A stretch of DNA of 64,000 nucleotides from a virus: IMG/VR virus record IMGVR_UViG_3300045988_072631; one strand, 5' to 3'. Within the stretch, counting starts at the first letter, position 1, and the number at the start of each line of letters is the position of its first letter. The notes below the pieces were generated by a model. It had not been told where the DNA came from. It did no database searches and saw nothing but the letters and a program-made list of their open reading frames with translations. Positions 1-64,000 of this stretch are shown here, piece after piece. The position numbers and the translations under genes are program-made.

Positions 1-63
1 TCGCGATAATTTGGCATAACGTTCTCCTTTCATAAGTTTATATAAGTTTAATTCAAAAAACAG

Positions 64-92
64 TTGAAGTCAACTATTGAATATGGTATACT
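64..92 (+). promoter_or_regulatory. sigma70-like promoter upstream of the recombinase (-35 TTGAAG, 17-nt spacer, -10 TATACT)
   Basis: Hexamers read directly; overlaps palindrome GTTGA-AG-TCAAC at 63-74. Confidence 0.4.
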
Positions 93-126
93 TAATTAAA
101 CTTAAATAAACAAAGGAGATAAAACA

Positions 127-699
127 ATGAAAGTAGGATATGTCAGAGTTAGCACAGTAGAGCAGAATGAGGCAAGACAGATAGAAGGGTTACAAAAGTA
201 CGGGATTGATAAATGGTACATTGAGAAAGTCTCCGGAAAAAATACGAACCGTGCGAAACTACAGGAAATGATTTCTGCACTTCAGTCTGGAGATACAGTT
301 TATATACATGATTTTTCTAGGCTTGCCAGATCGACCAGTGATCTTCTGAAAATGGTTGAAGAATTGAATAGTCGTGGTATCCACCTCGTTAGCAACAAAG
401 AAAACATTGACACATCAACACCTACTGGAAAACTGATGCTTACTATGATTGGCGCGATAAATGAATTTGAGAGAACGAACATGCTGGAGCGTCAGAGGGA
501 AGGAATTGCGATTGCTAAGCGTGAGAATAAGTACAAAAACTGCGGCAGGAAGAAAAAAGAGCTTGATGGTGAGTATGAATCCTTGATTCAGAGTTATGTG
601 GACGGAGAAATAAGCAAAGTGCAGTTGGCAGTGATGATGAATGTATCAAGGCCAACATTGAATAGAATTTTGAAAGAATATGGGGGGAAGGAAGAATGA
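127..699 (+). CDS. small serine recombinase (resolvase/invertase family, C-terminal HTH)
   Basis: N-terminal GYVRVSTVEQ catalytic-serine motif, 190 aa Hin/Gin-like size, AAGGAG RBS. Confidence 0.9.
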   Translation: MKVGYVRVSTVEQNEARQIEGLQKYGIDKWYIEKVSGKNTNRAKLQEMISALQSGDTVYIHDFSRLARSTSDLLKMVEELNSRGIHLVSNKENIDTSTPTGKLMLTMIGAINEFERTNMLERQREGIAIAKRENKYKNCGRKKKELDGEYESLIQSYVDGEISKVQLAVMMNVSRPTLNRILKEYGGKEE

Positions 700-1151
700 T
701 TGATTTAACAAACAAATGTTTAGTCACAGAAACTGCGAATGAGAGTGAGCGGCTTCTTCGATTTGCAGTCGCGCAAGGATACGCATTGCCAAAAGGGTTA
801 AAGGTTCTCACTTCGTGGAGAATTTTTAAATTTACAAGCTATCCTTATAAAGCTGTCTCCTGCCCAGATGCCGTACCTGATAGTGCTATTTACTATTCGG
901 AGCTTTTTGGAGATGAAAATGCTGATTTGAAAGATATTATTTTAAGGGCAACTCGTTTTTGCAGATCATATGGATACAACACGTTGAGATTGTATGCTGA
1001 TGAGACGGATGAAAATTATACCGGAAGTGCTTTTTCAAGAACCGTCGATGGAGGCTATTTGAAATCTTCTTGCACCATACCAAAACCAAGAAAAGTAACA
1101 CTGGAAGAAATCGAAAAGCGGTTTGGCTGTCCGATTGAAATTGTTTCATAG
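696..1151 (+). CDS. hypothetical protein
   Basis: ATGA overlap with recombinase stop; no motif recognised. Confidence 0.5.
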   Translation: MIDLTNKCLVTETANESERLLRFAVAQGYALPKGLKVLTSWRIFKFTSYPYKAVSCPDAVPDSAIYYSELFGDENADLKDIILRATRFCRSYGYNTLRLYADETDENYTGSAFSRTVDGGYLKSSCTIPKPRKVTLEEIEKRFGCPIEIVS

Positions 1152-1166
1152 CAGAGGAGTAAAGCA

Positions 1167-1493
1167 ATGACCGGAAGTGAATATCAGAGATTAGCAATGA
1201 GAACAGCGAATCCAGAATGCAGAGTCTTAACGAACGTTGGATTAGGACTTGCAGGAGAAGCCGGTGAGTGTGCAGATATCATAAAAAAGCATATTCACCA
1301 CGGGCATGACTTAGACAAAGAACATCTAAAAAAAGAGTTGGGAGACGTATGTTGGTATATTGCTCTTGGCTGTGAGCTTATTGGATGTTCAATGGATGAG
1401 ATCATGCAGATGAATATAGAAAAATTGAAAGCGCGGTACCAGGATGGATTTGACTGTGAAAAATCAATTCATCGGGTTGCAGGAGATGTGTAA
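1167..1493 (+). CDS. MazG-like nucleotide pyrophosphohydrolase
   Basis: LAGEAGE...KKELGDVCWY all-alpha NTP-PPase motif pattern, about 108 aa. Confidence 0.8.
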   Translation: MTGSEYQRLAMRTANPECRVLTNVGLGLAGEAGECADIIKKHIHHGHDLDKEHLKKELGDVCWYIALGCELIGCSMDEIMQMNIEKLKARYQDGFDCEKSIHRVAGDV

Positions 1494-1840
1494 TGAGTGA
1501 ATTTAATACAGAACAGATTTTGAAAACAGATTACTCACATTCATTTGATGAAAAGCGAAAGGGGCTTGTGATTCAGAGCTATTTCAAATATGGCAAAGCA
1601 AGTAGAAATTTCGCAACCGGAAATGTGGATGCAATTGGAAGTCTTAAAAAGTGTCTTGCAAAATTTGAGGAAACACAGAATCTCGAATACCTGTGTGATG
1701 TTGCAAATTATGCAATGTTCCGGTATATGTTCCCGCAGGAGGGTGATTATTTCCGACATACCGATTCTGACGAGTCAGCAGGCATCGTTGGGATGAGCGT
1801 TAAAGAAATGGAAGAGTTTAAAAAAAATGAAGATTGGTAA
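1493..1840 (+). CDS. hypothetical protein
   Basis: TAATG coupling to MazG stop; no motif recognised. Confidence 0.5.
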   Translation: MSEFNTEQILKTDYSHSFDEKRKGLVIQSYFKYGKASRNFATGNVDAIGSLKKCLAKFEETQNLEYLCDVANYAMFRYMFPQEGDYFRHTDSDESAGIVGMSVKEMEEFKKNEDW

Positions 1841-1988
1841 TAAAGAAATCAACGATGAATGCCAGAACTGCTCGGAAGTACTACAATGCGAACTGTTCCG
1901 GCAGGATCATGGAATTGGCAGACAGCGTGAAAACGTAGCAGAAATGATTATCTGCCAGTTAGAACATCAGGAAAGATGCAAAAAGTGA
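1827..1988 (+). CDS. small Cys-rich hypothetical protein (53 aa, below ORF-track cutoff)
   Basis: ATG at 1827 overlaps previous gene end; open frame MKIGNKEINDECQNC... ends at TGA 1986-1988, 1 nt before tRNA-Gln. Confidence 0.35.
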   Translation: MKIGNKEINDECQNCSEVLQCELFRQDHGIGRQRENVAEMIICQLEHQERCKK

Positions 1989-2060
1989 TGGGCTATTGCC
2001 AAGTGGTTAAGGCACAGGACTTTGACTCCTGTATCCCGGGTTCGAATCCCGGTAGCCTAG
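1989..2060 (+). tRNA. tRNA-Gln (anticodon UUG)
   Basis: Cloverleaf read by eye: acceptor TGGGCTA/TAGCCTA, anticodon arm CAGGA-CTTTGAC-TCCTG, T-arm CCGGG-TTCGAAT-CCCGG. Confidence 0.85.
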
Positions 2061-2331
2061 TTGGGGACTTTGGTATGTCCCCAGAATGGATTTTTTTCCA
2101 TTGTTTGGCTTCTCCTTTCCCCACTAGCGGAAAGCTGATTAAAGAGCCGTCGCAAGGCTCGGTGGGGTTTTAGGTTTTGCTGTGGTAGTTTCCTTGGTGT
2201 GAAGGAGTTCACCAAAAAGAATCACAGCAGGCGGTTTAGTAGATGCGCGGCGCGTTGAAAGATTGTCTTAGTTGGCAGCTACGTAAAAGGCTGTAAAATG
2301 CATATGTCCGTTGCGCAGGCATATGCAATCT

Positions 2332-2403
2332 TGGAACATAGCTCAGTGGTAGAGCTTCCGGCTTATATCCGGAGAGTCCCGGGTTCGATTCCTGGTGTTC
2401 CAA
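2332..2403 (+). tRNA. tRNA-Ile (anticodon UAU)
   Basis: Acceptor TGGAACA/TGTTCCA, D-arm GCTC-AGTGGTA-GAGC, anticodon arm TCCGG-CTTATAT-CCGGA, T-arm CCGGG-TTCGATT-CCTGG. Confidence 0.8.
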
Positions 2404-2447
2404 TTCTGGGGAAGCGGCAACGATTGGTGGTGTGGAAAGGATTGTTT

Positions 2448-2936
2448 ATGGGAAGACTTCAAAAAATATCGGATGAGGATTTTACAAAAGCAGTAAAAGA
2501 AAGCAAATGCGTTCAAGAAGTTCTAGATAAGCTTGGTTATGGTCGTTCTAGTGGTTCTATTGGAAAGTTTATTTCCAAAAGAATTGAAGCATTAAACATA
2601 GACACTAGTCATTTTGATGTGGCACATAAACGATCATCTCATCCAGTATATTCACTTCAAGAAATTTTGGTTGAAAATTCATGTTATGGGAATATTGACC
2701 GCCTAAAGAAAAGAATTTTAAAGGCAAATTTACTGGAATACAAATGTGAAAAATGCGGAAACATCGGAGAATGGCAAGGGGAAAAACTTTCATTGCAATT
2801 GGAACATAAGAATGGAATACATAATGATCATAGGTTGAATAATTTGTGCTTTCTTTGCCCTAATTGTCATTCTCAAACGGACACGTATGCGGGAAAGAAT
2901 AGGGAAAGGCATATCGCTAGTATGCAATTACGGTGA
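2448..2936 (+). CDS. HNH homing endonuclease
   Basis: C-terminal CEKCG...LEHKNG...HNDHRLNNLCFLCPNCH HNH/zinc motif; ATG 2448 with GGAAAGG RBS. The upstream part of track ORF 2298 overlaps tRNA-Ile. Confidence 0.85.
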   Translation: MGRLQKISDEDFTKAVKESKCVQEVLDKLGYGRSSGSIGKFISKRIEALNIDTSHFDVAHKRSSHPVYSLQEILVENSCYGNIDRLKKRILKANLLEYKCEKCGNIGEWQGEKLSLQLEHKNGIHNDHRLNNLCFLCPNCHSQTDTYAGKNRERHIASMQLR

Positions 2937-2957
2937 GGTGCACCAACAATCCGTGAG

Positions 2958-2982
2958 GTAGGTTCGAGTCCTACACTCTGCA
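2958..2982 (+). pseudogene. orphan tRNA 3' fragment (T-arm plus 3' acceptor strand)
   Basis: GTAGG-TTCGAGT-CCTAC followed by ACTCTGC-A; no matching 5' acceptor, D or anticodon arm found nearby. Confidence 0.4.
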
Positions 2983-3043
2983 CTGGTCCAAAGTTAAGAT
3001 GCAAACTTTCTGGAGGACATTAAATAACACAGAAAGATTAGTC

Positions 3044-3127
3044 TGCCGTATGCCCGAGCGGTAAAGGGAGCGGTCTTGAAAATCGTCTGTCAGAAATGAC
3101 TTGTGGGTTCAAATCCTACCGTTGGCG
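3044..3127 (+). tRNA. type-II tRNA-Ser(UGA)-like gene, acceptor stem imperfect (possible pseudogene)
   Basis: TG-CCC-GAGCGGTAAA-GGG D-arm, GCGGT-CTTGAAA-ATCGT anticodon arm, long variable arm GTCA-GAAA-TGAC, T-arm GTGGG-TTCAAAT-CCTAC. The 5' TGCCGTA and 3' CGTTGGC strands do not pair fully. Confidence 0.5.
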
Positions 3128-3365
3128 TTTCTGGTGTCCAGATCATAATTTGCTGAATAGTAAGCCAGGAAAATTCGGCGGCTGAATAGGTAAACGCAGA
3201 ATCTTACACAGTTATCCTTAAGATGTTGCAGGACACTCATTAAACGGCGGAGTACATGACTGGGGTGACAGTGAGCAGTAGGGAACACAACAAACTATCC
3301 TTGTGTAAGATAAACTGTATGACGGGTGCAAATCCCATCCCGAATTTTGAAATGGAGGTATAGCC

Positions 3366-3773
3366 ATGATAAGTGAATTTGTTGAATATGTAAAACAGGC
3401 ATGGAAGAATAAGCCAAATGTCAGCAGTCCATTGAATGCAGACCGTATGAATCATATGGAGGCCGGTATTGAAAATAATTCTAAAAAGATCAAAGAAACC
3501 GTAACGGCAGTAAATGAACTAACTGAGAACATGGATCATGGGAAAATTGTTGTTCGTAATGGCGTAGCAAAAATAACATTTAATCATAAATTCAAAAAAA
3601 TCCCATCAGTTGTGGCTAGTTTGATTGGTAAGGGTACCGATATAATGATGTGTATAAAAATAAGCGATGTATCACTGACAGAAGCCAACGTTACTATCGT
3701 TCGTATTAAAGACGATGGTAGTTCTGGAAAACTAGATTTCGATCATGAAATTTATTGGATAGCACTTGGCTAA
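3366..3773 (+). CDS. small tail-fibre-like protein, currently expressed variant of an invertible gene
   Basis: GGAGG RBS; N-terminus W-x-N-x-P...SPLNADRMNHMEAGI resembles phage fibre N-termini (compare 31208 gene); contains IRL. Confidence 0.7.
   Translation: MISEFVEYVKQAWKNKPNVSSPLNADRMNHMEAGIENNSKKIKETVTAVNELTENMDHGKIVVRNGVAKITFNHKFKKIPSVVASLIGKGTDIMMCIKISDVSLTEANVTIVRIKDDGSSGKLDFDHEIYWIALG
3509..3529 (+). repeat. left inverted repeat (IRL) of the invertible segment, AGTAAATGAACTAACTGAGAA
   Basis: Exact 21-nt reverse complement present at 4067-4087; encodes V-N-E-L-T-E-N in frame. Confidence 0.85.
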
Positions 3774-4066
3774 AATTTTATAAATACAAAACAGAAATCT
3801 CTACCCATTGCGTAGATGAAGCATTAATTCCAAGAGATTTTCCATTATTCCAATTCATCCAAATATCAGCAGTTCCAGCTATTTTATAGTTTTTGGGAGT
3901 GCCACTTTTACTAGAAGCTGCACATGCAATATAGCAAAAATAATCATCGGCATTACCACTGGATATGACATGACCTATAATTAGAGCATTTTGATCATTT
4001 TCAAATTTCACAGTAACCCATGCATCATGAAAATACTGTGAAAGAAATTTTGGTTTTTTATCAAGA
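3530..4066. mobile_element. candidate invertible DNA segment carrying two tail-to-tail alternative C-terminal cassettes
   Basis: Bounded by perfect 21-bp inverted repeats; stop codons of the two cassettes are 4 nt apart (3773/3778); reading phase preserved across both repeats. Confidence 0.6.
3778..4066 (-). other. silent alternative C-terminal cassette (no canonical start codon or RBS at its 5' end)
   Basis: Minus-strand frame open from 4113 to 3781; begins VVNELTENLDKKPK..., sharing VNELTEN with the 3366 gene; no ATG/GTG/TTG between the upstream stop at 4114-4116 and IRR. Confidence 0.6.
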
Positions 4067-4087
4067 TTCTCAGTTAGTTCATTTACT
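4067..4087 (-). repeat. right inverted repeat (IRR) of the invertible segment
   Basis: TTCTCAGTTAGTTCATTTACT is the exact reverse complement of 3509-3529. Confidence 0.85.
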
Positions 4088-4118
4088 ACTGGGAAGGTAT
4101 TTAAGAAAGGAATTTAAA

Positions 4119-4310
4119 ATGTTAAAAAATTTTATTGAATACGTAAAACAAAATTGGCAGAACAGACCTGCCACGGCTACTCCTATTCGCTTCGCTATGA
4201 CAATAGCGCTAATGAATACGGAGAAGGGGCATTTGAGATTAACTACTGCCCTATATGCGGCAGAAAGTTGGTGGATTAATGAAAGTCAATGTTGGAGACA
4301 GCCTGTATGA
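4119..4310 (+). pseudogene. truncated or frame-disrupted paralog of the 3366 gene N-terminus
   Basis: MLKNFIEYVKQNWQNRPATATP parallels MISEFVEYVKQAWKNKPNVSSP, then diverges. A second frame (4154-4279, ...YCPICGRKLVD) ends in TAATG coupling to the next gene. Confidence 0.4.
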
Positions 4311-4512
4311 AATGGGCGACGAGCAGTTTAAGGGAGTTTTGAAGATTGCGAGCAAAGCAATTCCGTTTGGAATTTATGCGATCAGCAAAAAAGGCATTGC
4401 TATTCTTTTGAAAGAGACCTATTCCACCCATGAGGAGTTGAAAAAGGCTGTTTCTGGTTATGCGATGAAAGGATTTAAGGTTTATTATAATGAGCATGGC
4501 AGAAGTAATTGA
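4279..4512 (+). CDS. hypothetical protein (77 aa)
   Basis: ATG 4279 after GGTGGA; in operon orientation. Confidence 0.5.
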   Translation: MKVNVGDSLYEMGDEQFKGVLKIASKAIPFGIYAISKKGIAILLKETYSTHEELKKAVSGYAMKGFKVYYNEHGRSN

Positions 4513-4867
4513 GAGCATAGAAAAAGATATGCGGCGAGATTTGGAGAGCCGAGGCATACCGGAAAGCCAGCAGGAAATGATTGATTGTACGACTTTAGGA
4601 GAAGAGCCAAATTCAAAGCATATTTGCGGAAGAATATCTGGTGGCTATTCATCAAAAGTGCCGTGCATAAGTAAAGATGATTCAATGCCGGAAGAACTCA
4701 GAAGAGGTGTCGAAGAGGCATTGAAAAAAAGGTATTGCTCAACATGCAGGCATTACTTAGAGCGTGACGGAGAATGTTGCAATGCGGTTTCTGACTACTG
4801 CGGTGGATTCAGAGGTTTAGATGATTCATGCGAACATTGGGAGGGATGGGAAAATGGCAAAGTATAG
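4490..4867 (+). CDS. hypothetical Cys-rich protein
   Basis: ORF with CSTCRH...CC...C...C pattern; overlaps neighbours. Confidence 0.5.
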   Translation: MSMAEVIESIEKDMRRDLESRGIPESQQEMIDCTTLGEEPNSKHICGRISGGYSSKVPCISKDDSMPEELRRGVEEALKKRYCSTCRHYLERDGECCNAVSDYCGGFRGLDDSCEHWEGWENGKV

Positions 4868-5150
4868 AAAGAAACCGGTAGTTGTAGAAGCGTTTCAGTA
4901 TGACGGCGATCTGATTTACTCAAATGGTGAATGGTATTGCCCAGACTGGGCTAGAGATGCATTCCAGAATGGAACCATGTATTTTGATTCTCTGGACTGT
5001 GAGGAACCGCCGGTAGAGCTGTTCATTGACACGCTGGAAGGTAAACACCATGTTTCTGTTGGTGATTTTATCATCCGTGGCGTTCATGGTGAACTGTATC
5101 CGTGCAAACCGGATATTTTCGCAAAGACATATGAGCTTGTGGAGGAATGA
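4854..5150 (+). CDS. hypothetical small phage protein
   Basis: ATG 4854 after GGGAGGGATGGG; MAKYRKKPVVVEAFQ N-terminus typical of small conserved phage proteins. Confidence 0.55.
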   Translation: MAKYRKKPVVVEAFQYDGDLIYSNGEWYCPDWARDAFQNGTMYFDSLDCEEPPVELFIDTLEGKHHVSVGDFIIRGVHGELYPCKPDIFAKTYELVEE

Positions 5151-5331
5151 TTTGCTTACTAAATTTAACCGATTTGCTATTTTCCCAAGAATGTGTAGTT
5201 CATGTCATAGATATATATTTCTGGAAAAATATCGTAGAGCAGATGTTTTTCATCATTTTGAAGATGTTCCTAATGGGCATCCGTTTTGGAAAGAAAACAT
5301 TTGCCAGGAATGCATAAAAAAGTATAGTTGA
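5131..5331 (+). CDS. small zinc-ribbon-like protein
   Basis: CSSC...CQEC pairs; start uncertain (5131 or 5191). Confidence 0.4.
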   Translation: MSLWRNDLLTKFNRFAIFPRMCSSCHRYIFLEKYRRADVFHHFEDVPNGHPFWKENICQECIKKYS

Positions 5332-5343
5332 AACAATTACCGA

Positions 5344-5368
5344 CTGAATATTGGTTCAGCCGCTAACC
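5344..5368 (+). promoter_or_regulatory. hairpin-CCGCTAACC-A-run element, copy 1 (upstream of terminase)
   Basis: CTGAA-TATTGG-TTCAG hairpin abutting CCGCTAACC then TAAAAAAA; same architecture at 18448-18474 and 28394-28424. Confidence 0.45.
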
Positions 5369-5403
5369 TAAAAAAATTATAGGCAGAGGTCTTACAAGCA
5401 CCT

Positions 5404-8220
5404 TTGCTTTTTGAAAGTGGAGGTGCTTTTCTATTGGCATCTGAAAATCTGAAACAAACAATCCAAGGATACGAAAATTATATACAGTCGCATGGAATAG
5501 ACGAAACAGTCATTGAGGCATACGTAGAAGCCTGTTCCGTGGCTATAAATAATGAAAAGGATACAGAATATGGCTTGCAACTTACAAGGCGGTCTAAAGA
5601 GCTTATAGAACGTTACTGCATGAAGCAGACCGGTGGGACGATCTGGGATCTGGAAAAATATGCGTTTGCAAATAAAACAAGCTATGATCTGATTGACAAA
5701 TTCCATTCAGTATTGCTTTTGGAAGCACAAAACAAGGTGGTTGACAGCTTTTTCCGGTATATTGAGCATAAGCGAGAACCTAAAGAACGGTTCTACATGC
5801 CACGAAGGAAACAATTTTTGAAAATTGGTCTGGTGGATGCTCTACAGGGAATGATTGATGACAAGTACGACATTTTGTGCATTAGCCTTATTCCCGGTGC
5901 CGGGAAAGCTGGAAAGATGTCGTCTAAAGTCCTAACACCAAGTGGATTCATTGAAATGCGTGATGTAAAGGTTGGAACAAAAGTTGTGGCCGGAGACGGA
6001 GAAAAAGCGTCTGTTATTGGAGTATATCCACAAGGGAAACGCCGAATATACAGAATTACAATGAATGACGGAGGCTTTACAGAAGTTTCAGATAATCACT
6101 TATGGGAAGTACAAAATCGGTGTGATAGACAATTTGAAACAAGGACGGGAAATCATAGAACAAGAATAATAAAAACGGAAGATATGCTTAAAGATTTTAT
6201 TATTGAAAAAGACGGAAGGAAAAACTATTCTATAGACTATGTTCCCGAAATTAAATCCTTTGAAGAAAAAAAGTTTTATATACACCCGTATCTTCTTGGA
6301 TGCTTATTGGGAGATGGTGGATTAAGTACAAAAACAATTTGCTTTACAAAAAAAGATAAAGAAATAGTTGAAAAAATCAATTCACTCATTGGCGGATATG
6401 AGTTTGTCCTAAAACATGGAAGTGATAAAGATTATTATTTGCGCTCTAAATATGCTGCAAAAAAGCCCAACCTATTAAAAGAGGAACTAAATAGATTAGG
6501 CCTTCTTGGTACAAAATCTGCTACAAAATTTATACCAGAAGAATATCTATATTCAAGTCATGAACAAAGATTGTGGCTATTACGTGGATTGTTAGATACA
6601 GACGGATACGCAGAATACAAGGGAATAGAATATTCAACAGCTTCTCAAAAACTTGCGGAAAATGTAACAGAATTAGTACGTTCTTTGGGAGGATATGCGA
6701 GCTTAACAAAACGGAAATCTGGGTACAGAGACAAGGACGGCAATAGTGTTTCGTGCCTTGATAACTATAGGATTACAATTTTGTTTAGTGCAAATCATGA
6801 TAATCCATTTTGGTTAGAGAGAAAAGCTAAAATATATAATCCAAAACGCAAGGTTTGGAAACGTTATATAAAAAATATTGAGTATGTAGGAGAAGAAGAG
6901 TGCCAGTGTATTATGATTGATAATCCTTGCCATTTGTACATTACAGATGATTACATTATTACTCACAATACTACCATTGAAAAATTCTTTAATGCTGCGG
7001 TAATTGGCTGGTATCCGAAAGACTTCAATCTGTTTTATTCCCATAGTGGCGATATTACCAGAATGTACTATGACGGTATATATGATATAGTTACTAATTC
7101 AGATGAATATGCGTGGAATGAGATTTTCCCTGATTTGTATGTGACAAGCACAAATGCAAAGACAGAACAGTTCAACGTAGGAAAATATAAGCCGTTTCCA
7201 TCTGTACAGTGCACATCTGTAGGAAGCAAAAATGCGGGTAAAGTCCGTGCTTCTAAGTTTCTGCTGGTTGATGATATGATTGGCGGTATCGAGGAAGCAT
7301 TGAATCCGGCTATACTTGAAAAGTTGTGGAGTAAGTATTCCGTAGATGCACGCCAAAGAAAAATCAAAGATACTGATGGTAAGAATTGTAAGGAAATACA
7401 CATTGCAACCAGATGGAGTGTCCAGGATGTCATAGGGCGTATCCAAAAAATGTATGAAGGTAATCCGAGGGTAAAGGTAATTGCTGTTCCTGATGTTGAT
7501 CCGGTAACTGGACAGAGCAATTTTGATTATGAATTTTCCGGGTTCGATGTGGAGTTCTTTGAAGATCAGCAACTTTTGATGGATGAAATATCCTACAAGT
7601 GTCTGTACAAACAGGAACCGATCGAGCGTGAAGGACTGCTATTCCCGGATGATAAGATCAGGAGATATTTGAATCTTCCGCATGGCACACCAGAGCTTAT
7701 CACAGCACAGTGCGATACAAAGGGTAAGGGAACGGACTATTTTGTTCTTCCAGTCCTGCAAAAGTACGGTGATGATTATTACTGCGTGGATGCCGTGTGC
7801 GATAATACTGCCGATTATGAGATGCAGTATGAGAATGCTGCTAACATTTTGGTAAATAACGAGGTGCAGGAATGCGAGTTTGAGCGGAATGCTGGCGGTG
7901 ATCGGGTGGCAATGGAAGTCAATAAACGTGTTGAGTCTAAAGGCTGGATTTGCAACATCACCGATACACCTACAGAGACAAACAAGGAAGCAAGAATCTT
8001 CCAGTGCTCTAGCTGGATTTTACAGCATGTGATTTTCAAAGACCCATCAAAGTACAAGCCGAATGAACCGTATGGAATAATGATGTCGTTGCTGAAACAG
8101 TATTCGGTATCCGGCAAAAAGCAACTTGATGATGTGCCAGATGTGTTTTCTAACTTTGCATTAAGGATAAACAAAGGAGTTGCAAAACGGCACACAACAA
8201 TTATGTCAAGCCCGATTTAA
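5404..8220 (+). CDS. terL: terminase large subunit interrupted by an intein
   Basis: P-loop IPGAGK|...|TT restored after intein removal; position upstream of portal. True start may be TTG 5434 (GGAGG at 5419-5423). Confidence 0.85.
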   Translation: MLFESGGAFLLASENLKQTIQGYENYIQSHGIDETVIEAYVEACSVAINNEKDTEYGLQLTRRSKELIERYCMKQTGGTIWDLEKYAFANKTSYDLIDKFHSVLLLEAQNKVVDSFFRYIEHKREPKERFYMPRRKQFLKIGLVDALQGMIDDKYDILCISLIPGAGKAGKMSSKVLTPSGFIEMRDVKVGTKVVAGDGEKASVIGVYPQGKRRIYRITMNDGGFTEVSDNHLWEVQNRCDRQFETRTGNHRTRIIKTEDMLKDFIIEKDGRKNYSIDYVPEIKSFEEKKFYIHPYLLGCLLGDGGLSTKTICFTKKDKEIVEKINSLIGGYEFVLKHGSDKDYYLRSKYAAKKPNLLKEELNRLGLLGTKSATKFIPEEYLYSSHEQRLWLLRGLLDTDGYAEYKGIEYSTASQKLAENVTELVRSLGGYASLTKRKSGYRDKDGNSVSCLDNYRITILFSANHDNPFWLERKAKIYNPKRKVWKRYIKNIEYVGEEECQCIMIDNPCHLYITDDYIITHNTTIEKFFNAAVIGWYPKDFNLFYSHSGDITRMYYDGIYDIVTNSDEYAWNEIFPDLYVTSTNAKTEQFNVGKYKPFPSVQCTSVGSKNAGKVRASKFLLVDDMIGGIEEALNPAILEKLWSKYSVDARQRKIKDTDGKNCKEIHIATRWSVQDVIGRIQKMYEGNPRVKVIAVPDVDPVTGQSNFDYEFSGFDVEFFEDQQLLMDEISYKCLYKQEPIEREGLLFPDDKIRRYLNLPHGTPELITAQCDTKGKGTDYFVLPVLQKYGDDYYCVDAVCDNTADYEMQYENAANILVNNEVQECEFERNAGGDRVAMEVNKRVESKGWICNITDTPTETNKEARIFQCSSWILQHVIFKDPSKYKPNEPYGIMMSLLKQYSVSGKKQLDDVPDVFSNFALRINKGVAKRHTTIMSSPI
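5908..6969 (+). other. intein (354 aa) with LAGLIDADG homing endonuclease domain
   Basis: Ends ...IITHN followed by T; LLGCLLGDGG and LLRGLLDTDGYA LAGLIDADG motifs; block B SDNHLW; inserted in the Walker A loop. Confidence 0.75.
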
Positions 8221-8236
8221 GCATGGAGGAAAGTTA

Positions 8237-8653
8237 ATGGAAACAAAGAAATACCTTGGTCAGATCAAAAGATATGACTGTATGATCGCAAATAAAATCG
8301 AGGAAATCAAGAATCTCCGGGCAACCATATACGGGATGCCGTCATTCTCCGGTGGGGAACGTGTGCAGACTTCCGGCACAAAAGATATTGTTGGCAGCGG
8401 AGCGCCTAAAATAGCGGATATGGAGTCAGAAGTTAGGACTCTTTCTCGGAAAAGAGAGGAGATTGTCCGGCAGATTGAGAAGATCCCGGATGCGGATATG
8501 TACGATGTGCTTGCAAAGCGTTTTGTGCTGGACAAAGATTTTAAGGTAATTAGCGTCGAAATCAAGAAATCAAAGCGTCAAACGTTTTTCATTTACGATA
8601 ATGCCATTGATACGTTTGAGAAAATGTTTGGGTACCTGTACATGGGGGATTAA
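8237..8653 (+). CDS. phage regulatory protein, DUF1492/sigma-region-4-like
   Basis: GGAGGA RBS; pattern ...ERVQTSG...DVLAKRFVL... resembles small phage late-regulator families. Confidence 0.5.
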   Translation: METKKYLGQIKRYDCMIANKIEEIKNLRATIYGMPSFSGGERVQTSGTKDIVGSGAPKIADMESEVRTLSRKREEIVRQIEKIPDADMYDVLAKRFVLDKDFKVISVEIKKSKRQTFFIYDNAIDTFEKMFGYLYMGD

Positions 8654-8762
8654 CTGCACCAAAACGCATAAAATAGCATAAAAATGTGTATTTTCTTTAA
8701 AAAATAAGTGGTATACAATATGATTGTAAAGTTTTAAGAAACTTTTCTCCCGTCGGTAAGAG

Positions 8763-8798
8763 AGAGCATTGCTGGAAACGGCAGTGCTCTTTTCTTTT
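8763..8798 (+). terminator. intrinsic terminator-like hairpin
   Basis: 12-bp stem AGAGCATTGCTG/CGGCAGTGCTCT (2 G-U), GAAA loop, TTTCTTTT tract. Confidence 0.45.
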
Positions 8799-8816
8799 GC
8801 AGAAATGAGGAAAAAT

Positions 8817-9014
8817 ATGGAATACAAACCTAAAACAATATATTGTCCTAGGTGCGGCAGGAAAGTTGCTACATGGGACGGACGTTCTTCTATGCCGGTG
8901 ATCGGAAGGTGTAAGAAGTGTAATAAACGTGTTGTCTATTACGTTGACAACGATGAAACAGAAATCAAGGACATACCGGAAAGAAATTGTTCTTCCGGAG
9001 TCACGTATTTGTAG
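8817..9014 (+). CDS. small zinc-ribbon protein
   Basis: CPRCGRKV...CKKCNKRV; GAGGA RBS before ATG 8817. Confidence 0.5.
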   Translation: MEYKPKTIYCPRCGRKVATWDGRSSMPVIGRCKKCNKRVVYYVDNDETEIKDIPERNCSSGVTYL

Positions 9015-9023
9015 AGGTGCAAG

Positions 9024-10568
9024 ATGGCGAATCCGGGAAGAAAAATAATATGGACTGATGAACCAGAAATTACATATGAAAATGTTATTGATGTTCTCCG
9101 GGATGCAATTCTTGTTCACACAGCGAACGCACAAAGAATCCAGTTTCTTTTAGATTATGATGGTGGAGATCAGCCGATCATACGAAAAAACCCAAAAACA
9201 TACAGACCGGACATAGACTGCAGGTGCAATGATAATGTTGCACATCAGGTTTCCAACTTTTGGACTGGATTTGGTTGGGGAAATGCTATAACGCTTGTCC
9301 AGAACGGAGACGGGAAAGACCAATACGTATCGGATGGAATTTCTGAGCTTAACAAGCAATATGATCTGGTGAAAATCCGTGCGAAAACGCAGGAGCTTGG
9401 ACGCTTTGTCGAAATTGGTGCATTGTGTTATGTATATGTTGATACAAACATGAATTGGAGGGAAGGGAAAAGCTATTTTACGCTTGACATCCTAGACCCA
9501 AGAACATCTTTTGTAATCAGATCAAATTACTATCCTGACAAACGTGTAATGCTTGGTGTTACTTATCGTTGTGATAAAAGAGGAATTAAGCATTATACAT
9601 GCTTCACACCGGATGCCCGTTATGAAATCTCAGAATGGAAACATGCAGAACGAAGCGGAGAGCTAAATCCGCTTGGCATGATACCAATTGTTGAATACAT
9701 CAGATCGTATGATCGTATGGGTGTGTGGGAGCATCAGATTTCGGAGATGGACAATCTTAATTTGCTCATTTCGGATTTTTCAAATGATGTTGAGCAAAAC
9801 ACGCAGGCTGTATGGCACGCAAACGATGTTGATTTTCCCGTTAAGCATGAAGTCATTGAAGAAAAAGACGGAACAAAGAAGTCCGTAGAGGAAGTTGTAA
9901 AACCTAAGTCCGGAGAATGGCTTAGTACATTCACTTCACCGGACGGAAAGACTCCGTTTGTTAAAGCTCTGTCTATTGATTATGACTACGACGGAATGCT
10001 GAATGCGATACAATATCGCAGGAATAAAATTCTGGAAAAATGCAACGTTCCTCTCACAAGTGATAATGCATCAAACATCACAGGAGTGGCAGCGAGCAAT
10101 GCTTCTGGATGGGATCATGCGGAAGCGGCAGCATCAAAACAGCAGATGATCACAGAAAGCTGCAAACTGGAAGAGGTAGAAGTTGTTCTTGCGGCAATAG
10201 TAAACAATCCAAATCTTCCGGCTGACAGCCCGTTAAAGAAAATCACTCCGGCAGACATTGAAGTTAATGTGAAACGTCAAAAACTGTATGAGCTGTCAAC
10301 GAAAGTAAACAGTGCTGTAACACTTATAAAAGCTGGATTTGACGGAGGAAAGATATTAAATACCATTCCGATTTTTGACGACCCAAATGAAGTGTGGGAT
10401 GCCAGCAAAGAAATGGTGAGAAAAATCCAAAACAGCGGAATTTCTCAAGCCGCAAACACCGGGGACGATATAGAGCCGGAAAAACCAAATTCTGACAGGA
10501 TAATGCAGGATTTATCAGATCAAGTTACAAACAGTCCGCTGATTGATAAAAGCAGAGCCGAGAAATAA
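9024..10568 (+). CDS. portal protein
   Basis: 514 aa, position between terminase and head-morphogenesis gene. Confidence 0.85.
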   Translation: MANPGRKIIWTDEPEITYENVIDVLRDAILVHTANAQRIQFLLDYDGGDQPIIRKNPKTYRPDIDCRCNDNVAHQVSNFWTGFGWGNAITLVQNGDGKDQYVSDGISELNKQYDLVKIRAKTQELGRFVEIGALCYVYVDTNMNWREGKSYFTLDILDPRTSFVIRSNYYPDKRVMLGVTYRCDKRGIKHYTCFTPDARYEISEWKHAERSGELNPLGMIPIVEYIRSYDRMGVWEHQISEMDNLNLLISDFSNDVEQNTQAVWHANDVDFPVKHEVIEEKDGTKKSVEEVVKPKSGEWLSTFTSPDGKTPFVKALSIDYDYDGMLNAIQYRRNKILEKCNVPLTSDNASNITGVAASNASGWDHAEAAASKQQMITESCKLEEVEVVLAAIVNNPNLPADSPLKKITPADIEVNVKRQKLYELSTKVNSAVTLIKAGFDGGKILNTIPIFDDPNEVWDASKEMVRKIQNSGISQAANTGDDIEPEKPNSDRIMQDLSDQVTNSPLIDKSRAEK

Positions 10569-11191
10569 TGGAACATGAATTTGACGAACTGAATAATCCA
10601 AAGAGCAGAGCAATTCCATATGAGCAATATTTTGGGGAGATGGAACTGACGGAAGAACAGAAAGAAGAGCGGATAAAAGCGTCTAAACGTATTGAAGATA
10701 TGATGCTTTTTCTTTTTTCTTTACTTTCAGTCATGAAAGAATATTCCTATGAAAATTTAGAATTTGTTGTTTCGCAAGTAAAAAATCAGTATTCCGATAT
10801 TTTATCTGTAAGCATGGAAATGGATGAATACTTAAATGGATACGTGAATGATTTTTCTGTGCAGATTGTAGAAACAACACAAAATCATATGGATGATGAA
10901 TGGTATCTTTCTGATGACCGGGCAATGTTTGTTGCGGAGAATGAAGCAAATACGACATTTAATTATCTGGAATATAAAAAAGCTGTTGAGTCCGGGAAGA
11001 CAAAAAAGAGGTGGATCACCATGCGTGACCGCCATGTGAGGCATACACACCAGCTTGCCGACGGAAAATCCATTGGAATCAATTATGTTTTTCTTGTTGG
11101 TGACAGTGAGATGTTTTATCCAAAAGATACAACATTCGGTGCAAGCGCACGTGAAATCGTGAATTGCAGATGCTCAATTAAATATTTTTGA
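10568..11191 (+). CDS. minor head/morphogenesis protein (Mu F / SPP1 gp7-like)
   Basis: TMRDRHVRHTHQLADGK...NCRCS motif; ATAATG coupling to portal. Confidence 0.8.
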   Translation: MEHEFDELNNPKSRAIPYEQYFGEMELTEEQKEERIKASKRIEDMMLFLFSLLSVMKEYSYENLEFVVSQVKNQYSDILSVSMEMDEYLNGYVNDFSVQIVETTQNHMDDEWYLSDDRAMFVAENEANTTFNYLEYKKAVESGKTKKRWITMRDRHVRHTHQLADGKSIGINYVFLVGDSEMFYPKDTTFGASAREIVNCRCSIKYF

Positions 11192-11195
11192 CACG

Positions 11196-11225
11196 AAACC
11201 GCTGATTCTTATTGGCGGTTTTTTA
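11196..11225 (+). terminator. intrinsic terminator
   Basis: AAACCGC...GCGGTTT stem followed by TTTT. Confidence 0.55.
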
Positions 11226-11305
11226 TATGCCCCAGAGAAGGGGCAGAAAAAATATCGCAAGAAGTTAGAGAAAACTTAAATCGCAGAAAGAAAGAGGTAT
11301 GAATC

Positions 11306-11893
11306 ATGGCAGACACTAACACTACCACTACAACAACTAAGGCAGCTGAAACGCAGGTAAACACAGGGCAAGAGCCAACCACTACTCAGGAGAATGAAAC
11401 AAAGACTCCAACTGTAGAAGAACTTATGGCGCAGCTGGCCAGCGAGAGGGCAGAGAAAGAGAAATATAAAAATGCTTCTGACAAAGCAAGTTCCGAAGCT
11501 GCTCAGTACAAAAAACAGTTACGTTCCAAGCAGACGGCAGAGGAACAGGAAGCAGAAGCAAAAGCAGAAGCTGAACGCTTGCAGAACGAAAGGTATGAGA
11601 ACGCAATTAAAGAGCTGAATCATATGAAAGCTGTATCTGCTTACAAGAATGTTTCTGAAAAATCTATCGAAACCCTGATTGAAGCTGTTGCAGAGGGAGA
11701 TCACAGTGCAATTGCCACAATTATTGACAACGAAGTAAAAGCGGCGGTCACTGCTGCAAAAGCGGAATGGATGAAAACAAGACCGGCTGTAAATGCAGGA
11801 AAATATTCATCCATGACACGTGAGCAGATCATGGCAATTTCAGACAGAGATGAAAGATTAAAGGCTATCGCTTTGAACCCAACTTTATTTTAG
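11306..11893 (+). CDS. scaffolding protein
   Basis: Acidic/Ala/Lys-rich coiled-coil, immediately upstream of capsid gene. Confidence 0.7.
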   Translation: MADTNTTTTTTKAAETQVNTGQEPTTTQENETKTPTVEELMAQLASERAEKEKYKNASDKASSEAAQYKKQLRSKQTAEEQEAEAKAEAERLQNERYENAIKELNHMKAVSAYKNVSEKSIETLIEAVAEGDHSAIATIIDNEVKAAVTAAKAEWMKTRPAVNAGKYSSMTREQIMAISDRDERLKAIALNPTLF

Positions 11894-11905
11894 GAGGAAT
11901 ATTAA

Positions 11906-13006
11906 ATGGCAGCTGAAACAAATTTAATCAAAAGTGCAGACCTCGTAAAAGCCAGAGAGGTCGAGTTCACCTTTATGTTTGGTGAGAGTATTAAGAAGTT
12001 AATGGAGGCTCTGGGAGTAACCAGAATGATCCAGAAACAGGCTGGTATGGTGCTGAAAGCATACAAGGCCAGAGGAACACTGGAAGATGGAAATGTCGGT
12101 GAGGGTGAAACCATTCCGCTTTCCAAATACGAGACTTACCCGATTGTATTCGATGAGATCACTCTGAAAAAGTGGAGAAAAGCCACTTCCGCAGAGGCAA
12201 TCATCGAAAAGGGATACAATCAGGCAGTTATCGAGACTACAGACGAGATGCTGAAAGACATCCAGAAGGGCATCAGAAGAGACTTCTTCACATTCCTTGA
12301 AAAAGGAACCGGAAGAGCAAACGGAACTGGCTTTCAGTCCACTCTTGCAAAGGCATGGGGACAGCTTGAGGTTCTGTTTGAGGATGATGAGATCGAAGCA
12401 GTGTATTTCATGAATCCGCTGGATGTTGCTGATTATCTGGCAACCGCAAATATCACCCTGCAGAGCGCATTCGGCATGACTTATGTAGAGAACTTCCTTG
12501 GTCTTGGAACTGTGATTTTCAATAAATCTGTACCGACCGGAAAGATTTATGCAACTGCAAAGAAAAATATCGTGATGTATTACATCCCAGTAAACGGTGC
12601 TGATCTGAATGAAGCATTTACGTTTACTTCCGATCAGACTGGTCTTATTGGAATCCATGAAAGCCCGGATTACAACAATATGACCGCTTCCGATACTGTT
12701 GTGTCTGGAATCGTACTGTTTGCCGAGAGAATTGACGGTATTGTTGTTGGCTCCATTGGAGGTTCTGGAAGCACCACGCTTTCCCTCAACAAAGAAACGG
12801 CAACTGTTCCGATCAATGGAAAAATTACTCTTAAAGCAACTGTAGCACCGGTTGGAACGGCAGTAACATGGGAGAGTGACCAGCCAACTTATGCAACCGT
12901 TGAAAATGGTGTAGTAACTGGTAAGGCAGCAGGAACAGCAAACATCACGGCAAAAGCAGGTGGTCAGACCGCAACTTGCGCAGTAACCGTGAGCGCAGGA
13001 GCGTGA
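11906..13006 (+). CDS. major capsid protein with C-terminal Ig-like (Big_2-type) domain
   Basis: Position after scaffold; C-terminus TLSLNKETATVPINGKITLKATV...ITAKAGGQTATCAVTV is Big_2-like. Confidence 0.8.
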   Translation: MAAETNLIKSADLVKAREVEFTFMFGESIKKLMEALGVTRMIQKQAGMVLKAYKARGTLEDGNVGEGETIPLSKYETYPIVFDEITLKKWRKATSAEAIIEKGYNQAVIETTDEMLKDIQKGIRRDFFTFLEKGTGRANGTGFQSTLAKAWGQLEVLFEDDEIEAVYFMNPLDVADYLATANITLQSAFGMTYVENFLGLGTVIFNKSVPTGKIYATAKKNIVMYYIPVNGADLNEAFTFTSDQTGLIGIHESPDYNNMTASDTVVSGIVLFAERIDGIVVGSIGGSGSTTLSLNKETATVPINGKITLKATVAPVGTAVTWESDQPTYATVENGVVTGKAAGTANITAKAGGQTATCAVTVSAGA

Positions 13007-13010
13007 TCGA

Positions 13011-13322
13011 ATGTATAAGGTAATCAGATTTTTCACTGATTTGCAAGACAATGATTATCCGTATAACGAGGGAGACATCTTCCCTCGTGACGGATTATCC
13101 GTATCTAAAGAGAGATTGGTTGAGCTTTCCAGTACCAATAATAAGCAGAGAGAACGTCTTATCGAGCTTGTCGTGGATGAAGGAAAGCTTACCAAAACAG
13201 ATATTAACCGGATGCCGGTATCCGATCTTCGGAAGATGGCATCTGACAGTGGAGTGGAGAATGCGGAAGCAATGACCGGCTCTGAATTAAAGACGTATCT
13301 CATTCACTTCATGGGTCTGTAG
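13011..13322 (+). CDS. hypothetical head-associated protein
   Basis: ORF in late operon; C-terminal SAP/Rho-N-like helix-extended-helix segment. Confidence 0.45.
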   Translation: MYKVIRFFTDLQDNDYPYNEGDIFPRDGLSVSKERLVELSSTNNKQRERLIELVVDEGKLTKTDINRMPVSDLRKMASDSGVENAEAMTGSELKTYLIHFMGL

Positions 13323-13333
13323 GGAGGTTCTAT

Positions 13334-13687
13334 ATGGCATACACGATGGTTGAGCAGGTAAAAATCCGGTTGAAACAATTTCATATTGATGACAAGGAAT
13401 CCGTTGTGTTTGACCATAAAGAAGACAATCCTTTAATTGAGCAATTGATTGAGCAGGCACAGCAGGAATTAATAAGCAGACGGATGTATCCGAGCAGTTA
13501 TACTCAGGAACAGATTGCCAGTGATATGAAGAATTACGAGGGAGTCATAGTTAATCTGGCTGTGTATGATCGCTCACAGGCAGGTGAGGCTTACATGGAA
13601 TCTTATTCAGAGAATGGAGTAAGCAGGAGCTGGAAAGACCGTGACAGTCTCTTTTCCGGGGTATATCCGATTGCCAAACTGCTATAA
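13334..13687 (+). CDS. head-tail connector (gp6-like) protein
   Basis: About 117 aa, typical size, position and sequence pattern. Confidence 0.65.
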   Translation: MAYTMVEQVKIRLKQFHIDDKESVVFDHKEDNPLIEQLIEQAQQELISRRMYPSSYTQEQIASDMKNYEGVIVNLAVYDRSQAGEAYMESYSENGVSRSWKDRDSLFSGVYPIAKLL

Positions 13688-13834
13688 CCTATCTGCCATG
13701 AGCAGAAAAGGTATCCGGTTCTTGCATGGCAGTTACCGGTTTTTGAAGATTGAGCGTTGCCGGAAGGCAGCAGGGGCGTGCTATAGGTGGTGGAGGGCAG
13801 CACGCAAAATTAAAGTAGGAAGGCGGTATATGAT

Positions 13835-14149
13835 GTGACGATACAGGTATCGGCAGCAATCATTATAAGCGTGTTATCACTGAGTTTTTCCGTCTTTATG
13901 GGTCTGAAAAGTGATAAGCGGACAGACACAAAGGATATTGAGGAACGTGTAAAAGAAAATACACGCATTAACATGAAACTGGATGCAATATCGAATAACA
14001 CAACTGAAATTAAAAACGAGGTTTCCGAGATGAGGAAAGAGATCAATTCCCATGATGGAAGAATTGTTAAGGTTGAGGAAAGTGTAAAGTCGGCGCATCA
14101 CAGGTTGGACGGCTTGGAAGAGCGTCTTAATGAGCATAAGGAGGCTTAA
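13835..14149 (+). CDS. membrane-anchored coiled-coil protein (XhlA-like holin accessory)
   Basis: GTG start; N-terminal TM AAIIISVLSLSFSVFMGL, then heptad-rich region. Confidence 0.5.
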   Translation: MTIQVSAAIIISVLSLSFSVFMGLKSDKRTDTKDIEERVKENTRINMKLDAISNNTTEIKNEVSEMRKEINSHDGRIVKVEESVKSAHHRLDGLEERLNEHKEA

Positions 14150-14152
14150 ATT

Positions 14153-14479
14153 ATGGATATTATGCAGACATTGATTGCCAACATGACTATTATATTGGCA
14201 ATTATCGGTGCCCTGGCGTTTATGGTATCTGTGGTTACACAGGTGGTCAAAGGAGTGGGATTTCTGTCAAAAATTCCTACGGATGCCTTGGTGTTTTTCC
14301 TGTCTATCGGAATTACTGTAGCTGCTTTTGCGGCCTATATGCAGTATGTCCGAATGGAAATATTGTGGTATATGATTTTTGCAGCTATCATGGCAGGATT
14401 TATTGTTGCATTTGTTTCTATGTATGGATGGGAAAAATTAACAAAACTGTGGAAGAGATTCGGCAAGGATGTGAAGTGA
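14153..14479 (+). CDS. holin (three predicted TM segments, basic C-terminus)
   Basis: 108 aa, three hydrophobic spans, C-terminal KLWKRFGKDVK. Confidence 0.65.
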   Translation: MDIMQTLIANMTIILAIIGALAFMVSVVTQVVKGVGFLSKIPTDALVFFLSIGITVAAFAAYMQYVRMEILWYMIFAAIMAGFIVAFVSMYGWEKLTKLWKRFGKDVK

Positions 14480-14480
14480 G

Positions 14481-14906
14481 ATGCTTGACATTAACAAACA
14501 GCTGATGAAGTACTCACAACACGGTCAAAAAGTTACCATCTATGAAAAAGATGATGATGGAAATATCAAATACTACGTGGATGGTGACGGAAACAAAATC
14601 CCTCTGATTGCAGATGAGAAAGTTGGTTTTTCAGAACCGAAAGAGTTTTATACCAATATCAGTAATAAGTTGAGCGAAGTTCTGGTAAAAGAGTTTGGAG
14701 TTGACGACAGTAGCACTTATGTACAGATCGTTACCGATAAAGGATACCTCCCTTTGAAAGCCGGTGATGTGGTCTGGAAGAAGTCGGAAGTCGGTTATGA
14801 TGATTCTGGACTCGTGGACAGCACAACAGCTGATTATGAGGTTAAGGGAGTTGCTGATGAGGGTCTGACTGTTGACCTGTTTTTGCTCCAAAAGATTGTA
14901 AAGTAG
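14481..14906 (+). CDS. head-tail joining/head closure candidate
   Basis: Position only. Confidence 0.45.
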   Translation: MLDINKQLMKYSQHGQKVTIYEKDDDGNIKYYVDGDGNKIPLIADEKVGFSEPKEFYTNISNKLSEVLVKEFGVDDSSTYVQIVTDKGYLPLKAGDVVWKKSEVGYDDSGLVDSTTADYEVKGVADEGLTVDLFLLQKIVK

Positions 14907-14913
14907 GTAATTT

Positions 14914-15237
14914 ATGAAGAAAACAGTATTGATTCTTGGAACAGAATATGCAATTATTCACGAACATTTTGGAGAAAAAGGCGAAGACGGTTTTTGCGAT
15001 TACACAAGCAAAGAAATCCATATCAGAAATGATAATGAAAATGAAGTTGGTAATTTTGAATGGTTGCAAAAGAAACAGCTCCGCCACGAATTGATACATG
15101 CCTTTTTGTGCGAAAGTGGATTAGAATCCAACTATGAGCATTTCAAACAGTATGGGCATGAAGAAACAATGGTTGATTGGATTGCGATTCAGTTTCCAAA
15201 GATTCTTAAAGTTTTTAATGATCTTGATATTTTGTAG
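14914..15237 (+). CDS. small HExxH metallopeptidase-like protein
   Basis: RHELIHAF motif. Confidence 0.5.
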   Translation: MKKTVLILGTEYAIIHEHFGEKGEDGFCDYTSKEIHIRNDNENEVGNFEWLQKKQLRHELIHAFLCESGLESNYEHFKQYGHEETMVDWIAIQFPKILKVFNDLDIL

Positions 15238-15244
15238 GTGCGAT

Positions 15245-15748
15245 ATGTCAAAAACCATTTCAGTATCATTGTCAGAAAAATCATTCCGGGATGCATCAAA
15301 AGAGATTTTGAAGTACAAAAAAGAAATCATTGCGAAGTGCCGGACGTTTGCGGAGCGTCTGGCAGAACGTGGTGTAGAGATTGCTCAAATGAAAATTCAA
15401 AGTCACAACGCAGTTTATACTGGTGAACTGTGGGCGAGCATACAAAAGACTCCTGGAATGGTTTTACAGTATGGCAGCACTTATATCGTCTACACGGATT
15501 GCCCGTGGGCGAAATATGTTGAATTTGGTACTGGTATTACCGGTTCGCATAATCCTCACCCGAATACATCTGTATCCGGTTGGAAATATGATGTTAATGA
15601 GCATGGGGAATCCGGCTGGTTTTACTACAGAGACGGAGAGTGGCACTGGACAAAAGGAATGCCGTCCAGACCGTTCATGTACGAGACCGATCTGGAACTG
15701 ATACTGGAAATTTCAAAGATTGCAAAGGAGGTGTTCGGCAATGGCTAG
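15245..15748 (+). CDS. HK97 gp10-like head-tail protein
   Basis: Size, position and N-terminal pattern. Confidence 0.6.
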   Translation: MSKTISVSLSEKSFRDASKEILKYKKEIIAKCRTFAERLAERGVEIAQMKIQSHNAVYTGELWASIQKTPGMVLQYGSTYIVYTDCPWAKYVEFGTGITGSHNPHPNTSVSGWKYDVNEHGESGWFYYRDGEWHWTKGMPSRPFMYETDLELILEISKIAKEVFGNG

Positions 15749-16139
15749 TGGTAACCAATGGGCATTTGACATTGACACAAATGTGTTTTCAAAAATCTAT
15801 GCTCAGCTTCATGAGAAATATCCAAAAGCTCTTATCACTCGTGATGAGCAGTCGAGCACCACACCTACATTCCCAACGATTCTTATACAGGCATTAGAGC
15901 CGGTAGAACGGAATCCAGATCTGGAAACTCAGATCAATAGCGTGCTGTTTAGCACACAGATCAAGGTAACTACAAACAAAGACAGAAGTACAGCCATGAG
16001 CATAGCAAGCGAAGTGGCAAAGCGTTATAAGGATTTATCGTTTCAGTTGATTGGAATGCCTTATTGTCGGAAAGAAGATAAGCTGTGGGCAGCTACATTC
16101 CGTGCAAGACGAACATTCGATTGGAACGACAGATTATAA
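15741..16139 (+). CDS. tail-completion candidate
   Basis: AAGGAGG RBS, ATG 15741; position upstream of major tail protein. Confidence 0.45.
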   Translation: MASGNQWAFDIDTNVFSKIYAQLHEKYPKALITRDEQSSTTPTFPTILIQALEPVERNPDLETQINSVLFSTQIKVTTNKDRSTAMSIASEVAKRYKDLSFQLIGMPYCRKEDKLWAATFRARRTFDWNDRL

Positions 16140-16188
16140 AGAGCAGCAATGCTCTTATTTTTTTACTTATTTTTAGGAGGTAAGAATT

Positions 16189-16593
16189 ATGGCAACAGGC
16201 TTAAAAAGTAGAATTGCTTATAAGGAGCCGAGTTCCAGTGCAGTAGCAGGTGCTTACTGGGCAGGAACCTACAAGCTGCTTATCAGAGCAAAATCAATTC
16301 CTTCCCCGTTCGGCTCCCAGAACATGGTAGATACTTCCACTCTGGAAGACCTTGTTGAGACTCAAGAGATGGGAAGACGTTCTGCAGGTTCCATGGAAGT
16401 TGAAGGTGCTTTTGAGAAGAAGTACAAAGATGAGATGGTTCAGAATGAGGGCAAGAAGCTCGACTTCATTATCCTGTACGGTACTGACGGAAAAGGTTCT
16501 GAAGGTATTTGCGGATTCATTGGGCAGGAGGCTTTTGCTCCCGGTGAGGCATCCGACGACCATCTGACTGGCACTGCTACGGTTTCCGTATAG
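16189..16593 (+). CDS. major tail protein
   Basis: Strong AGGAGG RBS, position before chaperone/TMP, followed by hairpin terminator. Confidence 0.65.
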   Translation: MATGLKSRIAYKEPSSSAVAGAYWAGTYKLLIRAKSIPSPFGSQNMVDTSTLEDLVETQEMGRRSAGSMEVEGAFEKKYKDEMVQNEGKKLDFIILYGTDGKGSEGICGFIGQEAFAPGEASDDHLTGTATVSV

Positions 16594-16780
16594 ACCGTCC
16601 CGAAGTGGATTGAGGATGACTATGATGTTGCGGTAACAGAGGATGAGAACGGTTATCCGACTGCTATTACACTGACAAAAAAATCATAAGCCAGTCTGCT
16701 AAAAGCAGAAAAGCCGTGGTGACTGGCTACGATGACGAAACGGCTGAGCCGGAAGTTGATATGTGGTAAAGGTGAAATGT

Positions 16781-16809
16781 GGGGCGGTCTACGGACTGCC
16801 CCCTTTCCT
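16781..16809 (+). terminator. hairpin terminator after major tail protein
   Basis: GGGGCGGTC-TACG-GACTGCCCC then CTTTCCT. Confidence 0.45.
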
Positions 16810-16837
16810 ATAACAGATTCATGGAAAGGGAAAAGAA

Positions 16838-17296
16838 ATGAAAGAGATTACAGTTAATGGAAACGACTACAAATTAGAGTTTAGCTTTGAAGCAGCAGAG
16901 AGAAAAGACTTTGTGTCTATGATGTTCCGCATTGTCTCCGGCGCGGCGCTTCTGGAAGATGCGGCTGACATGGAGAATCCGACACCTAAAGATATGATTA
17001 ACGGAACAATCAACATGGTATCTGATATTCCGCACATCTGCCGTACCGGATTTTTTGTCGGTCTGATGGAGAATAACCCGGTACCAGAGACAGAAGCAAA
17101 AGCTCTGATGAAATCATATATGAAAGAGAATAAAATCGGCTATGCAGACCTGTATGAAGACCTGCGTAAATGCATGGAGGAGGACGGTTTTTTCGAGCTG
17201 TCCGGAATCACCAAAATGCTGAGCCAGATGGCAGAGAATCAGAAGCAGAGAAAAGTGCCGCAGGATCACAAGCAGAAATCAACTGGCACAAAATAA
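16838..17296 (+). CDS. tail assembly chaperone (G-like)
   Basis: Position between major tail protein and TMP; overlapping -1 frame ORF. Confidence 0.7.
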   Translation: MKEITVNGNDYKLEFSFEAAERKDFVSMMFRIVSGAALLEDAADMENPTPKDMINGTINMVSDIPHICRTGFFVGLMENNPVPETEAKALMKSYMKENKIGYADLYEDLRKCMEEDGFFELSGITKMLSQMAENQKQRKVPQDHKQKSTGTK

Positions 17297-17652
17297 TCTG
17301 GGAAGAATACTTCCCGGTGGCTTTTTCCATCGGAATTTCAATAGATGAATTTAAGCACCTTAATCCCACGAAACTTGGATATTGTCTGAAAGGCTATGCA
17401 ATCCAGGAACGTAGGAAGGATGCACAGATGTGGGCATGGTTAGGAAATTACGGCTTGTCTGCCGTGGCTACAGCCATTGAGCATAACTTTGCAAAGCATC
17501 CTAAATCCAAATATATTGAAAAACCGATGCTTCAAGATGAAAAAGAAAATACTTCTGGCAACACTGAGTCGAGAGAGGAATGTGCTGTGTATGAAATGAA
17601 GCAGCGAATCAACCTTCTCCGGCAGCAAGGTTTACCAGAAAGTCCTGATTAG
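16838..17652 (+). CDS. tail assembly chaperone GT-like fusion via -1 frameshift
   Basis: ORF 17170-17652 is in the -1 frame relative to 16838 and has no good independent start. Confidence 0.55.
17188..17194 (+). promoter_or_regulatory. candidate -1 frameshift slippery heptamer T_TTT_TTC
   Basis: In-phase X_XXY_YYZ in the G frame; the -1 frame is open from 17170 to 17652. Confidence 0.5.
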
Positions 17653-17664
17653 GAGGAAATTATT

Positions 17665-18378
17665 ATGAGAATTAACGTACATGCCGGACATAACCCGGCA
17701 GGAAAAGTTGCGTGTGGCGCAGTAGGTCTTATTCAGGAGTCTGTAGAGGACAGGAGAGTAAAGGATGAGGTTATCAATCAGCTCCGGCAGCTTGGACATA
17801 CGGTCTATGACTGTACCGTGGATAATGGCACGGGACAGAAAGACGTATTACGGAAAATTGTGCAGAAATGCAGACTGCATGAAGTTGATCTGGATGTATC
17901 CATCCACTTCAACTCCGGTGCGAATGATAAATCAGGTAACGCCAAGACAACCGGAGTCGAGGTACTGGTTTACTCTGCGTCCAGCAAAGCAAAAGTCTAT
18001 GCTGAAAAAGTCTGTGCTGCTATTGCAAGATTAGGTTTCCGGAATCGTGGTGTAAAGGTAAATTCCAGTCTGTATGTGCTGAAAAATACCAAGGCACCTG
18101 CAATGCTGGTTGAGTGCTGCTTCGTGGACGATAAGGACGATGTGAAACTCTATAATCACTATGAGATGGCATCAGCTATCGTTTACGGAATCACCGGCGA
18201 GAAGGTCTCTGCGACCTCTGAAACCGAAAAAGCAGATGCAGGTGAGGAAACTACCACCGGCAATCCAAAAGCTCTTTATCGGGTGCAGGTGGGCGCATAC
18301 GGTGTAAAGGGAAATGCGCAGACAATGGCAGATAAACTGAAAAAGGCCGGTTTTGATGCGGCAATCGTGCAGGCATAA
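17665..18378 (+). CDS. N-acetylmuramoyl-L-alanine amidase (Amidase_3-type) with C-terminal SPOR domain
   Basis: INVHAGHN...IHFNSG...LVECCFVD motifs; C-terminal YRVQVGAY...KLKKAGFDA SPOR-like. Confidence 0.85.
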   Translation: MRINVHAGHNPAGKVACGAVGLIQESVEDRRVKDEVINQLRQLGHTVYDCTVDNGTGQKDVLRKIVQKCRLHEVDLDVSIHFNSGANDKSGNAKTTGVEVLVYSASSKAKVYAEKVCAAIARLGFRNRGVKVNSSLYVLKNTKAPAMLVECCFVDDKDDVKLYNHYEMASAIVYGITGEKVSATSETEKADAGEETTTGNPKALYRVQVGAYGVKGNAQTMADKLKKAGFDAAIVQA

Positions 18379-18395
18379 TTTTAGTCTGATTTTAT

Positions 18396-18430
18396 GGGGC
18401 AGTAGGTGTCAAAGCTTACTGCCCTTTTTT
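18396..18430 (+). terminator. intrinsic terminator after amidase
   Basis: GGGCAGTA/TACTGCCC stem followed by TTTTTT. Confidence 0.65.
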
Positions 18431-18447
18431 GCTTATAACGAGCAACC

Positions 18448-18474
18448 GGACACAGTTTTAGGTGTTCGCTAACC
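18448..18474 (+). promoter_or_regulatory. hairpin-CGCTAACC-A-run element, copy 2 (upstream of TMP)
   Basis: GGACAC-AGTTTTAG-GTGTTC hairpin abutting CGCTAACC then ATCTAAAAA. Confidence 0.45.
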
Positions 18475-18504
18475 ATCTAAAAACTAATGGTGGAGGTGAA
18501 ATAA

Positions 18505-21500
18505 ATGGCAGCAACCACGATTGATGATCTTCAGATCAAGATTGAAGCGGATGCGAAAACTGCTTCTGATAAGCTGGATGCACTTGCTCAAAGCATGGTG
18601 AAACTGGCATCAAGCCTGAGCATCAACGTTGGCAAGATGTCTGGTGTTGCTATTGGACTTAATAGCATTACCAAGGCATCGCAGAATCTCAATTCCAGAA
18701 ACATTACTACGATGTCAACGGCTCTTGGAAAGATAGCAGGTGTGGATTCTGCTCAGATTTCCAGAGTAGCTGGTTCTATGACGCAGCTCAAAAACAGCGT
18801 TTCTGGCGGTTTTAACACCGATATGAGCGGAATAGTGAATGTTGCTGATTCGTTGTCAAAACTGGGCGGTATAAAAGCTACACAGGGCGCGCAAAACCTT
18901 GTGCTCATAAAAGATCAGCTTGCTCAATTTGTGCAGGGAATGAACAGCGTAGGAACATTTACGTTTGACCCAACCGGTCTGACAAACACAATTAAAGCTA
19001 TTGCGAAGCTGGGCGGAAAGACCGCAACGCAGGCAACGGCAAATCTTCCGAGCATTTCTGCTCAATTACAGAATTTTGTCCGGCAGATGAACCAGATCGG
19101 CTCTATGTCGTTTGACAACAAGAATCTGACCGACCTTGTAACGTCCATAGGCAGGCTAGGAAGCGTCGCAAGTGGGCGAGCGGTAAATAATATACCTTTG
19201 CTTGCAAACAACCTTAAATACCTGTTTGAGACGCTCTCAAAAGCACCATACATCAGCCAGAACATTATCCAAATGACCACGGCACTGGCTAATCTGGCAC
19301 GTACAGGAGCATCTAGTGGTACTGCGGCAAGATCACTGGGAACAAGTCTTTTCTCATTCTCAAAATCTGCCGGTAACGCAAGAAAGAGTGCATTTTCTTT
19401 GGCAGGTGCTATCGGCAAGTTTTACGCAACTTACTGGATGGTCATTAGAGGGATTGGACTTTTCCGGGATGCTATTGATATCTCATCCGATTTAACTGAG
19501 GTTGAGAACGTTGTCCGTACCACGTTCGGAAATATGGAGTACAAGGTTAATGACTTTGTGCAAAACTCCATTCAGCAGTTCGGTATGTCCGAGCTTTCCG
19601 TTAAGCAGTATGCCAGTACATTCCAGGCAATGGGGACTGCTATGGATGTCGGTGGAAAACAGATCGAGAACGCAAACAGGTTCTTAAATGGTGCCACAGA
19701 TGGATATATTGGATTGTCAGATTCTATGTCAGATGTGTCTTTGAATCTTACTAAACTGACTGCGGATATGGCATCTTTCTACGACAAAGATCAGGCAGAT
19801 GTAGCCAAAGACCTGCAATCTGTATTCACCGGAATGGTAGTTCCGCTACGTAAATATGGACTTGATCTGACGCAGGCTACTCTGAAAGAGTGGGCAATGA
19901 AGAACGGCATGGATGCTGATATTAAGTCCATGACGCAGGCAGAAAAGGCAATGCTGCGGTATCAGTACGTCCTAGCAAATACCACGGCAGCACAGGGGGA
20001 CTTCGCCAGAACAGCCGATACATGGCATAACACTGTTGTCAGGCTGAAGCAGTCCTTCCAGCAGTTGGGCGGCATTATTGGTGGTGCGCTGATTAACGCA
20101 TTCAAACCGTTTTTACGGACTCTGAATTTTGTTATGCAAAAGGTAATCAGCTTTGCAACAACGGTAACAAATGCCCTTGGTGCAATCTTCGGCTGGAAAT
20201 TTGAAGTGTCCGGCGGTGGTGTAGCTGACGAATGGTCAGATGCGGCAAGTTCGGCTGATGATCTGGCAGACAGTACCGGTAAAGCAGCTGACAATACAAA
20301 GAAGATGAAAACCAATCTTCTGGCTATTGACGAATTAAATGTACTTAACCCGGATGATTCAGATTCCGGTTCCGGCGGTTCTGGTTCCGGTGCAGGTGGC
20401 GCAGGTGGCGGTGCTGGCTCTGGTGGTCTGGTTAAGACAGACACTATCTTTAAGGATTTTCAGAGTAACATTAAAGATTTATACCAGCTTGGACGGTATA
20501 TCAGCGAGGAATTGTCCCGTGCAATGGAAAGTATTGACTGGGATAGCATTTACGAAAAAGCTAGAAACTTCGGAAAAGATCTGGCGGATTTCCTTAATGG
20601 TCTTATCAATCCGAGATTATTTGGAAATATCGGAAAAACCATAGCCGGAGCGCTGAATACAGCTCTGGAATTTTTAAATTCCTTCGGAACAGAATTTGAC
20701 TGGACAAACTTTGGGGAGTCTATTGCTGCTGGAATCAATAAGTTTCTCTCAAACTTTAATTTCAAACTTTTAGCAACTACATTGAATACGTGGGTAAAAG
20801 GATTTGAAAAAGCGTTCGTTGCAGCAATAAAGAAATTCAAATGGTCAAATCTGGTAAATGCCTTTACTGACTTCTTCGGAAATTTAAGGCTTGATACTGC
20901 ATTGCTTTTGTTAATTCCTGCTTCTGGTAAAGTTACAAAAGCTTTCAAAGACCTCAACAATGCAGTAAAACTGGTATCTTCTGGAATTGGTGCTTTCACT
21001 GGTGATGCAGATAGTATTAGCTACCTAGCAACAAAATCCTCTTCCCTTGCATCTGCTGTTAATGTGGCAGGAGATTCTTTCCAGAGATTGATGTTTGGCA
21101 TTCATTACGGAGACTGGGCTGGTGGATTAAATTCAGCCATTACAAACATAAGAGATAATCTCACCGGATTGCAAAAGGGCATTATAGGTGTTACTTCCGT
21201 AGTCGCAGAATTTGCGCTCATCCGTACTGCTTTTTACGATCTTCAGTCTGGAAGTGAAAACTTAGTTTCTTCCATTTCTAAAATTGCAGTAGGAGCAGGT
21301 GCAGCGAGCGCTGCTTTGTATGTTGCATTCGGTCCCGCTGGATTGGCAGTAGCGGCATTTACAGCTTTAGCGGCAGCAATAAGCGGAACAAGTAGAGCTT
21401 TTTCCGAGCAGGAAGATATGACGCTTTACGGTGAAAAGCTGTCTGATATTACAGAGCGGTTAAGAGGAACTGCACAGGCAACTGTAGAAAGAATGCAAGC

Positions 21501-23466
21501 TTCAAAAGAATATGTGGACGAAGTAGGAACAGCAGAAGCTACAATGGCGCAGGATTTGGCTAATCAATATTTTGATCTGGCTGAAAAAGAGAATCTGACA
21601 AACGCAGAAAAGGAAAAAATGAAATCCTTGGCAAGCAGTTTGGTAGATACTCTTCCGGGACTTAGCCAATACTATAACGAGGAGACTGGTCTTCTCAATA
21701 CCACGAGAGAAAGCGTTGAGAACTTAATTCAGTCAAAACTTGAAGATATAAGATTATCGGCAATTCAGGACGAACTTAAAAGTGCATATTCCGAGCAGAT
21801 CACTGCCTACAAGACGATGAAAGAGGCTTTGGATGATGCAAATGCCAGCAAGGAAAAAATGAATGAGTTGCAGGAAAATTTCAATTTAATTCTCGAAAAG
21901 CAAGACCTTGTAGCTCAATACGACCAGCTTTCACAAAAAATTCTTACTTCCACGGATGATACCACTGCCCTTGTTGATGAACAGCAAAGATTGTGGGATG
22001 AAATCACAAATAATGGAGAAGAGACTAACTGGCTAAATTACGATTATCTTTCACAGAAACTTGGTGAAGCGTCAGAAGATCTGAACGGCTTTAAAGGCAA
22101 ATATGAAGAAACTATGCAAACTCTGGCAGATGCTAAAGGGGCATATGATATGGTTGGAAATACCATTTCAGAGCTTACCAGCATGATGACGGATGGCATG
22201 GTTGAGGCTGCTGGTAATTCTATTTCAGGTTATTCTAATACGCTTTCAACCAGCACAGAAGCACAGGAAGCGGCAAGCCAGATGGCGCAAAACGTGTTAG
22301 ATTCATTCGCAGCGGCACAGGATAGCCACAGTCCTTCCAAAAAATTTGCAGCATTAGCAGGTGATTCTGTAGACGGATATGTTGTAGGAACGCAGGAAAA
22401 TGCAAGCAAAATGGAAGATGCCGGGCGCTCTCTTGCTGAAAGTGCCATTCAAAGCTTTAATGATGGAATCCGGAATAATTCTCAAAGTACCATTGATGCA
22501 ATGAATGAATGGATTTACGGCATCACATCCGCTCTTTCACCGGAAGTTTGGACACCGGCATTTACCGGAATGCTTACCGGATTTCAGACGAAATGGAGTG
22601 AACTTACTACATGGTGGTCTGGAACGGCAATGCCATCCTTCTTCTCTGCGAATGTGGCTCCGTGGTTCACGGATGCATTCTGGAATGCCAAAACGAACGG
22701 CATGAAGCTTGGCTTGCAGCAGAAGTGGAATGAATTTGTTACATGGTGGAAATCCAGCATTAACCTTTGGTTTACTGTAAATGTAATGCCATGGTTTACC
22801 GTTGCAAGGTGGACAGAACAGGGCGAGCATTTCAGAAAAGCTCTGAAAGATAAGTGGGATGAATTTTCCGATCAGTGGCATAAAGACCTTAAAACGTGGT
22901 GGAACACAGATGTCACAGTTTGGTTTACCGTTGCTAAATGGAATGCATTCGGAACAAACATGAAAAATGGACTGTACGAAGGATTTAAGGGAATTGTTCA
23001 GATGGTAGGAAATGTAATGAACGGTATGATCGACGTATTCAATGCCGGTCTTTCCAAAATCCAAAAGTCCATGAACAGCCTGATAAGTGACTTCAACAAG
23101 AATGCCGCTGTGATGGGTGTCTCCTCACTTCACAAAGTACATTTTGATAGCATTTCTCATGTTACCATTCCAGCTTATGAAGTCGGAGGTTTCCCGGAAG
23201 ACGGCTTGTTCTTTGCTAATCACAATGAAATGGTTGGTCAGTTCTCGAATGGTAGAACAGCTGTGGCGAACAACGAACAGATTGTTGCCGGAATCCGTGA
23301 GGGCGTTAAGGCTGCGGTTACAGAAGCACTGGCTCCGTATCTGTCAGACATTGCAGATACAAACCGGGAGATTGCAGAAAAGGATGCATCCATAAATGTA
23401 GACGGACGGGAACTGGTTAATGCGATCAATAATCGTATCAGCCGGAATGGTTTCAGTTTCACGTAA
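18505..23466 (+). CDS. tape measure protein
   Basis: 1653 aa, helical/Gly-rich, position after chaperones. Confidence 0.9.
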   Translation: MAATTIDDLQIKIEADAKTASDKLDALAQSMVKLASSLSINVGKMSGVAIGLNSITKASQNLNSRNITTMSTALGKIAGVDSAQISRVAGSMTQLKNSVSGGFNTDMSGIVNVADSLSKLGGIKATQGAQNLVLIKDQLAQFVQGMNSVGTFTFDPTGLTNTIKAIAKLGGKTATQATANLPSISAQLQNFVRQMNQIGSMSFDNKNLTDLVTSIGRLGSVASGRAVNNIPLLANNLKYLFETLSKAPYISQNIIQMTTALANLARTGASSGTAARSLGTSLFSFSKSAGNARKSAFSLAGAIGKFYATYWMVIRGIGLFRDAIDISSDLTEVENVVRTTFGNMEYKVNDFVQNSIQQFGMSELSVKQYASTFQAMGTAMDVGGKQIENANRFLNGATDGYIGLSDSMSDVSLNLTKLTADMASFYDKDQADVAKDLQSVFTGMVVPLRKYGLDLTQATLKEWAMKNGMDADIKSMTQAEKAMLRYQYVLANTTAAQGDFARTADTWHNTVVRLKQSFQQLGGIIGGALINAFKPFLRTLNFVMQKVISFATTVTNALGAIFGWKFEVSGGGVADEWSDAASSADDLADSTGKAADNTKKMKTNLLAIDELNVLNPDDSDSGSGGSGSGAGGAGGGAGSGGLVKTDTIFKDFQSNIKDLYQLGRYISEELSRAMESIDWDSIYEKARNFGKDLADFLNGLINPRLFGNIGKTIAGALNTALEFLNSFGTEFDWTNFGESIAAGINKFLSNFNFKLLATTLNTWVKGFEKAFVAAIKKFKWSNLVNAFTDFFGNLRLDTALLLLIPASGKVTKAFKDLNNAVKLVSSGIGAFTGDADSISYLATKSSSLASAVNVAGDSFQRLMFGIHYGDWAGGLNSAITNIRDNLTGLQKGIIGVTSVVAEFALIRTAFYDLQSGSENLVSSISKIAVGAGAASAALYVAFGPAGLAVAAFTALAAAISGTSRAFSEQEDMTLYGEKLSDITERLRGTAQATVERMQASKEYVDEVGTAEATMAQDLANQYFDLAEKENLTNAEKEKMKSLASSLVDTLPGLSQYYNEETGLLNTTRESVENLIQSKLEDIRLSAIQDELKSAYSEQITAYKTMKEALDDANASKEKMNELQENFNLILEKQDLVAQYDQLSQKILTSTDDTTALVDEQQRLWDEITNNGEETNWLNYDYLSQKLGEASEDLNGFKGKYEETMQTLADAKGAYDMVGNTISELTSMMTDGMVEAAGNSISGYSNTLSTSTEAQEAASQMAQNVLDSFAAAQDSHSPSKKFAALAGDSVDGYVVGTQENASKMEDAGRSLAESAIQSFNDGIRNNSQSTIDAMNEWIYGITSALSPEVWTPAFTGMLTGFQTKWSELTTWWSGTAMPSFFSANVAPWFTDAFWNAKTNGMKLGLQQKWNEFVTWWKSSINLWFTVNVMPWFTVARWTEQGEHFRKALKDKWDEFSDQWHKDLKTWWNTDVTVWFTVAKWNAFGTNMKNGLYEGFKGIVQMVGNVMNGMIDVFNAGLSKIQKSMNSLISDFNKNAAVMGVSSLHKVHFDSISHVTIPAYEVGGFPEDGLFFANHNEMVGQFSNGRTAVANNEQIVAGIREGVKAAVTEALAPYLSDIADTNREIAEKDASINVDGRELVNAINNRISRNGFSFT

Positions 23467-23471
23467 AATTA

Positions 23472-23507
23472 AGGCGGTAGGGTAAAACCTGCCGCCTCTT
23501 TTCTTTT
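23472..23507 (+). terminator. intrinsic terminator after TMP
   Basis: AGGCGGTAGG/CCTGCCGCCT stem followed by CTTTTCTTTT. Confidence 0.7.
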
Positions 23508-23518
23508 GTCTTTTTCCG

Positions 23519-23527
23519 TGGTATAAT
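23519..23527 (+). promoter_or_regulatory. extended -10 promoter TGgTATAAT
   Basis: Read directly, 30 nt upstream of the lipoprotein gene. Confidence 0.4.
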
Positions 23528-23557
23528 CTGGGTATATTTTCATGGGAGGAAAGTTAT

Positions 23558-24190
23558 ATGAAAAGGATAGTTTGCATTGCTTTAGCAGCGGTTATGCTTA
23601 CCGGATGCGGAGGTCAGGAAATGAATTTAGAAAGCGCAAAAGCCGATCTTTCTAAGTTTGAACACCAAAAATCTGATGATAGCATGATTTTAAAAAGCTA
23701 TGATGGTAAATCAAAGGTTTTGTATATTCAGCCAGAATATGAGGTGAATGAGAAAAATTACACCACTGATTTATCAGAATTTGTTCTTGATACAAATAAG
23801 GTAAAATTTTTGATATTGGGTGATGGGATTAAAACCATCAATAATGCTGTATTTAATTTTTCCGATGTTGAAAGCGTATATTTTCCGGAATCAATGGAAG
23901 TAGTGTATGATGCAACACTTAATTATTTACACCCTGATGAAGATGAAAAAATTCAAATATACTATGGTGGAACAGAAGAAGAATGGAATTCAATTTTTAC
24001 AAAATATCAGCGTCAGACAGCAAAAGAAGCACTGGACTCTTCCGATGACCCATATGAACAGGGAGCAGCTCTAGGAGCGTCTATTGCTGATAAATTAAAT
24101 TCTATGATGGGTTCATATAGTGCATCTGACTTTGAATATCACTATTCTGTATCGGAAAGTGACCTAGAAGATATAATAAAAAATTATTAA
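23558..24190 (+). CDS. lipoprotein (moron; BspA-like LRR fragments)
   Basis: Signal peptide with lipobox LTGC; GGGAGG RBS. Confidence 0.7.
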   Translation: MKRIVCIALAAVMLTGCGGQEMNLESAKADLSKFEHQKSDDSMILKSYDGKSKVLYIQPEYEVNEKNYTTDLSEFVLDTNKVKFLILGDGIKTINNAVFNFSDVESVYFPESMEVVYDATLNYLHPDEDEKIQIYYGGTEEEWNSIFTKYQRQTAKEALDSSDDPYEQGAALGASIADKLNSMMGSYSASDFEYHYSVSESDLEDIIKNY

Positions 24191-24204
24191 ACGGAGGAGA
24201 AAAG

Positions 24205-24435
24205 ATGGCAAAAACAATCAAATGTCCTAGCTGGGGATGTGATGGAATTGGAATCCCTGCGGACACAAAGAAAAAATTTTCGTTCGGTAAGGCAATTGTA
24301 GGAAACACAGTTGGATTTGCTTTGGGAGGCCCGGTTGGTGGAATCGTAGGAGCCGCAACAGGAATCGGTGGTAAACGCGGAAAGACCACGTTTGTGTGCT
24401 CAAAGTGCGGTAGAGTTTTTGAAGCAAAGCTGTAA
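24205..24435 (+). CDS. small zinc-ribbon/glycine-zipper protein
   Basis: CPSWGC...CSKCG and GGPVGGIVGAATGIGG. Confidence 0.5.
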   Translation: MAKTIKCPSWGCDGIGIPADTKKKFSFGKAIVGNTVGFALGGPVGGIVGAATGIGGKRGKTTFVCSKCGRVFEAKL

Positions 24436-24447
24436 GGATGGAATGAT

Positions 24448-24702
24448 ATGTACGACAAAGAAAAAGGAATTTATCCGTCTGGAAGCTATTTGGTAGGAAG
24501 AGATTTGCCTCTTGGTCGATATATTTTTAAAGCAAAGAAAGGCGAAACCGGTATGGTAAGTCTTTTTAAAGATTACGAAGATTTTAAAAATAAGAAAAAT
24601 GCAATTGTAGACCAATGGTTTGAAGACGATATACATTTGTCATTGATGGAAGAGAACAACTATCTATTTGTGGAAGAAGCAACAATCAAAAGAAATGCCT
24701 AA
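24448..24702 (+). CDS. hypothetical protein
   Basis: ORF in the same small operon. Confidence 0.45.
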   Translation: MYDKEKGIYPSGSYLVGRDLPLGRYIFKAKKGETGMVSLFKDYEDFKNKKNAIVDQWFEDDIHLSLMEENNYLFVEEATIKRNA

Positions 24703-24706
24703 AAGT

Positions 24707-24736
24707 GGTGCCCTGTTATGGGGCATCATTTTTTTT
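24707..24736 (+). terminator. intrinsic terminator
   Basis: GGTGCCC/GGGCATC stem followed by T8. Confidence 0.65.
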
Positions 24737-24747
24737 GCAAAAAGGTA

Positions 24748-24775
24748 TTGACTTTTGCCGGACAAAATATATAAT
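24748..24775 (+). promoter_or_regulatory. near-consensus sigma70 promoter (-35 TTGACT, 16-nt spacer, -10 TATAAT)
   Basis: Read directly; flanked by direct repeats TGCCGGACAAAA (24756-24767) and TGCCAGACAAAA (24783-24794). Confidence 0.6.
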
Positions 24776-24807
24776 AGAATTATGCCAGACAAAAGTGAGG
24801 TGAGAAT

Positions 24808-24972
24808 ATGAGTCCAAGGACGGGCAGACCAACAGATAACCCAAGACCAAATAAGATTAGTATCCGCATAAGTGATTCCGATAAGCGCATTTTGGAAAAT
24901 TACTGTGAACGTGAAAACGTAAATAAGACAGAAGCAATTAGTCGCGGGATAAAGAAGTTGGAAGAAAAATAA
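24808..24972 (+). CDS. ribbon-helix-helix (CopG/MobC-like) DNA-binding protein, 54 aa
   Basis: KISIRISDSDKRILENYCERENVNKTEAISRGIKKL beta-strand plus two-helix pattern; GAGGTGAG RBS. Confidence 0.65.
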   Translation: MSPRTGRPTDNPRPNKISIRISDSDKRILENYCERENVNKTEAISRGIKKLEEK

Positions 24973-25091
24973 AACAGCCGTAGCACCGACCAAAGCGTAA
25001 CGACTGTTTTCACCATTCCCGAAAGACTGGTAAATTTATTATATCAGTTCCTTTCGGGAAAATCAAATAATTTTGAAAGGAACGAAAAAAA

Positions 25092-25337
25092 ATGGACAAA
25101 TTTTTAGAGGTAGTATATTCCAGTCAGATAGCAGAAAGCGCAGAAAAGGGCGATAAGTGTATAGAATTCTTTCAGCCGCTGATGGACGAGATCAAAGAAA
25201 TCGTAAACGAAAAGGTTTATGAGAAGTTGAGCGAAATTTTCATGGCGTGTGCTTCCAAAAATGACAGCTATTACGCCGTGGAAGGAATGAAACTGGCAAT
25301 CAGTATCATGGACGGAAGCTATATTCCGCAGGTGTAA
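25092..25337 (+). CDS. hypothetical protein
   Basis: ORF, no motif. Confidence 0.45.
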   Translation: MDKFLEVVYSSQIAESAEKGDKCIEFFQPLMDEIKEIVNEKVYEKLSEIFMACASKNDSYYAVEGMKLAISIMDGSYIPQV

Positions 25338-25351
25338 GGGAGGAAAGGTTG

Positions 25352-25504
25352 ATGGAAGAGAACAGAAAGAAAATTCACGAGATGGTTGACTGCATGGACA
25401 CTGACGGGATGTTAGCCTACTGGGAGACATTCATGAGACGCTGGTTAGAATACTGGGGACATGGATGCTTGGACAATATGGGAAAGAAAGGCGGTGTGCA
25501 GTAA
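25352..25504 (+). CDS. small hypothetical protein (50 aa)
   Basis: GGGAGGAAAGG RBS; TAATG coupling to the next ORF. Confidence 0.4.
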   Translation: MEENRKKIHEMVDCMDTDGMLAYWETFMRRWLEYWGHGCLDNMGKKGGVQ

Positions 25505-25620
25505 TGGACTATAAAAAAGCGTTGATTTCTATGATCGAGGAAATGGAGAACTGTGATTTTTTGTTTAAGATTTACCATTATGCCATCGTAAAATATCGCA
25601 AGGAAAGAGGTGCCAGATAA
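25504..25620 (+). CDS. small hypothetical protein (38 aa)
   Basis: TAATG coupling at both ends. Confidence 0.4.
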   Translation: MDYKKALISMIEEMENCDFLFKIYHYAIVKYRKERGAR

Positions 25621-26345
25621 TGACTGATATTCAGATTTTCAATAACCCAGATTTTGGGGACATTAGAACCGTTGAGATCGACGGAAATGTTTGGTTTGTA
25701 GGAATAGATATTGCTTCAGCTCTTGGGTATTCCAATGTCAAAAACGCTGTTCCTACGCATGTAGACGAAGATGATAAGCTGAGTACTCAAATCGAGTACG
25801 CAGGTCAGAAAAGAACAGTTACAGTTATCAATGAATCCGGTCTCTATGCGCTTGTTTTCGGCAGTAAACTTGACTCTGCAAAGAAGTTCAAGAAGTGGGT
25901 GACATCAGAAGTCCTCCCGGCAATTCGTAAGAATGGCTCTTACACCATGCCGATCAGCACCAACGACAAAATCATGATTCTGGCGCAGGGGCATATGGAG
26001 TTGCAACAGGAGGTTGACAGCATCAAGAAGGACATGGAAAGTCTGAAAATGGATTTACCGATTCTCCCGGTAGAGGAAGACCGGATAACGTCTGCTGTGA
26101 AGCGCAAGGGACTGGCTGTAATGGGAGGTAAGACCTCTAATGTGTATCGGGATAAATCCATTCGCCGCAAGGTGTATCAGGGCATCTATGCGAATTTGAA
26201 GTACAACTTTCAGATCAAGACGTACCGGGCATTGAAACGGAGTCAGGTGGACAAGGCTATTGATATCATCAATAACTATCAGCCGCCGTATGTTCTGGCA
26301 GAACAAATCGACTCTGCAAATGCACAGCAGACCTTGATATTCTAG
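25620..26345 (+). CDS. antirepressor (Bro-N domain)
   Basis: IQIFNNPDFGDIRTVEIDGNVWFVGIDIASALGY Bro-N motif. Confidence 0.8.
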   Translation: MTDIQIFNNPDFGDIRTVEIDGNVWFVGIDIASALGYSNVKNAVPTHVDEDDKLSTQIEYAGQKRTVTVINESGLYALVFGSKLDSAKKFKKWVTSEVLPAIRKNGSYTMPISTNDKIMILAQGHMELQQEVDSIKKDMESLKMDLPILPVEEDRITSAVKRKGLAVMGGKTSNVYRDKSIRRKVYQGIYANLKYNFQIKTYRALKRSQVDKAIDIINNYQPPYVLAEQIDSANAQQTLIF

Positions 26346-26362
26346 GGGAAAACTGCTATAAT
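26334..26362 (+). promoter_or_regulatory. sigma70 promoter (-35 TTGATA, 17-nt spacer, -10 TATAAT)
   Basis: Read directly, overlapping the antirepressor stop codon. Confidence 0.5.
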
Positions 26363-26368
26363 AAAATC

Positions 26369-26519
26369 AAATTCAGCCGAATCCATCAGCTCCGCCCGGC
26401 TTGTCGTTGAGGGGAGAACGGGGCGAAAAGGATAGGACGAACCGAGCAAGGACGGCAAACATTTTGAGAATCACGCTCACTGGACATGGTAGAGATACTG
26501 TGTCTGGTGGGCGTTTTTT
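26369..26519 (+). ncRNA. candidate structured RNA or leader of about 150 nt ending in an intrinsic terminator (26474-26519)
   Basis: No credible ORF; GC-rich paired segments; 10-bp stem CGCTCACTGG/CTGGTGGGCG followed by T6, 42 nt before the Rha start. Confidence 0.4.
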
Positions 26520-26561
26520 GTTTGTCTGAAACGAACAATAAATATCACAGGAGGATGGTAT

Positions 26562-27209
26562 ATGTTAGTTGAGATCACAAAAATCCAGAAAGAAGAAGTT
26601 GCGACCGTAACTAGCCTTGATGTAGCGGAAACGTTCGGAAAGGAACACCGTAGGGTTTTACAGGATATACGTGAGCTGAAATGCAGTGAAGATTTTCGAT
26701 TGCACAATTTCGTGCAGTCGAAATATGTGAATGAACAGGGTCATAATCAATCAATGTTTATTATGACCAGAGACGGCTTTACGTTATTGGCAATGGGGTA
26801 TACCGGTGAAAAGGCTATGCAGTTCAAAGAAGCATATATTCGCCAGTTTAACGCAATGGAAAAAGCTCTTATCGGAAAAATCAGAGAAAGAGAAAAAGGC
26901 ATTGCAGTCCGGCAGGCTCTTACCAATACTTTGAAACAATCAGAAGAAAATGATCGGATGCATGGTCATGCCTACTCCACATATACAAATGTAATTTACA
27001 AAGCTGTATTTGGTAAAAATGCAAAACAGCTCCGGGAAGAGTATGGAGTAGACGATAAAGCAAATTTGAGAGACTTTTTTAGCGAAGAGGATTTAAGAAT
27101 AGTCCAGTCAAAAGAAATGCTTGTCAGCGGACTCATCGGGTGTGGTTGGGGATATGACCAAATTAAGAAATTCTTAAATGAAAACAATGCCTTGTTACAG
27201 GCCGTATAA
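26562..27209 (+). CDS. Rha-family phage regulatory protein
   Basis: TSLDVAETFGKEHRRVLQDIREL...MTRDGFTLLAMGYTGEKAMQFKEAYIRQFNAME. Confidence 0.8.
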   Translation: MLVEITKIQKEEVATVTSLDVAETFGKEHRRVLQDIRELKCSEDFRLHNFVQSKYVNEQGHNQSMFIMTRDGFTLLAMGYTGEKAMQFKEAYIRQFNAMEKALIGKIREREKGIAVRQALTNTLKQSEENDRMHGHAYSTYTNVIYKAVFGKNAKQLREEYGVDDKANLRDFFSEEDLRIVQSKEMLVSGLIGCGWGYDQIKKFLNENNALLQAV

Positions 27210-27219
27210 AACACATGCA

Positions 27220-27264
27220 AGCAGTCAGTGGTTTATGGAGGTTCGATTCCTCCGGCTGCTTTTT
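27220..27264 (+). ncRNA. tRNA-like acceptor/T-arm minihelix A followed by TTTT
   Basis: AGCAGTC-AGTGGTTTAT-GGAGG-TTCGATT-CCTCC-GGCTGCT-TTTT; covaries with copy B at 63800-63840. Confidence 0.5.
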
Positions 27265-27379
27265 CAGTGGGATAGGGTAGCTACCGAAAGGCGAGACGAC
27301 AGTCGCTTTCCCACTGATTCAACTATTATTGTCGCAAGTGCATGCAGGAGCACACATATCTGATGTCGGAGGTATAAGA

Positions 27380-28384
27380 ATGAATGAACAGCAGAAAAAA
27401 TTAACTGAAGATGAAATAAATACACAGATTGAATTTTTGTCAAGCGCAAAGTGCAATCATACATATCACAAATACATTGATATTACAGGGGATTTGATAG
27501 AGGGAACACTTCTTTCCAGAATCCTTTACTGGTTCACACCAGACAAAAAGAATAATACAAAAGTTCGCATATTTAAAGATGGGGAATATTGGATTGCAAA
27601 GCAGAGAAAAGACTGGTGGGAAGAAATCAGAATCAGTGAGAGACAGTATGATAAAGCAATTAAAAGACTCGCTGAAAAAGGATTTATTACTTTGGCGAAG
27701 TATAAATTTAATTCTATGCCTACTGTCCATATTAGACCTGAATGGAAAAAAATCAATGAAGCAGTTGCGATCTGGAAAGAGAATTTAAGAAAAGAAATTA
27801 CCGGAGAAAACAATCAGGAATTGCCAAAACAGGAAAACGGGAATGACACAAAATGTAATTCCCAAGGGAATAACACAAAGTGTAATTCGGGAGTTGCACA
27901 AACAGGCATTCCTATAACATGTATTACTAACAATGATTACAATAACAATGATTACGATAGTATGAGAGTATGCTCTTTTTCTGCGGAAAAAGAGGTCTCT
28001 CCCACATCTGAAGGTGGTACGTTATCTCCTACGGTCACAAAGGCCATTGACGAGGCAATGACGGAAGAAGGAGAATCACCTGCTAGCGGCTATAGAGCCG
28101 AGTTGAAGGACATAGCTGAATACTTTGTAAGCGAATATGCCAGAACGCAAGGAAAGCCGCATAAGCCACTCACAAGACCGGCTATTAGCAATATCGTATA
28201 CAATTACTTGCATCAAGACGAGGACGAATACGGAATCATGGATGATGTGTGGACGCTAGACCAGTATATTCCGTTAATTGATATGTATATGCAGACGAAC
28301 TACCGGGAGGGCATAGAAAAGAGCCTGTCCCACTTTATGTCCGGTTCTATCCGCCGGAATTTAAAAGCAAAATTGATAGAGTAA
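27380..28384 (+). CDS. replication-initiator-like protein (winged-helix N-terminus)
   Basis: GGAGG RBS before ATG 27380; LLSRILYWF...ISERQYDKAIKRLAEKGFI pattern; internal 25-bp direct repeats. Confidence 0.5.
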   Translation: MNEQQKKLTEDEINTQIEFLSSAKCNHTYHKYIDITGDLIEGTLLSRILYWFTPDKKNNTKVRIFKDGEYWIAKQRKDWWEEIRISERQYDKAIKRLAEKGFITLAKYKFNSMPTVHIRPEWKKINEAVAIWKENLRKEITGENNQELPKQENGNDTKCNSQGNNTKCNSGVAQTGIPITCITNNDYNNNDYDSMRVCSFSAEKEVSPTSEGGTLSPTVTKAIDEAMTEEGESPASGYRAELKDIAEYFVSEYARTQGKPHKPLTRPAISNIVYNYLHQDEDEYGIMDDVWTLDQYIPLIDMYMQTNYREGIEKSLSHFMSGSIRRNLKAKLIE

Positions 28385-28393
28385 GAATCATAC

Positions 28394-28424
28394 CGGGTGC
28401 CGACGACGTAGGCATCCGCTAACC
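28394..28424 (+). promoter_or_regulatory. hairpin-CCGCTAACC-A-run element, copy 3 (upstream of distal tail genes)
   Basis: CGGGTGCC-GACGACGTA-GGCATCCG hairpin overlapping CCGCTAACC then AGAAAAA. Confidence 0.45.
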
Positions 28425-28482
28425 AGAAAAAGATACTGGCAGACTGCCGGAGGGTACTTCTGCCGAGAACGGAGGTGCCTGA

Positions 28483-28896
28483 ATGGCAGAAAAAAAAATA
28501 AAAATTGGTTCTGGCATGTCCTCTTTCCTAAACGTGAACGGGGTAGACTTCCCGTGCCCTAGGGTGGGATTTTCGTATATTATCAGCACAACGGTAAATG
28601 CCGGGCGAAATGCGAACAATGCAGTCATTGGCCAGAGAGTAGGAAGAGACATTTTTAAGCTGAACAATATGGAATGGGCAATGCTGGATGCAGCTAAGTG
28701 GCAGAGCATGTTGGATGCAATTAAACCATATTTTGTACCTGTAACATTTGAGGACTACAGAACAGGGAGACCAATCACCATTACAATGTACCCGGGGGAC
28801 AGAACGGGGGTTCCACTCTATTCAGACCCGGATTCTCATATTGTTACAAAGTATGAAAACTGCAAATTCAATCTGATTGATGCCGGTTGGGAGTGA
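28483..28896 (+). CDS. distal-tail-region protein
   Basis: Position ahead of the large tail protein. Confidence 0.5.
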   Translation: MAEKKIKIGSGMSSFLNVNGVDFPCPRVGFSYIISTTVNAGRNANNAVIGQRVGRDIFKLNNMEWAMLDAAKWQSMLDAIKPYFVPVTFEDYRTGRPITITMYPGDRTGVPLYSDPDSHIVTKYENCKFNLIDAGWE

Positions 28897-28902
28897 TAGA
28901 TC

Positions 28903-31206
28903 ATGCAAAATGTAAGTGCAGCATATAAAAAGGCCATGAGGCAGCCGATGCGGAACCGTGGCTACATAACTGCCAGAATCGGAATTATCAGTTCAACGGC
29001 ACAGGATAACGTAGTTGCAAAAGAATCTGATAATGATTTTGCGTACTTCGTAAACAACACAGAGGTATTCAAGGATAACACAGTAAGCCGGGTGTACGCC
29101 ACCATGGAGCAGAATTTCGCAAAGGTTGACGGAACCATGTACTTTCTGCCGGAGGAATATGAAGGGTACGACTATTACAACAATGGTTTGGTGACGAGTG
29201 AGTTGCTAAGTCCCATGTACATTTCCTTTGACGGAAACATTGCGGATATCAAGGGACTTACAATTGATTTTGGGGAATGCTACCCTACTTCATTTACGGT
29301 TCAGTCTGATAATGGTACGAAAACCTATGAAAATGCCGGGAAAATATTTGTTACTGAGGATACATTTGATGCGGTAACATTCCTGCGGATAACACCGGTA
29401 ACCATGGTTAATGGACAGGGAAGGATGCGAATTTTTCAATTTACCTGCGGAATTTCCAACACTTTTTCAAATAAGCAGGTGAAATCATTCACCTATAAAG
29501 ACTATGTATCGTCCGTATGTGAATCTCTTCCGAGTCAGGATATGACCCTGACAGTGGACAATCAGGATTTGTATTACAACCCGGATAACCCGGAATCAGC
29601 CGTTGCCTACATGGAGCAGGGGCAGGAGATGAAGGTGTCATTCGGATATGATCTGGATGGTGAAGGAACAATTGAATGGGTGCCGGAAATCACCACATTC
29701 CTTAAATCGTGGTCAGCGACCGATACAGAAGCCAAATTTACCATGGTTGATGTATTTGACTGGAAACTGAATGGAACGTATTACAAGGGTCTGTACCGCA
29801 CGGAGGGCATATCTTTGTATGATCTGGCACTGGATGTTTTGACAGATGCCGGCATGAAGCCAGAAGAATATGTGATCGACCCGTATTTGCATGATGTCAA
29901 GGTATGCAATCCTATGCCTGCGGTAAAACATTCGGAAGCCCTGCAGATCATATCGAATGCCGGACGCTGTGTTTTAAGCGTCGATAGAAAAGGAAGGGTA
30001 CTAATCAGATCATCTTTTATCCCGGATATGACTTCCAGTGCCGGAATAGATTTGCTGTATCCAAGTAATTTCCTGTATCCGGGAGAAGATGTACTACCGA
30101 TAGGGGACAACGGAACGGCAGCGCAAACAGGATTCAGCCATGCAGAAAATGTTCTGAAATCCGGAGAGCGGACAGCATATGCAATGTTCAGTAACGATTT
30201 TTCCGTGGTAGATGGAACGGTGATGTTTCTTCCGGAGTCAGAAGCGGATTATGTTGATACGACTGGATATGTCAGTGACAGCATAGCAGATGAAAACGGG
30301 GAGTTTGAGGACATACCAAAAATTATCATCGAATTGGAGTCTGGATATATTTGTTACGGTTTTGCTATTCAATTCCGGAATGTGGCACCTAAAGAATACC
30401 ACGTAGTAACCTACTATCAGAAAGAACAGGTGCAGGATGTAACGGTCGAAAATCCTGGATTATACAGCCAGTACACAGAACAGCTTGACCGGTTCGACGT
30501 CATGGAGATTGTGTTCAAGAAAGGTTACCCAAATGCCAGAGTGGCGGTTGACTCGGTATTGTTCGGAAATGCAACAGATTACACGCTGTCAAGAGATTAC
30601 AATTTGAAGGGTTCACCGACTGCAACAAGACAAGAAAGAGTCAAAACGATTGCAGTTAAGCGAAGCCTTTACAGAAATTCTACATTGGCAATTAAAGAAT
30701 TATCGTCAGAAGAACTCACACTGGCCGGAACAGAGATCACGAAAACGATTCATTTTAGCAAAGCGTCATACGGTCTTACAGTGTCAGTAGAAGAAGGGAA
30801 CGCAACGGCAGCGATTACTGTCAGCAGCAACTACTTTGCAGATATTAAGATCACAGGAACAGCCGGTGAAAAAATCAGATATTCTGTCAAGGGATATGAA
30901 TATGTTGTGGATGAACTGTATTACAGAATCAACCACAATGACACGGGTATTGAAAAAGCATGGAGCAATCCACTTATCAGCACAGAAGAGTTGGCAAAAG
31001 ATCAGGAGGAATGGCTTGCATCCTACTATCTGGGTGATGTAGATTATCAAATTTCGTGGAACGGAGATCCGAGAACAGATGCGAATGATCTTTTCTATCT
31101 GGAATTAAAAGAAAGAGACAACACGATGATACGAGCCTACCAGAATGAGCTGAAATATAGCTCCGGATGGTCAGGCACTTTAAAAGCAAGAAAGGTGGTG
31201 CTGTAA
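28903..31206 (+). CDS. large tail/baseplate structural protein
   Basis: 767 aa, position. Confidence 0.55.
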   Translation: MQNVSAAYKKAMRQPMRNRGYITARIGIISSTAQDNVVAKESDNDFAYFVNNTEVFKDNTVSRVYATMEQNFAKVDGTMYFLPEEYEGYDYYNNGLVTSELLSPMYISFDGNIADIKGLTIDFGECYPTSFTVQSDNGTKTYENAGKIFVTEDTFDAVTFLRITPVTMVNGQGRMRIFQFTCGISNTFSNKQVKSFTYKDYVSSVCESLPSQDMTLTVDNQDLYYNPDNPESAVAYMEQGQEMKVSFGYDLDGEGTIEWVPEITTFLKSWSATDTEAKFTMVDVFDWKLNGTYYKGLYRTEGISLYDLALDVLTDAGMKPEEYVIDPYLHDVKVCNPMPAVKHSEALQIISNAGRCVLSVDRKGRVLIRSSFIPDMTSSAGIDLLYPSNFLYPGEDVLPIGDNGTAAQTGFSHAENVLKSGERTAYAMFSNDFSVVDGTVMFLPESEADYVDTTGYVSDSIADENGEFEDIPKIIIELESGYICYGFAIQFRNVAPKEYHVVTYYQKEQVQDVTVENPGLYSQYTEQLDRFDVMEIVFKKGYPNARVAVDSVLFGNATDYTLSRDYNLKGSPTATRQERVKTIAVKRSLYRNSTLAIKELSSEELTLAGTEITKTIHFSKASYGLTVSVEEGNATAAITVSSNYFADIKITGTAGEKIRYSVKGYEYVVDELYYRINHNDTGIEKAWSNPLISTEELAKDQEEWLASYYLGDVDYQISWNGDPRTDANDLFYLELKERDNTMIRAYQNELKYSSGWSGTLKARKVVL

Positions 31207-31207
31207 T

Positions 31208-31615
31208 ATGGCGTGGATTCAGCCTAAAACAAACTGGGCGGTTGGAGACCGGTTTAATATATCGGATTACAACAGGATTAAAGGAAATCTTAATTTTTTA
31301 CACGAACGAGCGGAAGAGCTTTACCCGGATTTCAATATTATCAATATGGGAGCGGATAAAGTGTATGCCGACTATCCATATGCCCGTGAAATCAATAATT
31401 TTGAGAAGAACCTGGAAACAATCAACGATAATGTTTATACGCAAGACCTGGGCGTTACAGCAACTTTCTACAGCAATGGAGCTTTTATCCAGTGGGACGA
31501 ACTGAACCGGATAGAATCAGCTATGCTGAGCATCTATGAAATGTTGAACAGGCAAGAAGCAGGATTGCCAGTGCTATCGTTCAGGCTGGGTGGAATGAAA
31601 GGAGTGAGAGTATAA
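31208..31615 (+). CDS. tail fibre-associated protein
   Basis: N-terminus WAVGDRFNISDYNRIKGNLNFL typical of fibre proteins. Confidence 0.55.
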   Translation: MAWIQPKTNWAVGDRFNISDYNRIKGNLNFLHERAEELYPDFNIINMGADKVYADYPYAREINNFEKNLETINDNVYTQDLGVTATFYSNGAFIQWDELNRIESAMLSIYEMLNRQEAGLPVLSFRLGGMKGVRV

Positions 31616-32071
31616 ATGGCATTAAAGACGGATTACAAAGATGATATCATTGCAACGGGTACGCAGAGAAAGTATACACAGACAACTAATTCTGATGGTA
31701 CAGTGTCGTTCACAGATTCTACAGAGTATCAGCAGACCGGTGACACCTTTGGAGCAAAGGATATTAACGCAACCAACGTTGAAGTGAATAAACTGGAAGG
31801 AGTTAAGTCGGTGACTCTGAAAGCAAACGAATGGACAGGCTCGGCAGCTCCATATCAGCAGATTGTGACGGTTGATGGAATTAGATCGACGGATTCTCCG
31901 GTGCTTGTCAGCTTGCTGGCAGACGGGGCATCTGAGGCAACACAGAAAGCATACAGTAAGGCATTCGGAATTGTATCTTCTGGAACTGGTTCAACTTCTG
32001 ATGGCAGTGTTACATTCAAAGTATACAAAAAGCCAGCCACAGACATTACGGTTGGTTTGAAAGGAGTCTAG
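31616..32071 (+). CDS. tail fibre-region protein
   Basis: TAAATG coupling, position. Confidence 0.5.
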   Translation: MALKTDYKDDIIATGTQRKYTQTTNSDGTVSFTDSTEYQQTGDTFGAKDINATNVEVNKLEGVKSVTLKANEWTGSAAPYQQIVTVDGIRSTDSPVLVSLLADGASEATQKAYSKAFGIVSSGTGSTSDGSVTFKVYKKPATDITVGLKGV

Positions 32072-32074
32072 GTT

Positions 32075-32926
32075 ATGGGAACTATTTTAATGCCGGGCGG
32101 CGGTGGCGGAATTGATCTGGATGTTGTTACTGCTGCGGCTGGAGATGTTTTAAATGGAAAAGTAATTGTTGGTGCAGATGGAGAGCCATTGACAGGAACG
32201 CTTGCTTTAACAGGAAATGCAGGTACGGGAGATGTACTGTCCGGGAAGACGTTCTACAATGCCGATGCAAAAACAAAGCGCACCGGAACAATGACAAATC
32301 AGGGTGCAAAAACAGCGTCTCTTAACTGCGGGGGAAGTTATACGATTCCTGCTGGTTATCACAATGGATCTGGAAAAGTATCAGCAAAAAGTTTGTCTTC
32401 TCAGACCAGAGGAACTGCGTCTGCCGGAAATATTTTAACAGGTAAGACCGCTTGGGTTAATGGAAACATGATAACTGGCGCAATGAGGGATTATTCAAAT
32501 GTTGAGCAAACAGCCACTATAGAAACGTCAGATCAAACAAAATCATGCTACGGAAATGATGGAACTAATATAAAAGTTGTTCCTGCAATTGGTTATTGGG
32601 GTTCATGGACATTCAATAAGTGCATAAGTATTCCATTAAACAGCATTATAAAAATTGCTAGCGGTGATTGGACTGCTGGAACAGCAGGTTGGTGCGGATT
32701 CAAACCAGATATTGTATTTTTCCGAGGAAATGTGTCCGGTTCACAATTTCCAATAGGAATATATTGTAACGTAAATGGAATGTATATTAATGTGGTAGAA
32801 GGACAGTCGCAATCACACTATGGAGACAATATTTATGTAACTGATACTGGATGGGCATATCATAACAGCATGGCATATATTGATGGAAAAGCTATTAAGT
32901 ATGTTTGCTTAAAAATTACACCATAA
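32075..32926 (+). CDS. tail fibre/receptor-binding candidate
   Basis: Repeated GDVL-x-GK-x-F segments, last late gene. Confidence 0.6.
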   Translation: MGTILMPGGGGGIDLDVVTAAAGDVLNGKVIVGADGEPLTGTLALTGNAGTGDVLSGKTFYNADAKTKRTGTMTNQGAKTASLNCGGSYTIPAGYHNGSGKVSAKSLSSQTRGTASAGNILTGKTAWVNGNMITGAMRDYSNVEQTATIETSDQTKSCYGNDGTNIKVVPAIGYWGSWTFNKCISIPLNSIIKIASGDWTAGTAGWCGFKPDIVFFRGNVSGSQFPIGIYCNVNGMYINVVEGQSQSHYGDNIYVTDTGWAYHNSMAYIDGKAIKYVCLKITP

Positions 32927-32933
32927 ATCAGCG

Positions 32934-33692
32934 TTACAACACATACGCCACATAACCAATAACATCATCAACATCACCTTCTGAGCATCGGGATCTGTTA
33001 TCTCTGATGCTCACATATTCAAATTTTCCATTTCCGCAAGGATTTCTGCGGGCAATGAACACATTGTCCCCGTAAATGATGATGATATCCTCGGTAGGAC
33101 GTGGATTGCGGTCATTGGCAATCAGGAGAATATCATATGGAGAATAGTGCGGCATATAGTTGTCAACCGATGTTTTTATACCCATAAAAATTTGCGGCTT
33201 GATATTTTGCGGAATATCAGTGATATCAAGGAATTCAAACTCGCCGGAAATATGTAACGTGCCGTCTGGATGTTCCTCCAGATTCATCACAGGGACAGTT
33301 TTTCTCCCTTGCCGGAAACCGCCCAAAGAAAGATCATATTGCCTGCGGACGAACCAGCGCACAAAATACTGATAGTGTTCAGGCATTTCACGGAACATAG
33401 AAATGCAGTCCATGTCCTCTTCGGAAATAGTGTCAAGTCCGATTAGCTCATCCACTGTAACACCTATAGCCTTAGCTAAGAGGGCGGCAGTGGACAGCTT
33501 GCAATCTTTGGAGTTCTGGTACAACAGATTTTTAAGCGTGTCAAATGAAATACCGGCTGATTCAGCAAGTTCATGAATGGTAATATCTGAATACTTTAAG
33601 CAAATATCCAAATTGTGACGCAAATTATCTGTAAAGACAGTGTTTTCTCTGGTAAAATGTCCAGATAATTTATACAAATTTTCTTTTTTCAT
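32934..33692 (-). CDS. CI/LexA-like repressor (HTH plus S24-like C-terminal domain)
   Basis: N-terminal HTH ITIHELAESAGISFDTLKNLL, divergent from an SOS-box promoter. Confidence 0.7.
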   Translation of the reverse strand: MKKENLYKLSGHFTRENTVFTDNLRHNLDICLKYSDITIHELAESAGISFDTLKNLLYQNSKDCKLSTAALLAKAIGVTVDELIGLDTISEEDMDCISMFREMPEHYQYFVRWFVRRQYDLSLGGFRQGRKTVPVMNLEEHPDGTLHISGEFEFLDITDIPQNIKPQIFMGIKTSVDNYMPHYSPYDILLIANDRNPRPTEDIIIIYGDNVFIARRNPCGNGKFEYVSIRDNRSRCSEGDVDDVIGYVAYVL

Positions 33693-33891
33693 AGTGTTCC
33701 GTCCTCCCTCTTTAAAGTGTTAAAATATGATTGTCTCAAAAAAGAGACATCAACTTCCGGCTGGGGGAACACTAATCCGCATGGTGTTTCCCCATACGAA
33801 TAGCTTACTTTTTTCGGGAAAATCTGTCAATCTTTTCGCATACATAACCTTTCTGCAAAATCCGACACGATTCGACAAGATTTGATTGATA

Positions 33892-33921
33892 TTGACAAAA
33901 TAAGAACATATGTTCTATAAT
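33892..33921 (+). promoter_or_regulatory. promoter (-35 TTGACA, 18-nt spacer, -10 TATAAT) overlapped by a Cheo-type LexA box AGAACATATGTTCT (33903-33916)
   Basis: Read directly; GAAC-N4-GTTC palindrome inside the spacer. Confidence 0.6.
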
Positions 33922-33972
33922 TATGTTAAGCTACTTTACGGCACATGCGGATTTCTGATGGGAGGGTTTTTA

Positions 33973-34101
33973 GTGAATGAGAAGGAAGAGTACAGGAAAC
34001 AGATCATCGAAATGATTGAGAATGTAAAAAGAAAAGATATTCTATTATACATTTTTAATATTACAAAGGATATTATCAAGGAGGATAAAGAAAATGAGTG
34101 A
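33973..34101 (+). CDS. small acidic protein (42 aa)
   Basis: GTG after GGGAGGG RBS. Confidence 0.4.
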   Translation: MNEKEEYRKQIIEMIENVKRKDILLYIFNITKDIIKEDKENE

Positions 34102-34351
34102 AAATTTATCAAATATTGTAATAAAGTCAAACGAAGAGAAGGGATATACAGAGATTTTTGTTGATGGGCATAAATTAAAAGGGGTTCGTAGTTTTGAGCT
34201 TAAAGAAGATGTCTCTGGCGCACCAACATTAACCGTAGACCTAAATGCCATAAATTTAAGCGTGGACTGCTTGTGTTTTATGCGTCATAAAGGCTACGGT
34301 GATATGAAGATAACATTCATTGATGATGTTGGACACGAAATGGATATATAG
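34094..34351 (+). CDS. hypothetical protein, paralog of 36553-36828
   Basis: Shared pattern G-x-x-TEI-x-x-x-G-x-K-x-x-GVRS-x-ELK...TxDLNA. Confidence 0.5.
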   Translation: MSENLSNIVIKSNEEKGYTEIFVDGHKLKGVRSFELKEDVSGAPTLTVDLNAINLSVDCLCFMRHKGYGDMKITFIDDVGHEMDI

Positions 34352-34356
34352 TACCA

Positions 34357-34563
34357 TTAGATATTATGTGGTGCTTTTTCCATGATAGGACATTTATTTG
34401 CCCGTTTGCATCCATAGGATTTTTGGTAAGAGCAGTCAAAGCGTTCTCTGGAAAATTTTTCTTTTGTTTCCAGAGTATTGTCACCACAATATGTTACTGA
34501 AACGGAGTAGTCTTTCTGTTGCGTAGGACAGAAACCTGTGAAGTCTTTAGTAATATAACTCAT
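34357..34563 (-). CDS. small Cys-rich protein
   Basis: ORF directly downstream of the XRE gene on the minus strand. Confidence 0.45.
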   Translation of the reverse strand: MSYITKDFTGFCPTQQKDYSVSVTYCGDNTLETKEKFSRERFDCSYQKSYGCKRANKCPIMEKAPHNI

Positions 34564-34565
34564 AT

Positions 34566-34916
34566 TTACACCTCACTAAGCACGTCGATAGTATCAATGA
34601 CGTGCTTTTTCTTTTTATCTGAAAGTTTCATGTATTTTTCCAAGGCGTTTAACAATTCTTTATCGTTTCTAATGGAAATCCACAGATCAGCTTGCGTTTG
34701 TAGCGGAATTTCTTTCTCTTCACCGTTTACAAGATAATCAACGGTTACATCTAAATAGTCCGCTAATTTTTGCATTGTTTCTGTTTTTGGATTCGTTTTT
34801 CCACGTTTCCAATCGGAAAGAGTCATGTTTGAAACGCCGGTTGCTCTTGATACATCGGCATTCTTTAGACCTTTTTCGTCTAGCAATTTCTGGTAATGTT
34901 CGTACATAAAAATCAC
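34566..34916 (-). CDS. XRE-family HTH repressor
   Basis: LKNADVSRATGVSNMTLSDWKRGKTNP HTH. Confidence 0.8.
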   Translation of the reverse strand: MIFMYEHYQKLLDEKGLKNADVSRATGVSNMTLSDWKRGKTNPKTETMQKLADYLDVTVDYLVNGEEKEIPLQTQADLWISIRNDKELLNALEKYMKLSDKKKKHVIDTIDVLSEV

Positions 34917-35105
34917 CTCAAAGAAATTACGGAAAACTTTAAAAATGTTATTGACTTTTAAAGAAACCCGTAATATACTAGACCTAGATTAAGGAAAGCC
35001 TTAAAACCTAGGTTATATTGGTTAGTTATATATTGTTCTGGTAGATAGTATTATAACGGTTTTCCTTAATAATTTCAATAGTTTTTAAGGAAAGGAGTAT
35101 GAATT
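34917..35105. promoter_or_regulatory. divergent switch region with operator-like repeats
   Basis: Inverted ATTACGG...CCCGTAAT and repeated TTAAGGAAAG motifs between divergent HTH genes. Confidence 0.5.
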
Positions 35106-35318
35106 TTGAAGCAGGAAAGAAAATATGGAAGTTCTTATGGAAAATTTTGCGAGATTATCAGCAAAAAAGGGATTACTCCATATCGGGTAGCAACAGATTT
35201 AGGCATTTCTCCAATGCTGCTTTCTGATTGGAAAAATGACAAAAGCAAACCTAAGTTAGACACTATGGTAATGATAGCTGACTACCTTGGTACGGACGTA
35301 AAGCAGTTTGTTGATTGA
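35106..35318 (+). CDS. Cro-like XRE HTH protein
   Basis: TTG start 9 nt after AAGGAG; ITPYRVATDLGISPMLLSDWKNDKSKP. Confidence 0.7.
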   Translation: MKQERKYGSSYGKFCEIISKKGITPYRVATDLGISPMLLSDWKNDKSKPKLDTMVMIADYLGTDVKQFVD

Positions 35319-35349
35319 ACCGGTTTAGTAGAAAGGAGGAATAAGGAAA

Positions 35350-35511
35350 ATGCAACATGACATTGATGGGTTAAAAGAAGTCCTCTACCAGCAAATTGAG
35401 AAACTGGCAGAGGAAAGCAACAGTAATTCTGCTGATGCGGAAACCAAAATTCGCATTGCGGGCGAGATTTGCCGTATCGCAGATACGATTATCAGGATTG
35501 ATGCCGATTAA
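35350..35511 (+). CDS. small hypothetical protein (53 aa)
   Basis: AGGAGGAATAAGG RBS. Confidence 0.45.
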   Translation: MQHDIDGLKEVLYQQIEKLAEESNSNSADAETKIRIAGEICRIADTIIRIDAD

Positions 35512-35732
35512 GTGCGGATTCGATACTGGATATATTTCTTTCTATGGACTTAAGCTCTACGAGATTTGATACGCTATGTAGACTGCTTAATTTATGCATA
35601 GCACAACATTTATACTTGGAAATATACCACGCACAGTCATGTACACAATCCTTGAAATCGTTAAGAGGACATTTACTTATCTTTACCACCTCCTTTATAG
35701 GAGAGTATATCACAGAAAGAAAGTGAGAGGAA

Positions 35733-36530
35733 ATGAACGAATTACAAATTTTCAAAAATTCAGAGTTCGGCGAAATTCGAACTGTGGTAGATAAGGTAAA
35801 TAATGTGTGGTTCTGCGGAAACGATGTGGCAAAAGCACTTGGATACGAAAGAGGAGCAAAAGCAATTTCGGATCACGTAGACACGGAAGATAGACATGAA
35901 GTCCCAATTCAGGATTCCATCGGAAGAATGCAGAAGACAGCATTTATAAGCGAAAGCGGATTATATGCGCTTGTACTTTCTAGCAAATTGCAGGATGCAA
36001 AAAAATTCAAACGATGGGTCACATCCGAAGTGCTCCCGTCCATCCGCAAGAATGGCGGCTACATTGCCGGACAGGAAAACATGACGGACGATGAACTTCT
36101 GGCAAATGCAATTCTGGTGGCGCAGAAAAAGATTGCTGAACGGGACAAGAAGATACAGGAACTTGAAACCGAAGTTGTGGAAATGAATAACACCATTTCG
36201 GAAATGCAACCGAAAGTGAACTACGTTGATTTGATCTTGAAAAGCAAGTCAGCGGTTCTGGTAACGCAGATTGCGCAGGACTATGGGATGTCGGCGAAAG
36301 CATTCAACAAGGTGCTGAAAGATTTAGGAGTCCAGCATAAAGTCGGTGGTCAGTGGATTTTGTACCGGAAGTATCAAGGACTTGGATACGTCCACAGCAA
36401 AACGATTGATATTACCAGATCAAGCGGACAGGCAGATGTTGTAATGCAGACAGAGTGGACGCAGAAGGGCAGATTGTTTCTGTATGAACTTCTGAAAAAG
36501 AACGGAACATATCCGCTGATTGAAAGGTAG
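35733..36530 (+). CDS. antirepressor (Bro-N plus KilA-C domains)
   Basis: [15 protein letters not shown]...[13 protein letters not shown] and C-terminal [24 protein letters not shown]. Confidence 0.85.
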
Positions 36531-36552
36531 TCAACAAAAGGAGTGGAGAAAA

Positions 36553-36828
36553 ATGGCAAAAATCGAAATAAGACAGGTTGATGGGGAAAAAGGAATATTC
36601 ACCGAAATTCGTATTGGTGGTCGCAAAATTGATGGTGTCAGAAGTTACGAATTAAAGCAAAAAGCTGGAGAGCTTCCTGTGTTGACAATTGACTTGAACG
36701 CTTTTGAGATCGCGACAGACTTGAGGGTGCTACTTGTTAATCAGGACACTGCTGGAGAGATTAAAAGCATCAGATTCAAAGATGGGTATGAGGTTGAAAT
36801 TGGCTCTCCTGTTACAGAGAGCCAGTAA
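36553..36828 (+). CDS. hypothetical protein, paralog of 34094-34351
   Basis: See 34094 entry. Confidence 0.5.
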   Translation: MAKIEIRQVDGEKGIFTEIRIGGRKIDGVRSYELKQKAGELPVLTIDLNAFEIATDLRVLLVNQDTAGEIKSIRFKDGYEVEIGSPVTESQ

Positions 36829-37052
36829 ATTATTTGTTGAGATTTTGAAGTATGGAACATTGTTTTGGGGTGTGGCAACAACCGGACAATGCTGAATACG
36901 GGCAGATTAAACGTCCGTTTTCAAAACGTTGTTCTTCTAAATCAGAAGAATCTACCATTTTAATCTCAACAGAATAATTCTTGCTCTGTTTTAGCAAAAA
37001 GCATATACAAAAGGAAGATGAAAGGGAACTATTCGTAAAACAGGAGGCATTT

Positions 37053-37247
37053 ATGCAGACAGCACCATGCTTAAAGTGTGAACGTCGTGGATGCGGAAGC
37101 TACCATGATGAATGTGAGCAGTACAAAGCATTCAGAGCGGAGCAGGATGCATTGAGCGAGAAGAAAAAGAAGTTTCGAGGTGAAAATGTTCCAGCACGAC
37201 ATTATAGATGGCGAGAACATTCACCTATCAAATGTCACAAAAAGTAG
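37053..37247 (+). CDS. small Cys-rich protein
   Basis: CAGGAGG RBS; CLKCERRGCGSYHDEC. Confidence 0.45.
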   Translation: MQTAPCLKCERRGCGSYHDECEQYKAFRAEQDALSEKKKKFRGENVPARHYRWREHSPIKCHKK

Positions 37248-37256
37248 GAGGGGGAA

Positions 37257-37733
37257 ATGAAAAAAATGGCAATAGCGGTAGTAATTGCATTCCTGTTGTT
37301 CGTCGGTTTTGCCATGATTGCGAATGCCGGGAGCGATCATCAGGGAGACTGGCAGGAGTACATAGAAAGACTATGCGAAAGCAAGAACATTTCACCGGAG
37401 CTTGTGGAAGCCATGATCGAACGGGAGTCTAGCTGGAACCCGGATGCGGTAAATGGTAACTGCGTCGGTCTCATGCAGGTGGATAAGGAAATTCACTGGG
37501 AGTTGATCGGAGATCGGAATATGACTGACCCATACGACAACATTTATGTGGGAGTAACGATTCTGGAAGAACTGCTTCACAAATATGGCGAAGCGGCACC
37601 GGCACTGATGTTCTATAACGCAGGATATTCCGATAATTACGGAATCGGAGCATATGAGGACGGAACACTTAGCAACTATGCTGAAGAAATTTTAAAGCGT
37701 GCAACGGAATTGGAAAGATTGCACGGGAAATAG
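37257..37733 (+). CDS. lytic transglycosylase (SLT domain) with N-terminal TM/signal
   Basis: IERESSWNPDAV...GLMQV...YNAGY. Confidence 0.8.
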   Translation: MKKMAIAVVIAFLLFVGFAMIANAGSDHQGDWQEYIERLCESKNISPELVEAMIERESSWNPDAVNGNCVGLMQVDKEIHWELIGDRNMTDPYDNIYVGVTILEELLHKYGEAAPALMFYNAGYSDNYGIGAYEDGTLSNYAEEILKRATELERLHGK

Positions 37734-37743
37734 GAGGAAAATC

Positions 37744-37854
37744 ATGACAATTTATATCCCGGAATTTTGGGTAGGCTTTATGGCTTGCATTATTGCAGAA
37801 GTTGGTGCTTGCATCGCATACAGCTGGTATCTTTCACGGAGAAAGAAAAGATGA
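37744..37854 (+). CDS. small membrane peptide (36 aa)
   Basis: AGGAGG RBS; hydrophobic core, RRKKR tail; ATGA coupling to the next gene. Confidence 0.4.
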   Translation: MTIYIPEFWVGFMACIIAEVGACIAYSWYLSRRKKR

Positions 37855-38027
37855 AGCAGCCGAAACGCCTAACAAGAGAGCAAAAAGAAGCTGTGGCAGC
37901 AGCTAGATTTAATCCGGCTAACTGGATGCTGGTGGATGAAACAGAGTTCTATTTAAAGATAATCCACAAGGAAACAGGAATTATTCGGTCGGTGGATAAG
38001 TTTAGAAGATTAAATTACAGGAGATAG
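37851..38027 (+). CDS. small conserved MGE protein
   Basis: KRLTREQKEAVAAARFNPANWMLV pattern. Confidence 0.5.
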   Translation: MKQPKRLTREQKEAVAAARFNPANWMLVDETEFYLKIIHKETGIIRSVDKFRRLNYRR

Positions 38028-38142
38028 AAATGAACATGGAAACTATTACATTGCAGGACTGAATTGACAATTATGAGAAAAAAGATCAGGCAGCAGTCAT
38101 TAACGACGGTCAGGTGCTTGGATTTGAACAGGTGGAGGAAAA

Positions 38143-38406
38143 ATGAAAGTGGATTTACTGGAGGATGCGTACATATGCATCAGCAAAGACGAGTATATCA
38201 ATTTGGTAGATCAGGAAACTAGAGTGAATGTTCTGGTTGGTTTGATAGCTGCCGGATGCAAGCCGAGCGGAGAGGAAATACTTCGTATCCTTGGAACGGA
38301 ACTGGCAATCGTAACCGCAAACGAATTAAGGGAGAAAAGAAATGGAACTGAAACTTTTACGAATGAAGCTGAAAAACTTCACAAAATATACCGAAAAAGA
38401 GATTGA
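38143..38406 (+). CDS. hypothetical protein
   Basis: GGTGGAGGAA RBS. Confidence 0.45.
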   Translation: MKVDLLEDAYICISKDEYINLVDQETRVNVLVGLIAAGCKPSGEEILRILGTELAIVTANELREKRNGTETFTNEAEKLHKIYRKRD

Positions 38407-40264
38407 TTTCTCTAATATCACTAAAATTTCCGGTATGAACGGAGCTGGAAAGTCCAGCATTGCGACCGCATATACTTGGGTACTGTTTGATTGCGACTAC
38501 AATTTGAAAAGCAGTCCGGCAGTCCGTAGGGAAGTTGACGGGGAACCGGTAATGGATTCTGATGTAGAAGTAACACTGATATTCGATCTGGATGGAAAAG
38601 AAATTTCCATGCGAAAGGTACAGCACCGGACGATCAGCAAGGACGGAGCATCCTACAAAGATGATAATAAATATTTTATCAATGATGTTCCAAAGAAAAA
38701 AGCAGAATTTGAATCGTATCTTGGAATTGATATGGGACTTTTGAAAAGTTGTTCTAATCCAGAGGCTTTTCTTACTAAAAAAGCAGATGAAATGAGAGCA
38801 TATTTGTTTTCACTGTCAGAATCTTTTTCAGATATGCATGTTTGCTGGGAGAACGAAAGCCTTCATGGATTGGCAGAAAAGCTGACAGATTATTCAGTTG
38901 AAGAGTTATCTGCCATGAATAAGAAAAAGAAAACGGATATTGAGAAAGAGCTTCCGGTTCTGGACGGACATATTAAGGAGAAAGAACGAGACATCAAGTT
39001 AAAATCCGACATGGATGTGTCTGATCTGGAATTGCAGAGAAATACATTGAAAGAACAGATTGCAGAGAATCTGAAAAAACAGGCTGATAGTCAGAACATT
39101 TTGAAAGATTATGAATCTGCTACTGCCGGAATTATGGAGCTGAAATTCAAACTGCCAGATATGCAGAATCAGGCGAATAATGTTCTATCAGAAAAAGTCC
39201 GGAAGATCAGAAGTGAAATAGCGGATAAAACAGCCGAAAAGCGGAGATTAGAAATTGAGTCTGACAATTACAGCCGGAAAGTAGAAATATTGACAGATTC
39301 AATTAAGAGATTGACCGAAGATAAGCAGAAAATGGCTGAACTTTGGAAGCAGGAGAAAGCAAGAGTTTTTGACGAAAACAGTACCGTATGCGTGTACTGC
39401 GGGCAGGAATATCCAGAGGACAAGAAAGAACAGCTCCGGTCAGAGTTCGCAGTGCGTAAAGAAGCGGAATTGAAGCGCATCACCGACAAAGGAATGTCTC
39501 TGAAATCTTCTATCGAGGAAAATGAAAAACATATTAAGACTTTGAATACTTTTTTTGAGCATAACGCAGAATGTATTCGGAATATTGAAGAAGAAATTCG
39601 ACTTCTCAGAGAAAAAGAAGCGGAAATTCCGATTGCTGCGGATATTTCTGGTAATGAAGAATATAAGAAAATTCAGAACCAGATTACTGAAAAGGGAAAG
39701 TACCTGGAACAGTTTGGAAACGCTTCTGATTTGAAAGAACAGCTTAAACAGGAAGAATCGGAGTTGAACGAACAACTGAGAGCCTGCGAACAGAAAATTG
39801 CACAGTCGGATACCTCCGCAGAAGAAGAAAGACTGGAAGAACTGAAAGCAAGAAAGCTTGACCTGGGGCAGAAAAAGACGGACGCAGAGCATATACTTGA
39901 CCTTCTGGCAGAACTGGAAAAGAAGAAAAATGAGCTGCTTTCCGATGAAATCAACAGCCATTTTGGACTGGTTAAGTGGAAGTTGTTCGAGAATGCAAAG
40001 AATGGAAATTACAAGTCCGTATGCATTCCACAGGTTGACGAAAAGTCCATTCTGACCACCATCAGCAATAAGGGGAACCGGATTCTCGGAAAACTGGATA
40101 TTTGCCGGAGTATCCAGAAAATCGAGGGAATTTCAGTGCCGATCTGGTTGGATGATTGTGAGTCGTTGGACTCTGAAAACCAGAAGAAGGTTATTGATAT
40201 GGTGGACGGTCAGCTGATTATGCTGATCGTAAATGATGGCAAAGAATTAAAAGTGGAGGGGTAA
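38342..40264 (+). CDS. SMC/Rad50-like AAA ATPase
   Basis: N-terminal KNF...GMNGAGKSS Walker A, long coiled-coil, C-terminal LDDCESLD Walker B. Confidence 0.75.
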   Translation: MELKLLRMKLKNFTKYTEKEIDFSNITKISGMNGAGKSSIATAYTWVLFDCDYNLKSSPAVRREVDGEPVMDSDVEVTLIFDLDGKEISMRKVQHRTISKDGASYKDDNKYFINDVPKKKAEFESYLGIDMGLLKSCSNPEAFLTKKADEMRAYLFSLSESFSDMHVCWENESLHGLAEKLTDYSVEELSAMNKKKKTDIEKELPVLDGHIKEKERDIKLKSDMDVSDLELQRNTLKEQIAENLKKQADSQNILKDYESATAGIMELKFKLPDMQNQANNVLSEKVRKIRSEIADKTAEKRRLEIESDNYSRKVEILTDSIKRLTEDKQKMAELWKQEKARVFDENSTVCVYCGQEYPEDKKEQLRSEFAVRKEAELKRITDKGMSLKSSIEENEKHIKTLNTFFEHNAECIRNIEEEIRLLREKEAEIPIAADISGNEEYKKIQNQITEKGKYLEQFGNASDLKEQLKQEESELNEQLRACEQKIAQSDTSAEEERLEELKARKLDLGQKKTDAEHILDLLAELEKKKNELLSDEINSHFGLVKWKLFENAKNGNYKSVCIPQVDEKSILTTISNKGNRILGKLDICRSIQKIEGISVPIWLDDCESLDSENQKKVIDMVDGQLIMLIVNDGKELKVEG

Positions 40265-40266
40265 AA

Positions 40267-40866
40267 ATGAGTAAAGCATTGGATATGGCAAGAGAACTGG
40301 TTAAGAAGCTGGAAGAAGAGGAAAAACAGCCAAAAGTGCAGCTTTTAACTTTGAATCCGGGAAATGTATTCAAAATTGGAGAGCATGATTTTATTGTACT
40401 GATGCAGTGCAGAGAGGAAACAGCAGTAATTTCCAAAGGATTCATGGCTGAAAATGTGAAATTTGATGAGGATTCGAGAAACTATAAAGAGTCAAATCTG
40501 AAAAAGGTTATCGAGAATCTGATCCAGCCGGTTATTGAGAAGGAAGTCGGATCAAAAAACCTTATTGAGCATGAGGTTGATCTGACAAGTGTAGATATGC
40601 AGGATGAGTTCGGAGGATTCAAGTGCAAAGTCAGACCAATCACATTCGAAGAAGCCAGACTGTACAACAATTTACTGGTTAATAAAAACCTTAATGATTG
40701 GTGGTGGACATGCACACCTTGGAGCACAGAAGACAGAGGATGGAAATATTCAATTGCCGTTGTTGCTCCGTCCGGCCTTATCAACGACAACTATTTCAGC
40801 AACTGCTACGGTGTTCGCCCGTTTTGTATCTTAAAATCTAATATCTTTGTATCGAAGGGAGAATGA
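40267..40866 (+). CDS. DGR target protein 1 (C-terminal variable region)
   Basis: C-terminus WWWTCTPWS...VVAPSG...GVRPFCIL carries VR1. Confidence 0.8.
   Translation: MSKALDMARELVKKLEEEEKQPKVQLLTLNPGNVFKIGEHDFIVLMQCREETAVISKGFMAENVKFDEDSRNYKESNLKKVIENLIQPVIEKEVGSKNLIEHEVDLTSVDMQDEFGGFKCKVRPITFEEARLYNNLLVNKNLNDWWWTCTPWSTEDRGWKYSIAVVAPSGLINDNYFSNCYGVRPFCILKSNIFVSKGE
40754..40830 (+). repeat. DGR variable region VR1 (77 nt)
   Basis: Aligns to TR without gaps; 13 of 14 mismatches at TR adenines. Confidence 0.85.
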
Positions 40867-41488
40867 AAATGGGATTAACAATGAAAGCATTGCAGGAACA
40901 GATTGATGTGTTAAAAAAAGAAATGGAAGAGCTGAGAAGCGGCCAGAAAGTAGAATGCAACAAGAAATTTTCCAAATTTCTTACTATTGGTGAAACATTT
41001 GAACTGGCAGGAGTTAATTGGAAGATTATTGATATCACGAGTGATGGTTATGTTTGTCTGTCTGATTCTATAGGTGAAATGAAATTCAGCTCTGAAAACA
41101 ATGACTGGAGAACCAGCAATCTTCGAAAATATTTGAATGAAGAATTTTTGAAAAAGATGGAATCAGAAATCGGGACAGGTAATCTGATCAAATTTGAGAG
41201 AAGCCTTCTTTCTTTGGACGGTCAGACGGAGTACGGAACATGTGATGATAAAGTTTCACTTTTGACAGTGGATGAGTACCGGAAATACAGAAAGCTCATT
41301 CCAAATACAGACGATTGGTTCTGGTTGATTTCTCCGTGGAGTACACCTTGCAATGGCTTCAACAACAGTGTTACCGTTGTTGCTCCGTCCGGCAATATGC
41401 CTTCAACTACGGCGGTTACTACGGCCGCTGCGGTGTTCGCCCGTTCTGTATCTTTTCTTCTGCAATCTTTGAATCAGAGGAAAAATAA
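40863..41488 (+). pseudogene. DGR target protein 2, frame broken inside VR2
   Basis: N-terminal frame reads ...VTVVAPSGNM; the conserved ...CGVRPFCIFSSAIFESEEK* end (TAA 41486-41488, TAAATG to avd) is in another frame because of 5 extra nt. Confidence 0.7.
41371..41452 (+). repeat. DGR variable region VR2 (82 nt, TR length plus 5)
   Basis: 15 mismatches to TR, all at TR adenines, plus insertion GCCTT at 41399-41403. Confidence 0.85.
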
Positions 41489-41860
41489 ATGCCAGAAACA
41501 GAACTGAAAGTAATTCTGAAAGCAAAAGATCTGGCAGCGCATACTTTGAGAGTGACATCGAATTGCAACCGGTATCCTAAAAAGTATAGATTTTCATTGG
41601 TGGACAAGATGCAGAATAAAGCACTTGAAATTTATGAATATTTGTACGAAGCCAACCGGACAGATTTGAAAAATTTTAAAAAGGAGCGATCAGAGTTACA
41701 GACAAAAGCAATCACAAATTGCGATGAATTGTTGTTTTATATCGAATTATCAATGAAACTTAATATTATCAGCATGGAAAGCACGGAGTATTGGTCGAAA
41801 ATGGTGTCCGATATAAAACATATGGCGATTGCATGGAGAACCAAAGATAAAGGACGATAA
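41489..41860 (+). CDS. avd: Avd-like accessory variability determinant (four-helix-bundle protein)
   Basis: 123 aa basic helical protein between target genes and TR/RT. Confidence 0.75.
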   Translation: MPETELKVILKAKDLAAHTLRVTSNCNRYPKKYRFSLVDKMQNKALEIYEYLYEANRTDLKNFKKERSELQTKAITNCDELLFYIELSMKLNIISMESTEYWSKMVSDIKHMAIAWRTKDKGR

Positions 41861-41882
41861 AATTATAGGTTATGCGCTGTTT

Positions 41883-41959
41883 AAACCGTTGTTGCTCCAT
41901 CCGGCAATATCAACAACAACAATTACAACAACAGCAACGGTGTTCGCCCATTCTGTATC
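41883..41959 (+). repeat. DGR template repeat (TR), AAC/AAT-rich
   Basis: ...GGCAATATCAACAACAACAATTACAACAACAGCAACGGTGTTCGCCC...; non-coding, 98 nt upstream of RT. Confidence 0.85.
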
Positions 41960-42057
41960 AAACAGGCAGTTAGAGTAGGCAATAAGCCGAAATCAGAGAA
42001 AGATACAAAAAAGTGCATGACCTTCTCGAATAGGGTAAATACAAAGGAATTTTTACA

Positions 42058-43080
42058 ATGGATAAAGATGTTATATGCAGCTATGAAAATCTGTATAAGG
42101 CATACCGGAAGGCTAAAACTGGAAAAGGTTTTAATGGAAGCTGTGCAAAATTTCAGACTATGAATCTGGAAGGACTTCACTTATTGAAAGAACAACTGGA
42201 AAATCAGACATACCGGTTGAATCCGTACAACGAATTTAAGGTTTACGAACCGAAAGAAAGAGTGATTAAATCGTGTTCTTTCAAAGACAAAATCGTCCAA
42301 CATTGCTTATGCGACGAGATTTTGCATCCTGCATTAAGGGATCGCTTTATTAGTACGAATTATGCAGGGCAGCAGGGGAAAGGTACTCATTTTGGAATGG
42401 ATTGCTTGAAAGAGCAAATGATTGATTTTTATGAAGAACATAGACTTGATGGCTGGATTCTTAAATGTGACATTAAAAAGTTTTTCTACCAGATAGACCA
42501 TGAGATCCTGAAAAGAATTGTTGACTATCACTTTCCAGATGAGTACACCAAATGGTTGAATCACCTGTTTATTGAAAGCACAGAAGGTCTGGGGCTTCCA
42601 CTCGGGAATCAGGTAGCTCAGGTATATGCACTTCTGATGCTAGATGGTATGGATCACTTCATTACCGAAACACTTGGAATATCCAGATATGGAAGATACA
42701 TGGATGATTTCTATTTGATCTATCCAGATAAAGAGTATTTGATGTTTTGTCTAAAACAGATCCGAGAATTTCTTGGAAGGCTGGAACTTGAATTGAATGG
42801 AAAGACACAGATTGTCCCATTCAAATGCGGAATAGCATTTACAGGTTTTCATCACTACGTAACATTGGAAGGAAAATACATAAGAAAATTGAGTGGAACA
42901 AACAAACGAAAGATGCGTAAGAAAATCAGGAAATGGTCAGAACTGGTTAGATCCGGGAAAATGACGGAAGAAAAATTTTTTGAGAAGTACAACGCTTGGA
43001 AAAACCATGCATTACATGGGAATTGCATTAAGTTGTGCCACTCGATGGATTTATATGTAAAAGAATTATTGGAGGAATAA
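42058..43080 (+). CDS. DGR-type reverse transcriptase
   Basis: LPLGNQVAQ and YMDDF motifs, 340 aa. Confidence 0.9.
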   Translation: MDKDVICSYENLYKAYRKAKTGKGFNGSCAKFQTMNLEGLHLLKEQLENQTYRLNPYNEFKVYEPKERVIKSCSFKDKIVQHCLCDEILHPALRDRFISTNYAGQQGKGTHFGMDCLKEQMIDFYEEHRLDGWILKCDIKKFFYQIDHEILKRIVDYHFPDEYTKWLNHLFIESTEGLGLPLGNQVAQVYALLMLDGMDHFITETLGISRYGRYMDDFYLIYPDKEYLMFCLKQIREFLGRLELELNGKTQIVPFKCGIAFTGFHHYVTLEGKYIRKLSGTNKRKMRKKIRKWSELVRSGKMTEEKFFEKYNAWKNHALHGNCIKLCHSMDLYVKELLEE

Positions 43081-43833
43081 GTGATTATGGCAGATACACA
43101 GGTAGCAGTAACAGAGGAAAAGAGAGAAGTATCAAGAAATAAAGTGACGGATTACAGTCTTGGAATTTTTGGAACGTCAGATAACTTCATTATGGCTATG
43201 CAGATGGCAAAAGCATTGTCAAGTTCAACGATAGTGCCACAAACGTTCCAGAGAAATGAAGCGAATTGTCTGATTGCCATTGAGCAGGCACAGAGATTGC
43301 ACGTAAGTCCGCTTATGGTAATGCAGAACCTTAATGTAATCCAGGGAAGACCGTCATGGAGTTCCAAGTTTTTGATTGCTGCGATCAATAACAGCGGAAA
43401 TTTTGATACGGAATTACAGTTCGAGGAGAAGAAGGACAAGGACGGAAAGCCATTTTCTTGCACAGCATGGGTAATGAAGAATGGTAGAAAAGTTGAAGGT
43501 ATGACGGTTGACATGGATATGGCGAGAGCAGAGGGATGGCTTGGAAAAAACGGAAGTAAATGGAAAACCATGCCACAGCTGATGCTTCGTTACAGAGCAG
43601 CATCTTTCTTTTCCAGTCTTAATTGCCCGGAACTGACTATGGGTCTGTACACAAAAGAAGAGATTATTGACGGTGATTTCAAAGAATACAAGATCGAAGA
43701 TGTACAGGAGCAGGCTCATGAAGAGATCGTTAAGAATGCAAATTCTATGGATTTTGAACCGGAAGAAACTGCTGGAACAGTGACTGAACCGGACGGGCAG
43801 CAGGCAATGCCGGAGTTCATGCAGGAGGGATAA
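43081..43833 (+). CDS. RecT/Red-beta-like single-strand annealing protein
   Basis: Sequence pattern and synteny with MBL-fold gene and SSB; start GTG 43081 or ATG 43087. Confidence 0.6.
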   Translation: MIMADTQVAVTEEKREVSRNKVTDYSLGIFGTSDNFIMAMQMAKALSSSTIVPQTFQRNEANCLIAIEQAQRLHVSPLMVMQNLNVIQGRPSWSSKFLIAAINNSGNFDTELQFEEKKDKDGKPFSCTAWVMKNGRKVEGMTVDMDMARAEGWLGKNGSKWKTMPQLMLRYRAASFFSSLNCPELTMGLYTKEEIIDGDFKEYKIEDVQEQAHEEIVKNANSMDFEPEETAGTVTEPDGQQAMPEFMQEG

Positions 43834-43834
43834 G

Positions 43835-44203
43835 ATGAGAGTAATTTCGCAGGATGGAACGATTGATGTTCCGTATGAAAATTTTGTATTTGGAATAACT
43901 TTAGATAATTATATATCGGCGGTTATGGATACAGCAGTAAGACCAACTGAAGTCGTGAATGGAATTATGGCTAAATATTCATCCAGAGAAAAAGCACTGA
44001 AAGTAATGGAATTGTTGAGAGAGACATATGTCGGAATACCTATCGTAATGCAGAATGTTGATGTTTCAGAAGATGTGGCAAAGGAATTTGAAAGATTAAA
44101 TAAATGCGGTGTTATGGTGCGAGCAGAAAATCAGCCGTCAAAAGTAGATTTTATTAACAATGCTGTTTTCCGGTTTCCGGCGGACGATGAGGTGAAAGTA
44201 TGA
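43835..44203 (+). CDS. hypothetical protein
   Basis: ORF, coupled. Confidence 0.45.
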   Translation: MRVISQDGTIDVPYENFVFGITLDNYISAVMDTAVRPTEVVNGIMAKYSSREKALKVMELLRETYVGIPIVMQNVDVSEDVAKEFERLNKCGVMVRAENQPSKVDFINNAVFRFPADDEVKV

Positions 44204-44415
44204 CTCTTAAAGAACGAGTGATCGTAGAAGCCTACACAGGTTACTGTATGACAATAGGCGAGGAAAGAGAAGAACTCTATAAATACATAGCGAATGCTAT
44301 GGGAAGACCGATTTTTTCCCATGAACTTGCAGATGAAGAAATTCTAAGCGAGTTGCACGATAAAGTTAAAACGGATTTTATCAGGCTTTGCAGAGGAGAG
44401 GATGTAGAAGCATGA
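44200..44415 (+). CDS. hypothetical protein
   Basis: ATGA coupling. Confidence 0.45.
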   Translation: MTLKERVIVEAYTGYCMTIGEEREELYKYIANAMGRPIFSHELADEEILSELHDKVKTDFIRLCRGEDVEA

Positions 44416-45134
44416 TTTTAAAAACCGTAGAGAGTGGAAGCTCTGGTAATTGCTATTTGCTCATTGCAAACAGCGGAGAAAAACTAATTCTGGATTGTGG
44501 AGCACTAGCAAAGGAAATTAAGAAAGGGCTGAACTGGGAAATCAGAAATGTTTCCGGGTGCGTTGTAACACATCAGCATGGGGATCATGCGTGCTCAGCC
44601 AAGTATCTTTCTAATATCGGAATACCAGTATTTGCTCCTTGCTTAGGAGATGCTTCTGCAAACTTCAAGGGAGAATGGATTATCAAAGTCTTTGAATTGA
44701 CAACGGTGGATGGCAAATGGACTCATACAAACGGTGATGGTTCTGAATGCCCGTGTTACGGTTTTTGGATTCATCACCCAGAGATGGGGACAATGATTTA
44801 TGCAACTGACACAGAACTGATTAAGTGGAGGTTCAAAAATGTCAATCATATTCTTCTGGGAGTCAATTATGACCCGGAATTATTATCCGGTGACGATGCA
44901 AAGAAAAACCATGTTGTCCGGGGACACATGAGCATTGATACGGCTTGCGAATTTGTGAAAGCCAATGTGTCAGATCAGTTGCAGAACGTTATTATGTGCC
45001 ATTTATCAAAAGAAAATGCAGATGCCGGTAAATTCATCGAAAAGATGAAAAAATCCGTTCCAAACGTCAATGTGTGCGTTGTGGAGCCTGGCATGGAATT
45101 AGAATTAAGGAATCCGGGTGAATGCCCGTTTTAG
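44412..45134 (+). CDS. MBL-fold metallo-hydrolase
   Basis: VVTHQHGDH motif. Confidence 0.75.
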   Translation: MILKTVESGSSGNCYLLIANSGEKLILDCGALAKEIKKGLNWEIRNVSGCVVTHQHGDHACSAKYLSNIGIPVFAPCLGDASANFKGEWIIKVFELTTVDGKWTHTNGDGSECPCYGFWIHHPEMGTMIYATDTELIKWRFKNVNHILLGVNYDPELLSGDDAKKNHVVRGHMSIDTACEFVKANVSDQLQNVIMCHLSKENADAGKFIEKMKKSVPNVNVCVVEPGMELELRNPGECPF

Positions 45135-45150
45135 AAAGGTGGAATGACTT

Positions 45151-45588
45151 ATCAATAAAGTAATTTTAACAGGTAGATTCGCGAAAGACCCTGACGTTAG
45201 ATACTCAAACGGAGAAAAGACAACTGCGGTTGCGAGATTTACTCTGGCAGTAGAACGAAGATTCAAAGGTGATGGAAATCCGACGGCTGATTTTATCAAC
45301 TGTGTAGCATTCGGAAAATCCGGGGAGTTTATCGAAAAATACTTCCGCAAAGGTATGAAAGCTAATATTTGTGGACGGATTCAGACCGGCTCTTATACGA
45401 ATAAGGACGGAAACAAGATCTACACCACAGATGTTCTGGTGGAAGAAATTGAGTTTGGTGAAAGCAAAAGCAGCAATCAGCAGAGCGCAGCTCCGGCTAA
45501 TCCAAGTAATGCAGTTAATCCAATGACTGATGAAAATGGTTTCATGAACATCCCAGATGGAATTGATGAAGAGTTACCGTTTGCGTGA
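45151..45588 (+). CDS. ssb: single-stranded DNA-binding protein (no canonical start codon for the OB-fold part)
   Basis: INKVILTGRFAKDPDVRYS... OB fold and acidic DEELPF tail; the first in-frame ATG/GTG/TTG is only at 45355. Confidence 0.75.
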   Translation: MNKVILTGRFAKDPDVRYSNGEKTTAVARFTLAVERRFKGDGNPTADFINCVAFGKSGEFIEKYFRKGMKANICGRIQTGSYTNKDGNKIYTTDVLVEEIEFGESKSSNQQSAAPANPSNAVNPMTDENGFMNIPDGIDEELPFA

Positions 45589-45604
45589 TAAAGAGGGTGA
45601 GAAA

Positions 45605-46309
45605 ATGAAAAAATTTGAACTTACAGCAGAATGCGTAACAAATATTTTTGGAAAAAAATTATTCAGAATCAAAGCACTGGTAGCATTTGAAAATGTGAAA
45701 GAAGGAGATCTGGGCGGATTCGTGGAGAAAGAATCTAACCTCGCTAATAGCGGTAAAGCATGGGTTTGCGGTGATGCACAGGTCTACGGTGAAGCACAGG
45801 TCTCTGGTAATGCACAGGTTTGCGGTGATGCACAGGTCTACGGTGAAGCACAGGTCTACGGTAATGCACAGGTTTGCGGTAATGCACGGGTCTGCGGTAA
45901 TGCACGGGTCTACGGTGAAGCATGGGTCTACGATAATGCACGAGTCTACGATAATGCACGGGTCTACGGTGAAGCACAGGTCTACGGTGAAGCACAGGTC
46001 TACGGTGATGCACAGGTCTACGGTGATGCACAGGTCTACGGTAATGCATGGGTTTGCGGTAATGCACGGGTCTCCGGTGATCTGGATTATGCAATTGTTG
46101 GAGGTTTTGGAAGTGAGCAGCGGACAACTACATTTTTCCGGCAGAAGGACGGAACAGTAGGAGTGAGGTGCGGATGCTTTTACGGAACACTGGAAGAATT
46201 CAGGGGAAAAGTTAAGAAAACGCACAAAGACAGCAAATACGGACAGGAATACCTGATGATTGCAGATCTGATGGAATTACATTTTGCAGGAGGAAAAGAG
46301 AATGAATGA
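45605..46309 (+). CDS. hexapeptide-repeat (beta-helix-like) protein
   Basis: 18 tandem G-[DEN]-A-x-V-x units. Confidence 0.65.
   Translation: MKKFELTAECVTNIFGKKLFRIKALVAFENVKEGDLGGFVEKESNLANSGKAWVCGDAQVYGEAQVSGNAQVCGDAQVYGEAQVYGNAQVCGNARVCGNARVYGEAWVYDNARVYDNARVYGEAQVYGEAQVYGDAQVYGDAQVYGNAWVCGNARVSGDLDYAIVGGFGSEQRTTTFFRQKDGTVGVRCGCFYGTLEEFRGKVKKTHKDSKYGQEYLMIADLMELHFAGGKENE
45752..46075 (+). repeat. 18 tandem copies of an 18-bp coding repeat
   Basis: GGTGAAGCACAGGTCTAC-type units read directly. Confidence 0.9.
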
Positions 46310-46547
46310 GAATATGGCAGTTAGACCGGACGATAAAGCAAAATTATCAGATGTGATTACACATACAGCGGAAATCTTGGATGGAGTTGAATGCCTTGTA
46401 AGTGATCTTGGGAGCAAACTCTATGGATATGACATGGTTTCATCACCTGCAGAAATGGGAAACTGTATGGAACAGGTACTTGTTACCAATCATGATAGAT
46501 TAGCCGAAATCCGTAACAAGTTGGAGGTTATCTGCAGGAGGCTGTAA
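46302..46547 (+). CDS. hypothetical protein
   Basis: ORF, coupled. Confidence 0.45.
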   Translation: MNENMAVRPDDKAKLSDVITHTAEILDGVECLVSDLGSKLYGYDMVSSPAEMGNCMEQVLVTNHDRLAEIRNKLEVICRRL

Positions 46548-46717
46548 TGGAAATGATCGAAACAAGCTTAAAGCTGTGCAAAAGCTGTAAATACGGCTTA
46601 TACAATGGCACGAACGGCGGAGCAATATGCGATTACATAAGCATAACAAAGCATAGTCGCAAATGTCCGGTAGGGAAGTGCGATAAGTACCAGCCGAGAA
46701 AGAGGAAGAAGAAATGA
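46547..46717 (+). CDS. small Cys-rich basic-tailed protein (56 aa)
   Basis: TAATG and ATGA coupling at both ends; 5 Cys, KRKKK tail. Confidence 0.4.
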   Translation: MEMIETSLKLCKSCKYGLYNGTNGGAICDYISITKHSRKCPVGKCDKYQPRKRKKK

Positions 46718-47619
46718 GAGTTGCGCTGGTTGATGTAGACGGACATAATTTCCCGAGCTTACCGCTTATGAAACTGTCCGCATGGCACAAACAGGACGGC
46801 GATACAGTGGAATGGTATGATCCGCTAACTGCTTGGAAGGACCAGCCGGATCTTGTGTATATGAGCAAGGTATTTACATTTACACCAGATTATCCGCATC
46901 CGGTATCTGGCAGAACAATAGTCAAAGGCGGAACGGGTTATCATTACCCGGACGGGGGCTTACCGTTACCATTTGGTGTAGAGCATATATATCCAGATTA
47001 TAGTCTGTATCCAGATCTGTGCAGAGATACAGCATATGGATTCTTAACCAGAGGATGCCCGCGAGGGTGTGACTTCTGCATCGTCGAGAAGAAAGAAGGA
47101 AAATGCTCTACAAAAGTAGCTGATCTATCGGAATTCTGGAACGGTCAGAAAAATATTGTGCTACTTGACCCGAATATGTTTGCCTGCCGTGAATGGAAAG
47201 ATTTAAGTCAGCAGCTTATTGATAGCGGCGCATGGGTGGATTTTTCACAAGGATGTGATATCCGCCTTATGACTGAAGAAAAAGCGGAATACATCCGGCG
47301 GATGAAAATTAAGCAGATACATTTTGCTTGGGACAGGTACGAAGACCGGGAGAAAATAATTACGAAGTTCAAAATGTTCCAGGAGCTTACAGGATGGGGA
47401 CGCTGGAAAATGACTGTGTATGTTCTGTGCGGATTCAACACAACGATGGAACAGGACTTGGAAAGGATCTATACTCTGCGGGATCTTGGATACAGTCCAT
47501 ACGTCATGATCTATGAAAAATACAAATTAAGACGCGGAGACGACTTACTGCGACTGCAAAGATGGGTAAATTCCAGAGTTACTTTTGCGGCAGTAAAGAG
47601 ATTTGAAGATTACAAATAA
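46714..47619 (+). CDS. radical SAM protein
   Basis: CPRGCDFC (CxxxCxxC) cluster motif. Confidence 0.75.
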   Translation: MRVALVDVDGHNFPSLPLMKLSAWHKQDGDTVEWYDPLTAWKDQPDLVYMSKVFTFTPDYPHPVSGRTIVKGGTGYHYPDGGLPLPFGVEHIYPDYSLYPDLCRDTAYGFLTRGCPRGCDFCIVEKKEGKCSTKVADLSEFWNGQKNIVLLDPNMFACREWKDLSQQLIDSGAWVDFSQGCDIRLMTEEKAEYIRRMKIKQIHFAWDRYEDREKIITKFKMFQELTGWGRWKMTVYVLCGFNTTMEQDLERIYTLRDLGYSPYVMIYEKYKLRRGDDLLRLQRWVNSRVTFAAVKRFEDYK

Positions 47620-47675
47620 CAGAAAGGAGCCGAACCTCCGGCCGGGGTAACGATATATCGGGTTCCTTTTGAAAA

Positions 47676-48665
47676 ATGATTCAGATTTTAGAATTGTTCG
47701 GCGGTATTGGATCTCCGCGATGCGCCTTGCGCAACCTCGGGATCCCTGTAAAAGCCATCGACTATGTGGAAATAGATGAAAAGGCAGTCAGAAGCTATAA
47801 CGCAATGTTTGCCACTGACTTGCCATACAAAACGCAAAGTGTAGTCGGTTGGAATTTGAAGCCAGATATCCTGATACATGGCAGTCCGTGCCAAGATTTT
47901 AGTATTGCCGGTAAACAGAAGGGCGCAGACGAAGGATCAGAAACACGGTCAAGCCTTATGTGGGAGACAATACACATTTTATTGCAGATGGGTGCATGGA
48001 AACCAAGGTATGTCATCTGGGAGAACGTGAAGAACGTGCGGAGCAAGTACATGGTACACAATCACAACAGATATATGTCTGAAATGGAAAAAATGGGATA
48101 CACCAGTAGCTATGAGCTTCTGGACGCAAGAGATTTCGGACTCCCTCAAGCAAGACAAAGATATTTCACGGTGTCTGCACTCGGGACGGAATATTTTGAT
48201 TTTTCTGATCTGATACACACACCAATGCGTAATATAAAAAATTTCCTAGAAACAGATGTGCCAGACTACTACGTGGTAACACAGCCAAGCATGTTGCGGA
48301 GAATAGATGGGTTATCTGACTATGACGGGAGCTTCAAAGGGAGAGTGCCTGTAATCAGAGATTATGCAATGACAATAACCTGCAAACAGATGCGCAGTCC
48401 GAACAGTGGGGTTGTGGATATTGGGAATGGGAAATACAGGTATCTTACAGAACGGGAGTGTTGGAGAATCCAAGGCTATACCGATGAAGATTTTGAAAAT
48501 GCAAAAAGAGTGCATCCAGGGAAAGAAAATTGTCTGAACGGTGCACTGTATAAGCAGGCTGGAAACAGCATACCTGTCCCGATCTTTGAAAGCCTGTTCC
48601 GTAAGATAATTCTCGGAGAAACAGAGAAAATTGAAGATCAGACCGGTCAACTCCGGTTCGCGTAA
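47676..48665 (+). CDS. dcm: DNA (cytosine-5)-methyltransferase
   Basis: FGGIG, GSPCQDFS, ENV, QARQR, GNSIPV motifs in order. Confidence 0.9.
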   Translation: MIQILELFGGIGSPRCALRNLGIPVKAIDYVEIDEKAVRSYNAMFATDLPYKTQSVVGWNLKPDILIHGSPCQDFSIAGKQKGADEGSETRSSLMWETIHILLQMGAWKPRYVIWENVKNVRSKYMVHNHNRYMSEMEKMGYTSSYELLDARDFGLPQARQRYFTVSALGTEYFDFSDLIHTPMRNIKNFLETDVPDYYVVTQPSMLRRIDGLSDYDGSFKGRVPVIRDYAMTITCKQMRSPNSGVVDIGNGKYRYLTERECWRIQGYTDEDFENAKRVHPGKENCLNGALYKQAGNSIPVPIFESLFRKIILGETEKIEDQTGQLRFA

Positions 48666-48694
48666 CTGCCGGAGCTGTGGAAAGGAGAAGGAGT

Positions 48695-48868
48695 ATGTAC
48701 TGTAATGGAAACTGCGAATTTCTGGATAAAAAACGCAAGAAATGCAAAGCGGACGGAAAGATTATTGCAGTTATGAAAGTGAAAGGAAAGCCCCTTTCCT
48801 ATGACTGCTATGAGCATAGAGTAGGCTGCGTGAAAGACATGGAGGGAGAAGATAATGGAGAAACTTAA
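48695..48868 (+). CDS. small Cys-containing protein
   Basis: AAGGAGAAGGAG RBS. Confidence 0.4.
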   Translation: MYCNGNCEFLDKKRKKCKADGKIIAVMKVKGKPLSYDCYEHRVGCVKDMEGEDNGET

Positions 48869-49034
48869 ACCGTGCCATTTCTGCGGAAAAACACCAAGAA
48901 TCGAACATTGGTCAAGTGGAGGAATGATGTATATGGTAAAGTGTAACAATCCTGATTGTCCTGTGCCGGTAGTGTCTTATCCGGCAGGACATAACCTGAG
49001 TGAGGTAATTTCCGAATGGAACAGGAGGCAGTGA
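48855..49034 (+). CDS. Lar-like restriction alleviation protein (59 aa)
   Basis: LKPCHFCG...MVKCNNPDC...EVISEWNRRQ. Confidence 0.6.
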   Translation: MEKLKPCHFCGKTPRIEHWSSGGMMYMVKCNNPDCPVPVVSYPAGHNLSEVISEWNRRQ

Positions 49035-49300
49035 TGAGCGGTAAATATGTAAGAGCAGATGATGTAATGGAACTCATAAATACTTCTAATCGTGGAACCT
49101 GTGATTATTTTATCGTAGATCAGATTGAAGAATTATGCAGATCAGAAAAAATATACGATCTGGACAAGGTTGTGGAGCAGTTAAAAGAGGAAAGAGAAAA
49201 TGTTGGCTTTGTGAAAGCCACAACGGAAGCGAGTGCTTATATTCGGGGGATCAATGATGCAATCAAGATTGTGAAAGGCGGTGGAGTAGATGGAAATTAA
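49034..49300 (+). CDS. hypothetical protein
   Basis: TGATG coupling. Confidence 0.45.
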   Translation: MSGKYVRADDVMELINTSNRGTCDYFIVDQIEELCRSEKIYDLDKVVEQLKEERENVGFVKATTEASAYIRGINDAIKIVKGGGVDGN

Positions 49301-49952
49301 ACCGATTTTATTCAATACCGAGATGGTGAGAGCAATTCTGGATGGACGCAAGACCTGTACCAGAAGGATTGTTAAAGATGGCATTCCGGATGATGCGATG
49401 TGGGGATATAAAGCATTTACTCCTAAAGGATATATATCTTGTAGAGGGGTGTATGCCGATGGATACGGCGAAGGATTTTACAAATTGCCATATCAACCGG
49501 GCGATATCCTCTATGTCAGAGAAACATGGCAGTATCTATATGAATTGGATGGAAATGAACAGGTCATTGAGGATACGGGAAAATATTATTATGCAGCAAC
49601 AGATACAATCCCGTTCGATACATATGTTGATGAAAATGGAGTGAAACACGATCATGCGCCGTGGCGACCATCCATCCACATGCCGAAAGAAGCGGCGAGG
49701 ATATGGCTGAAGGTTACGAATGTACGGGTGGAGCGGTTGCAGGATATCACTGCTGATGACATCCGCAGTGAGGGACTTTCTTCTATTGCAGTTCATGCTG
49801 GAAATATGGAGATTGCATTGAAAGAATGGAAAAAACTTTGGAACAGCACCATCAAGAAATCTGATCTTGACCGCTACGGCTGGGATGCGAACCCGTGGGT
49901 CTGGGTGATTGAGTTTGAGCGGTGTGAGAAACCGCAGGAGGCAGAAGAATGA
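49290..49952 (+). CDS. ASCH/PUA-like domain protein
   Basis: ILFNTEMVRAILDGRKTCTRR N-terminus. Confidence 0.5.
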   Translation: MEIKPILFNTEMVRAILDGRKTCTRRIVKDGIPDDAMWGYKAFTPKGYISCRGVYADGYGEGFYKLPYQPGDILYVRETWQYLYELDGNEQVIEDTGKYYYAATDTIPFDTYVDENGVKHDHAPWRPSIHMPKEAARIWLKVTNVRVERLQDITADDIRSEGLSSIAVHAGNMEIALKEWKKLWNSTIKKSDLDRYGWDANPWVWVIEFERCEKPQEAEE

Positions 49953-50200
49953 AATACACAATTGAGACAACAGAAGACGGATGGGTTGAAACGTTGGAGA
50001 TAAGCGGTCAGACCTATGCGAAAAACTGGAAGAGACGTAGCAATGGTTACTATCGGTGCGAAGAGGGAGATTTTACTGATCGAATGATTACCGATGGCTA
50101 TGCCCCGGATTATCTGGAAGAGGAGCTGTATAGCGTTTTAGACGACAATCCAAACGGATTGGATATGCATAATTTAGTGCGTGATTATTTGGAGGAATGA
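49949..50200 (+). CDS. hypothetical protein
   Basis: ATGA coupling. Confidence 0.45.
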   Translation: MKYTIETTEDGWVETLEISGQTYAKNWKRRSNGYYRCEEGDFTDRMITDGYAPDYLEEELYSVLDDNPNGLDMHNLVRDYLEE

Positions 50201-50661
50201 CTATGAGAGAGATTCTTTTCCGTGGGAAGCGGATTGATAACGGCGAGTGGGTAGAAGGTTATTATGTAAAAGCACTGGATATGTATGATAAGGAAATACA
50301 TACAATTTTTGATACAGCGACAACTTTTTACTCATGTGGAGAAACATCCGGGTTTGAATTAGTAGATCCAGAAACTATCGGTCAATATACAGGATTTACC
50401 GATAAGAACGGTAAGAAAATATGGGAGAATGATATTATTTCATACCAAAGAGACAATGATGATTGCCCGTTTCCGAATAAGGATACGAAGAAAAGACTTG
50501 GGAAAGTATTCTATCAAGGTTTTAGATCGACTTTTGCTATTTGCATGGGAAGAAATGGAAGTAGATCTATAAATGATGATTTGTGGAAATACGTTCGGAA
50601 TGGAAATCGAGTTGAGGTTATCGGAAACGTATTTGATAACCCGGAATTGTTGGAGGTGTAG
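50197..50661 (+). CDS. YopX-family protein
   Basis: REILFRGKRIDNGEWVEGYY... pattern. Confidence 0.7.
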   Translation: MTMREILFRGKRIDNGEWVEGYYVKALDMYDKEIHTIFDTATTFYSCGETSGFELVDPETIGQYTGFTDKNGKKIWENDIISYQRDNDDCPFPNKDTKKRLGKVFYQGFRSTFAICMGRNGSRSINDDLWKYVRNGNRVEVIGNVFDNPELLEV

Positions 50662-50662
50662 G

Positions 50663-51064
50663 ATGAAAAGATTAACACAAACAAGCGACAAAGGAGGAGT
50701 TGCTTTTACTTTTGATTTGACCATATCCTGTGAGCCGAATGAAGCTAAGAAGATTTTGAAAGTAGCTGAGAAATTAAAACAATACGAAGATCTGGAAGAG
50801 CAGGGAAGGCTGCTGCGGTTGCCGTGCAAGGTGGGAGATACAGTTTATGTAATACATTATATAGATAGACGCTATGTAATTTGCTCACACGTTATAAGCA
50901 AGTTTGTTATAATGCCATATCGTTTTCCAAGAGTACAGATTTATTTTGAAAAAGAGAACGGGTTTATAACAAGTGATTTCGAAGGACAAGTAAATGAGAA
51001 TTTATTTTTAACCAGAGAGGAAGCCGAAGCCAAGCTGGCAGAAATGGAGGAAAGCCATGACTGA
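50663..51064 (+). CDS. hypothetical protein
   Basis: ORF, coupled. Confidence 0.45.
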   Translation: MKRLTQTSDKGGVAFTFDLTISCEPNEAKKILKVAEKLKQYEDLEEQGRLLRLPCKVGDTVYVIHYIDRRYVICSHVISKFVIMPYRFPRVQIYFEKENGFITSDFEGQVNENLFLTREEAEAKLAEMEESHD

Positions 51065-51389
51065 GAGTGAAGCAATTAAAGCATGTAATACAATTGTTTA
51101 CGCAGCATTATCAGGCATCCAAAGAGCGCCGCTTAACATGACCAAAAACGAACTTACAGAAGCAATAAAGATGGCGATCAAAGCGTTGGAAGGGGTAAGA
51201 GTACTTCAGGATCGCATTGTAGATGTATCCCTTCTGTTGGGCGAATATATGGCAATCGGTACGCCGGAAGAATGCTTGCGGAATAAAGATTTCTTGGATT
51301 TCCTTTCGGACAAGATGGATCCTGACGATTTTGAGATGTATTTACACATTTATAATTCACTGGATGAGAAAGGAGACAGCCGTGACTGA
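51057..51389 (+). CDS. hypothetical protein
   Basis: ORF, coupled. Confidence 0.45.
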   Translation: MTESEAIKACNTIVYAALSGIQRAPLNMTKNELTEAIKMAIKALEGVRVLQDRIVDVSLLLGEYMAIGTPEECLRNKDFLDFLSDKMDPDDFEMYLHIYNSLDEKGDSRD

Positions 51390-51810
51390 GAATGAAGCAC
51401 TCGAAAGCGCATTGAAAAAAATAATCGCACAGGAAAAGTCTAATTGGGGATATATAGAAAACTTTGACGTTGATGAGAATTGGGCGGTAAGAACAGCTAT
51501 TGAACATGTGAAGCAGTACAGGAAGATCGGAACAGTAGAAGAACTGAAAGCAACATCCAAATATCTGCAACTGGCCAAGAAACATGGAACTGTAGGAAAA
51601 GCTATTGAGGCATGTGCAGAATATGAAGGAATCGGAACGGTGGAAGAATGCCGGGAAGCTATGGAGAAACAGAGAAGGAAGCTTGTGAAAAATCAATATG
51701 GAACAAACTATGTTTTGAAAGCTGGTTATTGCCCTATATGTGGCTGCGGAGTTACAGCAAGGTGGGATTATTGCCAGTGCTGCGGGCAGAAGTTGAACTG
51801 GCAGGTATAA
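51382..51810 (+). CDS. hypothetical protein with C-terminal zinc ribbon
   Basis: GTG start overlapping the previous stop; CPICGCG...CQCCG. Confidence 0.45.
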   Translation: MTENEALESALKKIIAQEKSNWGYIENFDVDENWAVRTAIEHVKQYRKIGTVEELKATSKYLQLAKKHGTVGKAIEACAEYEGIGTVEECREAMEKQRRKLVKNQYGTNYVLKAGYCPICGCGVTARWDYCQCCGQKLNWQV

Positions 51811-51812
51811 CT

Positions 51813-51947
51813 ATGGACGATGATTATGACTATTGCTATGAATGCACCGGATACGGTGATAACTACTACGAAAATGAGGACGGAGAGATGATTTGCAGGT
51901 GTTTTGAATGCCCCTTTTTTAATAGCGGAGGTGATTTTTATGAATGA
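51813..51947 (+). CDS. small Cys-rich acidic protein
   Basis: CYEC...CRCFEC. Confidence 0.4.
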   Translation: MDDDYDYCYECTGYGDNYYENEDGEMICRCFECPFFNSGGDFYE

Positions 51948-52125
51948 TGAGACAAAGGAAGAAATCAAAGTGGTTCTTGAACTGTTAAGACATACGATTA
52001 TAGAGAATGGTGTGAGCATGGGAAACAGTGGGAAAAAACTGTTATTTTTTAGCACAGATCACTATGTGGCTACTGGAAAATTTGATGGATTCAGTGTGGA
52101 AATGGAGAGTTTGGTGAAGTGGTGA
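51940..52125 (+). CDS. hypothetical protein
   Basis: ORF, coupled. Confidence 0.4.
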   Translation: MNDETKEEIKVVLELLRHTIIENGVSMGNSGKKLLFFSTDHYVATGKFDGFSVEMESLVKW

Positions 52126-52337
52126 AGATAATCTTTTTAGTTATGATTGCAATATTCTGGTTAAGTATTTCGATTGCCGCCTCCATTATGATAGGGAAAG
52201 AGCAAATGCTTTGGTATAGAAAAACAAAGGAAATATCAGAATTGGTTCTCATGACATGCATGCTGTTGGGGTATAATATATGCTTTTTTCTTATTTTTTT
52301 AGTATGTATTTCATCTGGACTTGCCATATTTGAATGA
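52119..52337 (+). CDS. small membrane protein
   Basis: Two hydrophobic spans. Confidence 0.4.
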   Translation: MVKIIFLVMIAIFWLSISIAASIMIGKEQMLWYRKTKEISELVLMTCMLLGYNICFFLIFLVCISSGLAIFE

Positions 52338-52352
52338 TGGAGAAAACAAAAA

Positions 52353-52748
52353 ATGTCACGAAATAAAGAGGAACGAGCAAGAATGGAGGGTATGGCACAG
52401 GCCCTTAGAATTGCCAAGGCAAAAGGTGTTGAAGGACTTGAGGAAGAATTGCGAATGCGGAATATTGTTGATCTTCCGTGTGCCGTCAGCAAGGCTACCA
52501 TGAATGAATGCATTATGCGGATAAAGAACAACACAGTTGATACAGTCACTATTTTATCGGCATATATTCTTCACGAAAAATTTGGTTTTGGGAGAACAAG
52601 ACTAGACAGATTTATTCATGAATTTAATTTTCAAGCAGAATGCCTTATGGATGATTACTGTACATGGGACGACCAAATCGAAGTTCTCCGGAAAGAATGC
52701 GGACTTAATCTTGAAATTAGAAAAAATGATAAGGATGTGAGAATTTAA
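52353..52748 (+). CDS. hypothetical protein
   Basis: ORF. Confidence 0.45.
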   Translation: MSRNKEERARMEGMAQALRIAKAKGVEGLEEELRMRNIVDLPCAVSKATMNECIMRIKNNTVDTVTILSAYILHEKFGFGRTRLDRFIHEFNFQAECLMDDYCTWDDQIEVLRKECGLNLEIRKNDKDVRI

Positions 52749-52749
52749 G

Positions 52750-53340
52750 ATGGACTACAATAAATTCAAGCAGGCAAAAGCTATTGAAGCAAAGAATAAG
52801 AAGCGATTGCTGGAAGTGAATCCGTATTTGGACGAAGGAAGCGGAATCTACTTTCTTACAAGAATGGATGAAAACGGATTCAAATATGCGTATGTTGGAC
52901 AGGCGGTACATCTTTTGACCAGACTGGCTCAACATATGGTAGGTTACCAGCATATAGATCTTTCAATCAAAAAGCATGGTTTGTACTCTAAGCAAAACCA
53001 AAATGGATGGAAAATTGATTTTAATTCATATCCAGAAGTTGTGCTTAATGAAATGGAACAGCTTTTTATAAAAGAATATGCAGATCGAGGTTATCAGCTA
53101 CGCAACAAGACTTCCGGTTCACAGGGAGAGGGCAAGACGCAGATAGATGATTACAGACCGCAGAAAGGCTACAGAGACGGGATTCAGCAGGGCAGAAAGA
53201 ATATGGCTAGGGAATTATCATCTATCGCAGAAAAGCACCTTAAAATCGAAATTAGAGAGGATAAAAAGCATAATAAGGTATCGCAGAAGCAGTATGAGAA
53301 ATTTATGGATTTATTGAAAGCGGGTGAAGTAGATGGCTAA
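52750..53340 (+). CDS. GIY-YIG nuclease-domain protein
   Basis: SGIYFLTR...YAYVGQA...LTRLAQH. Confidence 0.65.
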   Translation: MDYNKFKQAKAIEAKNKKRLLEVNPYLDEGSGIYFLTRMDENGFKYAYVGQAVHLLTRLAQHMVGYQHIDLSIKKHGLYSKQNQNGWKIDFNSYPEVVLNEMEQLFIKEYADRGYQLRNKTSGSQGEGKTQIDDYRPQKGYRDGIQQGRKNMARELSSIAEKHLKIEIREDKKHNKVSQKQYEKFMDLLKAGEVDG

Positions 53341-53638
53341 AGCAGTATTGGTTATGGATATGCCGGAAACTTGTTGTGATTGCAGATTTTGCAGAGAACT
53401 ACATGAGGGAGTAGAGGCGTGTTGCGAGCTTGAAGATGAGCCGAACGATAACACACAGTGTCGGATGATTGATGATTATTGTTACTATAAACCGGACTGG
53501 TGTCCCCTTCGGGAGTTGCCGGAGCGAAAAGAGGAGCTTCCAGTTGAAAAATACGAGTTTGGCGGAATAGGAAAGGCATTTGTATCCGGCTGGAATGCAT
53601 GCCTGGATGAGATTTTGAAAGAGGGTAGGAGTGAATGA
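53333..53638 (+). CDS. Cys-rich hypothetical protein
   Basis: ORF, coupled. Confidence 0.45.
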   Translation: MAKAVLVMDMPETCCDCRFCRELHEGVEACCELEDEPNDNTQCRMIDDYCYYKPDWCPLRELPERKEELPVEKYEFGGIGKAFVSGWNACLDEILKEGRSE

Positions 53639-53988
53639 GCAAAATTAAAGGCTATACAGCGGAAGAAATCGCACGAGATGCAAAGGAAAAACTTATTAGC
53701 GATTATGAATATTGCAAGTGTGATTTAGCTGAAATCAGACGGCATGAAAAAGAAATTGCAGATATAAGACTTGATTACAATTCAAAGATAGTAAAGTACA
53801 GGATGGAAAGTGTAAACAGAGTTCTTGACTTCATAACAAGCGAATATAGGGCAGGTAGAATTTGCAACCTTGGAACGCTATTGTGTCACTGTCAAAACAA
53901 GTTGAACGGAAATATTGACGGAATAGAATTAGACCTTGATGAGCATTTAAGAGGAGTTTACTTTAAGAAAGCTGGTGATTCAGAGTGA
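53635..53988 (+). CDS. hypothetical protein
   Basis: ATGA coupling. Confidence 0.45.
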   Translation: MSKIKGYTAEEIARDAKEKLISDYEYCKCDLAEIRRHEKEIADIRLDYNSKIVKYRMESVNRVLDFITSEYRAGRICNLGTLLCHCQNKLNGNIDGIELDLDEHLRGVYFKKAGDSE

Positions 53989-54200
53989 TAACTGAACGAG
54001 ATGAATGCTGCGGTTGTGCAACGGAATCGTATCCTTGCCTTGGAGATAGTTGTCATAGAAGACATACGGCGGTGCTGATCTGCGACGAGTGTGGGGATGA
54101 AGTAGAAAAATTATACAAAGTGGACGGAATGCAGTTATGTAGCAGATGCGCTTTGAATGAACTGGAGGAAGTTGATTATGAAAGAGAAAGAGGCTATTGA
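53985..54200 (+). CDS. small zinc-binding protein
   Basis: CCGC...CDECG...CSRC. Confidence 0.45.
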   Translation: MITERDECCGCATESYPCLGDSCHRRHTAVLICDECGDEVEKLYKVDGMQLCSRCALNELEEVDYERERGY

Positions 54201-54639
54201 ATATCTGAAAACAAAATATTTGCACCCAGATAGTCCGGCTAATCCGTCAAAAGAGCTATGCATTATGCATAATGAGGCTCTTGATTTGGCAATTGCCGCC
54301 TTGAAAGAAGAGGACAAGCGGAAGAAAAAGAGTGTTACGTTAGAGCAGATCAAGGAAATTGTTGACTATTTGAATCAAGTATGCGGAACGAGATACAAAT
54401 ACAATAACAAGCAGACACAATCTTACATAAATGCCAGATTTTCCGAAGGATATACGATGGAAGATTTCAAGAACGTGATCGACAAAAAGGCAAAGGAATG
54501 GAAAGGTACGCAGTTTGAGCAGTTTTTGAAGCCCGGAACGCTGTTTTGTACCAAATTTGAGGGATACGTCAATCAGAAAGAGAAAGTCTTCAGACCAAAA
54601 GGACAGCAGGACATTCTAGGAGAGTGGAGGGATAGCTGA
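54178..54639 (+). CDS. protein with conserved phage replication C-terminal domain
   Basis: IVDYLNQVCGTRYKYNNKQTQSYINARFSEGYTMEDFKNVIDKK pattern. Confidence 0.6.
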   Translation: MKEKEAIEYLKTKYLHPDSPANPSKELCIMHNEALDLAIAALKEEDKRKKKSVTLEQIKEIVDYLNQVCGTRYKYNNKQTQSYINARFSEGYTMEDFKNVIDKKAKEWKGTQFEQFLKPGTLFCTKFEGYVNQKEKVFRPKGQQDILGEWRDS

Positions 54640-55190
54640 TGACAAGAGAAGAGACACAAAATCTTCTGGCAATGATGCAGGCAGCATATCAAAATTATAA
54701 TCCACCTAGCAAAACAGCTGCGGTAAATGTCTGGCATATGATGTTGCAGGACTTTGACTGGAAGCTTGTGCAGGCGGCATTTGTGGCATTTGTCAGAGAG
54801 AATGCCAGCGGATTTCCTCCATCTCCCGGCCAGATCATCGAAAAAATCCAACTGCTCACTAAACCGGAAGATTTAAACGAAATGGAAGCATGGGCGTTAG
54901 TGAGTAAGGCTATCAGGAGGAGTGCTTATAATAGTCGGGAAGAGTATGAGAAGCTGCCAGAATCTGTGCAGAAAGCCGTCGGTTCGTCAAATCAGTTATA
55001 CGCTTGGGCAATGGACACAGAATACAATGAAAGTGTAGTGAGCAGCCATTTTGTCAGATGCTATCGAACAATTATTGAACGGGAAAATACGATTGCGAAG
55101 ATGCCGGAGAATATCAGAAAACTTATAGGACGGGTAAACCAGAAATTGGATGGAATAGAAAGCAATGCATATAGTATAGAAGAAAAATAA
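54639..55190 (+). CDS. replisome organiser / G39P-like helicase-loader protein
   Basis: MTREETQNLLAMMQAAYQNY... N-terminus. Confidence 0.6.
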   Translation: MTREETQNLLAMMQAAYQNYNPPSKTAAVNVWHMMLQDFDWKLVQAAFVAFVRENASGFPPSPGQIIEKIQLLTKPEDLNEMEAWALVSKAIRRSAYNSREEYEKLPESVQKAVGSSNQLYAWAMDTEYNESVVSSHFVRCYRTIIERENTIAKMPENIRKLIGRVNQKLDGIESNAYSIEEK

Positions 55191-55244
55191 ATATCGGAAG
55201 GAGTGAAGAGATTTGTCCGGACAATAAAGCTAGCTTTACTCTGA

Positions 55245-55871
55245 ATGATTATGCAAGAAAATTTGATTTATGTTAAAAGATTACGGGAAAAAAGACGCAT
55301 GAATGGTTTGTGCCAGAGATGCGGAAAACCATTAGACAGGGAAGGTGCATTGTGCAAAATATGTTTAAAAGATCAGAACCAATATAAAAAAGAGACAAGA
55401 GATTGGTTACTTGATCACAAAATTTGTCCTAGATGTGGAAAAAATGATATTTTCGGAGATGAAAAATCTTGTCCTGAATGCAGGGCAAAAGAAAATAGAT
55501 ATGTAATGAAAAGCCGGGAGGGTGATGGAAGATTAGAATACAACAAAAAGCACAAGGAATGGGTGAAAAAGGAACATCACAGACGTATAGAAGTTGGAAT
55601 TTGCACTAGATGTGGTAAAAGAAAAGCAGATTATGGATTTAAAACTTGCGGTATATGCAGAGAAAAAATACGAAACCAGAAAAAAAGACTAACGTTTAGC
55701 AATAAACGTGATAACCGTGTAAAAAATGGACTGTGTTTCTTTTGCGATAGCCCTGTAAAAGAAGGGTATAAAGTCTGTGAAAAGCATTACGAAATGAATG
55801 TACAGAAGGCAAGGTCTAAAAAAGCGAAAGAAGCCAGAAATAAACTGGAAAAATCAGGAATATTATATTGA
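55245..55871 (+). CDS. multi-zinc-ribbon protein
   Basis: Four CxxC...CxxC units. Confidence 0.5.
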   Translation: MIMQENLIYVKRLREKRRMNGLCQRCGKPLDREGALCKICLKDQNQYKKETRDWLLDHKICPRCGKNDIFGDEKSCPECRAKENRYVMKSREGDGRLEYNKKHKEWVKKEHHRRIEVGICTRCGKRKADYGFKTCGICREKIRNQKKRLTFSNKRDNRVKNGLCFFCDSPVKEGYKVCEKHYEMNVQKARSKKAKEARNKLEKSGILY

Positions 55872-55874
55872 GAG

Positions 55875-56285
55875 GTGTGGCTTATGAGGTCGAATTTTAA
55901 CAGACTAAGTAAGCCGGAAGTTGATCTTATAATTAAAAAAACAAATTTTACAGAAGAGGAAGAAATGATTTTCCATATGCTCTGTCGCGGAAAGAGCCTG
56001 GATCAAATATGTTTAGAAACATTTCTTCCAAAATCTACACTATGCCGTAGGATTCATTCAATCAAAGAAAAGGTAGGAGATGATAAGGTGAAAAAGCAGG
56101 TTCCAATTTGGGAAAAAGTGACACTTACATTAGAAGAGGCTGCGGAATACAGCAACATAGGAATTAACAAAATAAGAGAGCTTTCAAATAATCCTCGATG
56201 CAATTTTGTGATTTTTGTCGGAAAAAAGCGGTTAATTAAAAGAAAAGAATTTGAGAAATACATTTCTGAGAATGTGGAATTGTAG
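55875..56285 (+). CDS. HTH protein with excisionase-like C-terminal domain
   Basis: VTLTLEEAAEYSNIGINKIRELS, directly upstream of the integrase. Confidence 0.5.
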   Translation: MWLMRSNFNRLSKPEVDLIIKKTNFTEEEEMIFHMLCRGKSLDQICLETFLPKSTLCRRIHSIKEKVGDDKVKKQVPIWEKVTLTLEEAAEYSNIGINKIRELSNNPRCNFVIFVGKKRLIKRKEFEKYISENVEL

Positions 56286-56292
56286 ACTTTTG

Positions 56293-56330
56293 AAGCCTTA
56301 TGTGATAATATTTAATATTGCATAAGGCTT
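56293..56330. repeat. 10-bp inverted repeat AAGCCTTATG/CATAAGGCTT around an AT-rich loop
   Basis: Read directly; AAGCCTTATG recurs at 57740-57749. Confidence 0.5.
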
Positions 56331-56357
56331 TTCTCATAAAGAAAGGAGAGGCGAAAC

Positions 56358-57488
56358 GTGGGAAAAGACTTGAAAGGAAAAGAACTTGGATCTGGAATCA
56401 GTCAGAGGAAAGATGGATACTATATTGGGCGGTATACGACAAGAGACGGGAAACGAGTTCAAAAAATTTTTAGAAAGTTGCAAGAGTGCAGGAAATGGGT
56501 TGCGGATTCTCAGTATTTAGAATCACATTCCAATATAGATTTTCCGGTAAATATGCTTGTTTCCGAGTGGTACAAATACTGGATAGCTGTCAAAGAAAAA
56601 ACAATAAGACTGAACACGTTAGACAATTACAAAGACCGATACAGAATGAATATAGAACCTGTATTGGGACAAAAATTGTTGCGTGATGTAAGCATGATAG
56701 ATTGTCAAAGAGTATTGAATAGGATGGCAGATGAAGGATATAAAAACACTTCCATTATGCAGGCGAAAGCAACTTTACATAATATGCTAGATTATGCATA
56801 TCAGAATAATGTTTTGAGCAAAAATCCTTGCACAAAAGTTGTTCAATATAATATTGGCGAAAAATCTTCAAATAGAGAGGCGCTTTCAATTGATGAGCAA
56901 AGAAAAATACTTAAAGCTATTTCTGGGAACAAGTACGAAAAACAATATCGTTTTGCATTGCAGACGGGTTTACGCGCCGGAGAACTAATTGGTCTTGAAT
57001 GGAAAGATGTAGATTTTGGGAACAAAACAATTTCAGTCAAAAGGACATGCAGATACAAATACAAATTAAAGGAATGGCGAATAGGAGATCCCAAAAGCAG
57101 AAATGGAAAACGAACAATACCACTTACAGAAGAAGCATTTGAAATTTTGAAGGAGCAAAAGAAAATAGACAATGGCTTAAAAGTGTTAGAGTTCAAATGG
57201 AAAGATACAGTTTTTTTAAGACTTGATGGAAAGCCAGCCAATAACACAGAGTTGGATATTGAGTTGTATACTGTATGCAAAAAGAATGGACTTCCTAAAA
57301 TATCAATGCATATTTTAAGACACACTTTTGCTACCAGATGCGCAGAAGCAGGAATGATTCCGAAAACATTGCAAATGATATTGGGTCATTCTAATATAAC
57401 AACAACAATGAACATATATGTTCATGCCACGGAAGATCAGAAAAAGAAGGAAATGAATATGGTTGAGGAAGCTCTTAGAGTGGTGTAA
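56358..57488 (+). CDS. int: tyrosine recombinase/integrase
   Basis: HILRHTFATR...LGHSNITTTMNIYVH C-terminal catalytic motifs; GTG start. Confidence 0.9.
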   Translation: MGKDLKGKELGSGISQRKDGYYIGRYTTRDGKRVQKIFRKLQECRKWVADSQYLESHSNIDFPVNMLVSEWYKYWIAVKEKTIRLNTLDNYKDRYRMNIEPVLGQKLLRDVSMIDCQRVLNRMADEGYKNTSIMQAKATLHNMLDYAYQNNVLSKNPCTKVVQYNIGEKSSNREALSIDEQRKILKAISGNKYEKQYRFALQTGLRAGELIGLEWKDVDFGNKTISVKRTCRYKYKLKEWRIGDPKSRNGKRTIPLTEEAFEILKEQKKIDNGLKVLEFKWKDTVFLRLDGKPANNTELDIELYTVCKKNGLPKISMHILRHTFATRCAEAGMIPKTLQMILGHSNITTTMNIYVHATEDQKKKEMNMVEEALRVV

Positions 57489-57734
57489 TTGGTACATAAT
57501 TGGTACAAAATGAATTTTTAATTTTCAAAAAACGTTGATAAATCAACAAAAAATGAGCAAAAAAGAAAAAATTAAAATTATTGAGAAAAATATACTTAGG
57601 AAGGAGCTGATTCTCATTATAACTTGTTAAAGTCCTACGAATGCTTATATTTAAAGGATTTTTGATAATTTCATGTTCACGTAGTTCATTATAATTATTT
57701 ATATTTTTCAATAAATTGGTACATAAATGGTACA
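57487..57734. promoter_or_regulatory. candidate attP/arm-site region
   Basis: AT-rich; AATTGGTACATAATTGGTACA (57487-57507) and AATTGGTACATAAATGGTACA (57714-57734); palindrome GTTGATAAATCAAC. Confidence 0.4.
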
Positions 57735-57832
57735 TAGAAAAGCCTTATGCGAATGAGAATATTATGAGAAGAAAACGAAAATTTTCTTCTCTTTTTTTAT
57801 GCCAGAATATAAACAGAAGGAGGGAGAAAAGA

Positions 57833-57976
57833 GTGTTTTCAGATGAAATTTTAGAAAAGATTTTTGCCCGGAAAGAATTGCAGAGACTTGATCTACAGAC
57901 ACAATCCGAAGTCATTCATGCAATCGAGGAAGTTTTAGAGGAGGTAAAGGAAGATGCCGGTTCCGTATCAGAATAA
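57833..57976 (+). CDS. small acidic protein (47 aa)
   Basis: GTG after GGAGGGAG. Confidence 0.35.
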   Translation: MFSDEILEKIFARKELQRLDLQTQSEVIHAIEEVLEEVKEDAGSVSE

Positions 57977-58475
57977 TATGTATCCACAGATGCCGTATGG
58001 CCAGCAACAGTACGGTGTAAATTCATATCTTCCGTATATGCAGCCAAGATTTCAGCAACCGGAAGTTCCAGTGCAGCAGGTTCAGCAACAGACTCAACCG
58101 GTGCAACAGATGCCAAGGGGACTTAACGGAATGGTCGTGCAGGCAATTGAAAACGTGACAGCTGATTGTGTGCCTATGGACGGATCAGCAGCTTTCTTTC
58201 CAAAACAGGACTTGTCAGAAATCTATGTTAAAAGTTGGTGCGCTGATGGAACAATACGCACATTGACCTATAAACCGGTTCAACCAAATACACCCAAAGA
58301 AGTACAAGCTAACGAAGATAAAATGGCTTCTGGACTCGTACAGAACGTCACAGAGGTATTTGAGAGACGCTTCAACGAGCTTTCCGAAAAGATTGACCGG
58401 TTGGAACTGTCAATAGCCAGACCAGGAACAAAAGGAAGAACTGCCACAGTGAAAAAGGATGGTGAATCTGAATGA
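57954..58475 (+). CDS. Q/P/Y-rich N-terminus protein
   Basis: ORF; low-complexity N-terminus, globular C-terminal part. Confidence 0.5.
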   Translation: MPVPYQNNMYPQMPYGQQQYGVNSYLPYMQPRFQQPEVPVQQVQQQTQPVQQMPRGLNGMVVQAIENVTADCVPMDGSAAFFPKQDLSEIYVKSWCADGTIRTLTYKPVQPNTPKEVQANEDKMASGLVQNVTEVFERRFNELSEKIDRLELSIARPGTKGRTATVKKDGESE

Positions 58476-58702
58476 ATCCGATGAATTTAATGCAGATGTT
58501 TCAAAATCCACAGCAGTTTATGCAAAACATTATGGGAAACAACCAGATAATGAGCAATCCAATGGTAAGAAATATAATGAATATGGCTCAAAGAGGAGAT
58601 ATACAAGGCATAGAGAAATTTGGAAGGAACATTGCAAAAGAAAAGGGAATTGATTTTGATAAAGCATTTGCTGAATTTAAAACCCAATTCCCCATAAAAT
58701 AG
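58472..58702 (+). CDS. M/N/Q-rich small protein
   Basis: ATGA coupling. Confidence 0.45.
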   Translation: MNPMNLMQMFQNPQQFMQNIMGNNQIMSNPMVRNIMNMAQRGDIQGIEKFGRNIAKEKGIDFDKAFAEFKTQFPIK

Positions 58703-59518
58703 CTATTTGGACTTTGGAGCAAAAACTTTTTCTAGTGGCCATTTTTTTTGCAGGCGTTTGGATAAAGATTGATCGCTTATTCCGATTTCTGTTGCCCATT
58801 CATGAAGAGTCTTTGAAACTCCGTTATATTCAATGATTCTGTTTGTTGACTTGTTTGTAGATTGAATTTTGGAATCAGCCCATCTGCAATTTTCTGGACA
58901 GTAATTTTTATCATTGTTTATTCGGTCTAAGGAAAAGCCATTTGGTCTTCCTCCGACAGAAATAGACCACGAAACAAAACTCCAAAAATTATGCCATTCA
59001 TTGCACACTTTGATTCCTCTAGCGCCATACCGGTAAAATTTTGGGTGATTTGGATTTTCGCATCTTCCAAGCATGTTTTTCCAAAGTCCATAAAGTTCGT
59101 TGGCGCTTCTCCCGTCCAAGTAGTTTGGACTGTTTTTGAGCAAGCAACCGCAACTTTTTATAGATCCTTTTTTGAATTGATATGGTAAAACTTCTGTAGT
59201 TTTACCACAATCGCATAGACAAATTAGCTTTGTTCTTCCCTTTGGCTCTTTGTGTGTGGAAACAACAGTTAAAAGATTATTTCTTTTTCCGATGTAATCT
59301 TCCGGCTTTATTCTTGCGGGAGACTCGTTAGAAAACAAACATTTTCCGCAGGATTTCTGATGTCCTTTTATAACTAGGTCAGGAGCGAGAGAGATTTCTC
59401 TTCCGCAGTCACATAGAAACAAAAAACAATTAGGAACATTTGACTCAATAGCTTTTCCTAAAACTTTTAGGTGACCATATTTTTTGCCAATATAGTCTTC
59501 AATTTTGTATTTGAGCAT
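58703..59518 (-). CDS. homing-endonuclease-like DNA-binding protein (zinc ribbons plus DRINN...NCRW motif)
   Basis: YGARGIKVCNEW...LDRINNDKNYCPENCRWA pattern; opposite strand to its neighbours. Confidence 0.45.
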   Translation of the reverse strand: MLKYKIEDYIGKKYGHLKVLGKAIESNVPNCFLFLCDCGREISLAPDLVIKGHQKSCGKCLFSNESPARIKPEDYIGKRNNLLTVVSTHKEPKGRTKLICLCDCGKTTEVLPYQFKKGSIKSCGCLLKNSPNYLDGRSANELYGLWKNMLGRCENPNHPKFYRYGARGIKVCNEWHNFWSFVSWSISVGGRPNGFSLDRINNDKNYCPENCRWADSKIQSTNKSTNRIIEYNGVSKTLHEWATEIGISDQSLSKRLQKKWPLEKVFAPKSK

Positions 59519-59700
59519 AAAAATAACACCTGTCCTTTCAGTGTAAATGTCCTATACAAGTTTGATGTACGGAAACTGTTAGGACAAACAGCTTTCGGGA
59601 GCTACCCTATCCGTACACAAATATTATACAACAAGTTTTATAAAAAAGATACTAATTTCTTGCAAGAATTAAGTATATATCAATTTCAGGAGGTAAAATC

Positions 59701-60468
59701 ATGTTTAATTCAAACACACCTTTTACAATGCCGGTAACTCCTGCTTATGGCAACGGAGGAGATGGCTTTGGAGATGGCAATGGATGGTGGATCATCCTGT
59801 TTGTTCTGTTTTTCGTATTCGGAGGATGGGGAAATGGAGGCTGGGGAGGAAACGGTTCCAACTCTAGCTATTATACGGATTCTGCGATCCAGCGTGGATT
59901 TGATAATCAGGCGGTTATCAGCAAACTTGACGGAATTTCTAATGGATTGTGTGATGGCTTTTACGCCGTGAATAACGGTATGCTTACCGGATTCAATGGA
60001 ATCAACACAAACATCATGCAGACCGGATTCGGAATCCAGCAGGCAATCAATGCAGATACCATTGCCAATATGCAGAACACCAATGCATTGCAGGCACAGA
60101 TTGCAAATTGCTGCTGCGAAAACCGTGAAGCTATTCAGGGTGTAAACTACAACATGGCACAGAATACCTGCGCTTTGCAGAACACAATGAACAGCAACAC
60201 CAGAGACATCATCGACAGCCAGAATGCAGGAACCCGTGCAATCCTTGACTATCTGTGTCAGGAAAAAATCTCTACTCTTCAGGCAGAGAATAATGATCTT
60301 CGTCAAGCAGCTTCTCAGGATCGCCAGAGCGCACTGCTCACCACTGCAATGTCTGCTCAGACACAGCAGATCATTGATGCGGTACGTCCGACACCGGTTC
60401 CATCATATCCGGCATCTAACCTTTATGGTTATGCAGGTTGCGGATGCAACGCAGGCTGCGGATGCTGA
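59701..60468 (+). CDS. Gly/Trp-rich membrane-anchored, N/Q-rich, Cys-tailed protein
   Basis: AGGAGG RBS; WWIILFVLFFVFGGWG TM; NCCCEN and C-terminal GCGCNAGCGC. Confidence 0.55.
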   Translation: MFNSNTPFTMPVTPAYGNGGDGFGDGNGWWIILFVLFFVFGGWGNGGWGGNGSNSSYYTDSAIQRGFDNQAVISKLDGISNGLCDGFYAVNNGMLTGFNGINTNIMQTGFGIQQAINADTIANMQNTNALQAQIANCCCENREAIQGVNYNMAQNTCALQNTMNSNTRDIIDSQNAGTRAILDYLCQEKISTLQAENNDLRQAASQDRQSALLTTAMSAQTQQIIDAVRPTPVPSYPASNLYGYAGCGCNAGCGC

Positions 60469-60524
60469 CAACAGAATAATTGTAACTTAACCAAACAGGT
60501 TATGTCTGCATAGCAGAATTACAC

Positions 60525-60556
60525 AGGGCAGGCTTAACGGTCTGCCCTTATCATTT
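60525..60556 (+). terminator. hairpin AGGGCAG/CTGCCCT
   Basis: Read directly; weak T tract. Confidence 0.35.
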
Positions 60557-60571
60557 ATGGAGGTAAATATT

Positions 60572-60994
60572 ATGGCTGAATTTGTAACTGTAGCTGCGCA
60601 GGAAGTAGCACAGAACGGAAATGTGGTTTTTTCAAACACAGCGGTAAAAGCAGGAAACTGCATCAAACACCGGGAAGGTTCCGGAATCATCACTTTAAGA
60701 GGACTTACTAACCAGTGTCGTGCAAGATATTTTGTGGATTTTTCCGCAAATATCGCAGTACCAGCAGGCGGAACAGCAGGTGAAATTTCTCTGGCAATCG
60801 CAATCAGTGGAGAACCGGTTCTTTCATCTCAAATGCGTTCCACTCCGGCAGCAGTATCGCAGTATAACAACGTGTCCGCTGGAATCTATGTAGATGTCCC
60901 GGCAGGATGTTGCGTGAACATTGCGGTTGAAAATACCAGTACGCAGGCTATTGACGTAGCAAATGCCAATATCGTTGTAACGAGGGAGGCGTAA
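60572..60994 (+). CDS. beta-rich 141-aa protein (jelly-roll/BclA-C-like by composition)
   Basis: GGAGG RBS 7 nt before ATG 60572. Confidence 0.5.
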   Translation: MAEFVTVAAQEVAQNGNVVFSNTAVKAGNCIKHREGSGIITLRGLTNQCRARYFVDFSANIAVPAGGTAGEISLAIAISGEPVLSSQMRSTPAAVSQYNNVSAGIYVDVPAGCCVNIAVENTSTQAIDVANANIVVTREA

Positions 60995-60999
60995 AAGCT

Positions 61000-61647
61000 A
61001 TGGATGTTAAGAGAATGTATTGCATGATTGAAAAGCTAGCTGAATGTGCCGAAAAACAGTTTGATGCCGGAATCGAAAACATTGATACTGCTGAGATGGG
61101 ACAGGTCGTAGACATGATGAAAGATCTGGCAGAAGCTATGTACTATCGGGAGCTGACAAAAGCCATGCAGGAATTTGATACAGAAGATGTAATGGAAATG
61201 CTTGACCGTTATGGAGATGGACGGAAGTTTTACGATCATTACCGGTATGCAGATGGAAGATTTGCACCGAAAGGACGCGGAACATACCGTCGTGGCTATG
61301 AGGAGCCGCCTTACTACCACATGACACCGGAAATGTACCGGAACATGGAGCAGTACCGGGATATGGACAGAGGATCTGGCAGAATGTATTATACCGAGCC
61401 GTCTATGAGTTCTGACTCTGGCAGCCACATGGAAAGCCGGTATGATATGGCAAAGCGTAATTATACCGAGAGCAAAGAACTTCACCGTGGCAATACGGCA
61501 GAAGACAAGGAACACAAAATGAAAGAGTTGGAAAAATACATGCGTGAGATCGGTTCTGACATTGCGGAAGTGATTTCTGATGCATCATCAGAGGAAAAAG
61601 CTCTTCTTAAGCAAAAAATGCAGGTTATCATGCAGAAAATCCAGTAA
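61000..61647 (+). CDS. Tyr/Arg/Met/acidic-rich protein
   Basis: ORF. Confidence 0.5.
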   Translation: MDVKRMYCMIEKLAECAEKQFDAGIENIDTAEMGQVVDMMKDLAEAMYYRELTKAMQEFDTEDVMEMLDRYGDGRKFYDHYRYADGRFAPKGRGTYRRGYEEPPYYHMTPEMYRNMEQYRDMDRGSGRMYYTEPSMSSDSGSHMESRYDMAKRNYTESKELHRGNTAEDKEHKMKELEKYMREIGSDIAEVISDASSEEKALLKQKMQVIMQKIQ

Positions 61648-61693
61648 AAGTGCAGGGTGGTGCGGTTTTGCATCACCCTTTTGAGGTGCAATT

Positions 61694-62023
61694 ATGTTTG
61701 AAATTAATGGAATAAAATGGAATATAGAATTTGTTCCGGTTACAAGTCCATTTCTGACGCGCTCTGACGGCTCGCAAAGCGTTGGAGTGACAGATGCCAA
61801 CACTTCTACGGTTTACCTGTCAAACAGGCTTAAAGGGGCATTTCTGCGACGTGTGACGGCACACGAACTCTGCCATTGCTTCTGCTTCTCATATGACATT
61901 CATATGCCGATAGAACAGGAAGAGTACATGGCAGACTGGATAAGTCTGTATGGGTCAGATTTGGTATATTTGTTGGATGATATATTATCTGCAACTAATA
62001 ATGAAAAGCAATGCGCTAGGTAG
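61694..62023 (+). CDS. small HExxH metallopeptidase-like protein
   Basis: TAHELCHC motif; similar layout to 14914-15237. Confidence 0.5.
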   Translation: MFEINGIKWNIEFVPVTSPFLTRSDGSQSVGVTDANTSTVYLSNRLKGAFLRRVTAHELCHCFCFSYDIHMPIEQEEYMADWISLYGSDLVYLLDDILSATNNEKQCAR

Positions 62024-62038
62024 ATGCTTAATGAAGTT

Positions 62039-62695
62039 TTATATTTCTGATTCGGATTGTTTGAGTTCTTTTAACTTTTGATTCCGTTTCTTTTCTCGTT
62101 CCCTTTTTCGCCGTAATCGTTCTTCTTCTGGCATTTTTACACGAGGAATTGCTTTCTTTGTTGGAGGAAAATCTTTCCTTGCTTTGTTCTCTTCAAAAAA
62201 GTTTAAAAGTTTCCAACCTTGATATGAAGTTGCTTTTCCTTTTTTACCGAGAAGAGCACGTTTTACATCAACTATTCCTCTTGCAAATTTTGAGGGTTCG
62301 CACGGAAGTTTGTCTGCATTTTTTCTTGCCCAATGAGACAAGTTGTTTATTTCGTATATATTTCCTGCTGGGTCTTTTAAAATCCAGCTTTTGGCTTTGC
62401 TGTTTGTTTCAAAATCTCCACTATTCGGATTTGTCTTAAATTTTTCCCATGCAAGTTCCAACTTCTTTTTATTAGATTCGCTTTTTCCTTCGCAAGAACG
62501 GTTGATTTTTTCGCACTCCGGACTGCAAGTTTTAACTTCTGAAGAAGGTGCCGCCCAGAATTCTTTTCCACAAATTATGCATTTTCTTTTATTTCTCACA
62601 CCTATAGTTCTGCATTTTACGGAACAGTATAATTTGTTTCTTCCTTTATCCTTGCCGCAAATAATACACTTGTTAAAATCATTCATATAATCCAC
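62039..62695 (-). CDS. zinc-finger/basic-tail hypothetical protein
   Basis: GTG start; CIICGK repeats. Confidence 0.5.
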   Translation of the reverse strand: MDYMNDFNKCIICGKDKGRNKLYCSVKCRTIGVRNKRKCIICGKEFWAAPSSEVKTCSPECEKINRSCEGKSESNKKKLELAWEKFKTNPNSGDFETNSKAKSWILKDPAGNIYEINNLSHWARKNADKLPCEPSKFARGIVDVKRALLGKKGKATSYQGWKLLNFFEENKARKDFPPTKKAIPRVKMPEEERLRRKREREKKRNQKLKELKQSESEI

Positions 62696-62929
62696 AGCCT
62701 TTTATTATCATGATTTACTTCCCAGTTATTTTTTCTCCAAAAATTTCTAGGAGATTTTAATACCCCCCTATATCACGTTTTCTCATCCAAAAATCGGTTA
62801 CAGGGTCGGTGAAAAAGTGGTGAAATTTTCCGAAAATTTTTTTGAAATTTCCTTGTTACGGAAGGTGAAATGGTCGATCTGAACAGGCCACCGGCGTTTC
62901 ACTTGGTGACGTTGGTACGCCATCCAGCG

Positions 62930-62977
62930 CCGGTTGTTTCCCGGTTGTTTCCCGGTTGCTTCCCGGTTGCTTCCCGG
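62930..62977. repeat. 11-bp tandem repeat CGGTTG(T/C)TTCC, about 4.4 copies
   Basis: Period 11 read directly (62931, 62942, 62953, 62964, 62975). Confidence 0.85.
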
Positions 62978-63182
62978 AATCCTGCTTTGTGGGCAGAGAA
63001 TCCAGAAACCGGTACAGGGATAAAATAATATTATAATCGTACACCAAGAGCACCGAAAACGTCAATGGCTTTTTTTCGTCCTGGTATAGTATCCCCGTTG
63101 ATCTGCTGCGATCTGGGCAGACTTCGCCAACTGTATTAAGTTGTCAATGTACAATTCTGATACTGTATTGAATCCGGGTAGC

Positions 63183-63209
63183 AGAAAAAGGGCGGACAGA
63201 ATCCACCCT
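63183..63209 (-). terminator. intrinsic terminator for the 63208-63474 gene
   Basis: Minus strand AGGGTGGA-TTCTG-TCCGCCCT followed by TTTTTCTGC. Confidence 0.6.
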
Positions 63210-63474
63210 ATACCATGCAAAAATCACCGGGAAAGCCGGTTGTAACTATCATTTTACCATCTGGACGACGGTACACGACCCCGCATCCGTCCGCAAAGGT
63301 TGACCATACAAGCCAGCCTGGCGGCGTGAGGTTTTTGCCGGTCTTATAATCCCGGAACGCATAACGCGGAGAAATTCCGCTTTTTTCCTGCTCCAGTGCG
63401 TTGTTGATTGCCTGCGATTCTGTCACAAGCTGCACACCGTTGTGAGTGTGCAAAACATAGTTATTTTCTTTCAT
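63208..63474 (-). CDS. hypothetical protein
   Basis: ORF with AGGAGAAAG-type RBS. Confidence 0.5.
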   Translation of the reverse strand: MKENNYVLHTHNGVQLVTESQAINNALEQEKSGISPRYAFRDYKTGKNLTPPGWLVWSTFADGCGVVYRRPDGKMIVTTGFPGDFCMV

Positions 63475-63544
63475 GGTTTCTTTCTCCTTTTCAATTTCAT
63501 AAAACCGCCGCCGGTAGTGATCCGGCGGGCATCCTCTGCGGCGG

Positions 63545-63769
63545 CTAGTTCAAACAGTTCTCAATATCTTTCGCAAGGTGCGGAAATGCTTTTTCTATGC
63601 CTTGCACGCTGTCGGCGTAATAATCACCAACAATTTTTCCAAAAATGCGAAGATTGCCGGCATAAAATCCGCCTAACTCATTAAAATATATGTCTAATCC
63701 TGTCACCTGTTCCGGCTTGTCTCCATACCACATATCAATATTTGTTTTTCCCATTTTCATTTCCTCCAT
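63545..63769 (-). CDS. hypothetical protein
   Basis: GGAGGAA RBS. Confidence 0.5.
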   Translation of the reverse strand: MEEMKMGKTNIDMWYGDKPEQVTGLDIYFNELGGFYAGNLRIFGKIVGDYYADSVQGIEKAFPHLAKDIENCLN

Positions 63770-63799
63770 ATTTTCAAATTTTCCCGGTATCCGGGGAAA

Positions 63800-63840
63800 A
63801 GCAAGTCCCGGAATCGAACCGGGATAAAGCCGCCCTTGCT
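63800..63840 (-). ncRNA. tRNA-like acceptor/T-arm minihelix B
   Basis: Minus strand AGCAAGG-GCGGCTTTAT-CCCGG-TTCGATT-CCGGG-ACTTGCT-TTT. Confidence 0.5.
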
Positions 63841-63922
63841 AAATTTCAATTTTTCCGGTTACTAGTTCCCAGGTGTACCGGAGACCGTATCCGATCAGAA
63901 GCCAGAAAAGAAAATCCGCCAT
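63839..63922 (-). CDS. small membrane peptide (27 aa)
   Basis: AAGGAGGA RBS; MADFLFWLLIGYGL... Confidence 0.35.
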   Translation of the reverse strand: MADFLFWLLIGYGLRYTWELVTGKIEI

Positions 63923-63936
63923 GTTTTTATCCTCCT

Positions 63937-64000
63937 TTATTCCGTGAATTTTTCCGGCAGTTCGTACCGGATAACGACAACCTCTTCACCGGTACTTTTC
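63937..64000 (-). CDS. 3' end of a gene entering from beyond the window
   Basis: Open frame ...VVVIRYELPEKFTE* to the window edge. Confidence 0.3.
   Translation of the reverse strand, partial: KSTGEEVVVIRYELPEKFTE

What the first reader, a model, noticed from the sequence alone, without database searches (positions are those of the whole stretch)
27220..27264. tRNA-like acceptor/T-arm minihelix (copy A) with a covarying second copy on the other strand
Copy A is AGCAGTC-AGTGGTTTAT-GGAGG-TTCGATT-CCTCC-GGCTGCT-TTTT. It has the same architecture as the minus-strand element at 63800-63840 (AGCAAGG-GCGGCTTTAT-CCCGG-TTCGATT-CCGGG-ACTTGCT-TTT). The T-loop and the TTTAT linker are identical in the two copies. 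Three T-stem pairs and at least one acceptor pair change in a compensatory way. There is no D arm or anticodon arm. Both copies sit just after a stop codon in an intergenic gap. An acceptor/T-arm minihelix is the minimal substrate of RNase P and the CCA-adding enzyme. These could therefore be mRNA punctuation/processing signals, stabilising 3' ends, or decoys.
Basis: partly seen in the sequence, partly recalled or inferred. Interest (0 to 1): 0.7.

Follow-up and report, generated by a model that had tools for sequence, protein, structure and literature searches.

The report
Phage tRNA top-half minihelix family
Two 41-base elements in this gut phage fold like the upper half of a tRNA; they belong to a widespread, apparently undescribed family found mostly in phages, which probably borrows the host's tRNA-trimming enzymes to cut phage messages between genes.

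Summary
Copy A (27220-27260, +) and copy B (63840-63800, -) each have an acceptor stem, a 10-nt linker containing GG, a 5-6 bp T stem and a UUCGAUU T loop. Neither has a D stem or an anticodon arm. They are not a private pair. A fixed 18-base pattern gave 41 complete minihelices among 57 hits in viral contigs, but only about 6 among 50 hits in 596 Gb of cellular genomes. Across 56 distinct members, 95% of stem cells pair and 11 of 12 pairs show changes on both sides. Members lie in intergenic gaps, face the same way as the flanking genes, and often occur several times per genome. No Rfam family covers them, and I found no paper describing them. In relatives of this phage, the slot held by copy A contains a full tRNA, a 3' tRNA fragment, another minihelix or nothing. 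That slot sits 3-4 nt upstream of an int-alpA RNA and the replication gene. Copy B marks the 5' edge of a conserved module. About half of its orthologues have lost the T-loop consensus. The best reading is a tRNA-derived signal for RNase P and RNase Z processing, like plant mitochondrial t-elements. That function is inferred, not shown.

The parts
27220..27260 (+). Copy A minihelix: acceptor 27220-26/27254-60 (7 bp), linker AGUGGUUUAU 27227-36, T stem 27237-41/27249-53, T loop UUCGAUU 27242-48
   Evidence: Sequence. The MFE fold equals the minihelix. R1 gives 56.7 bits. The independent model R2 gives 50.4 bits, E 4e-13. The element is conserved in L233-236, L289, L298, L299 and L309, where every stem substitution preserves pairing.
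27261..27264 (+). UUUU spacer (discriminator position plus trailer) between the minihelix and the next RNA structure
   Evidence: In relatives that carry a full tRNA here the spacer is UU or AUU, so the T run is not conserved.
27265..27331 (+). Diverged int-alpA RNA (RF02996): three-way junction with UAG / CGAAA / CU(UU) joining strands, in the 5' region of the replication gene
   Evidence: The window copy scores 22.7 bits, below the gathering score of 35.8. Syntenic copies in relatives score 45-59 bits. P1, P2 and P3 all covary between relatives.
27380..28384 (+). DnaD-like replication initiation / helicase-loader gene; the module that copy A travels with
   Evidence: PHROG 6493, E 1e-13. It was used to collect syntenic loci L233-L312.
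26562..27209 (+). Upstream Rha-like regulator gene; its stop codon lies 11 nt before copy A
   Evidence: Pfam Phage_pRha, E 2e-32. The upstream gene differs in L236 and L309 while the minihelix is kept.
63800..63840 (-). Copy B minihelix: acceptor AGCAAG/CUUGCU (6 bp plus a G.A mismatch), linker GCGGCUUUAU, T stem 5-6 bp, T loop UUCGAUU
   Evidence: Sequence. MFE fold. R1 gives 47.9 bits. R2 gives only a local 23-bit hit. Orthologues are present in about 75 of 80 related loci.
63783..63796 (-). Conserved hairpin CCCGG-AUA-CCGGG, 3-4 nt after copy B, followed by an A-rich tract and the ribosome-binding site of the next gene
   Evidence: It is present after the element in essentially all orthologous loci.
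63545..63769 (-). Conserved 74-codon gene downstream of copy B; the module that copy B travels with

Best explanation
Both elements are RNA-level tRNA mimics of the 'top half' of a tRNA. Each has an acceptor stem stacked on a T arm, giving 11-12 bp in all. A 10-nt linker (consensus A-A-U-G-G-U-U-W-A-U) keeps a D-loop-like GG that could dock on the T loop and complete a tRNA elbow.

They belong to a family that is common in phage genomes and rare in cellular ones. The family appears to descend from tRNA genes by loss of the D stem and the anticodon arm.

The elements are transcribed as part of polycistronic phage messages. The most likely role is as a signal for the host tRNA end-processing enzymes. 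RNase P would cut at the 5' side. RNase Z or 3' exonucleases would cut after the discriminator, and CCA might then be added. The message would thereby be cut at a module boundary, and the downstream RNA would start a few nucleotides before a stable structure: the int-alpA RNA after copy A, and a hairpin after copy B.

What is shown: the structure, family membership, covariation, strand bias, intergenic and multi-copy distribution, and replacement by full tRNAs at the same slot. What is inferred: recognition and cleavage by RNase P and RNase Z, and any effect on expression.
For: Structure: the MFE folds equal the minihelix.

Family: the stems were left as N in the search patterns, yet 41 of 57 viral hits have a fully paired T stem and acceptor stem. 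In cellular genomes the figure is about 6 of 50.

Covariation: 56 distinct members show 95.3% paired cells and 294 cells changed on both sides, against 85 in shuffles (0/500). Sliding the partner columns drops pairing to 36-50%. Orthologues collected only through a neighbouring protein show 11 of 12 pairs changed on both sides, 0/500.

RNA strand: about 20 of 22 upstream genes and about 17 of 22 downstream genes are co-oriented with the element. G.U pairs are tolerated. The T loop is conserved in the sense orientation only.

Punctuation-like layout: L028 carries three copies in consecutive intergenic gaps on the gene strand; L080, L112 and the window carry two each.

Interchange with tRNA: in relatives, the slot 3-4 nt 5' of the int-alpA RNA holds a full tRNA in about 35 of 78 loci and a minihelix in 10.

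Module edge: the genes upstream of both copies vary while the element and the downstream block are kept.

Precedent: plant mitochondrial t-elements are processed by RNase P and RNase Z and define mRNA ends (PMC1920247). It is established knowledge that acceptor/T-arm minihelices are substrates of RNase P, RNase Z and the CCA-adding enzyme.

RNA processing near phage tRNAs is also documented: theta ribozymes (PMC10879173), and the hammerhead II ribozymes found here upstream of copy B orthologues.
Against: There are no expression or end-mapping data.

The element is dispensable at the copy A slot: about 20 of 78 relatives have no tRNA-like sequence there, and 13 have only a 3' fragment.

About half of the copy B orthologues have a degenerate 6-nt loop (AUCGUG) in place of the T loop, and 4-5 lack the 5' strand.

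Protective hairpins next to the element are not general. They occur upstream in about 27% of members and downstream in about 9%.

The stack length is 11 or 12 bp rather than a fixed 12.

The search patterns fixed TTTAT and the T loop, so the apparent conservation of these is partly built in by the search. Only the ATGG/GG part, the stems and the protein-anchored sets are unbiased.
Confidence: 0.5

Rival explanations
1. Non-functional relics. The two window copies would be decaying leftovers of phage tRNA genes, in a region of rapid tRNA gain, loss and recombination. Their paired strands would be complementary by descent rather than by selection.
For: The copy A slot in relatives holds full tRNAs, 3' fragments fused to at least four different upstream sequences, other minihelices, or nothing. 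Half of the copy B orthologues have lost the T-loop consensus and a few have lost the 5' strand. The window has other tRNA debris at 2958-2974 and about 3040-3125.
Against: Orthologous series keep pairing through many changes on both sides. The same architecture and the same A-A-U-G-G linker recur in unrelated phages from different habitats. Deriving the architecture from a cloverleaf needs two separate deletions (positions 8-13 and about 21-43), so it is not a simple deletion product; this point is inference. All three stem substitutions among copy A relatives preserve pairing. Most members are not near any tRNA gene.
Confidence: 0.2
2. Trans-acting tRNA decoy or sponge. The released minihelix, perhaps CCA-tailed, would titrate a factor that reads the acceptor end or the elbow. 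Candidates include an anti-phage toxin acting on tRNA 3' ends, or RNase P, the CCA-adding enzyme or EF-Tu.
For: The family is largely phage-restricted. The T loop and the linker GG are conserved more strictly than in-vitro RNase P hairpin substrates require (established knowledge).
Against: No associated gene or defence context was seen, and flanking genes are diverse. There are only 1-3 copies per genome. Acceptor sequences are highly variable with no identity element such as G3.U70. Encoded CCA is rare, about 3 of 56.
Confidence: 0.12
3. Plain intrinsic terminators or 3'-end stabilising hairpins that happen to derive from tRNA sequence.
For: Both window copies are followed by 3-5 T. The simple scan flags the T-arm hairpins as terminator-like. 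Both lie just after a stop codon.
Against: The T run starts 6-7 nt after the flagged stem. Across the family the 3' flanks are not U-rich, for example ACUAA, CAAUG, AUAUU and CCA. Relatives with a full tRNA at the copy A slot have UU or AUU only. A terminator does not need a conserved T loop and GG linker. Co-directional genes follow within 3-120 nt with no promoter match.
Confidence: 0.08
4. A DNA-level site: an attP core, a recombination hotspot or an origin element that exploits tRNA-like sequence.
For: The window encodes a tyrosine integrase (56358-57488). tRNA 3' halves are classic integration targets (established knowledge). The 5' edge of both elements coincides with mosaic breakpoints. 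Copy A lies next to the replication gene.
Against: The integrase is 6 kb from copy B and 29 kb from copy A. The elements are strand-biased with transcription. Stems tolerate G.U pairs, which would be A.C on the other strand. Several copies with different stems occur per genome. Most loci are from phage contigs in which I looked for no integrase.
Confidence: 0.05

Closest known systems
Plant mitochondrial t-elements (tRNA-like processing signals; Forner et al. 2007, PMC1920247)
   Same: They are tRNA-derived structures with a conserved GGTTCRANYCC T arm and an acceptor-like stem. They are embedded next to protein genes in long transcripts. They are not decoding tRNAs. They are cut by RNase P and RNase Z to make mRNA 5' and 3' ends, and the released t-element can receive C/CA.
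   Different: They are organellar rather than phage or bacterial. They are mostly non-canonical cloverleaves of about 74 nt rather than a 41-nt two-stem minihelix. They have no conserved A-A-U-G-G linker. Their cleavage is shown experimentally, whereas here it is inferred.
Synthetic acceptor-T-arm minihelices (model substrates of RNase P, RNase Z, the CCA-adding enzyme and some aminoacyl-tRNA synthetases)
   Same: They have the same two coaxial stems and T loop, and they are the minimal substrate for tRNA end-processing enzymes (established knowledge).
   Different: They are laboratory constructs in which position 7 joins directly to position 49. The natural family inserts a conserved 10-nt GG-containing linker at that junction.
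mascRNA / MEN-beta tRNA-like elements at the 3' end of MALAT1 and NEAT1
   Same: They are tRNA-like elements inside a longer transcript. RNase P and RNase Z cut them, defining the ends of the flanking RNA and releasing a small CCA-tailed RNA (established knowledge).
   Different: They are eukaryotic nuclear RNAs and full cloverleaf-like folds with an anticodon-like arm.
tRNA-like domain of tmRNA (including the reduced mitochondrial tmRNA)
   Same: It has an acceptor stem, a T arm and a reduced D-loop analogue, with no anticodon arm.
   Different: It needs G3.U70 for AlaRS, binds SmpB, and is usually interrupted by the mRNA-like domain. ARAGORN finds no tmRNA here, and pair 3:70 is C-G in both copies.
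Genuine phage tRNA genes in arrays, with ribozyme-assisted 3' processing (theta ribozymes, PMC10879173)
   Same: They occupy the same genomic slot in relatives, at the last position of a tRNA array directly 5' of a structured RNA. They share the T loop and D-loop motifs with the window's own tRNA-Ile (AGUGGU, UUCGAUU).
   Different: They have a full cloverleaf with an anticodon and they decode. The window elements cannot decode.
RNase P-processed phage regulatory RNAs (P1/P7 C4 antisense RNA, phi80 M3 RNA)
   Same: They are phage transcripts matured by host RNase P through a tRNA-like acceptor mimic (recalled knowledge, not tested here).
   Different: They have different sequences and folds and no T-loop consensus. 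They are single examples rather than a family.

Membership tests
tRNA (Rfam RF00005 / ARAGORN) | Four-arm cloverleaf with D stem and anticodon arm | tested here: not met
   ARAGORN and Rfam at gathering score call only 1989-2060 and 2331-2404. At E<=10 only a 16-bit partial tRNA-Sec alignment covers copy A. Only 10 nt lie between the acceptor stem and the T stem.
tRNA (Rfam RF00005 / ARAGORN) | T arm: 5-bp stem with a GG/CC-closed UUCGAUU loop | tested here: met
   The loop is identical to the T loop of the window's tRNA-Ile.
Phage top-half minihelix family (defined here) | Full-length match to a covariance model built without the window or its relatives (R2: 6-7 bp acceptor, A-A-U-G-G-U-U-W-A-U linker, 5-bp T stem, UUCGAUU) | tested here: met
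   Copy A scores 50.4 bits, E 4e-13, over model positions 1-41.
Phage top-half minihelix family (defined here) | The same test applied to copy B | tested here: inconclusive
   There is only a local match of 23 bits, E 3e-4, over positions 13-34. The architecture and length are the same. The linker 5' half is GCGGC, and its clade (AGCAAG/CUUGCU) includes variants with a D-arm-like hairpin and degenerate loops.
Phage top-half minihelix family (defined here) | Intergenic position, same orientation as flanking genes | tested here: met
t-element-like processing signal | tRNA-like fold with a conserved T arm beside a protein gene in a longer transcript | tested here: met
t-element-like processing signal | Transcript ends generated by RNase P and RNase Z at the element's borders | not testable with these tools
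   This needs end mapping or enzyme assays.
Intrinsic (Rho-independent) terminator | G+C-rich hairpin immediately followed by a U tract, conserved among homologues | tested here: not met
   The scan flags only the inner T-arm hairpin, with the T run 6-7 nt away. There is no U tract after most family members or after the syntenic tRNAs.
tmRNA tRNA-like domain | G3.U70 pair, tag reading frame, detection by ARAGORN or Rfam tmRNA models | tested here: not met
   Pair 3:70 is C-G in both copies. There is no tmRNA call.
attP core of a tRNA-targeting integrase | Lies next to the integrase gene | tested here: not met
   The integrase is at 56358-57488. The copies are 6.3 kb and 29 kb away.
attP core of a tRNA-targeting integrase | Identity with the 3' part of a host tRNA gene | not tested
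int-alpA RNA, RF02996 (the neighbouring element 27265-27331, not the minihelix) | Score at or above the Rfam gathering score of 35.8 bits | tested here: inconclusive
   The window copy scores 22.7 bits. Syntenic homologues in relatives score 45-59 bits. The junction nucleotides UAG / CGAAA / CU are shared.

The most novel reading that the evidence does not exclude
Phages of many lineages (gut, marine and others) would carry a dedicated class of minimal tRNA mimics: a 41-nt acceptor/T-arm minihelix with a built-in elbow. These would hijack host RNase P, RNase Z and CCA addition to punctuate their polycistronic messages. That would be a phage counterpart of mitochondrial tRNA punctuation and plant t-elements. 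The elements would evolve by reduction of phage tRNA genes once decoding is dispensable. A bolder variant is that the released CCA-tailed minihelices also act as decoys for host factors or defence toxins that read tRNA acceptor ends.
Probability: 0.35. Interest if true: 0.8.

Novelty: new variant of a known kind. Interest (0 to 1): 0.68.

Why it matters
If these minihelices are processed as proposed, they would be a general, compact and portable way for phages to separate the fates of neighbouring messages using only host tRNA enzymes. They would be a bacterial-world parallel to mitochondrial tRNA punctuation.

They would also show how phage tRNA genes can be reused after losing their decoding function. 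That would add a role to the debate on why phages carry tRNAs.

Practically, the family is a well-defined candidate for a new RNA family, with a 41-nt consensus and strong covariation. It would improve phage annotation, because tRNA finders currently miss these elements. It could also serve as a small processing tag in synthetic operons.

The element is short enough for direct RNase P, RNase Z and CCA-adding assays, so the hypothesis can be tested quickly.

Tried and rejected
1. A general 'tRNA plus int-alpA RNA' unit. The E. coli K-12 ssrA-intA-alpA region (L475) has no int-alpA match at gathering score, so this is not supported.

2. Cultured relatives. blastn of the copy A region and of a marine locus against 50,697 phage records found nothing. 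Only a weak Rha-gene hit to Blautia phage Montmirail turned up.

3. Prior description. Four full-text searches found no paper on such phage minihelices. The theta-ribozyme paper does not mention them. Absence from this library is not proof that they are undescribed.

4. Protective hairpins as a general companion. They are enriched in only about 27% of members upstream and about 9% downstream, so this is not a family feature.

5. A strict 12-bp 'ruler'. Members have 11 or 12 stacked pairs, and pair 1:72 is unpaired in 22 of 56.

6. tRNA-like primer for the phage reverse transcriptase. The RT (42058-43080) belongs to an ordinary DGR cassette with a bAvd gene, and no link to the minihelices was found.

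7. Phage-encoded RNase Z. The MBL-fold protein at 44388-45134 matches PHROG 'metal-dependent hydrolase' and has no PDB relative by sequence. Nothing ties it to RNase Z.

8. Further copies in the window. A full-model scan finds none. The 17-bit hit at 15161-15198 lies inside a coding region and is probably chance.

9. Full tRNA at the copy B slot. None was found in 80 orthologous loci.

Full report
**1. The observation**

Both elements are present exactly as described.
- Copy A (27220-27260, +) reads AGCAGTC-AGTGGTTTAT-GGAGG-TTCGATT-CCTCC-GGCTGCT, then TTTT.
- Copy B (63840-63800, -) reads AGCAAGG-GCGGCTTTAT-CCCGG-TTCGATT-CCGGG-ACTTGCT, then TTT.
- Each is 41 nt, and each folds into the minihelix as its minimum-free-energy structure at -15 kcal/mol.
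- ARAGORN and Rfam find only tRNA-Gln and tRNA-Ile in the window, so neither site is a cloverleaf.
- The T-arm 11-mer is over-represented: 5 sites against 0.85 expected, and 0 of 100 shuffles reached 5.
- A full-model scan finds no third copy.

**2. The copies belong to a large family**

A scan of viral contigs with TTTAT-N3-GGTTCGATTCC returned many real tRNAs. It also returned about 20 elements with the same two-stem architecture.

I then used an 18-base pattern that fixes only part of the linker and the T loop, leaving every stem position free. In viral contigs it gave 57 hits, of which 41 have a fully paired T stem and acceptor stem. In 596 Gb of bacterial and archaeal genomes the same pattern gave 50 hits, of which about 6 are real. 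Some of those six look like binned phage contigs. The family is therefore strongly enriched in viral sequence.

No Rfam 15 family matches it. Four literature searches found no description.

**3. Structure is under selection**

- Across 56 distinct members, 95.3% of stem cells pair and 11 of 12 pairs change on both sides.
- There are 294 cells changed on both sides, against 85 in shuffles (0/500). Sliding the partner columns drops pairing to 36-50%.
- This alignment was fitted to the model, and the members were picked by sequence pattern. I therefore collected a second set through a neighbouring protein only: a 75-aa gene in marine-type contigs.
- That second set gives 20 distinct orthologous elements with 95.3% pairing and 11 of 12 pairs changed on both sides (0/500).
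- In that unbiased set the conserved unpaired nucleotides are the T loop and (A/G)UGG in the linker. The 3' half of the linker varies (UUUAU, UUAAU, UAGU, CCGAG, GCAGAG).
- The linker resembles a D loop. In copy A it is AGUGGU, as in the window's own tRNA-Ile. I infer that the GG plays the role of G18 G19 and docks on the T loop.
- Deriving this architecture from a cloverleaf needs two separate deletions. That argues against simple decay.

**4. Context**

Members are intergenic and face the same way as their neighbours: about 20 of 22 upstream genes and about 17 of 22 downstream genes. The flanking genes are unrelated in function. Several genomes carry more than one copy with different acceptor stems. 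L028 has three copies in consecutive gaps on the gene strand. Strand bias, tolerated G.U pairs and a sense-only T loop all point to an RNA role.

**5. Copy A in its own lineage**

I collected 80 loci through the downstream DnaD-like replication gene. The element at 27265-27331 is a diverged int-alpA RNA. It scores 22.7 bits in the window and 45-59 bits in relatives, where the gathering score is 35.8.

Of the 78 loci in which the int-alpA core could be located, the slot 3-4 nt upstream of that RNA holds (some loci were misassigned by the regular expression, so counts are approximate):

| Content of the slot | Loci (about) |
|---|---|
| Last gene of a tRNA array (tRNA with anticodon UUA, Leu, Ser and others) | 35 |
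| A minihelix (copy A type, or a second type TGCTATA-AGTGGTGCCG-TAAGG...) | 10 |
| A T arm plus 3' strand fused to varied upstream DNA | 13 |
| Nothing tRNA-like | 20 |

Copy A is therefore tRNA-derived, interchangeable with a tRNA, and not essential for the module. Where copy A is present, its 5' edge is the mosaic breakpoint: there are three different upstream genes. All three stem substitutions preserve pairing.

**6. Copy B in its own lineage**

I collected 80 loci through the downstream 74-aa gene.
- About 75 loci keep the element at the 5' edge of the conserved block, and the upstream genes vary.
- The acceptor AGCAAG/CUUGCU is invariant, so it gives no evidence for or against the structure.
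- About half of the loci have a canonical T loop.
- The rest carry an extra D-arm-like hairpin (UAAG-ACAGG-CUUA) and a degenerate 6-nt loop.
- Four or five loci lack the 5' strand.
- A conserved hairpin follows 3-4 nt downstream.
- With the independent model R2, copy A is a clear member (50.4 bits). Copy B matches only locally (23 bits).

**7. Mechanism**

The reading that fits most of these facts is a t-element-like processing signal. Host RNase P and RNase Z would excise the minihelix and separate the upstream and downstream RNAs. The experimental precedent is plant mitochondria. It is also known that acceptor/T-arm minihelices are sufficient substrates for these enzymes. Other RNA-processing devices sit nearby in these phages: hammerhead II ribozymes lie 0.25-0.85 kb upstream of copy B orthologues in 8 of 15 loci.

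None of this shows cleavage, so I give this reading 0.5. The rivals are:
- Relic of a tRNA gene, 0.2. This is strongest for the window copies themselves.
- Decoy or sponge, 0.12.
- Terminator, 0.08. The T run is not a family feature.
- DNA-level site, 0.05. The integrase is 6-29 kb away.

**8. Verdict**

It is best filed as a new, phage-specific variant of tRNA-like processing elements. Its function remains to be tested.

Noticed in passing
window 27265-27331 (+); L273 2405-2470, L297 2404-2470, L289 2006-2074 and others: A conserved int-alpA RNA (RF02996) sits in the 5' region of the DnaD-like replication gene. It is normally associated with integrase and alpA genes. P1, P2 and P3 all covary, and in about 58 of 78 relatives it starts 3-4 nt after a tRNA or tRNA-like 3' end.
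   Followed up: partly
L273 2329-2402, L283, L297, L245, L257, L279 (22 of 80 loci): Relatives carry a tRNA with anticodon UUA, which would read the UAA stop codon, as the last gene of the array before the replication gene. This may be an ochre suppressor or a sign of stop-codon recoding. The window phage lacks it.
   Followed up: no
L313 2005-2073 (+), which maps about 200-265 nt beyond window position 64000 on the minus strand; also L314, L316, L317, L318, L330, L347, L365: A type II hammerhead ribozyme (50-67 bits, gathering score 37) lies 0.25-0.85 kb upstream of copy B orthologues on the same strand, in 8 of 15 loci scanned.
   Followed up: partly
L138 3512-3581 (-): A pistol ribozyme (58 bits) lies about 2 kb from a family minihelix on the same strand.
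   Followed up: no
window 2448-2936 (+), 2958-2974 (+), about 3040-3125 (+): An HNH endonuclease gene directly follows tRNA-Ile. After it come an orphan T arm (GTAGG-TTCGAGT-CCTAC) and a degenerate long-arm tRNA-Ser-like sequence that ARAGORN does not call. This looks like tRNA-array debris.
   Followed up: partly
window 40267-43080 (+): A diversity-generating retroelement: two DUF6273 target-type genes, a bAvd-like gene (41489-41860) and a reverse transcriptase (42058-43080), followed by RecT (43081-43833).
   Followed up: partly
window 56358-57488 (+), 32934-33692 (-): A tyrosine integrase and a CI-like HTH repressor are present, so the phage is probably temperate. Neither minihelix is next to the integrase.
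   Followed up: partly
window 44388-45134 (+): A metallo-beta-lactamase-fold hydrolase (PHROG 392). RNase Z has the same fold, but there is no sequence match to any solved structure and nothing links it to the minihelices.
   Followed up: partly
L028 2962-3000, 3267-3305, 4503-4542 (all -): Three minihelices with different acceptor stems lie in consecutive intergenic gaps of one viral contig. One ends 3 nt before the next start codon.
   Followed up: partly
L416 about 1500-1580; L421 2398-2450: At the marine orthologous slot, one locus has a 77-nt cloverleaf-like version and another has a three-way version with one extra hairpin. ARAGORN calls neither. They look like intermediates between a tRNA and the minihelix.
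   Followed up: partly
window 63783-63796 (-): A hairpin CCCGG-AUA-CCGGG followed by an A tract is conserved after copy B in nearly all orthologues. Its role is unknown; it may stabilise the 5' end of the downstream RNA.
   Followed up: partly
window 26473-26514 (+): A strong terminator-like hairpin (19 pairs followed by TTTTTGTTTG) lies upstream of the Rha-like gene, about 700 nt before copy A.
   Followed up: no

What the first reader, a model, noticed from the sequence alone, without database searches (positions are those of the whole stretch)
40267..43080. Complete diversity-generating retroelement with two target genes embedded in the recombination module
The 77-nt, AAC/AAT-rich TR at 41883-41959 matches the 3' ends of two tandem genes. 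VR1 (40754-40830) has 14 mismatches, 13 of them at TR adenines. VR2 (41371-41452) has 15 mismatches, all at TR adenines. An Avd-like four-helix protein and an RT with LGNQVAQ/YMDDF motifs complete the cassette. Unlike the classic phage case, the targets are not in the tail-fibre module. They are about 200-aa proteins with a coiled N-terminus and a WW..PWS...GVRPFCI variable end. They sit between an SMC-like ATPase and a RecT-like gene, so they are presumably expressed early or in the lysogen.
Basis: partly seen in the sequence, partly recalled or inferred. Interest (0 to 1): 0.7.

Follow-up and report, generated by a model that had tools for sequence, protein, structure and literature searches.

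The report
Gut-phage DGR inside the recombination operon
This is a genuine diversity-generating retroelement of a gut phage that rewrites the tips of two small lectin-like proteins encoded among the phage's early recombination genes rather than its tail genes; the element type and its targets are already known, and its unusual position, conserved across many phages, is only partly noted in the literature.

Summary
TR (41885-41959) matches VR1 (40756-40830) and VR2 (41373-41452) with mismatches almost only at TR adenines (P = 3e-6 and 9e-9). In about 116 near-identical homologues the variable residues are exactly those at the TR's AAY codons. The RT resembles Bordetella bRT (E 2.5e-37, YMDD intact). 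An Avd-like gene and a covariation-supported DGR RNA complete the cassette.

One correction: VR2 carries a 5-nt insertion, so target 2 is frameshifted in this genome. Relatives have it in frame.

Both targets are ~200-aa DUF6273 proteins with a C-type-lectin-like fold (pLDDT 97), an N-terminal helix and no signal peptide. The order ATPase, T1, T2, Avd, TR, RT, RecT-type gene is conserved in dozens of IMG/VR phages. Distant T-T-Avd-RT cassettes are also flanked by replication and regulatory genes, never structural ones. FP_Brigit and nd4 have remote small targets in early regions too.

Small DUF6273 targets and distal VRs near counter-defence genes are already published, so I rate this a new member of a known kind. 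What the targets do is unresolved. I lean towards early-made cytoplasmic binders (about 0.45) over virion receptor-binding proteins (about 0.35).

The parts
38342..40264 (+). Upstream flank: 640-aa AAA_23 / SbcC-like ATPase of the recombination module. Its stop codon lies 2 nt before the target 1 ATG.
   Evidence: Pfam AAA_23 2.5e-15. phrog_77 SbcC-like 9.7e-53. Syntenic in nearly all of the IMG/VR relatives examined.
40267..40866 (+). Target 1 (T1): 199 aa, an N-terminal helix followed by a DUF6273 C-type-lectin-like domain. Intact.
   Evidence: phrog_9958 2e-30. DUF6273 1.8e-4, below the Pfam cutoff. AF2 pLDDT 97.3. Foldseek matches to DUF6273 proteins, the Legionella Lcl C-terminal domain and C-type lectins. 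No hydrophobic N-terminus.
40756..40830 (+). VR1, at the 3' end of T1.
   Evidence: 12 mismatches to the TR core, 11 at A. In 116 homologues the high-entropy residues are 171, 173-176, 178, 179 and 181, which are the AAY codons of the TR.
40863..41507 (+). Target 2 (T2) as it stands: a 214-aa ORF (gene callers give 212 aa from 40869), frameshifted inside VR2 and running 19 nt into avd. The intact form in relatives is 204 aa and would end at 41488.
   Evidence: 41% identity to T1. phrog_9958 7e-42.
41373..41452 (+). VR2: 75 nt homologous to the TR plus a 5-nt insertion.
   Evidence: 13 mismatches in the core, all at TR adenines. VR2 differs at A positions in every contig that shares the identical T1.
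41397..41403 (+). Position of the 5-nt insertion (ATGCC, TGCCT or GCCTT; placement ambiguous) that shifts the T2 reading frame.
   Evidence: The same frameshifted protein is on 7 contigs, including an ENA assembly and a Logan assembly. It is absent from all other relatives examined.
41489..41860 (+). Avd-like accessory protein, 123 aa.
   Evidence: phrog_3206 'Avd protein of DGR' 1.3e-22. Pfam bAvd 2.6e-5 and 23S_rRNA_IVP 1.1e-5, both below cutoff. All-helical but low-confidence AF2 model. Co-conserved with the RT.
41867..41878 (+). 5' half of the long-range RNA helix that closes off the TR and the first ~50 nt of the spacer (a 'cPRT Stop'-type duplex).
   Evidence: 12 bp, 9 pairs with compensatory changes in 29 distinct sequences. 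99% of cells paired against 21-47% in slid controls. Same type of element as described by Handa et al..
41885..41959 (+). Template repeat (TR). The copied, mutagenised tract is about 41885-41950. 41952-41956 pairs with spacer 41962-41966.
   Evidence: 23 A in 75 nt, encodes VVAPSGNINNNNYNNSNGVRPFCI. Identical TR in L001, L019 and L022. 22 of 23 A columns are variable among 140 distinct VRs.
41960..42057 (+). Spacer (Sp) RNA region. It contains the TR:Sp hairpin partner (41962-41966), a hairpin at 41978-41988, the 3' half of the closing helix (42012-42023) and an adjacent hairpin (42025-42035) followed by an A-rich run.
42058..43080 (+). DGR reverse transcriptase, 340 aa, intact.
   Evidence: RVT_1 2e-16. 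phrog_1423 9e-104. Best PDB match is Bordetella bRT 8ub7_A, E 2.5e-37, with YMDD aligned.
43081..43833 (+). Downstream flank: RecT-family single-strand annealing protein, starting directly after the RT stop codon.
   Evidence: Pfam RecT 6.8e-6. phrog_561 1.3e-72. RecT genes from three different PHROG families occupy this position in relatives.

Best explanation
What it is: a canonical diversity-generating retroelement of a temperate, Clostridia-type gut phage.

Shown or strongly supported:
- avd-TR-RT is transcribed into a structured DGR RNA. A closing helix pairs the sequence just upstream of the TR with the spacer, and the 3' end of the TR pairs with the start of the spacer.
- The RT/Avd complex copies TR 41885-~41950 into cDNA with random nucleotides opposite adenines. 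That cDNA replaces the homologous 3' ends (VR1, VR2) of two paralogous genes immediately upstream.
- Each target is a ~200-aa soluble protein: a short N-terminal helix and a DUF6273 C-type-lectin-like domain. Eight AAY-encoded and four partly variable residues form the diversified site.
- The whole cassette is a conserved component of the early recombination/replication operon. It lies between an SbcC-like ATPase and a RecT-type annealing protein, not in the tail module.
- In this genome target 2 has been knocked out of frame by a 5-nt insertion in VR2. A further round of homing could in principle overwrite it, because the VR ends are intact.

Inferred:
- The targets are co-transcribed with early genes.
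- My preferred reading (about 0.45) is that they act as cytoplasmic, diversified binding proteins in the infected cell, for example capturing variable host or defence factors.
- The published guess that they are Mtd-like virion receptor-binding proteins remains plausible (about 0.35).
For: A-specific TR/VR mismatches. Pooled over relatives with their own TR: 133 mismatches at A, 9 at C, 3 at T.

Population-level hypervariability sits exactly at TR AAY codons. VR2 has been rewritten in every contig that shares an identical T1. There are 140 distinct VRs among 155 copies.

RT homologous to bRT with the catalytic YMDD. Avd hit in PHROGs.

DGR RNA helices with covariation: 12 of 23 pairs have compensatory changes, and 0 of 500 shuffles reach the observed values. 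They match the elements described for BPP-1 and 207 other DGRs.

Target fold.

No signal peptide or transmembrane segment in the window's targets. Only 3 of 150 family representatives have an N-terminal hydrophobic segment.

Operon packing: the ATPase stop codon is 2 nt before the T1 ATG. T1 and T2 overlap as ATGA. The T2 stop abuts the avd ATG. The RT stop abuts the RecT start. There is no + strand terminator-like site between 36826 and 47879.

Conserved synteny in the IMG/VR relatives. Distant cassettes (RT ~55% identical) are flanked by ParB-like, methyltransferase, repressor, helicase, SSB, replication-initiator and Holliday-junction-resolvase families, with no structural family among the top 25.

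The small homologues in FP_Brigit and nd4 also lie in early regions and carry remote VRs. A stand-alone homologue sits next to a Lar-type anti-restriction gene.
Against: There are no expression, localisation or read-level data for this genome.

Target 2 is frameshifted here. Many relatives have lost avd-TR-RT while keeping the targets. Current activity of this particular copy is therefore unproven.

The RT has AQ where the canonical motif has SQ: LGNQVAQ against bRT's IGSLTSQ.

Avd falls below the Pfam cutoffs and has no detectable PDB relative by sequence or by the low-confidence model.

No hairpin or cruciform stands out downstream of the VRs.

Against the intracellular-binder reading: DUF6273 domains also occur in large receptor-binding-protein-like and tail-like phage proteins. 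In nd4 and FP_Brigit the same TR also serves a virion-type target. Gene position alone does not establish timing or location.
Confidence: 0.85

Rival explanations
1. The two small lectin-fold proteins are virion-associated receptor-binding or adhesion proteins, functional analogues of Mtd. They merely happen to be encoded outside the structural module, and they dock on the tail or capsid through the N-terminal helix.
For: This is the published hypothesis for nd4_tgt2 and nd12_tgt2 and for the second Toutatis target. DUF6273 domains occur in large phage proteins annotated as receptor-binding or tail proteins. The characterised phage DGR target is a C-type-lectin receptor-binding protein. The conserved N-terminal amphipathic helix could be a docking or trimerisation element; there are weak collectin neck-plus-CRD matches.
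Against: The early-region position is conserved across several divergent phage lineages. This holds even where the RT and a virion-type target sit beside the tail genes. Neighbours are replication, recombination, regulatory and anti-restriction genes. No proteomic evidence was found.
Confidence: 0.35
2. The position reflects how homing works rather than what the targets do. Either the adjacent RecT-type annealing protein (with the ATPase and nuclease) anneals the mutagenised cDNA to the VRs during replication. Or placement in the replication module, co-oriented with fork movement, raises homing efficiency.
For: A RecT-family gene lies within two ORFs downstream of the RT in about 34 of 42 informative close relatives. 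These genes come from three different PHROG families (561, 148, 2185), so the adjacency has survived non-orthologous replacement. In E. coli, bRT cDNA integrated only with CspRecT in the DGRec system. Native BPP-1 homing is favoured near the origin and when the cDNA-complementary strand is the lagging-strand template, and the integration step is described as still mysterious. The + strand is G-rich throughout the window.
Against: The adjacency may simply reflect a fixed slot in a mosaic recombination module. Distant T-T-Avd-RT cassettes have no RecT within 8 kb, although 16 of 30 have an SSB. In FP_Brigit and nd4 the RT is far from the annealing protein. BPP-1 homing works in E. coli without a phage annealing protein. 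The replication origin is not located here.
Confidence: 0.2
3. This particular copy is a decaying or currently inactive DGR. The diversity seen is historical, and the frameshift in T2 marks the start of loss.
For: T2 is frameshifted. 11 of the 14 informative closest IMG/VR relatives, and many others, have deleted avd-TR-RT but keep the targets. The identical VR1 allele is seen on 18 contigs from several samples.
Against: RT, Avd, TR and all RNA helices are intact, and the TR is identical to that of relatives with different VRs. VR2 differs among contigs that share the identical VR1, which points to recent rewriting in this very lineage.
Confidence: 0.15
4. The 5-nt insertion in VR2 is an assembly artefact of a mixed VR2 population, not a real allele.
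For: VRs are known to disturb assembly. All other relatives are in frame.
Against: The exact frameshifted protein is encoded on 7 contigs, including a SPAdes-type ENA contig and a Logan contig seen in two runs. A 5-nt insertion is not a typical k-mer path or homopolymer error.
Confidence: 0.2

Closest known systems
Bordetella phage BPP-1 DGR (mtd-avd-TR-brt)
   Same: Same gene order: target, avd, TR, RT. Adenine-specific TR-to-VR transfer, with the VR at the 3' end of a C-type-lectin-fold protein. The RT is homologous to bRT (E 2.5e-37). The RNA has an upstream/spacer closing duplex and a TR:Sp duplex.
   Different: Two tandem small targets instead of one 381-aa tail-fibre-tip protein. The targets lack Mtd's beta-prism and beta-sandwich domains. 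The cassette lies in the early recombination operon, not after the tail genes. The RT motif ends in AQ, not SQ. No obvious hairpin follows the VRs.
Gut phages nd4 and nd12 (tentaclin plus tgt2 DGRs; Baykov et al. 2023, PMC10743442)
   Same: tgt2 is a small DUF6273-only protein with flanking helices and a C-terminal VR. nd4 tgt2 is 25% and nd12 tgt2 32% identical to T1 over the matched stretch. nd4 tgt2 also sits in the replication region.
   Different: In nd4 the RT and a large Ig-domain 'tentaclin' target lie next to the tail and lysis genes, and tgt2 is a remote second target. Here there is no tentaclin, both targets are small, and the RT itself is in the early operon.
Faecalibacterium phage DGRs (FP_Brigit, Toutatis, Lelie, CP11; PMC5883640, PMC11792537, bioRxiv 10.1101/2024.10.15.618418)
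   Same: DUF6273 targets, two VRs per TR, and DGR-less relatives that keep the targets. FP_Brigit AUV56625.1 (31% identical to T1) lies between the lysis-lysogeny switch and the exonuclease/RecT genes.
   Different: Their RT sits with a Hoc-like target near the tail or integrase genes. The early-region small gene of FP_Brigit was not reported as a target. I find that it carries a VR.
Gut prophages with a second, distal VR near counter-defence genes (Nature 2025, PMC12629997)
   Same: DGR targets outside the structural module, next to genes such as DNA methyltransferases.
   Different: There it is a distal second VR of a tail-targeting DGR. DGRs in that study were mostly in Bacteroidota phages; the hosts of the four double-VR prophages are not stated in what I read. 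Here the non-structural targets are the only targets and are adjacent to the RT.
DGRec (synthetic bRT/Avd plus CspRecT recombineering; bioRxiv 10.1101/2025.03.24.644984)
   Same: A DGR RT next to a RecT-family annealing protein.
   Different: DGRec is engineered, needs no IMH, and RecT is shown to be required there. Here the coupling is only an adjacency.

Membership tests
Diversity-generating retroelement (DGR) | Reverse transcriptase of the DGR clade with an intact catalytic site | tested here: met
   340 aa. RVT_1 2e-16. Best PDB relative is Bordetella bRT 8ub7_A, E 2.5e-37 over residues 4-318, with YMDD aligned. One deviation: the motif is LGNQVAQ where bRT has IGSLTSQ.
Diversity-generating retroelement (DGR) | TR/VR repeat pair differing almost only at TR adenines | tested here: met
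   VR1 has 11 of 12 core mismatches at A and VR2 has 13 of 13. P = 2.7e-6 and 9e-9. In relatives: 133 at A, 9 at C, 3 at T.
Diversity-generating retroelement (DGR) | VR at the 3' end of a protein-coding target with a C-type-lectin-type fold | tested here: met
   VR1 encodes residues 164-188 of the 199-aa T1. AF2 pLDDT 97.3. Foldseek matches DUF6273 proteins, Lcl (DUF1566) and C-type lectins. T2 is out of frame in this genome.
Diversity-generating retroelement (DGR) | Accessory variability determinant (Avd) adjacent to the TR | tested here: inconclusive
   phrog_3206 'Avd protein of DGR' 1.3e-22. The Pfam bAvd and 23S_rRNA_IVP hits are below their cutoffs. No PDB sequence hit. The single-sequence AF2 model is helical but only pLDDT 63, so its fold search is meaningless. 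Position and co-conservation with the RT fit Avd.
Diversity-generating retroelement (DGR) | DGR RNA elements: a duplex between the sequence upstream of the TR and the spacer, an adjacent stem-loop followed by adenosines, and TR:Sp pairing at the priming site | tested here: met
   Helix 41867-41878 x 42012-42023 has compensatory changes at 9 of 12 pairs. Hairpin 42025-42035 is followed by an A-rich run. 41952-41956 pairs with 41962-41966. Compared with Handa et al..
Diversity-generating retroelement (DGR) | IMH-type 3' boundary and a hairpin or cruciform downstream of the VR | tested here: inconclusive
   Homology ends abruptly after GTATC in all three copies. The only non-A mismatch (C41953 to T in VR1) lies 3' of the last mutagenised A (41950), as expected for an uncopied boundary segment. 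No significant hairpin follows VR1, and only a weak one follows VR2, with z = -0.4.
Diversity-generating retroelement (DGR) | Ongoing mutagenic homing in this genome | not testable with these tools
   This needs read pile-ups. Lineage-level activity is shown by distinct VR2 alleles on contigs with an identical T1 and by entropy peaks at AAY codons.
DUF6273 (PF19789) / phrog_9958 small phage proteins | Significant match to the family profile | tested here: met
   phrog_9958 at 2e-30 (T1) and 7e-42 (T2). Pfam DUF6273 gives 25.0 bits for T2 (cutoff 23.5) and 21.9 bits for T1, just below. The family has 762 clusters at 50% identity with E <= 1e-3.
Tentaclin-type two-target DGR (Baykov 2023) | A large target with an N-terminal DUF6273 domain followed by Ig-like domains | tested here: not met
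   No further DUF6273 gene or VR anywhere in the 64-kb window.

The most novel reading that the evidence does not exclude
A large clade of gut Clostridia phages uses a DGR not to retarget virions but to diversify small cytoplasmic lectin-fold proteins made with the early recombination and replication genes. This would be a phage-encoded, antibody-like repertoire of intracellular binders, for example against variable host defence or host takeover targets. The neighbouring RecT-type annealing protein might help install the cDNA.
Probability: 0.3. Interest if true: 0.8.

Novelty: new member of a known kind. Interest (0 to 1): 0.45.

Why it matters
Phage DGRs are normally read as host-range devices acting on tail fibres. 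Here the only targets are small, signal-less lectin-fold proteins, and they sit in the early recombination/replication operon in every lineage I could sample.

If these proteins act inside the cell, DGRs would also serve phage counter-defence or host manipulation. That idea has so far only been hinted at.

The conserved RT-RecT adjacency also offers a natural system for testing how DGR cDNA is integrated, a step the literature still calls unresolved.

If instead the proteins turn out to be virion components, the finding is an ordinary member of an already described target class.

Tried and rejected
- Near-identity DNA search of the cassette against INPHARED phages: no match.
- Inverted-repeat and DNA-fold search for cruciforms after VR1, VR2 and the TR: nothing significant after the VRs.
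- Avd against the PDB, by sequence and by profile: no meaningful hit.
The single-sequence model reached only pLDDT 63, and its fold search was uninformative.
- The search for related loci with the broad alignment A1 on viral contigs, and with A2 on genome contigs: both failed for lack of a conserved stretch.
- Host identification through GTDB genomes: only 53-58% identical RTs in Clostridia MAGs, so the host is not pinned down.
- Domain fusions in longer family members: only DUF6273 was detected, so they give no functional hint.
- GC skew to locate a replication origin: uniformly positive and uninformative.
- Rfam: only two tRNAs.
- Ordinary paralogue divergence or gene conversion as the source of the repeats: considered and rejected. 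Differences are confined to TR adenines and the TR is invariant among relatives whose VRs all differ.
Full report
**1. Observation**

VR2 (41371-41452) differs at 15 positions, all TR adenines. It is 82 nt long, however, and this count holds only after a 5-nt insertion is removed (ATGCC, TGCCT or GCCTT at 41397-41403).

That insertion shifts the reading frame of target 2. ORF 40863-41507 reads through VR2 as ...VVAPSGNMPSTTAVTTAAAVFARSVS... and runs into avd. The family's conserved end (...GVRPFCIFSSAIFESEEK*) is in the +2 frame.

Population data place the 5' edge of the copied tract at 41885. In that 75-nt core (23 A), VR1 has 11 of 12 mismatches at A and VR2 has 13 of 13. The hypergeometric P values are 2.7e-6 and 9e-9.

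**2. The element is, or very recently was, active in this lineage**

A protein search with target 1 returned 4,324 hits. The best 120 are 88-100% identical, and nearly all differ from one another.

In the 116 hits of 199 aa, column entropy is low everywhere (mean 0.16 bits over residues 1-160) except at residues 171, 173-176, 178, 179 and 181, each with 11-12 different amino acids. These are exactly the AAT/AAC codons of the TR. Residues 164, 172, 177 and 180, whose TR codons contain a single A, show 3-5 amino acids.

Contigs encoding the identical target 1 protein all have a different VR2. The differences lie only at TR-A positions and all are in frame.

In 85 IMG/VR loci plus these contigs I found 155 VR copies (140 distinct) and 48 TR copies (22 distinct). 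Twenty-two of 23 TR-A columns vary in more than 20% of VRs, against 10 of 52 non-A columns; the latter track TR divergence between sub-clades. Where a locus has its own TR, mismatches total 133 at A, 9 at C and 3 at T.

**3. The frameshift**

The frameshifted 212-aa product is encoded on 7 contigs. These include the window's own contig (ENA ERZ826364, NODE_392, 67,650 bp) and a Logan assembly of ERR3451329. No other relative has it.

I therefore regard it as probably a real allele of this strain (about 0.8) rather than an assembly artefact. Both VR2 ends are intact, so a further homing event could overwrite it. That last point is inference.

**4. Components**

RT: 340 aa. Its best solved relative is Bordetella bRT (8ub7_A, E 2.5e-37, residues 4-318). 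YMDD is aligned. The motif LGNQVAQ corresponds to bRT's IGSLTSQ, so it ends AQ rather than SQ.

Avd: the 123-aa protein hits phrog_3206 'Avd protein of DGR' (1.3e-22). Its Pfam bAvd and 23S_rRNA_IVP hits are sub-threshold. It has no detectable PDB relative by sequence. A single-sequence AF2 model is all-helical but of low confidence. I call Avd membership likely but formally inconclusive.

DGR RNA: I aligned 29 distinct avd-3'/TR/spacer segments.
- A 12-bp helix pairs 41867-41878, just upstream of the TR, with 42012-42023 in the spacer. Nine of its 12 pairs show compensatory changes.
- An adjacent 3-bp hairpin (42025-42035) also covaries and is followed by an A-rich run.
- The 3' end of the TR (41952-41956) pairs with the start of the spacer (41962-41966).
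- Overall 99.2% of cells are paired, against 21-47% when partners are slid. None of 500 shuffles reaches the observed values.

This matches the 'cPRT Stop' duplex, stem-loop and adenosines, and the TR:Sp priming duplex, that Handa et al. describe for BPP-1 and predict in 207 other DGRs.

It also explains the single non-A mismatch of VR1 (C41953 to T). That position lies inside the TR:Sp duplex, 3' of the last mutagenised adenine (41950), and so outside the copied tract. This is inference.

No convincing hairpin follows the VRs.

**5. The targets**

T1 and the repaired T2 are 41% identical paralogues. Both belong to phrog_9958 (unknown function) and, at or near threshold, to Pfam DUF6273.

AF2 with an 88-sequence alignment gives pLDDT 97.3. 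The model has an N-terminal helix (residues 3-19) followed by a compact alpha/beta domain.

Foldseek finds:
- DUF6273 phage proteins, at about 1e-8;
- the DUF6273-containing IgA peptidase of Thomasclavelia ramosa;
- the C-terminal domain of Legionella Lcl;
- more weakly, C-type lectin CRDs with their necks.

The family comprises 762 clusters at 50% identity (E <= 1e-3), mostly ~200-aa single-domain proteins. Only 3 of 150 representatives have an N-terminal hydrophobic segment, and the window's proteins have none. They are not predicted to be secreted or membrane-anchored.

**6. Context**

The window is a phage. Its gene order is:
- large terminase at 5404, portal at 9024, major head protein at 11906;
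- amidase at 17665, a tape-measure-like protein at 18505-23466;
- a Cro/C1-type regulator on the minus strand at 32934-33692;
- a perfect sigma-70 consensus promoter at 33892-33921 (+);
- then Ant, an SLT-domain protein, the ATPase, T1, T2, Avd, TR, RT, RecT, two small ORFs, an MBL-fold hydrolase and SSB;
- then a beta-solenoid protein, a radical SAM protein, a methyltransferase and, at 56358, an integrase.

Gene junctions in the cassette are tight or overlapping. No + strand terminator-like site occurs between 36826 and 47879.

The order ATPase, T1, T2, Avd, RT, then recombination genes, recurs in nearly all of the best 80 of 504 IMG/VR matches, with ATPase identity down to about 45%.

Immediately downstream of the RT there is a RecT-family gene in about 34 of 42 informative loci. 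These genes come from three different PHROG families.

Thirty Clostridia MAGs with RTs only 53-58% identical all have the same T-T-Avd-RT cassette. Their flanking ORFs fall in ParB-like, methyltransferase, repressor, helicase, SSB, replication-initiator, Holliday-junction-resolvase and DnaD-like families. No head, tail or lysis family is among the 25 commonest. SSB lies within 8 kb in 16 of 30, and RecT in none.

Annotated phages show the same pattern:
- The FP_Brigit homologue (AUV56625.1) lies between the HTH switch genes and the exonuclease/RecT genes.
- nd4 tgt2 lies among replication genes, about 10 kb from its RT.
- FP_Brigit's early gene carries a VR matching the Brigit TR, with differences only at adenines. 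The original description named only the Hoc-like target.

Stand-alone homologues neighbour a Lar-type restriction-alleviation gene or an amidoligase.

**7. What is already known**

Small DUF6273-only DGR targets have been described: nd4_tgt2 and nd12_tgt2, the small targets of Lelie and CP11, and the second Toutatis target. They have been modelled as C-type-lectin-like, and receptor binding has been proposed as their function.

DGR-less relatives that retain the targets have been noted.

The tentaclin paper does not use the words 'replication' or 'early' at all.

What the present case adds is a clade in which the whole cassette, with only small targets, is a fixed part of the recombination operon.

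**8. Mechanism and function**

The retrohoming mechanism (shown or strongly inferred) is as set out in section 4.

The role of the targets is inferred only. I weigh three readings:
(a) early-made cytoplasmic diversified binders, about 0.45;
(b) virion-associated receptor-binding or adhesion proteins encoded away from the tail genes, about 0.35;
(c) position dictated by the homing mechanism, either through the adjacent RecT or through proximity to and co-orientation with replication. This is about 0.2 and is compatible with (a) or (b).

Reading (c) draws on two reports. bRT cDNA needed CspRecT to integrate in the E. coli DGRec system. Native homing is favoured near the origin and on the lagging-strand template, with integration 'still mysterious'. 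However, RecT is absent near the distant cassettes.

**9. Verdict**

This is a real, essentially canonical DGR. It is a new member of a described target class. Its position in the early operon is conserved and little discussed in the papers I read. In this genome one of its two targets is broken.

Interest is moderate (0.45). It would rise sharply if the targets prove to be non-virion proteins.

Noticed in passing
L017-L031 and many of L032-L101 (e.g. L017:7218-7334, L023:1958-2020, L028, L042, L045): avd-TR-RT has been lost repeatedly while both targets are kept, with distinct 'frozen' VRs. At least three deletion types occur: a remnant of the RT C-terminus (aa ~297-340), a remnant of the Avd N-terminus (aa 1-21 or 1-31), or nothing left. 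This applies to 11 of the 14 informative closest relatives.
   Followed up: partly
L011:4373-4449 (MG711465.1, FP_Brigit, gene AUV56625.1) versus L014:33412-33484 (TR) and L014:35477-35553 (Hoc-like VR): The small early-region DUF6273 gene of Faecalibacterium phage FP_Brigit carries a VR matching the phage's TR, with differences only at TR adenines. It is a second, remote target. The original description named only the Hoc-like target.
   Followed up: yes
L021:1489-2151, L068, L099:6615-7825, L137:112-1842: The number of tandem small targets varies from one (L021, L068; consistent with deletion by recombination between VRs) to three (L099, L137).
   Followed up: no
L079:7603-7804 and L080:7619-7820 (alignment A5, columns 51-56): TR length polymorphism: one or two extra AAC codons (+3 or +6 nt) in the AAC run of the TR in some relatives.
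   Followed up: no
window 45148-45588: The SSB gene is intact in frame but has no ATG, GTG or TTG start. The OB-fold part begins L-I-N-K-V (CTT ATC ...) right after a stop codon. ORF lists therefore show only its C-terminal 77 aa, from 45355.
   Followed up: partly
window 44388-45134: The MBL-fold hydrolase (phrog_392) downstream of RecT has a weak, sub-threshold similarity to the anti-Pycsar protein Apyc1 (Pfam E 0.006, 16.6 bits against a cutoff of 50). It could be a recombination nuclease or a counter-defence enzyme.
   Followed up: no
window 17665-32926: Unusual late-region order. An amidase+SPOR endolysin (17665-18378) precedes a 1653-aa tape-measure-like protein (18505-23466). This is followed by minus-strand ORFs and an Ant / Rha-like / DnaD-like island (25620-28384). 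Four proteins with no Pfam family come after that (28903-32926).
   Followed up: no
window 45557-46309: A YdcK-type beta-solenoid repeat protein (GNAQVYGEAQVYG... repeats). The repeat also creates long spurious ORFs on both strands.
   Followed up: no
window 1989-2060 and 2332-2403: Two tRNA genes upstream of the terminase region.
   Followed up: no
window 33892-33921 (+) and 35078-35050 (-): A perfect sigma-70 consensus promoter (TTGACA-18-TATAAT) next to the Cro/C1-type regulator gene, and an 11/12 match on the opposite strand about 1.1 kb away. This is probably the lysis-lysogeny switch region that heads the operon containing the DGR.
   Followed up: no
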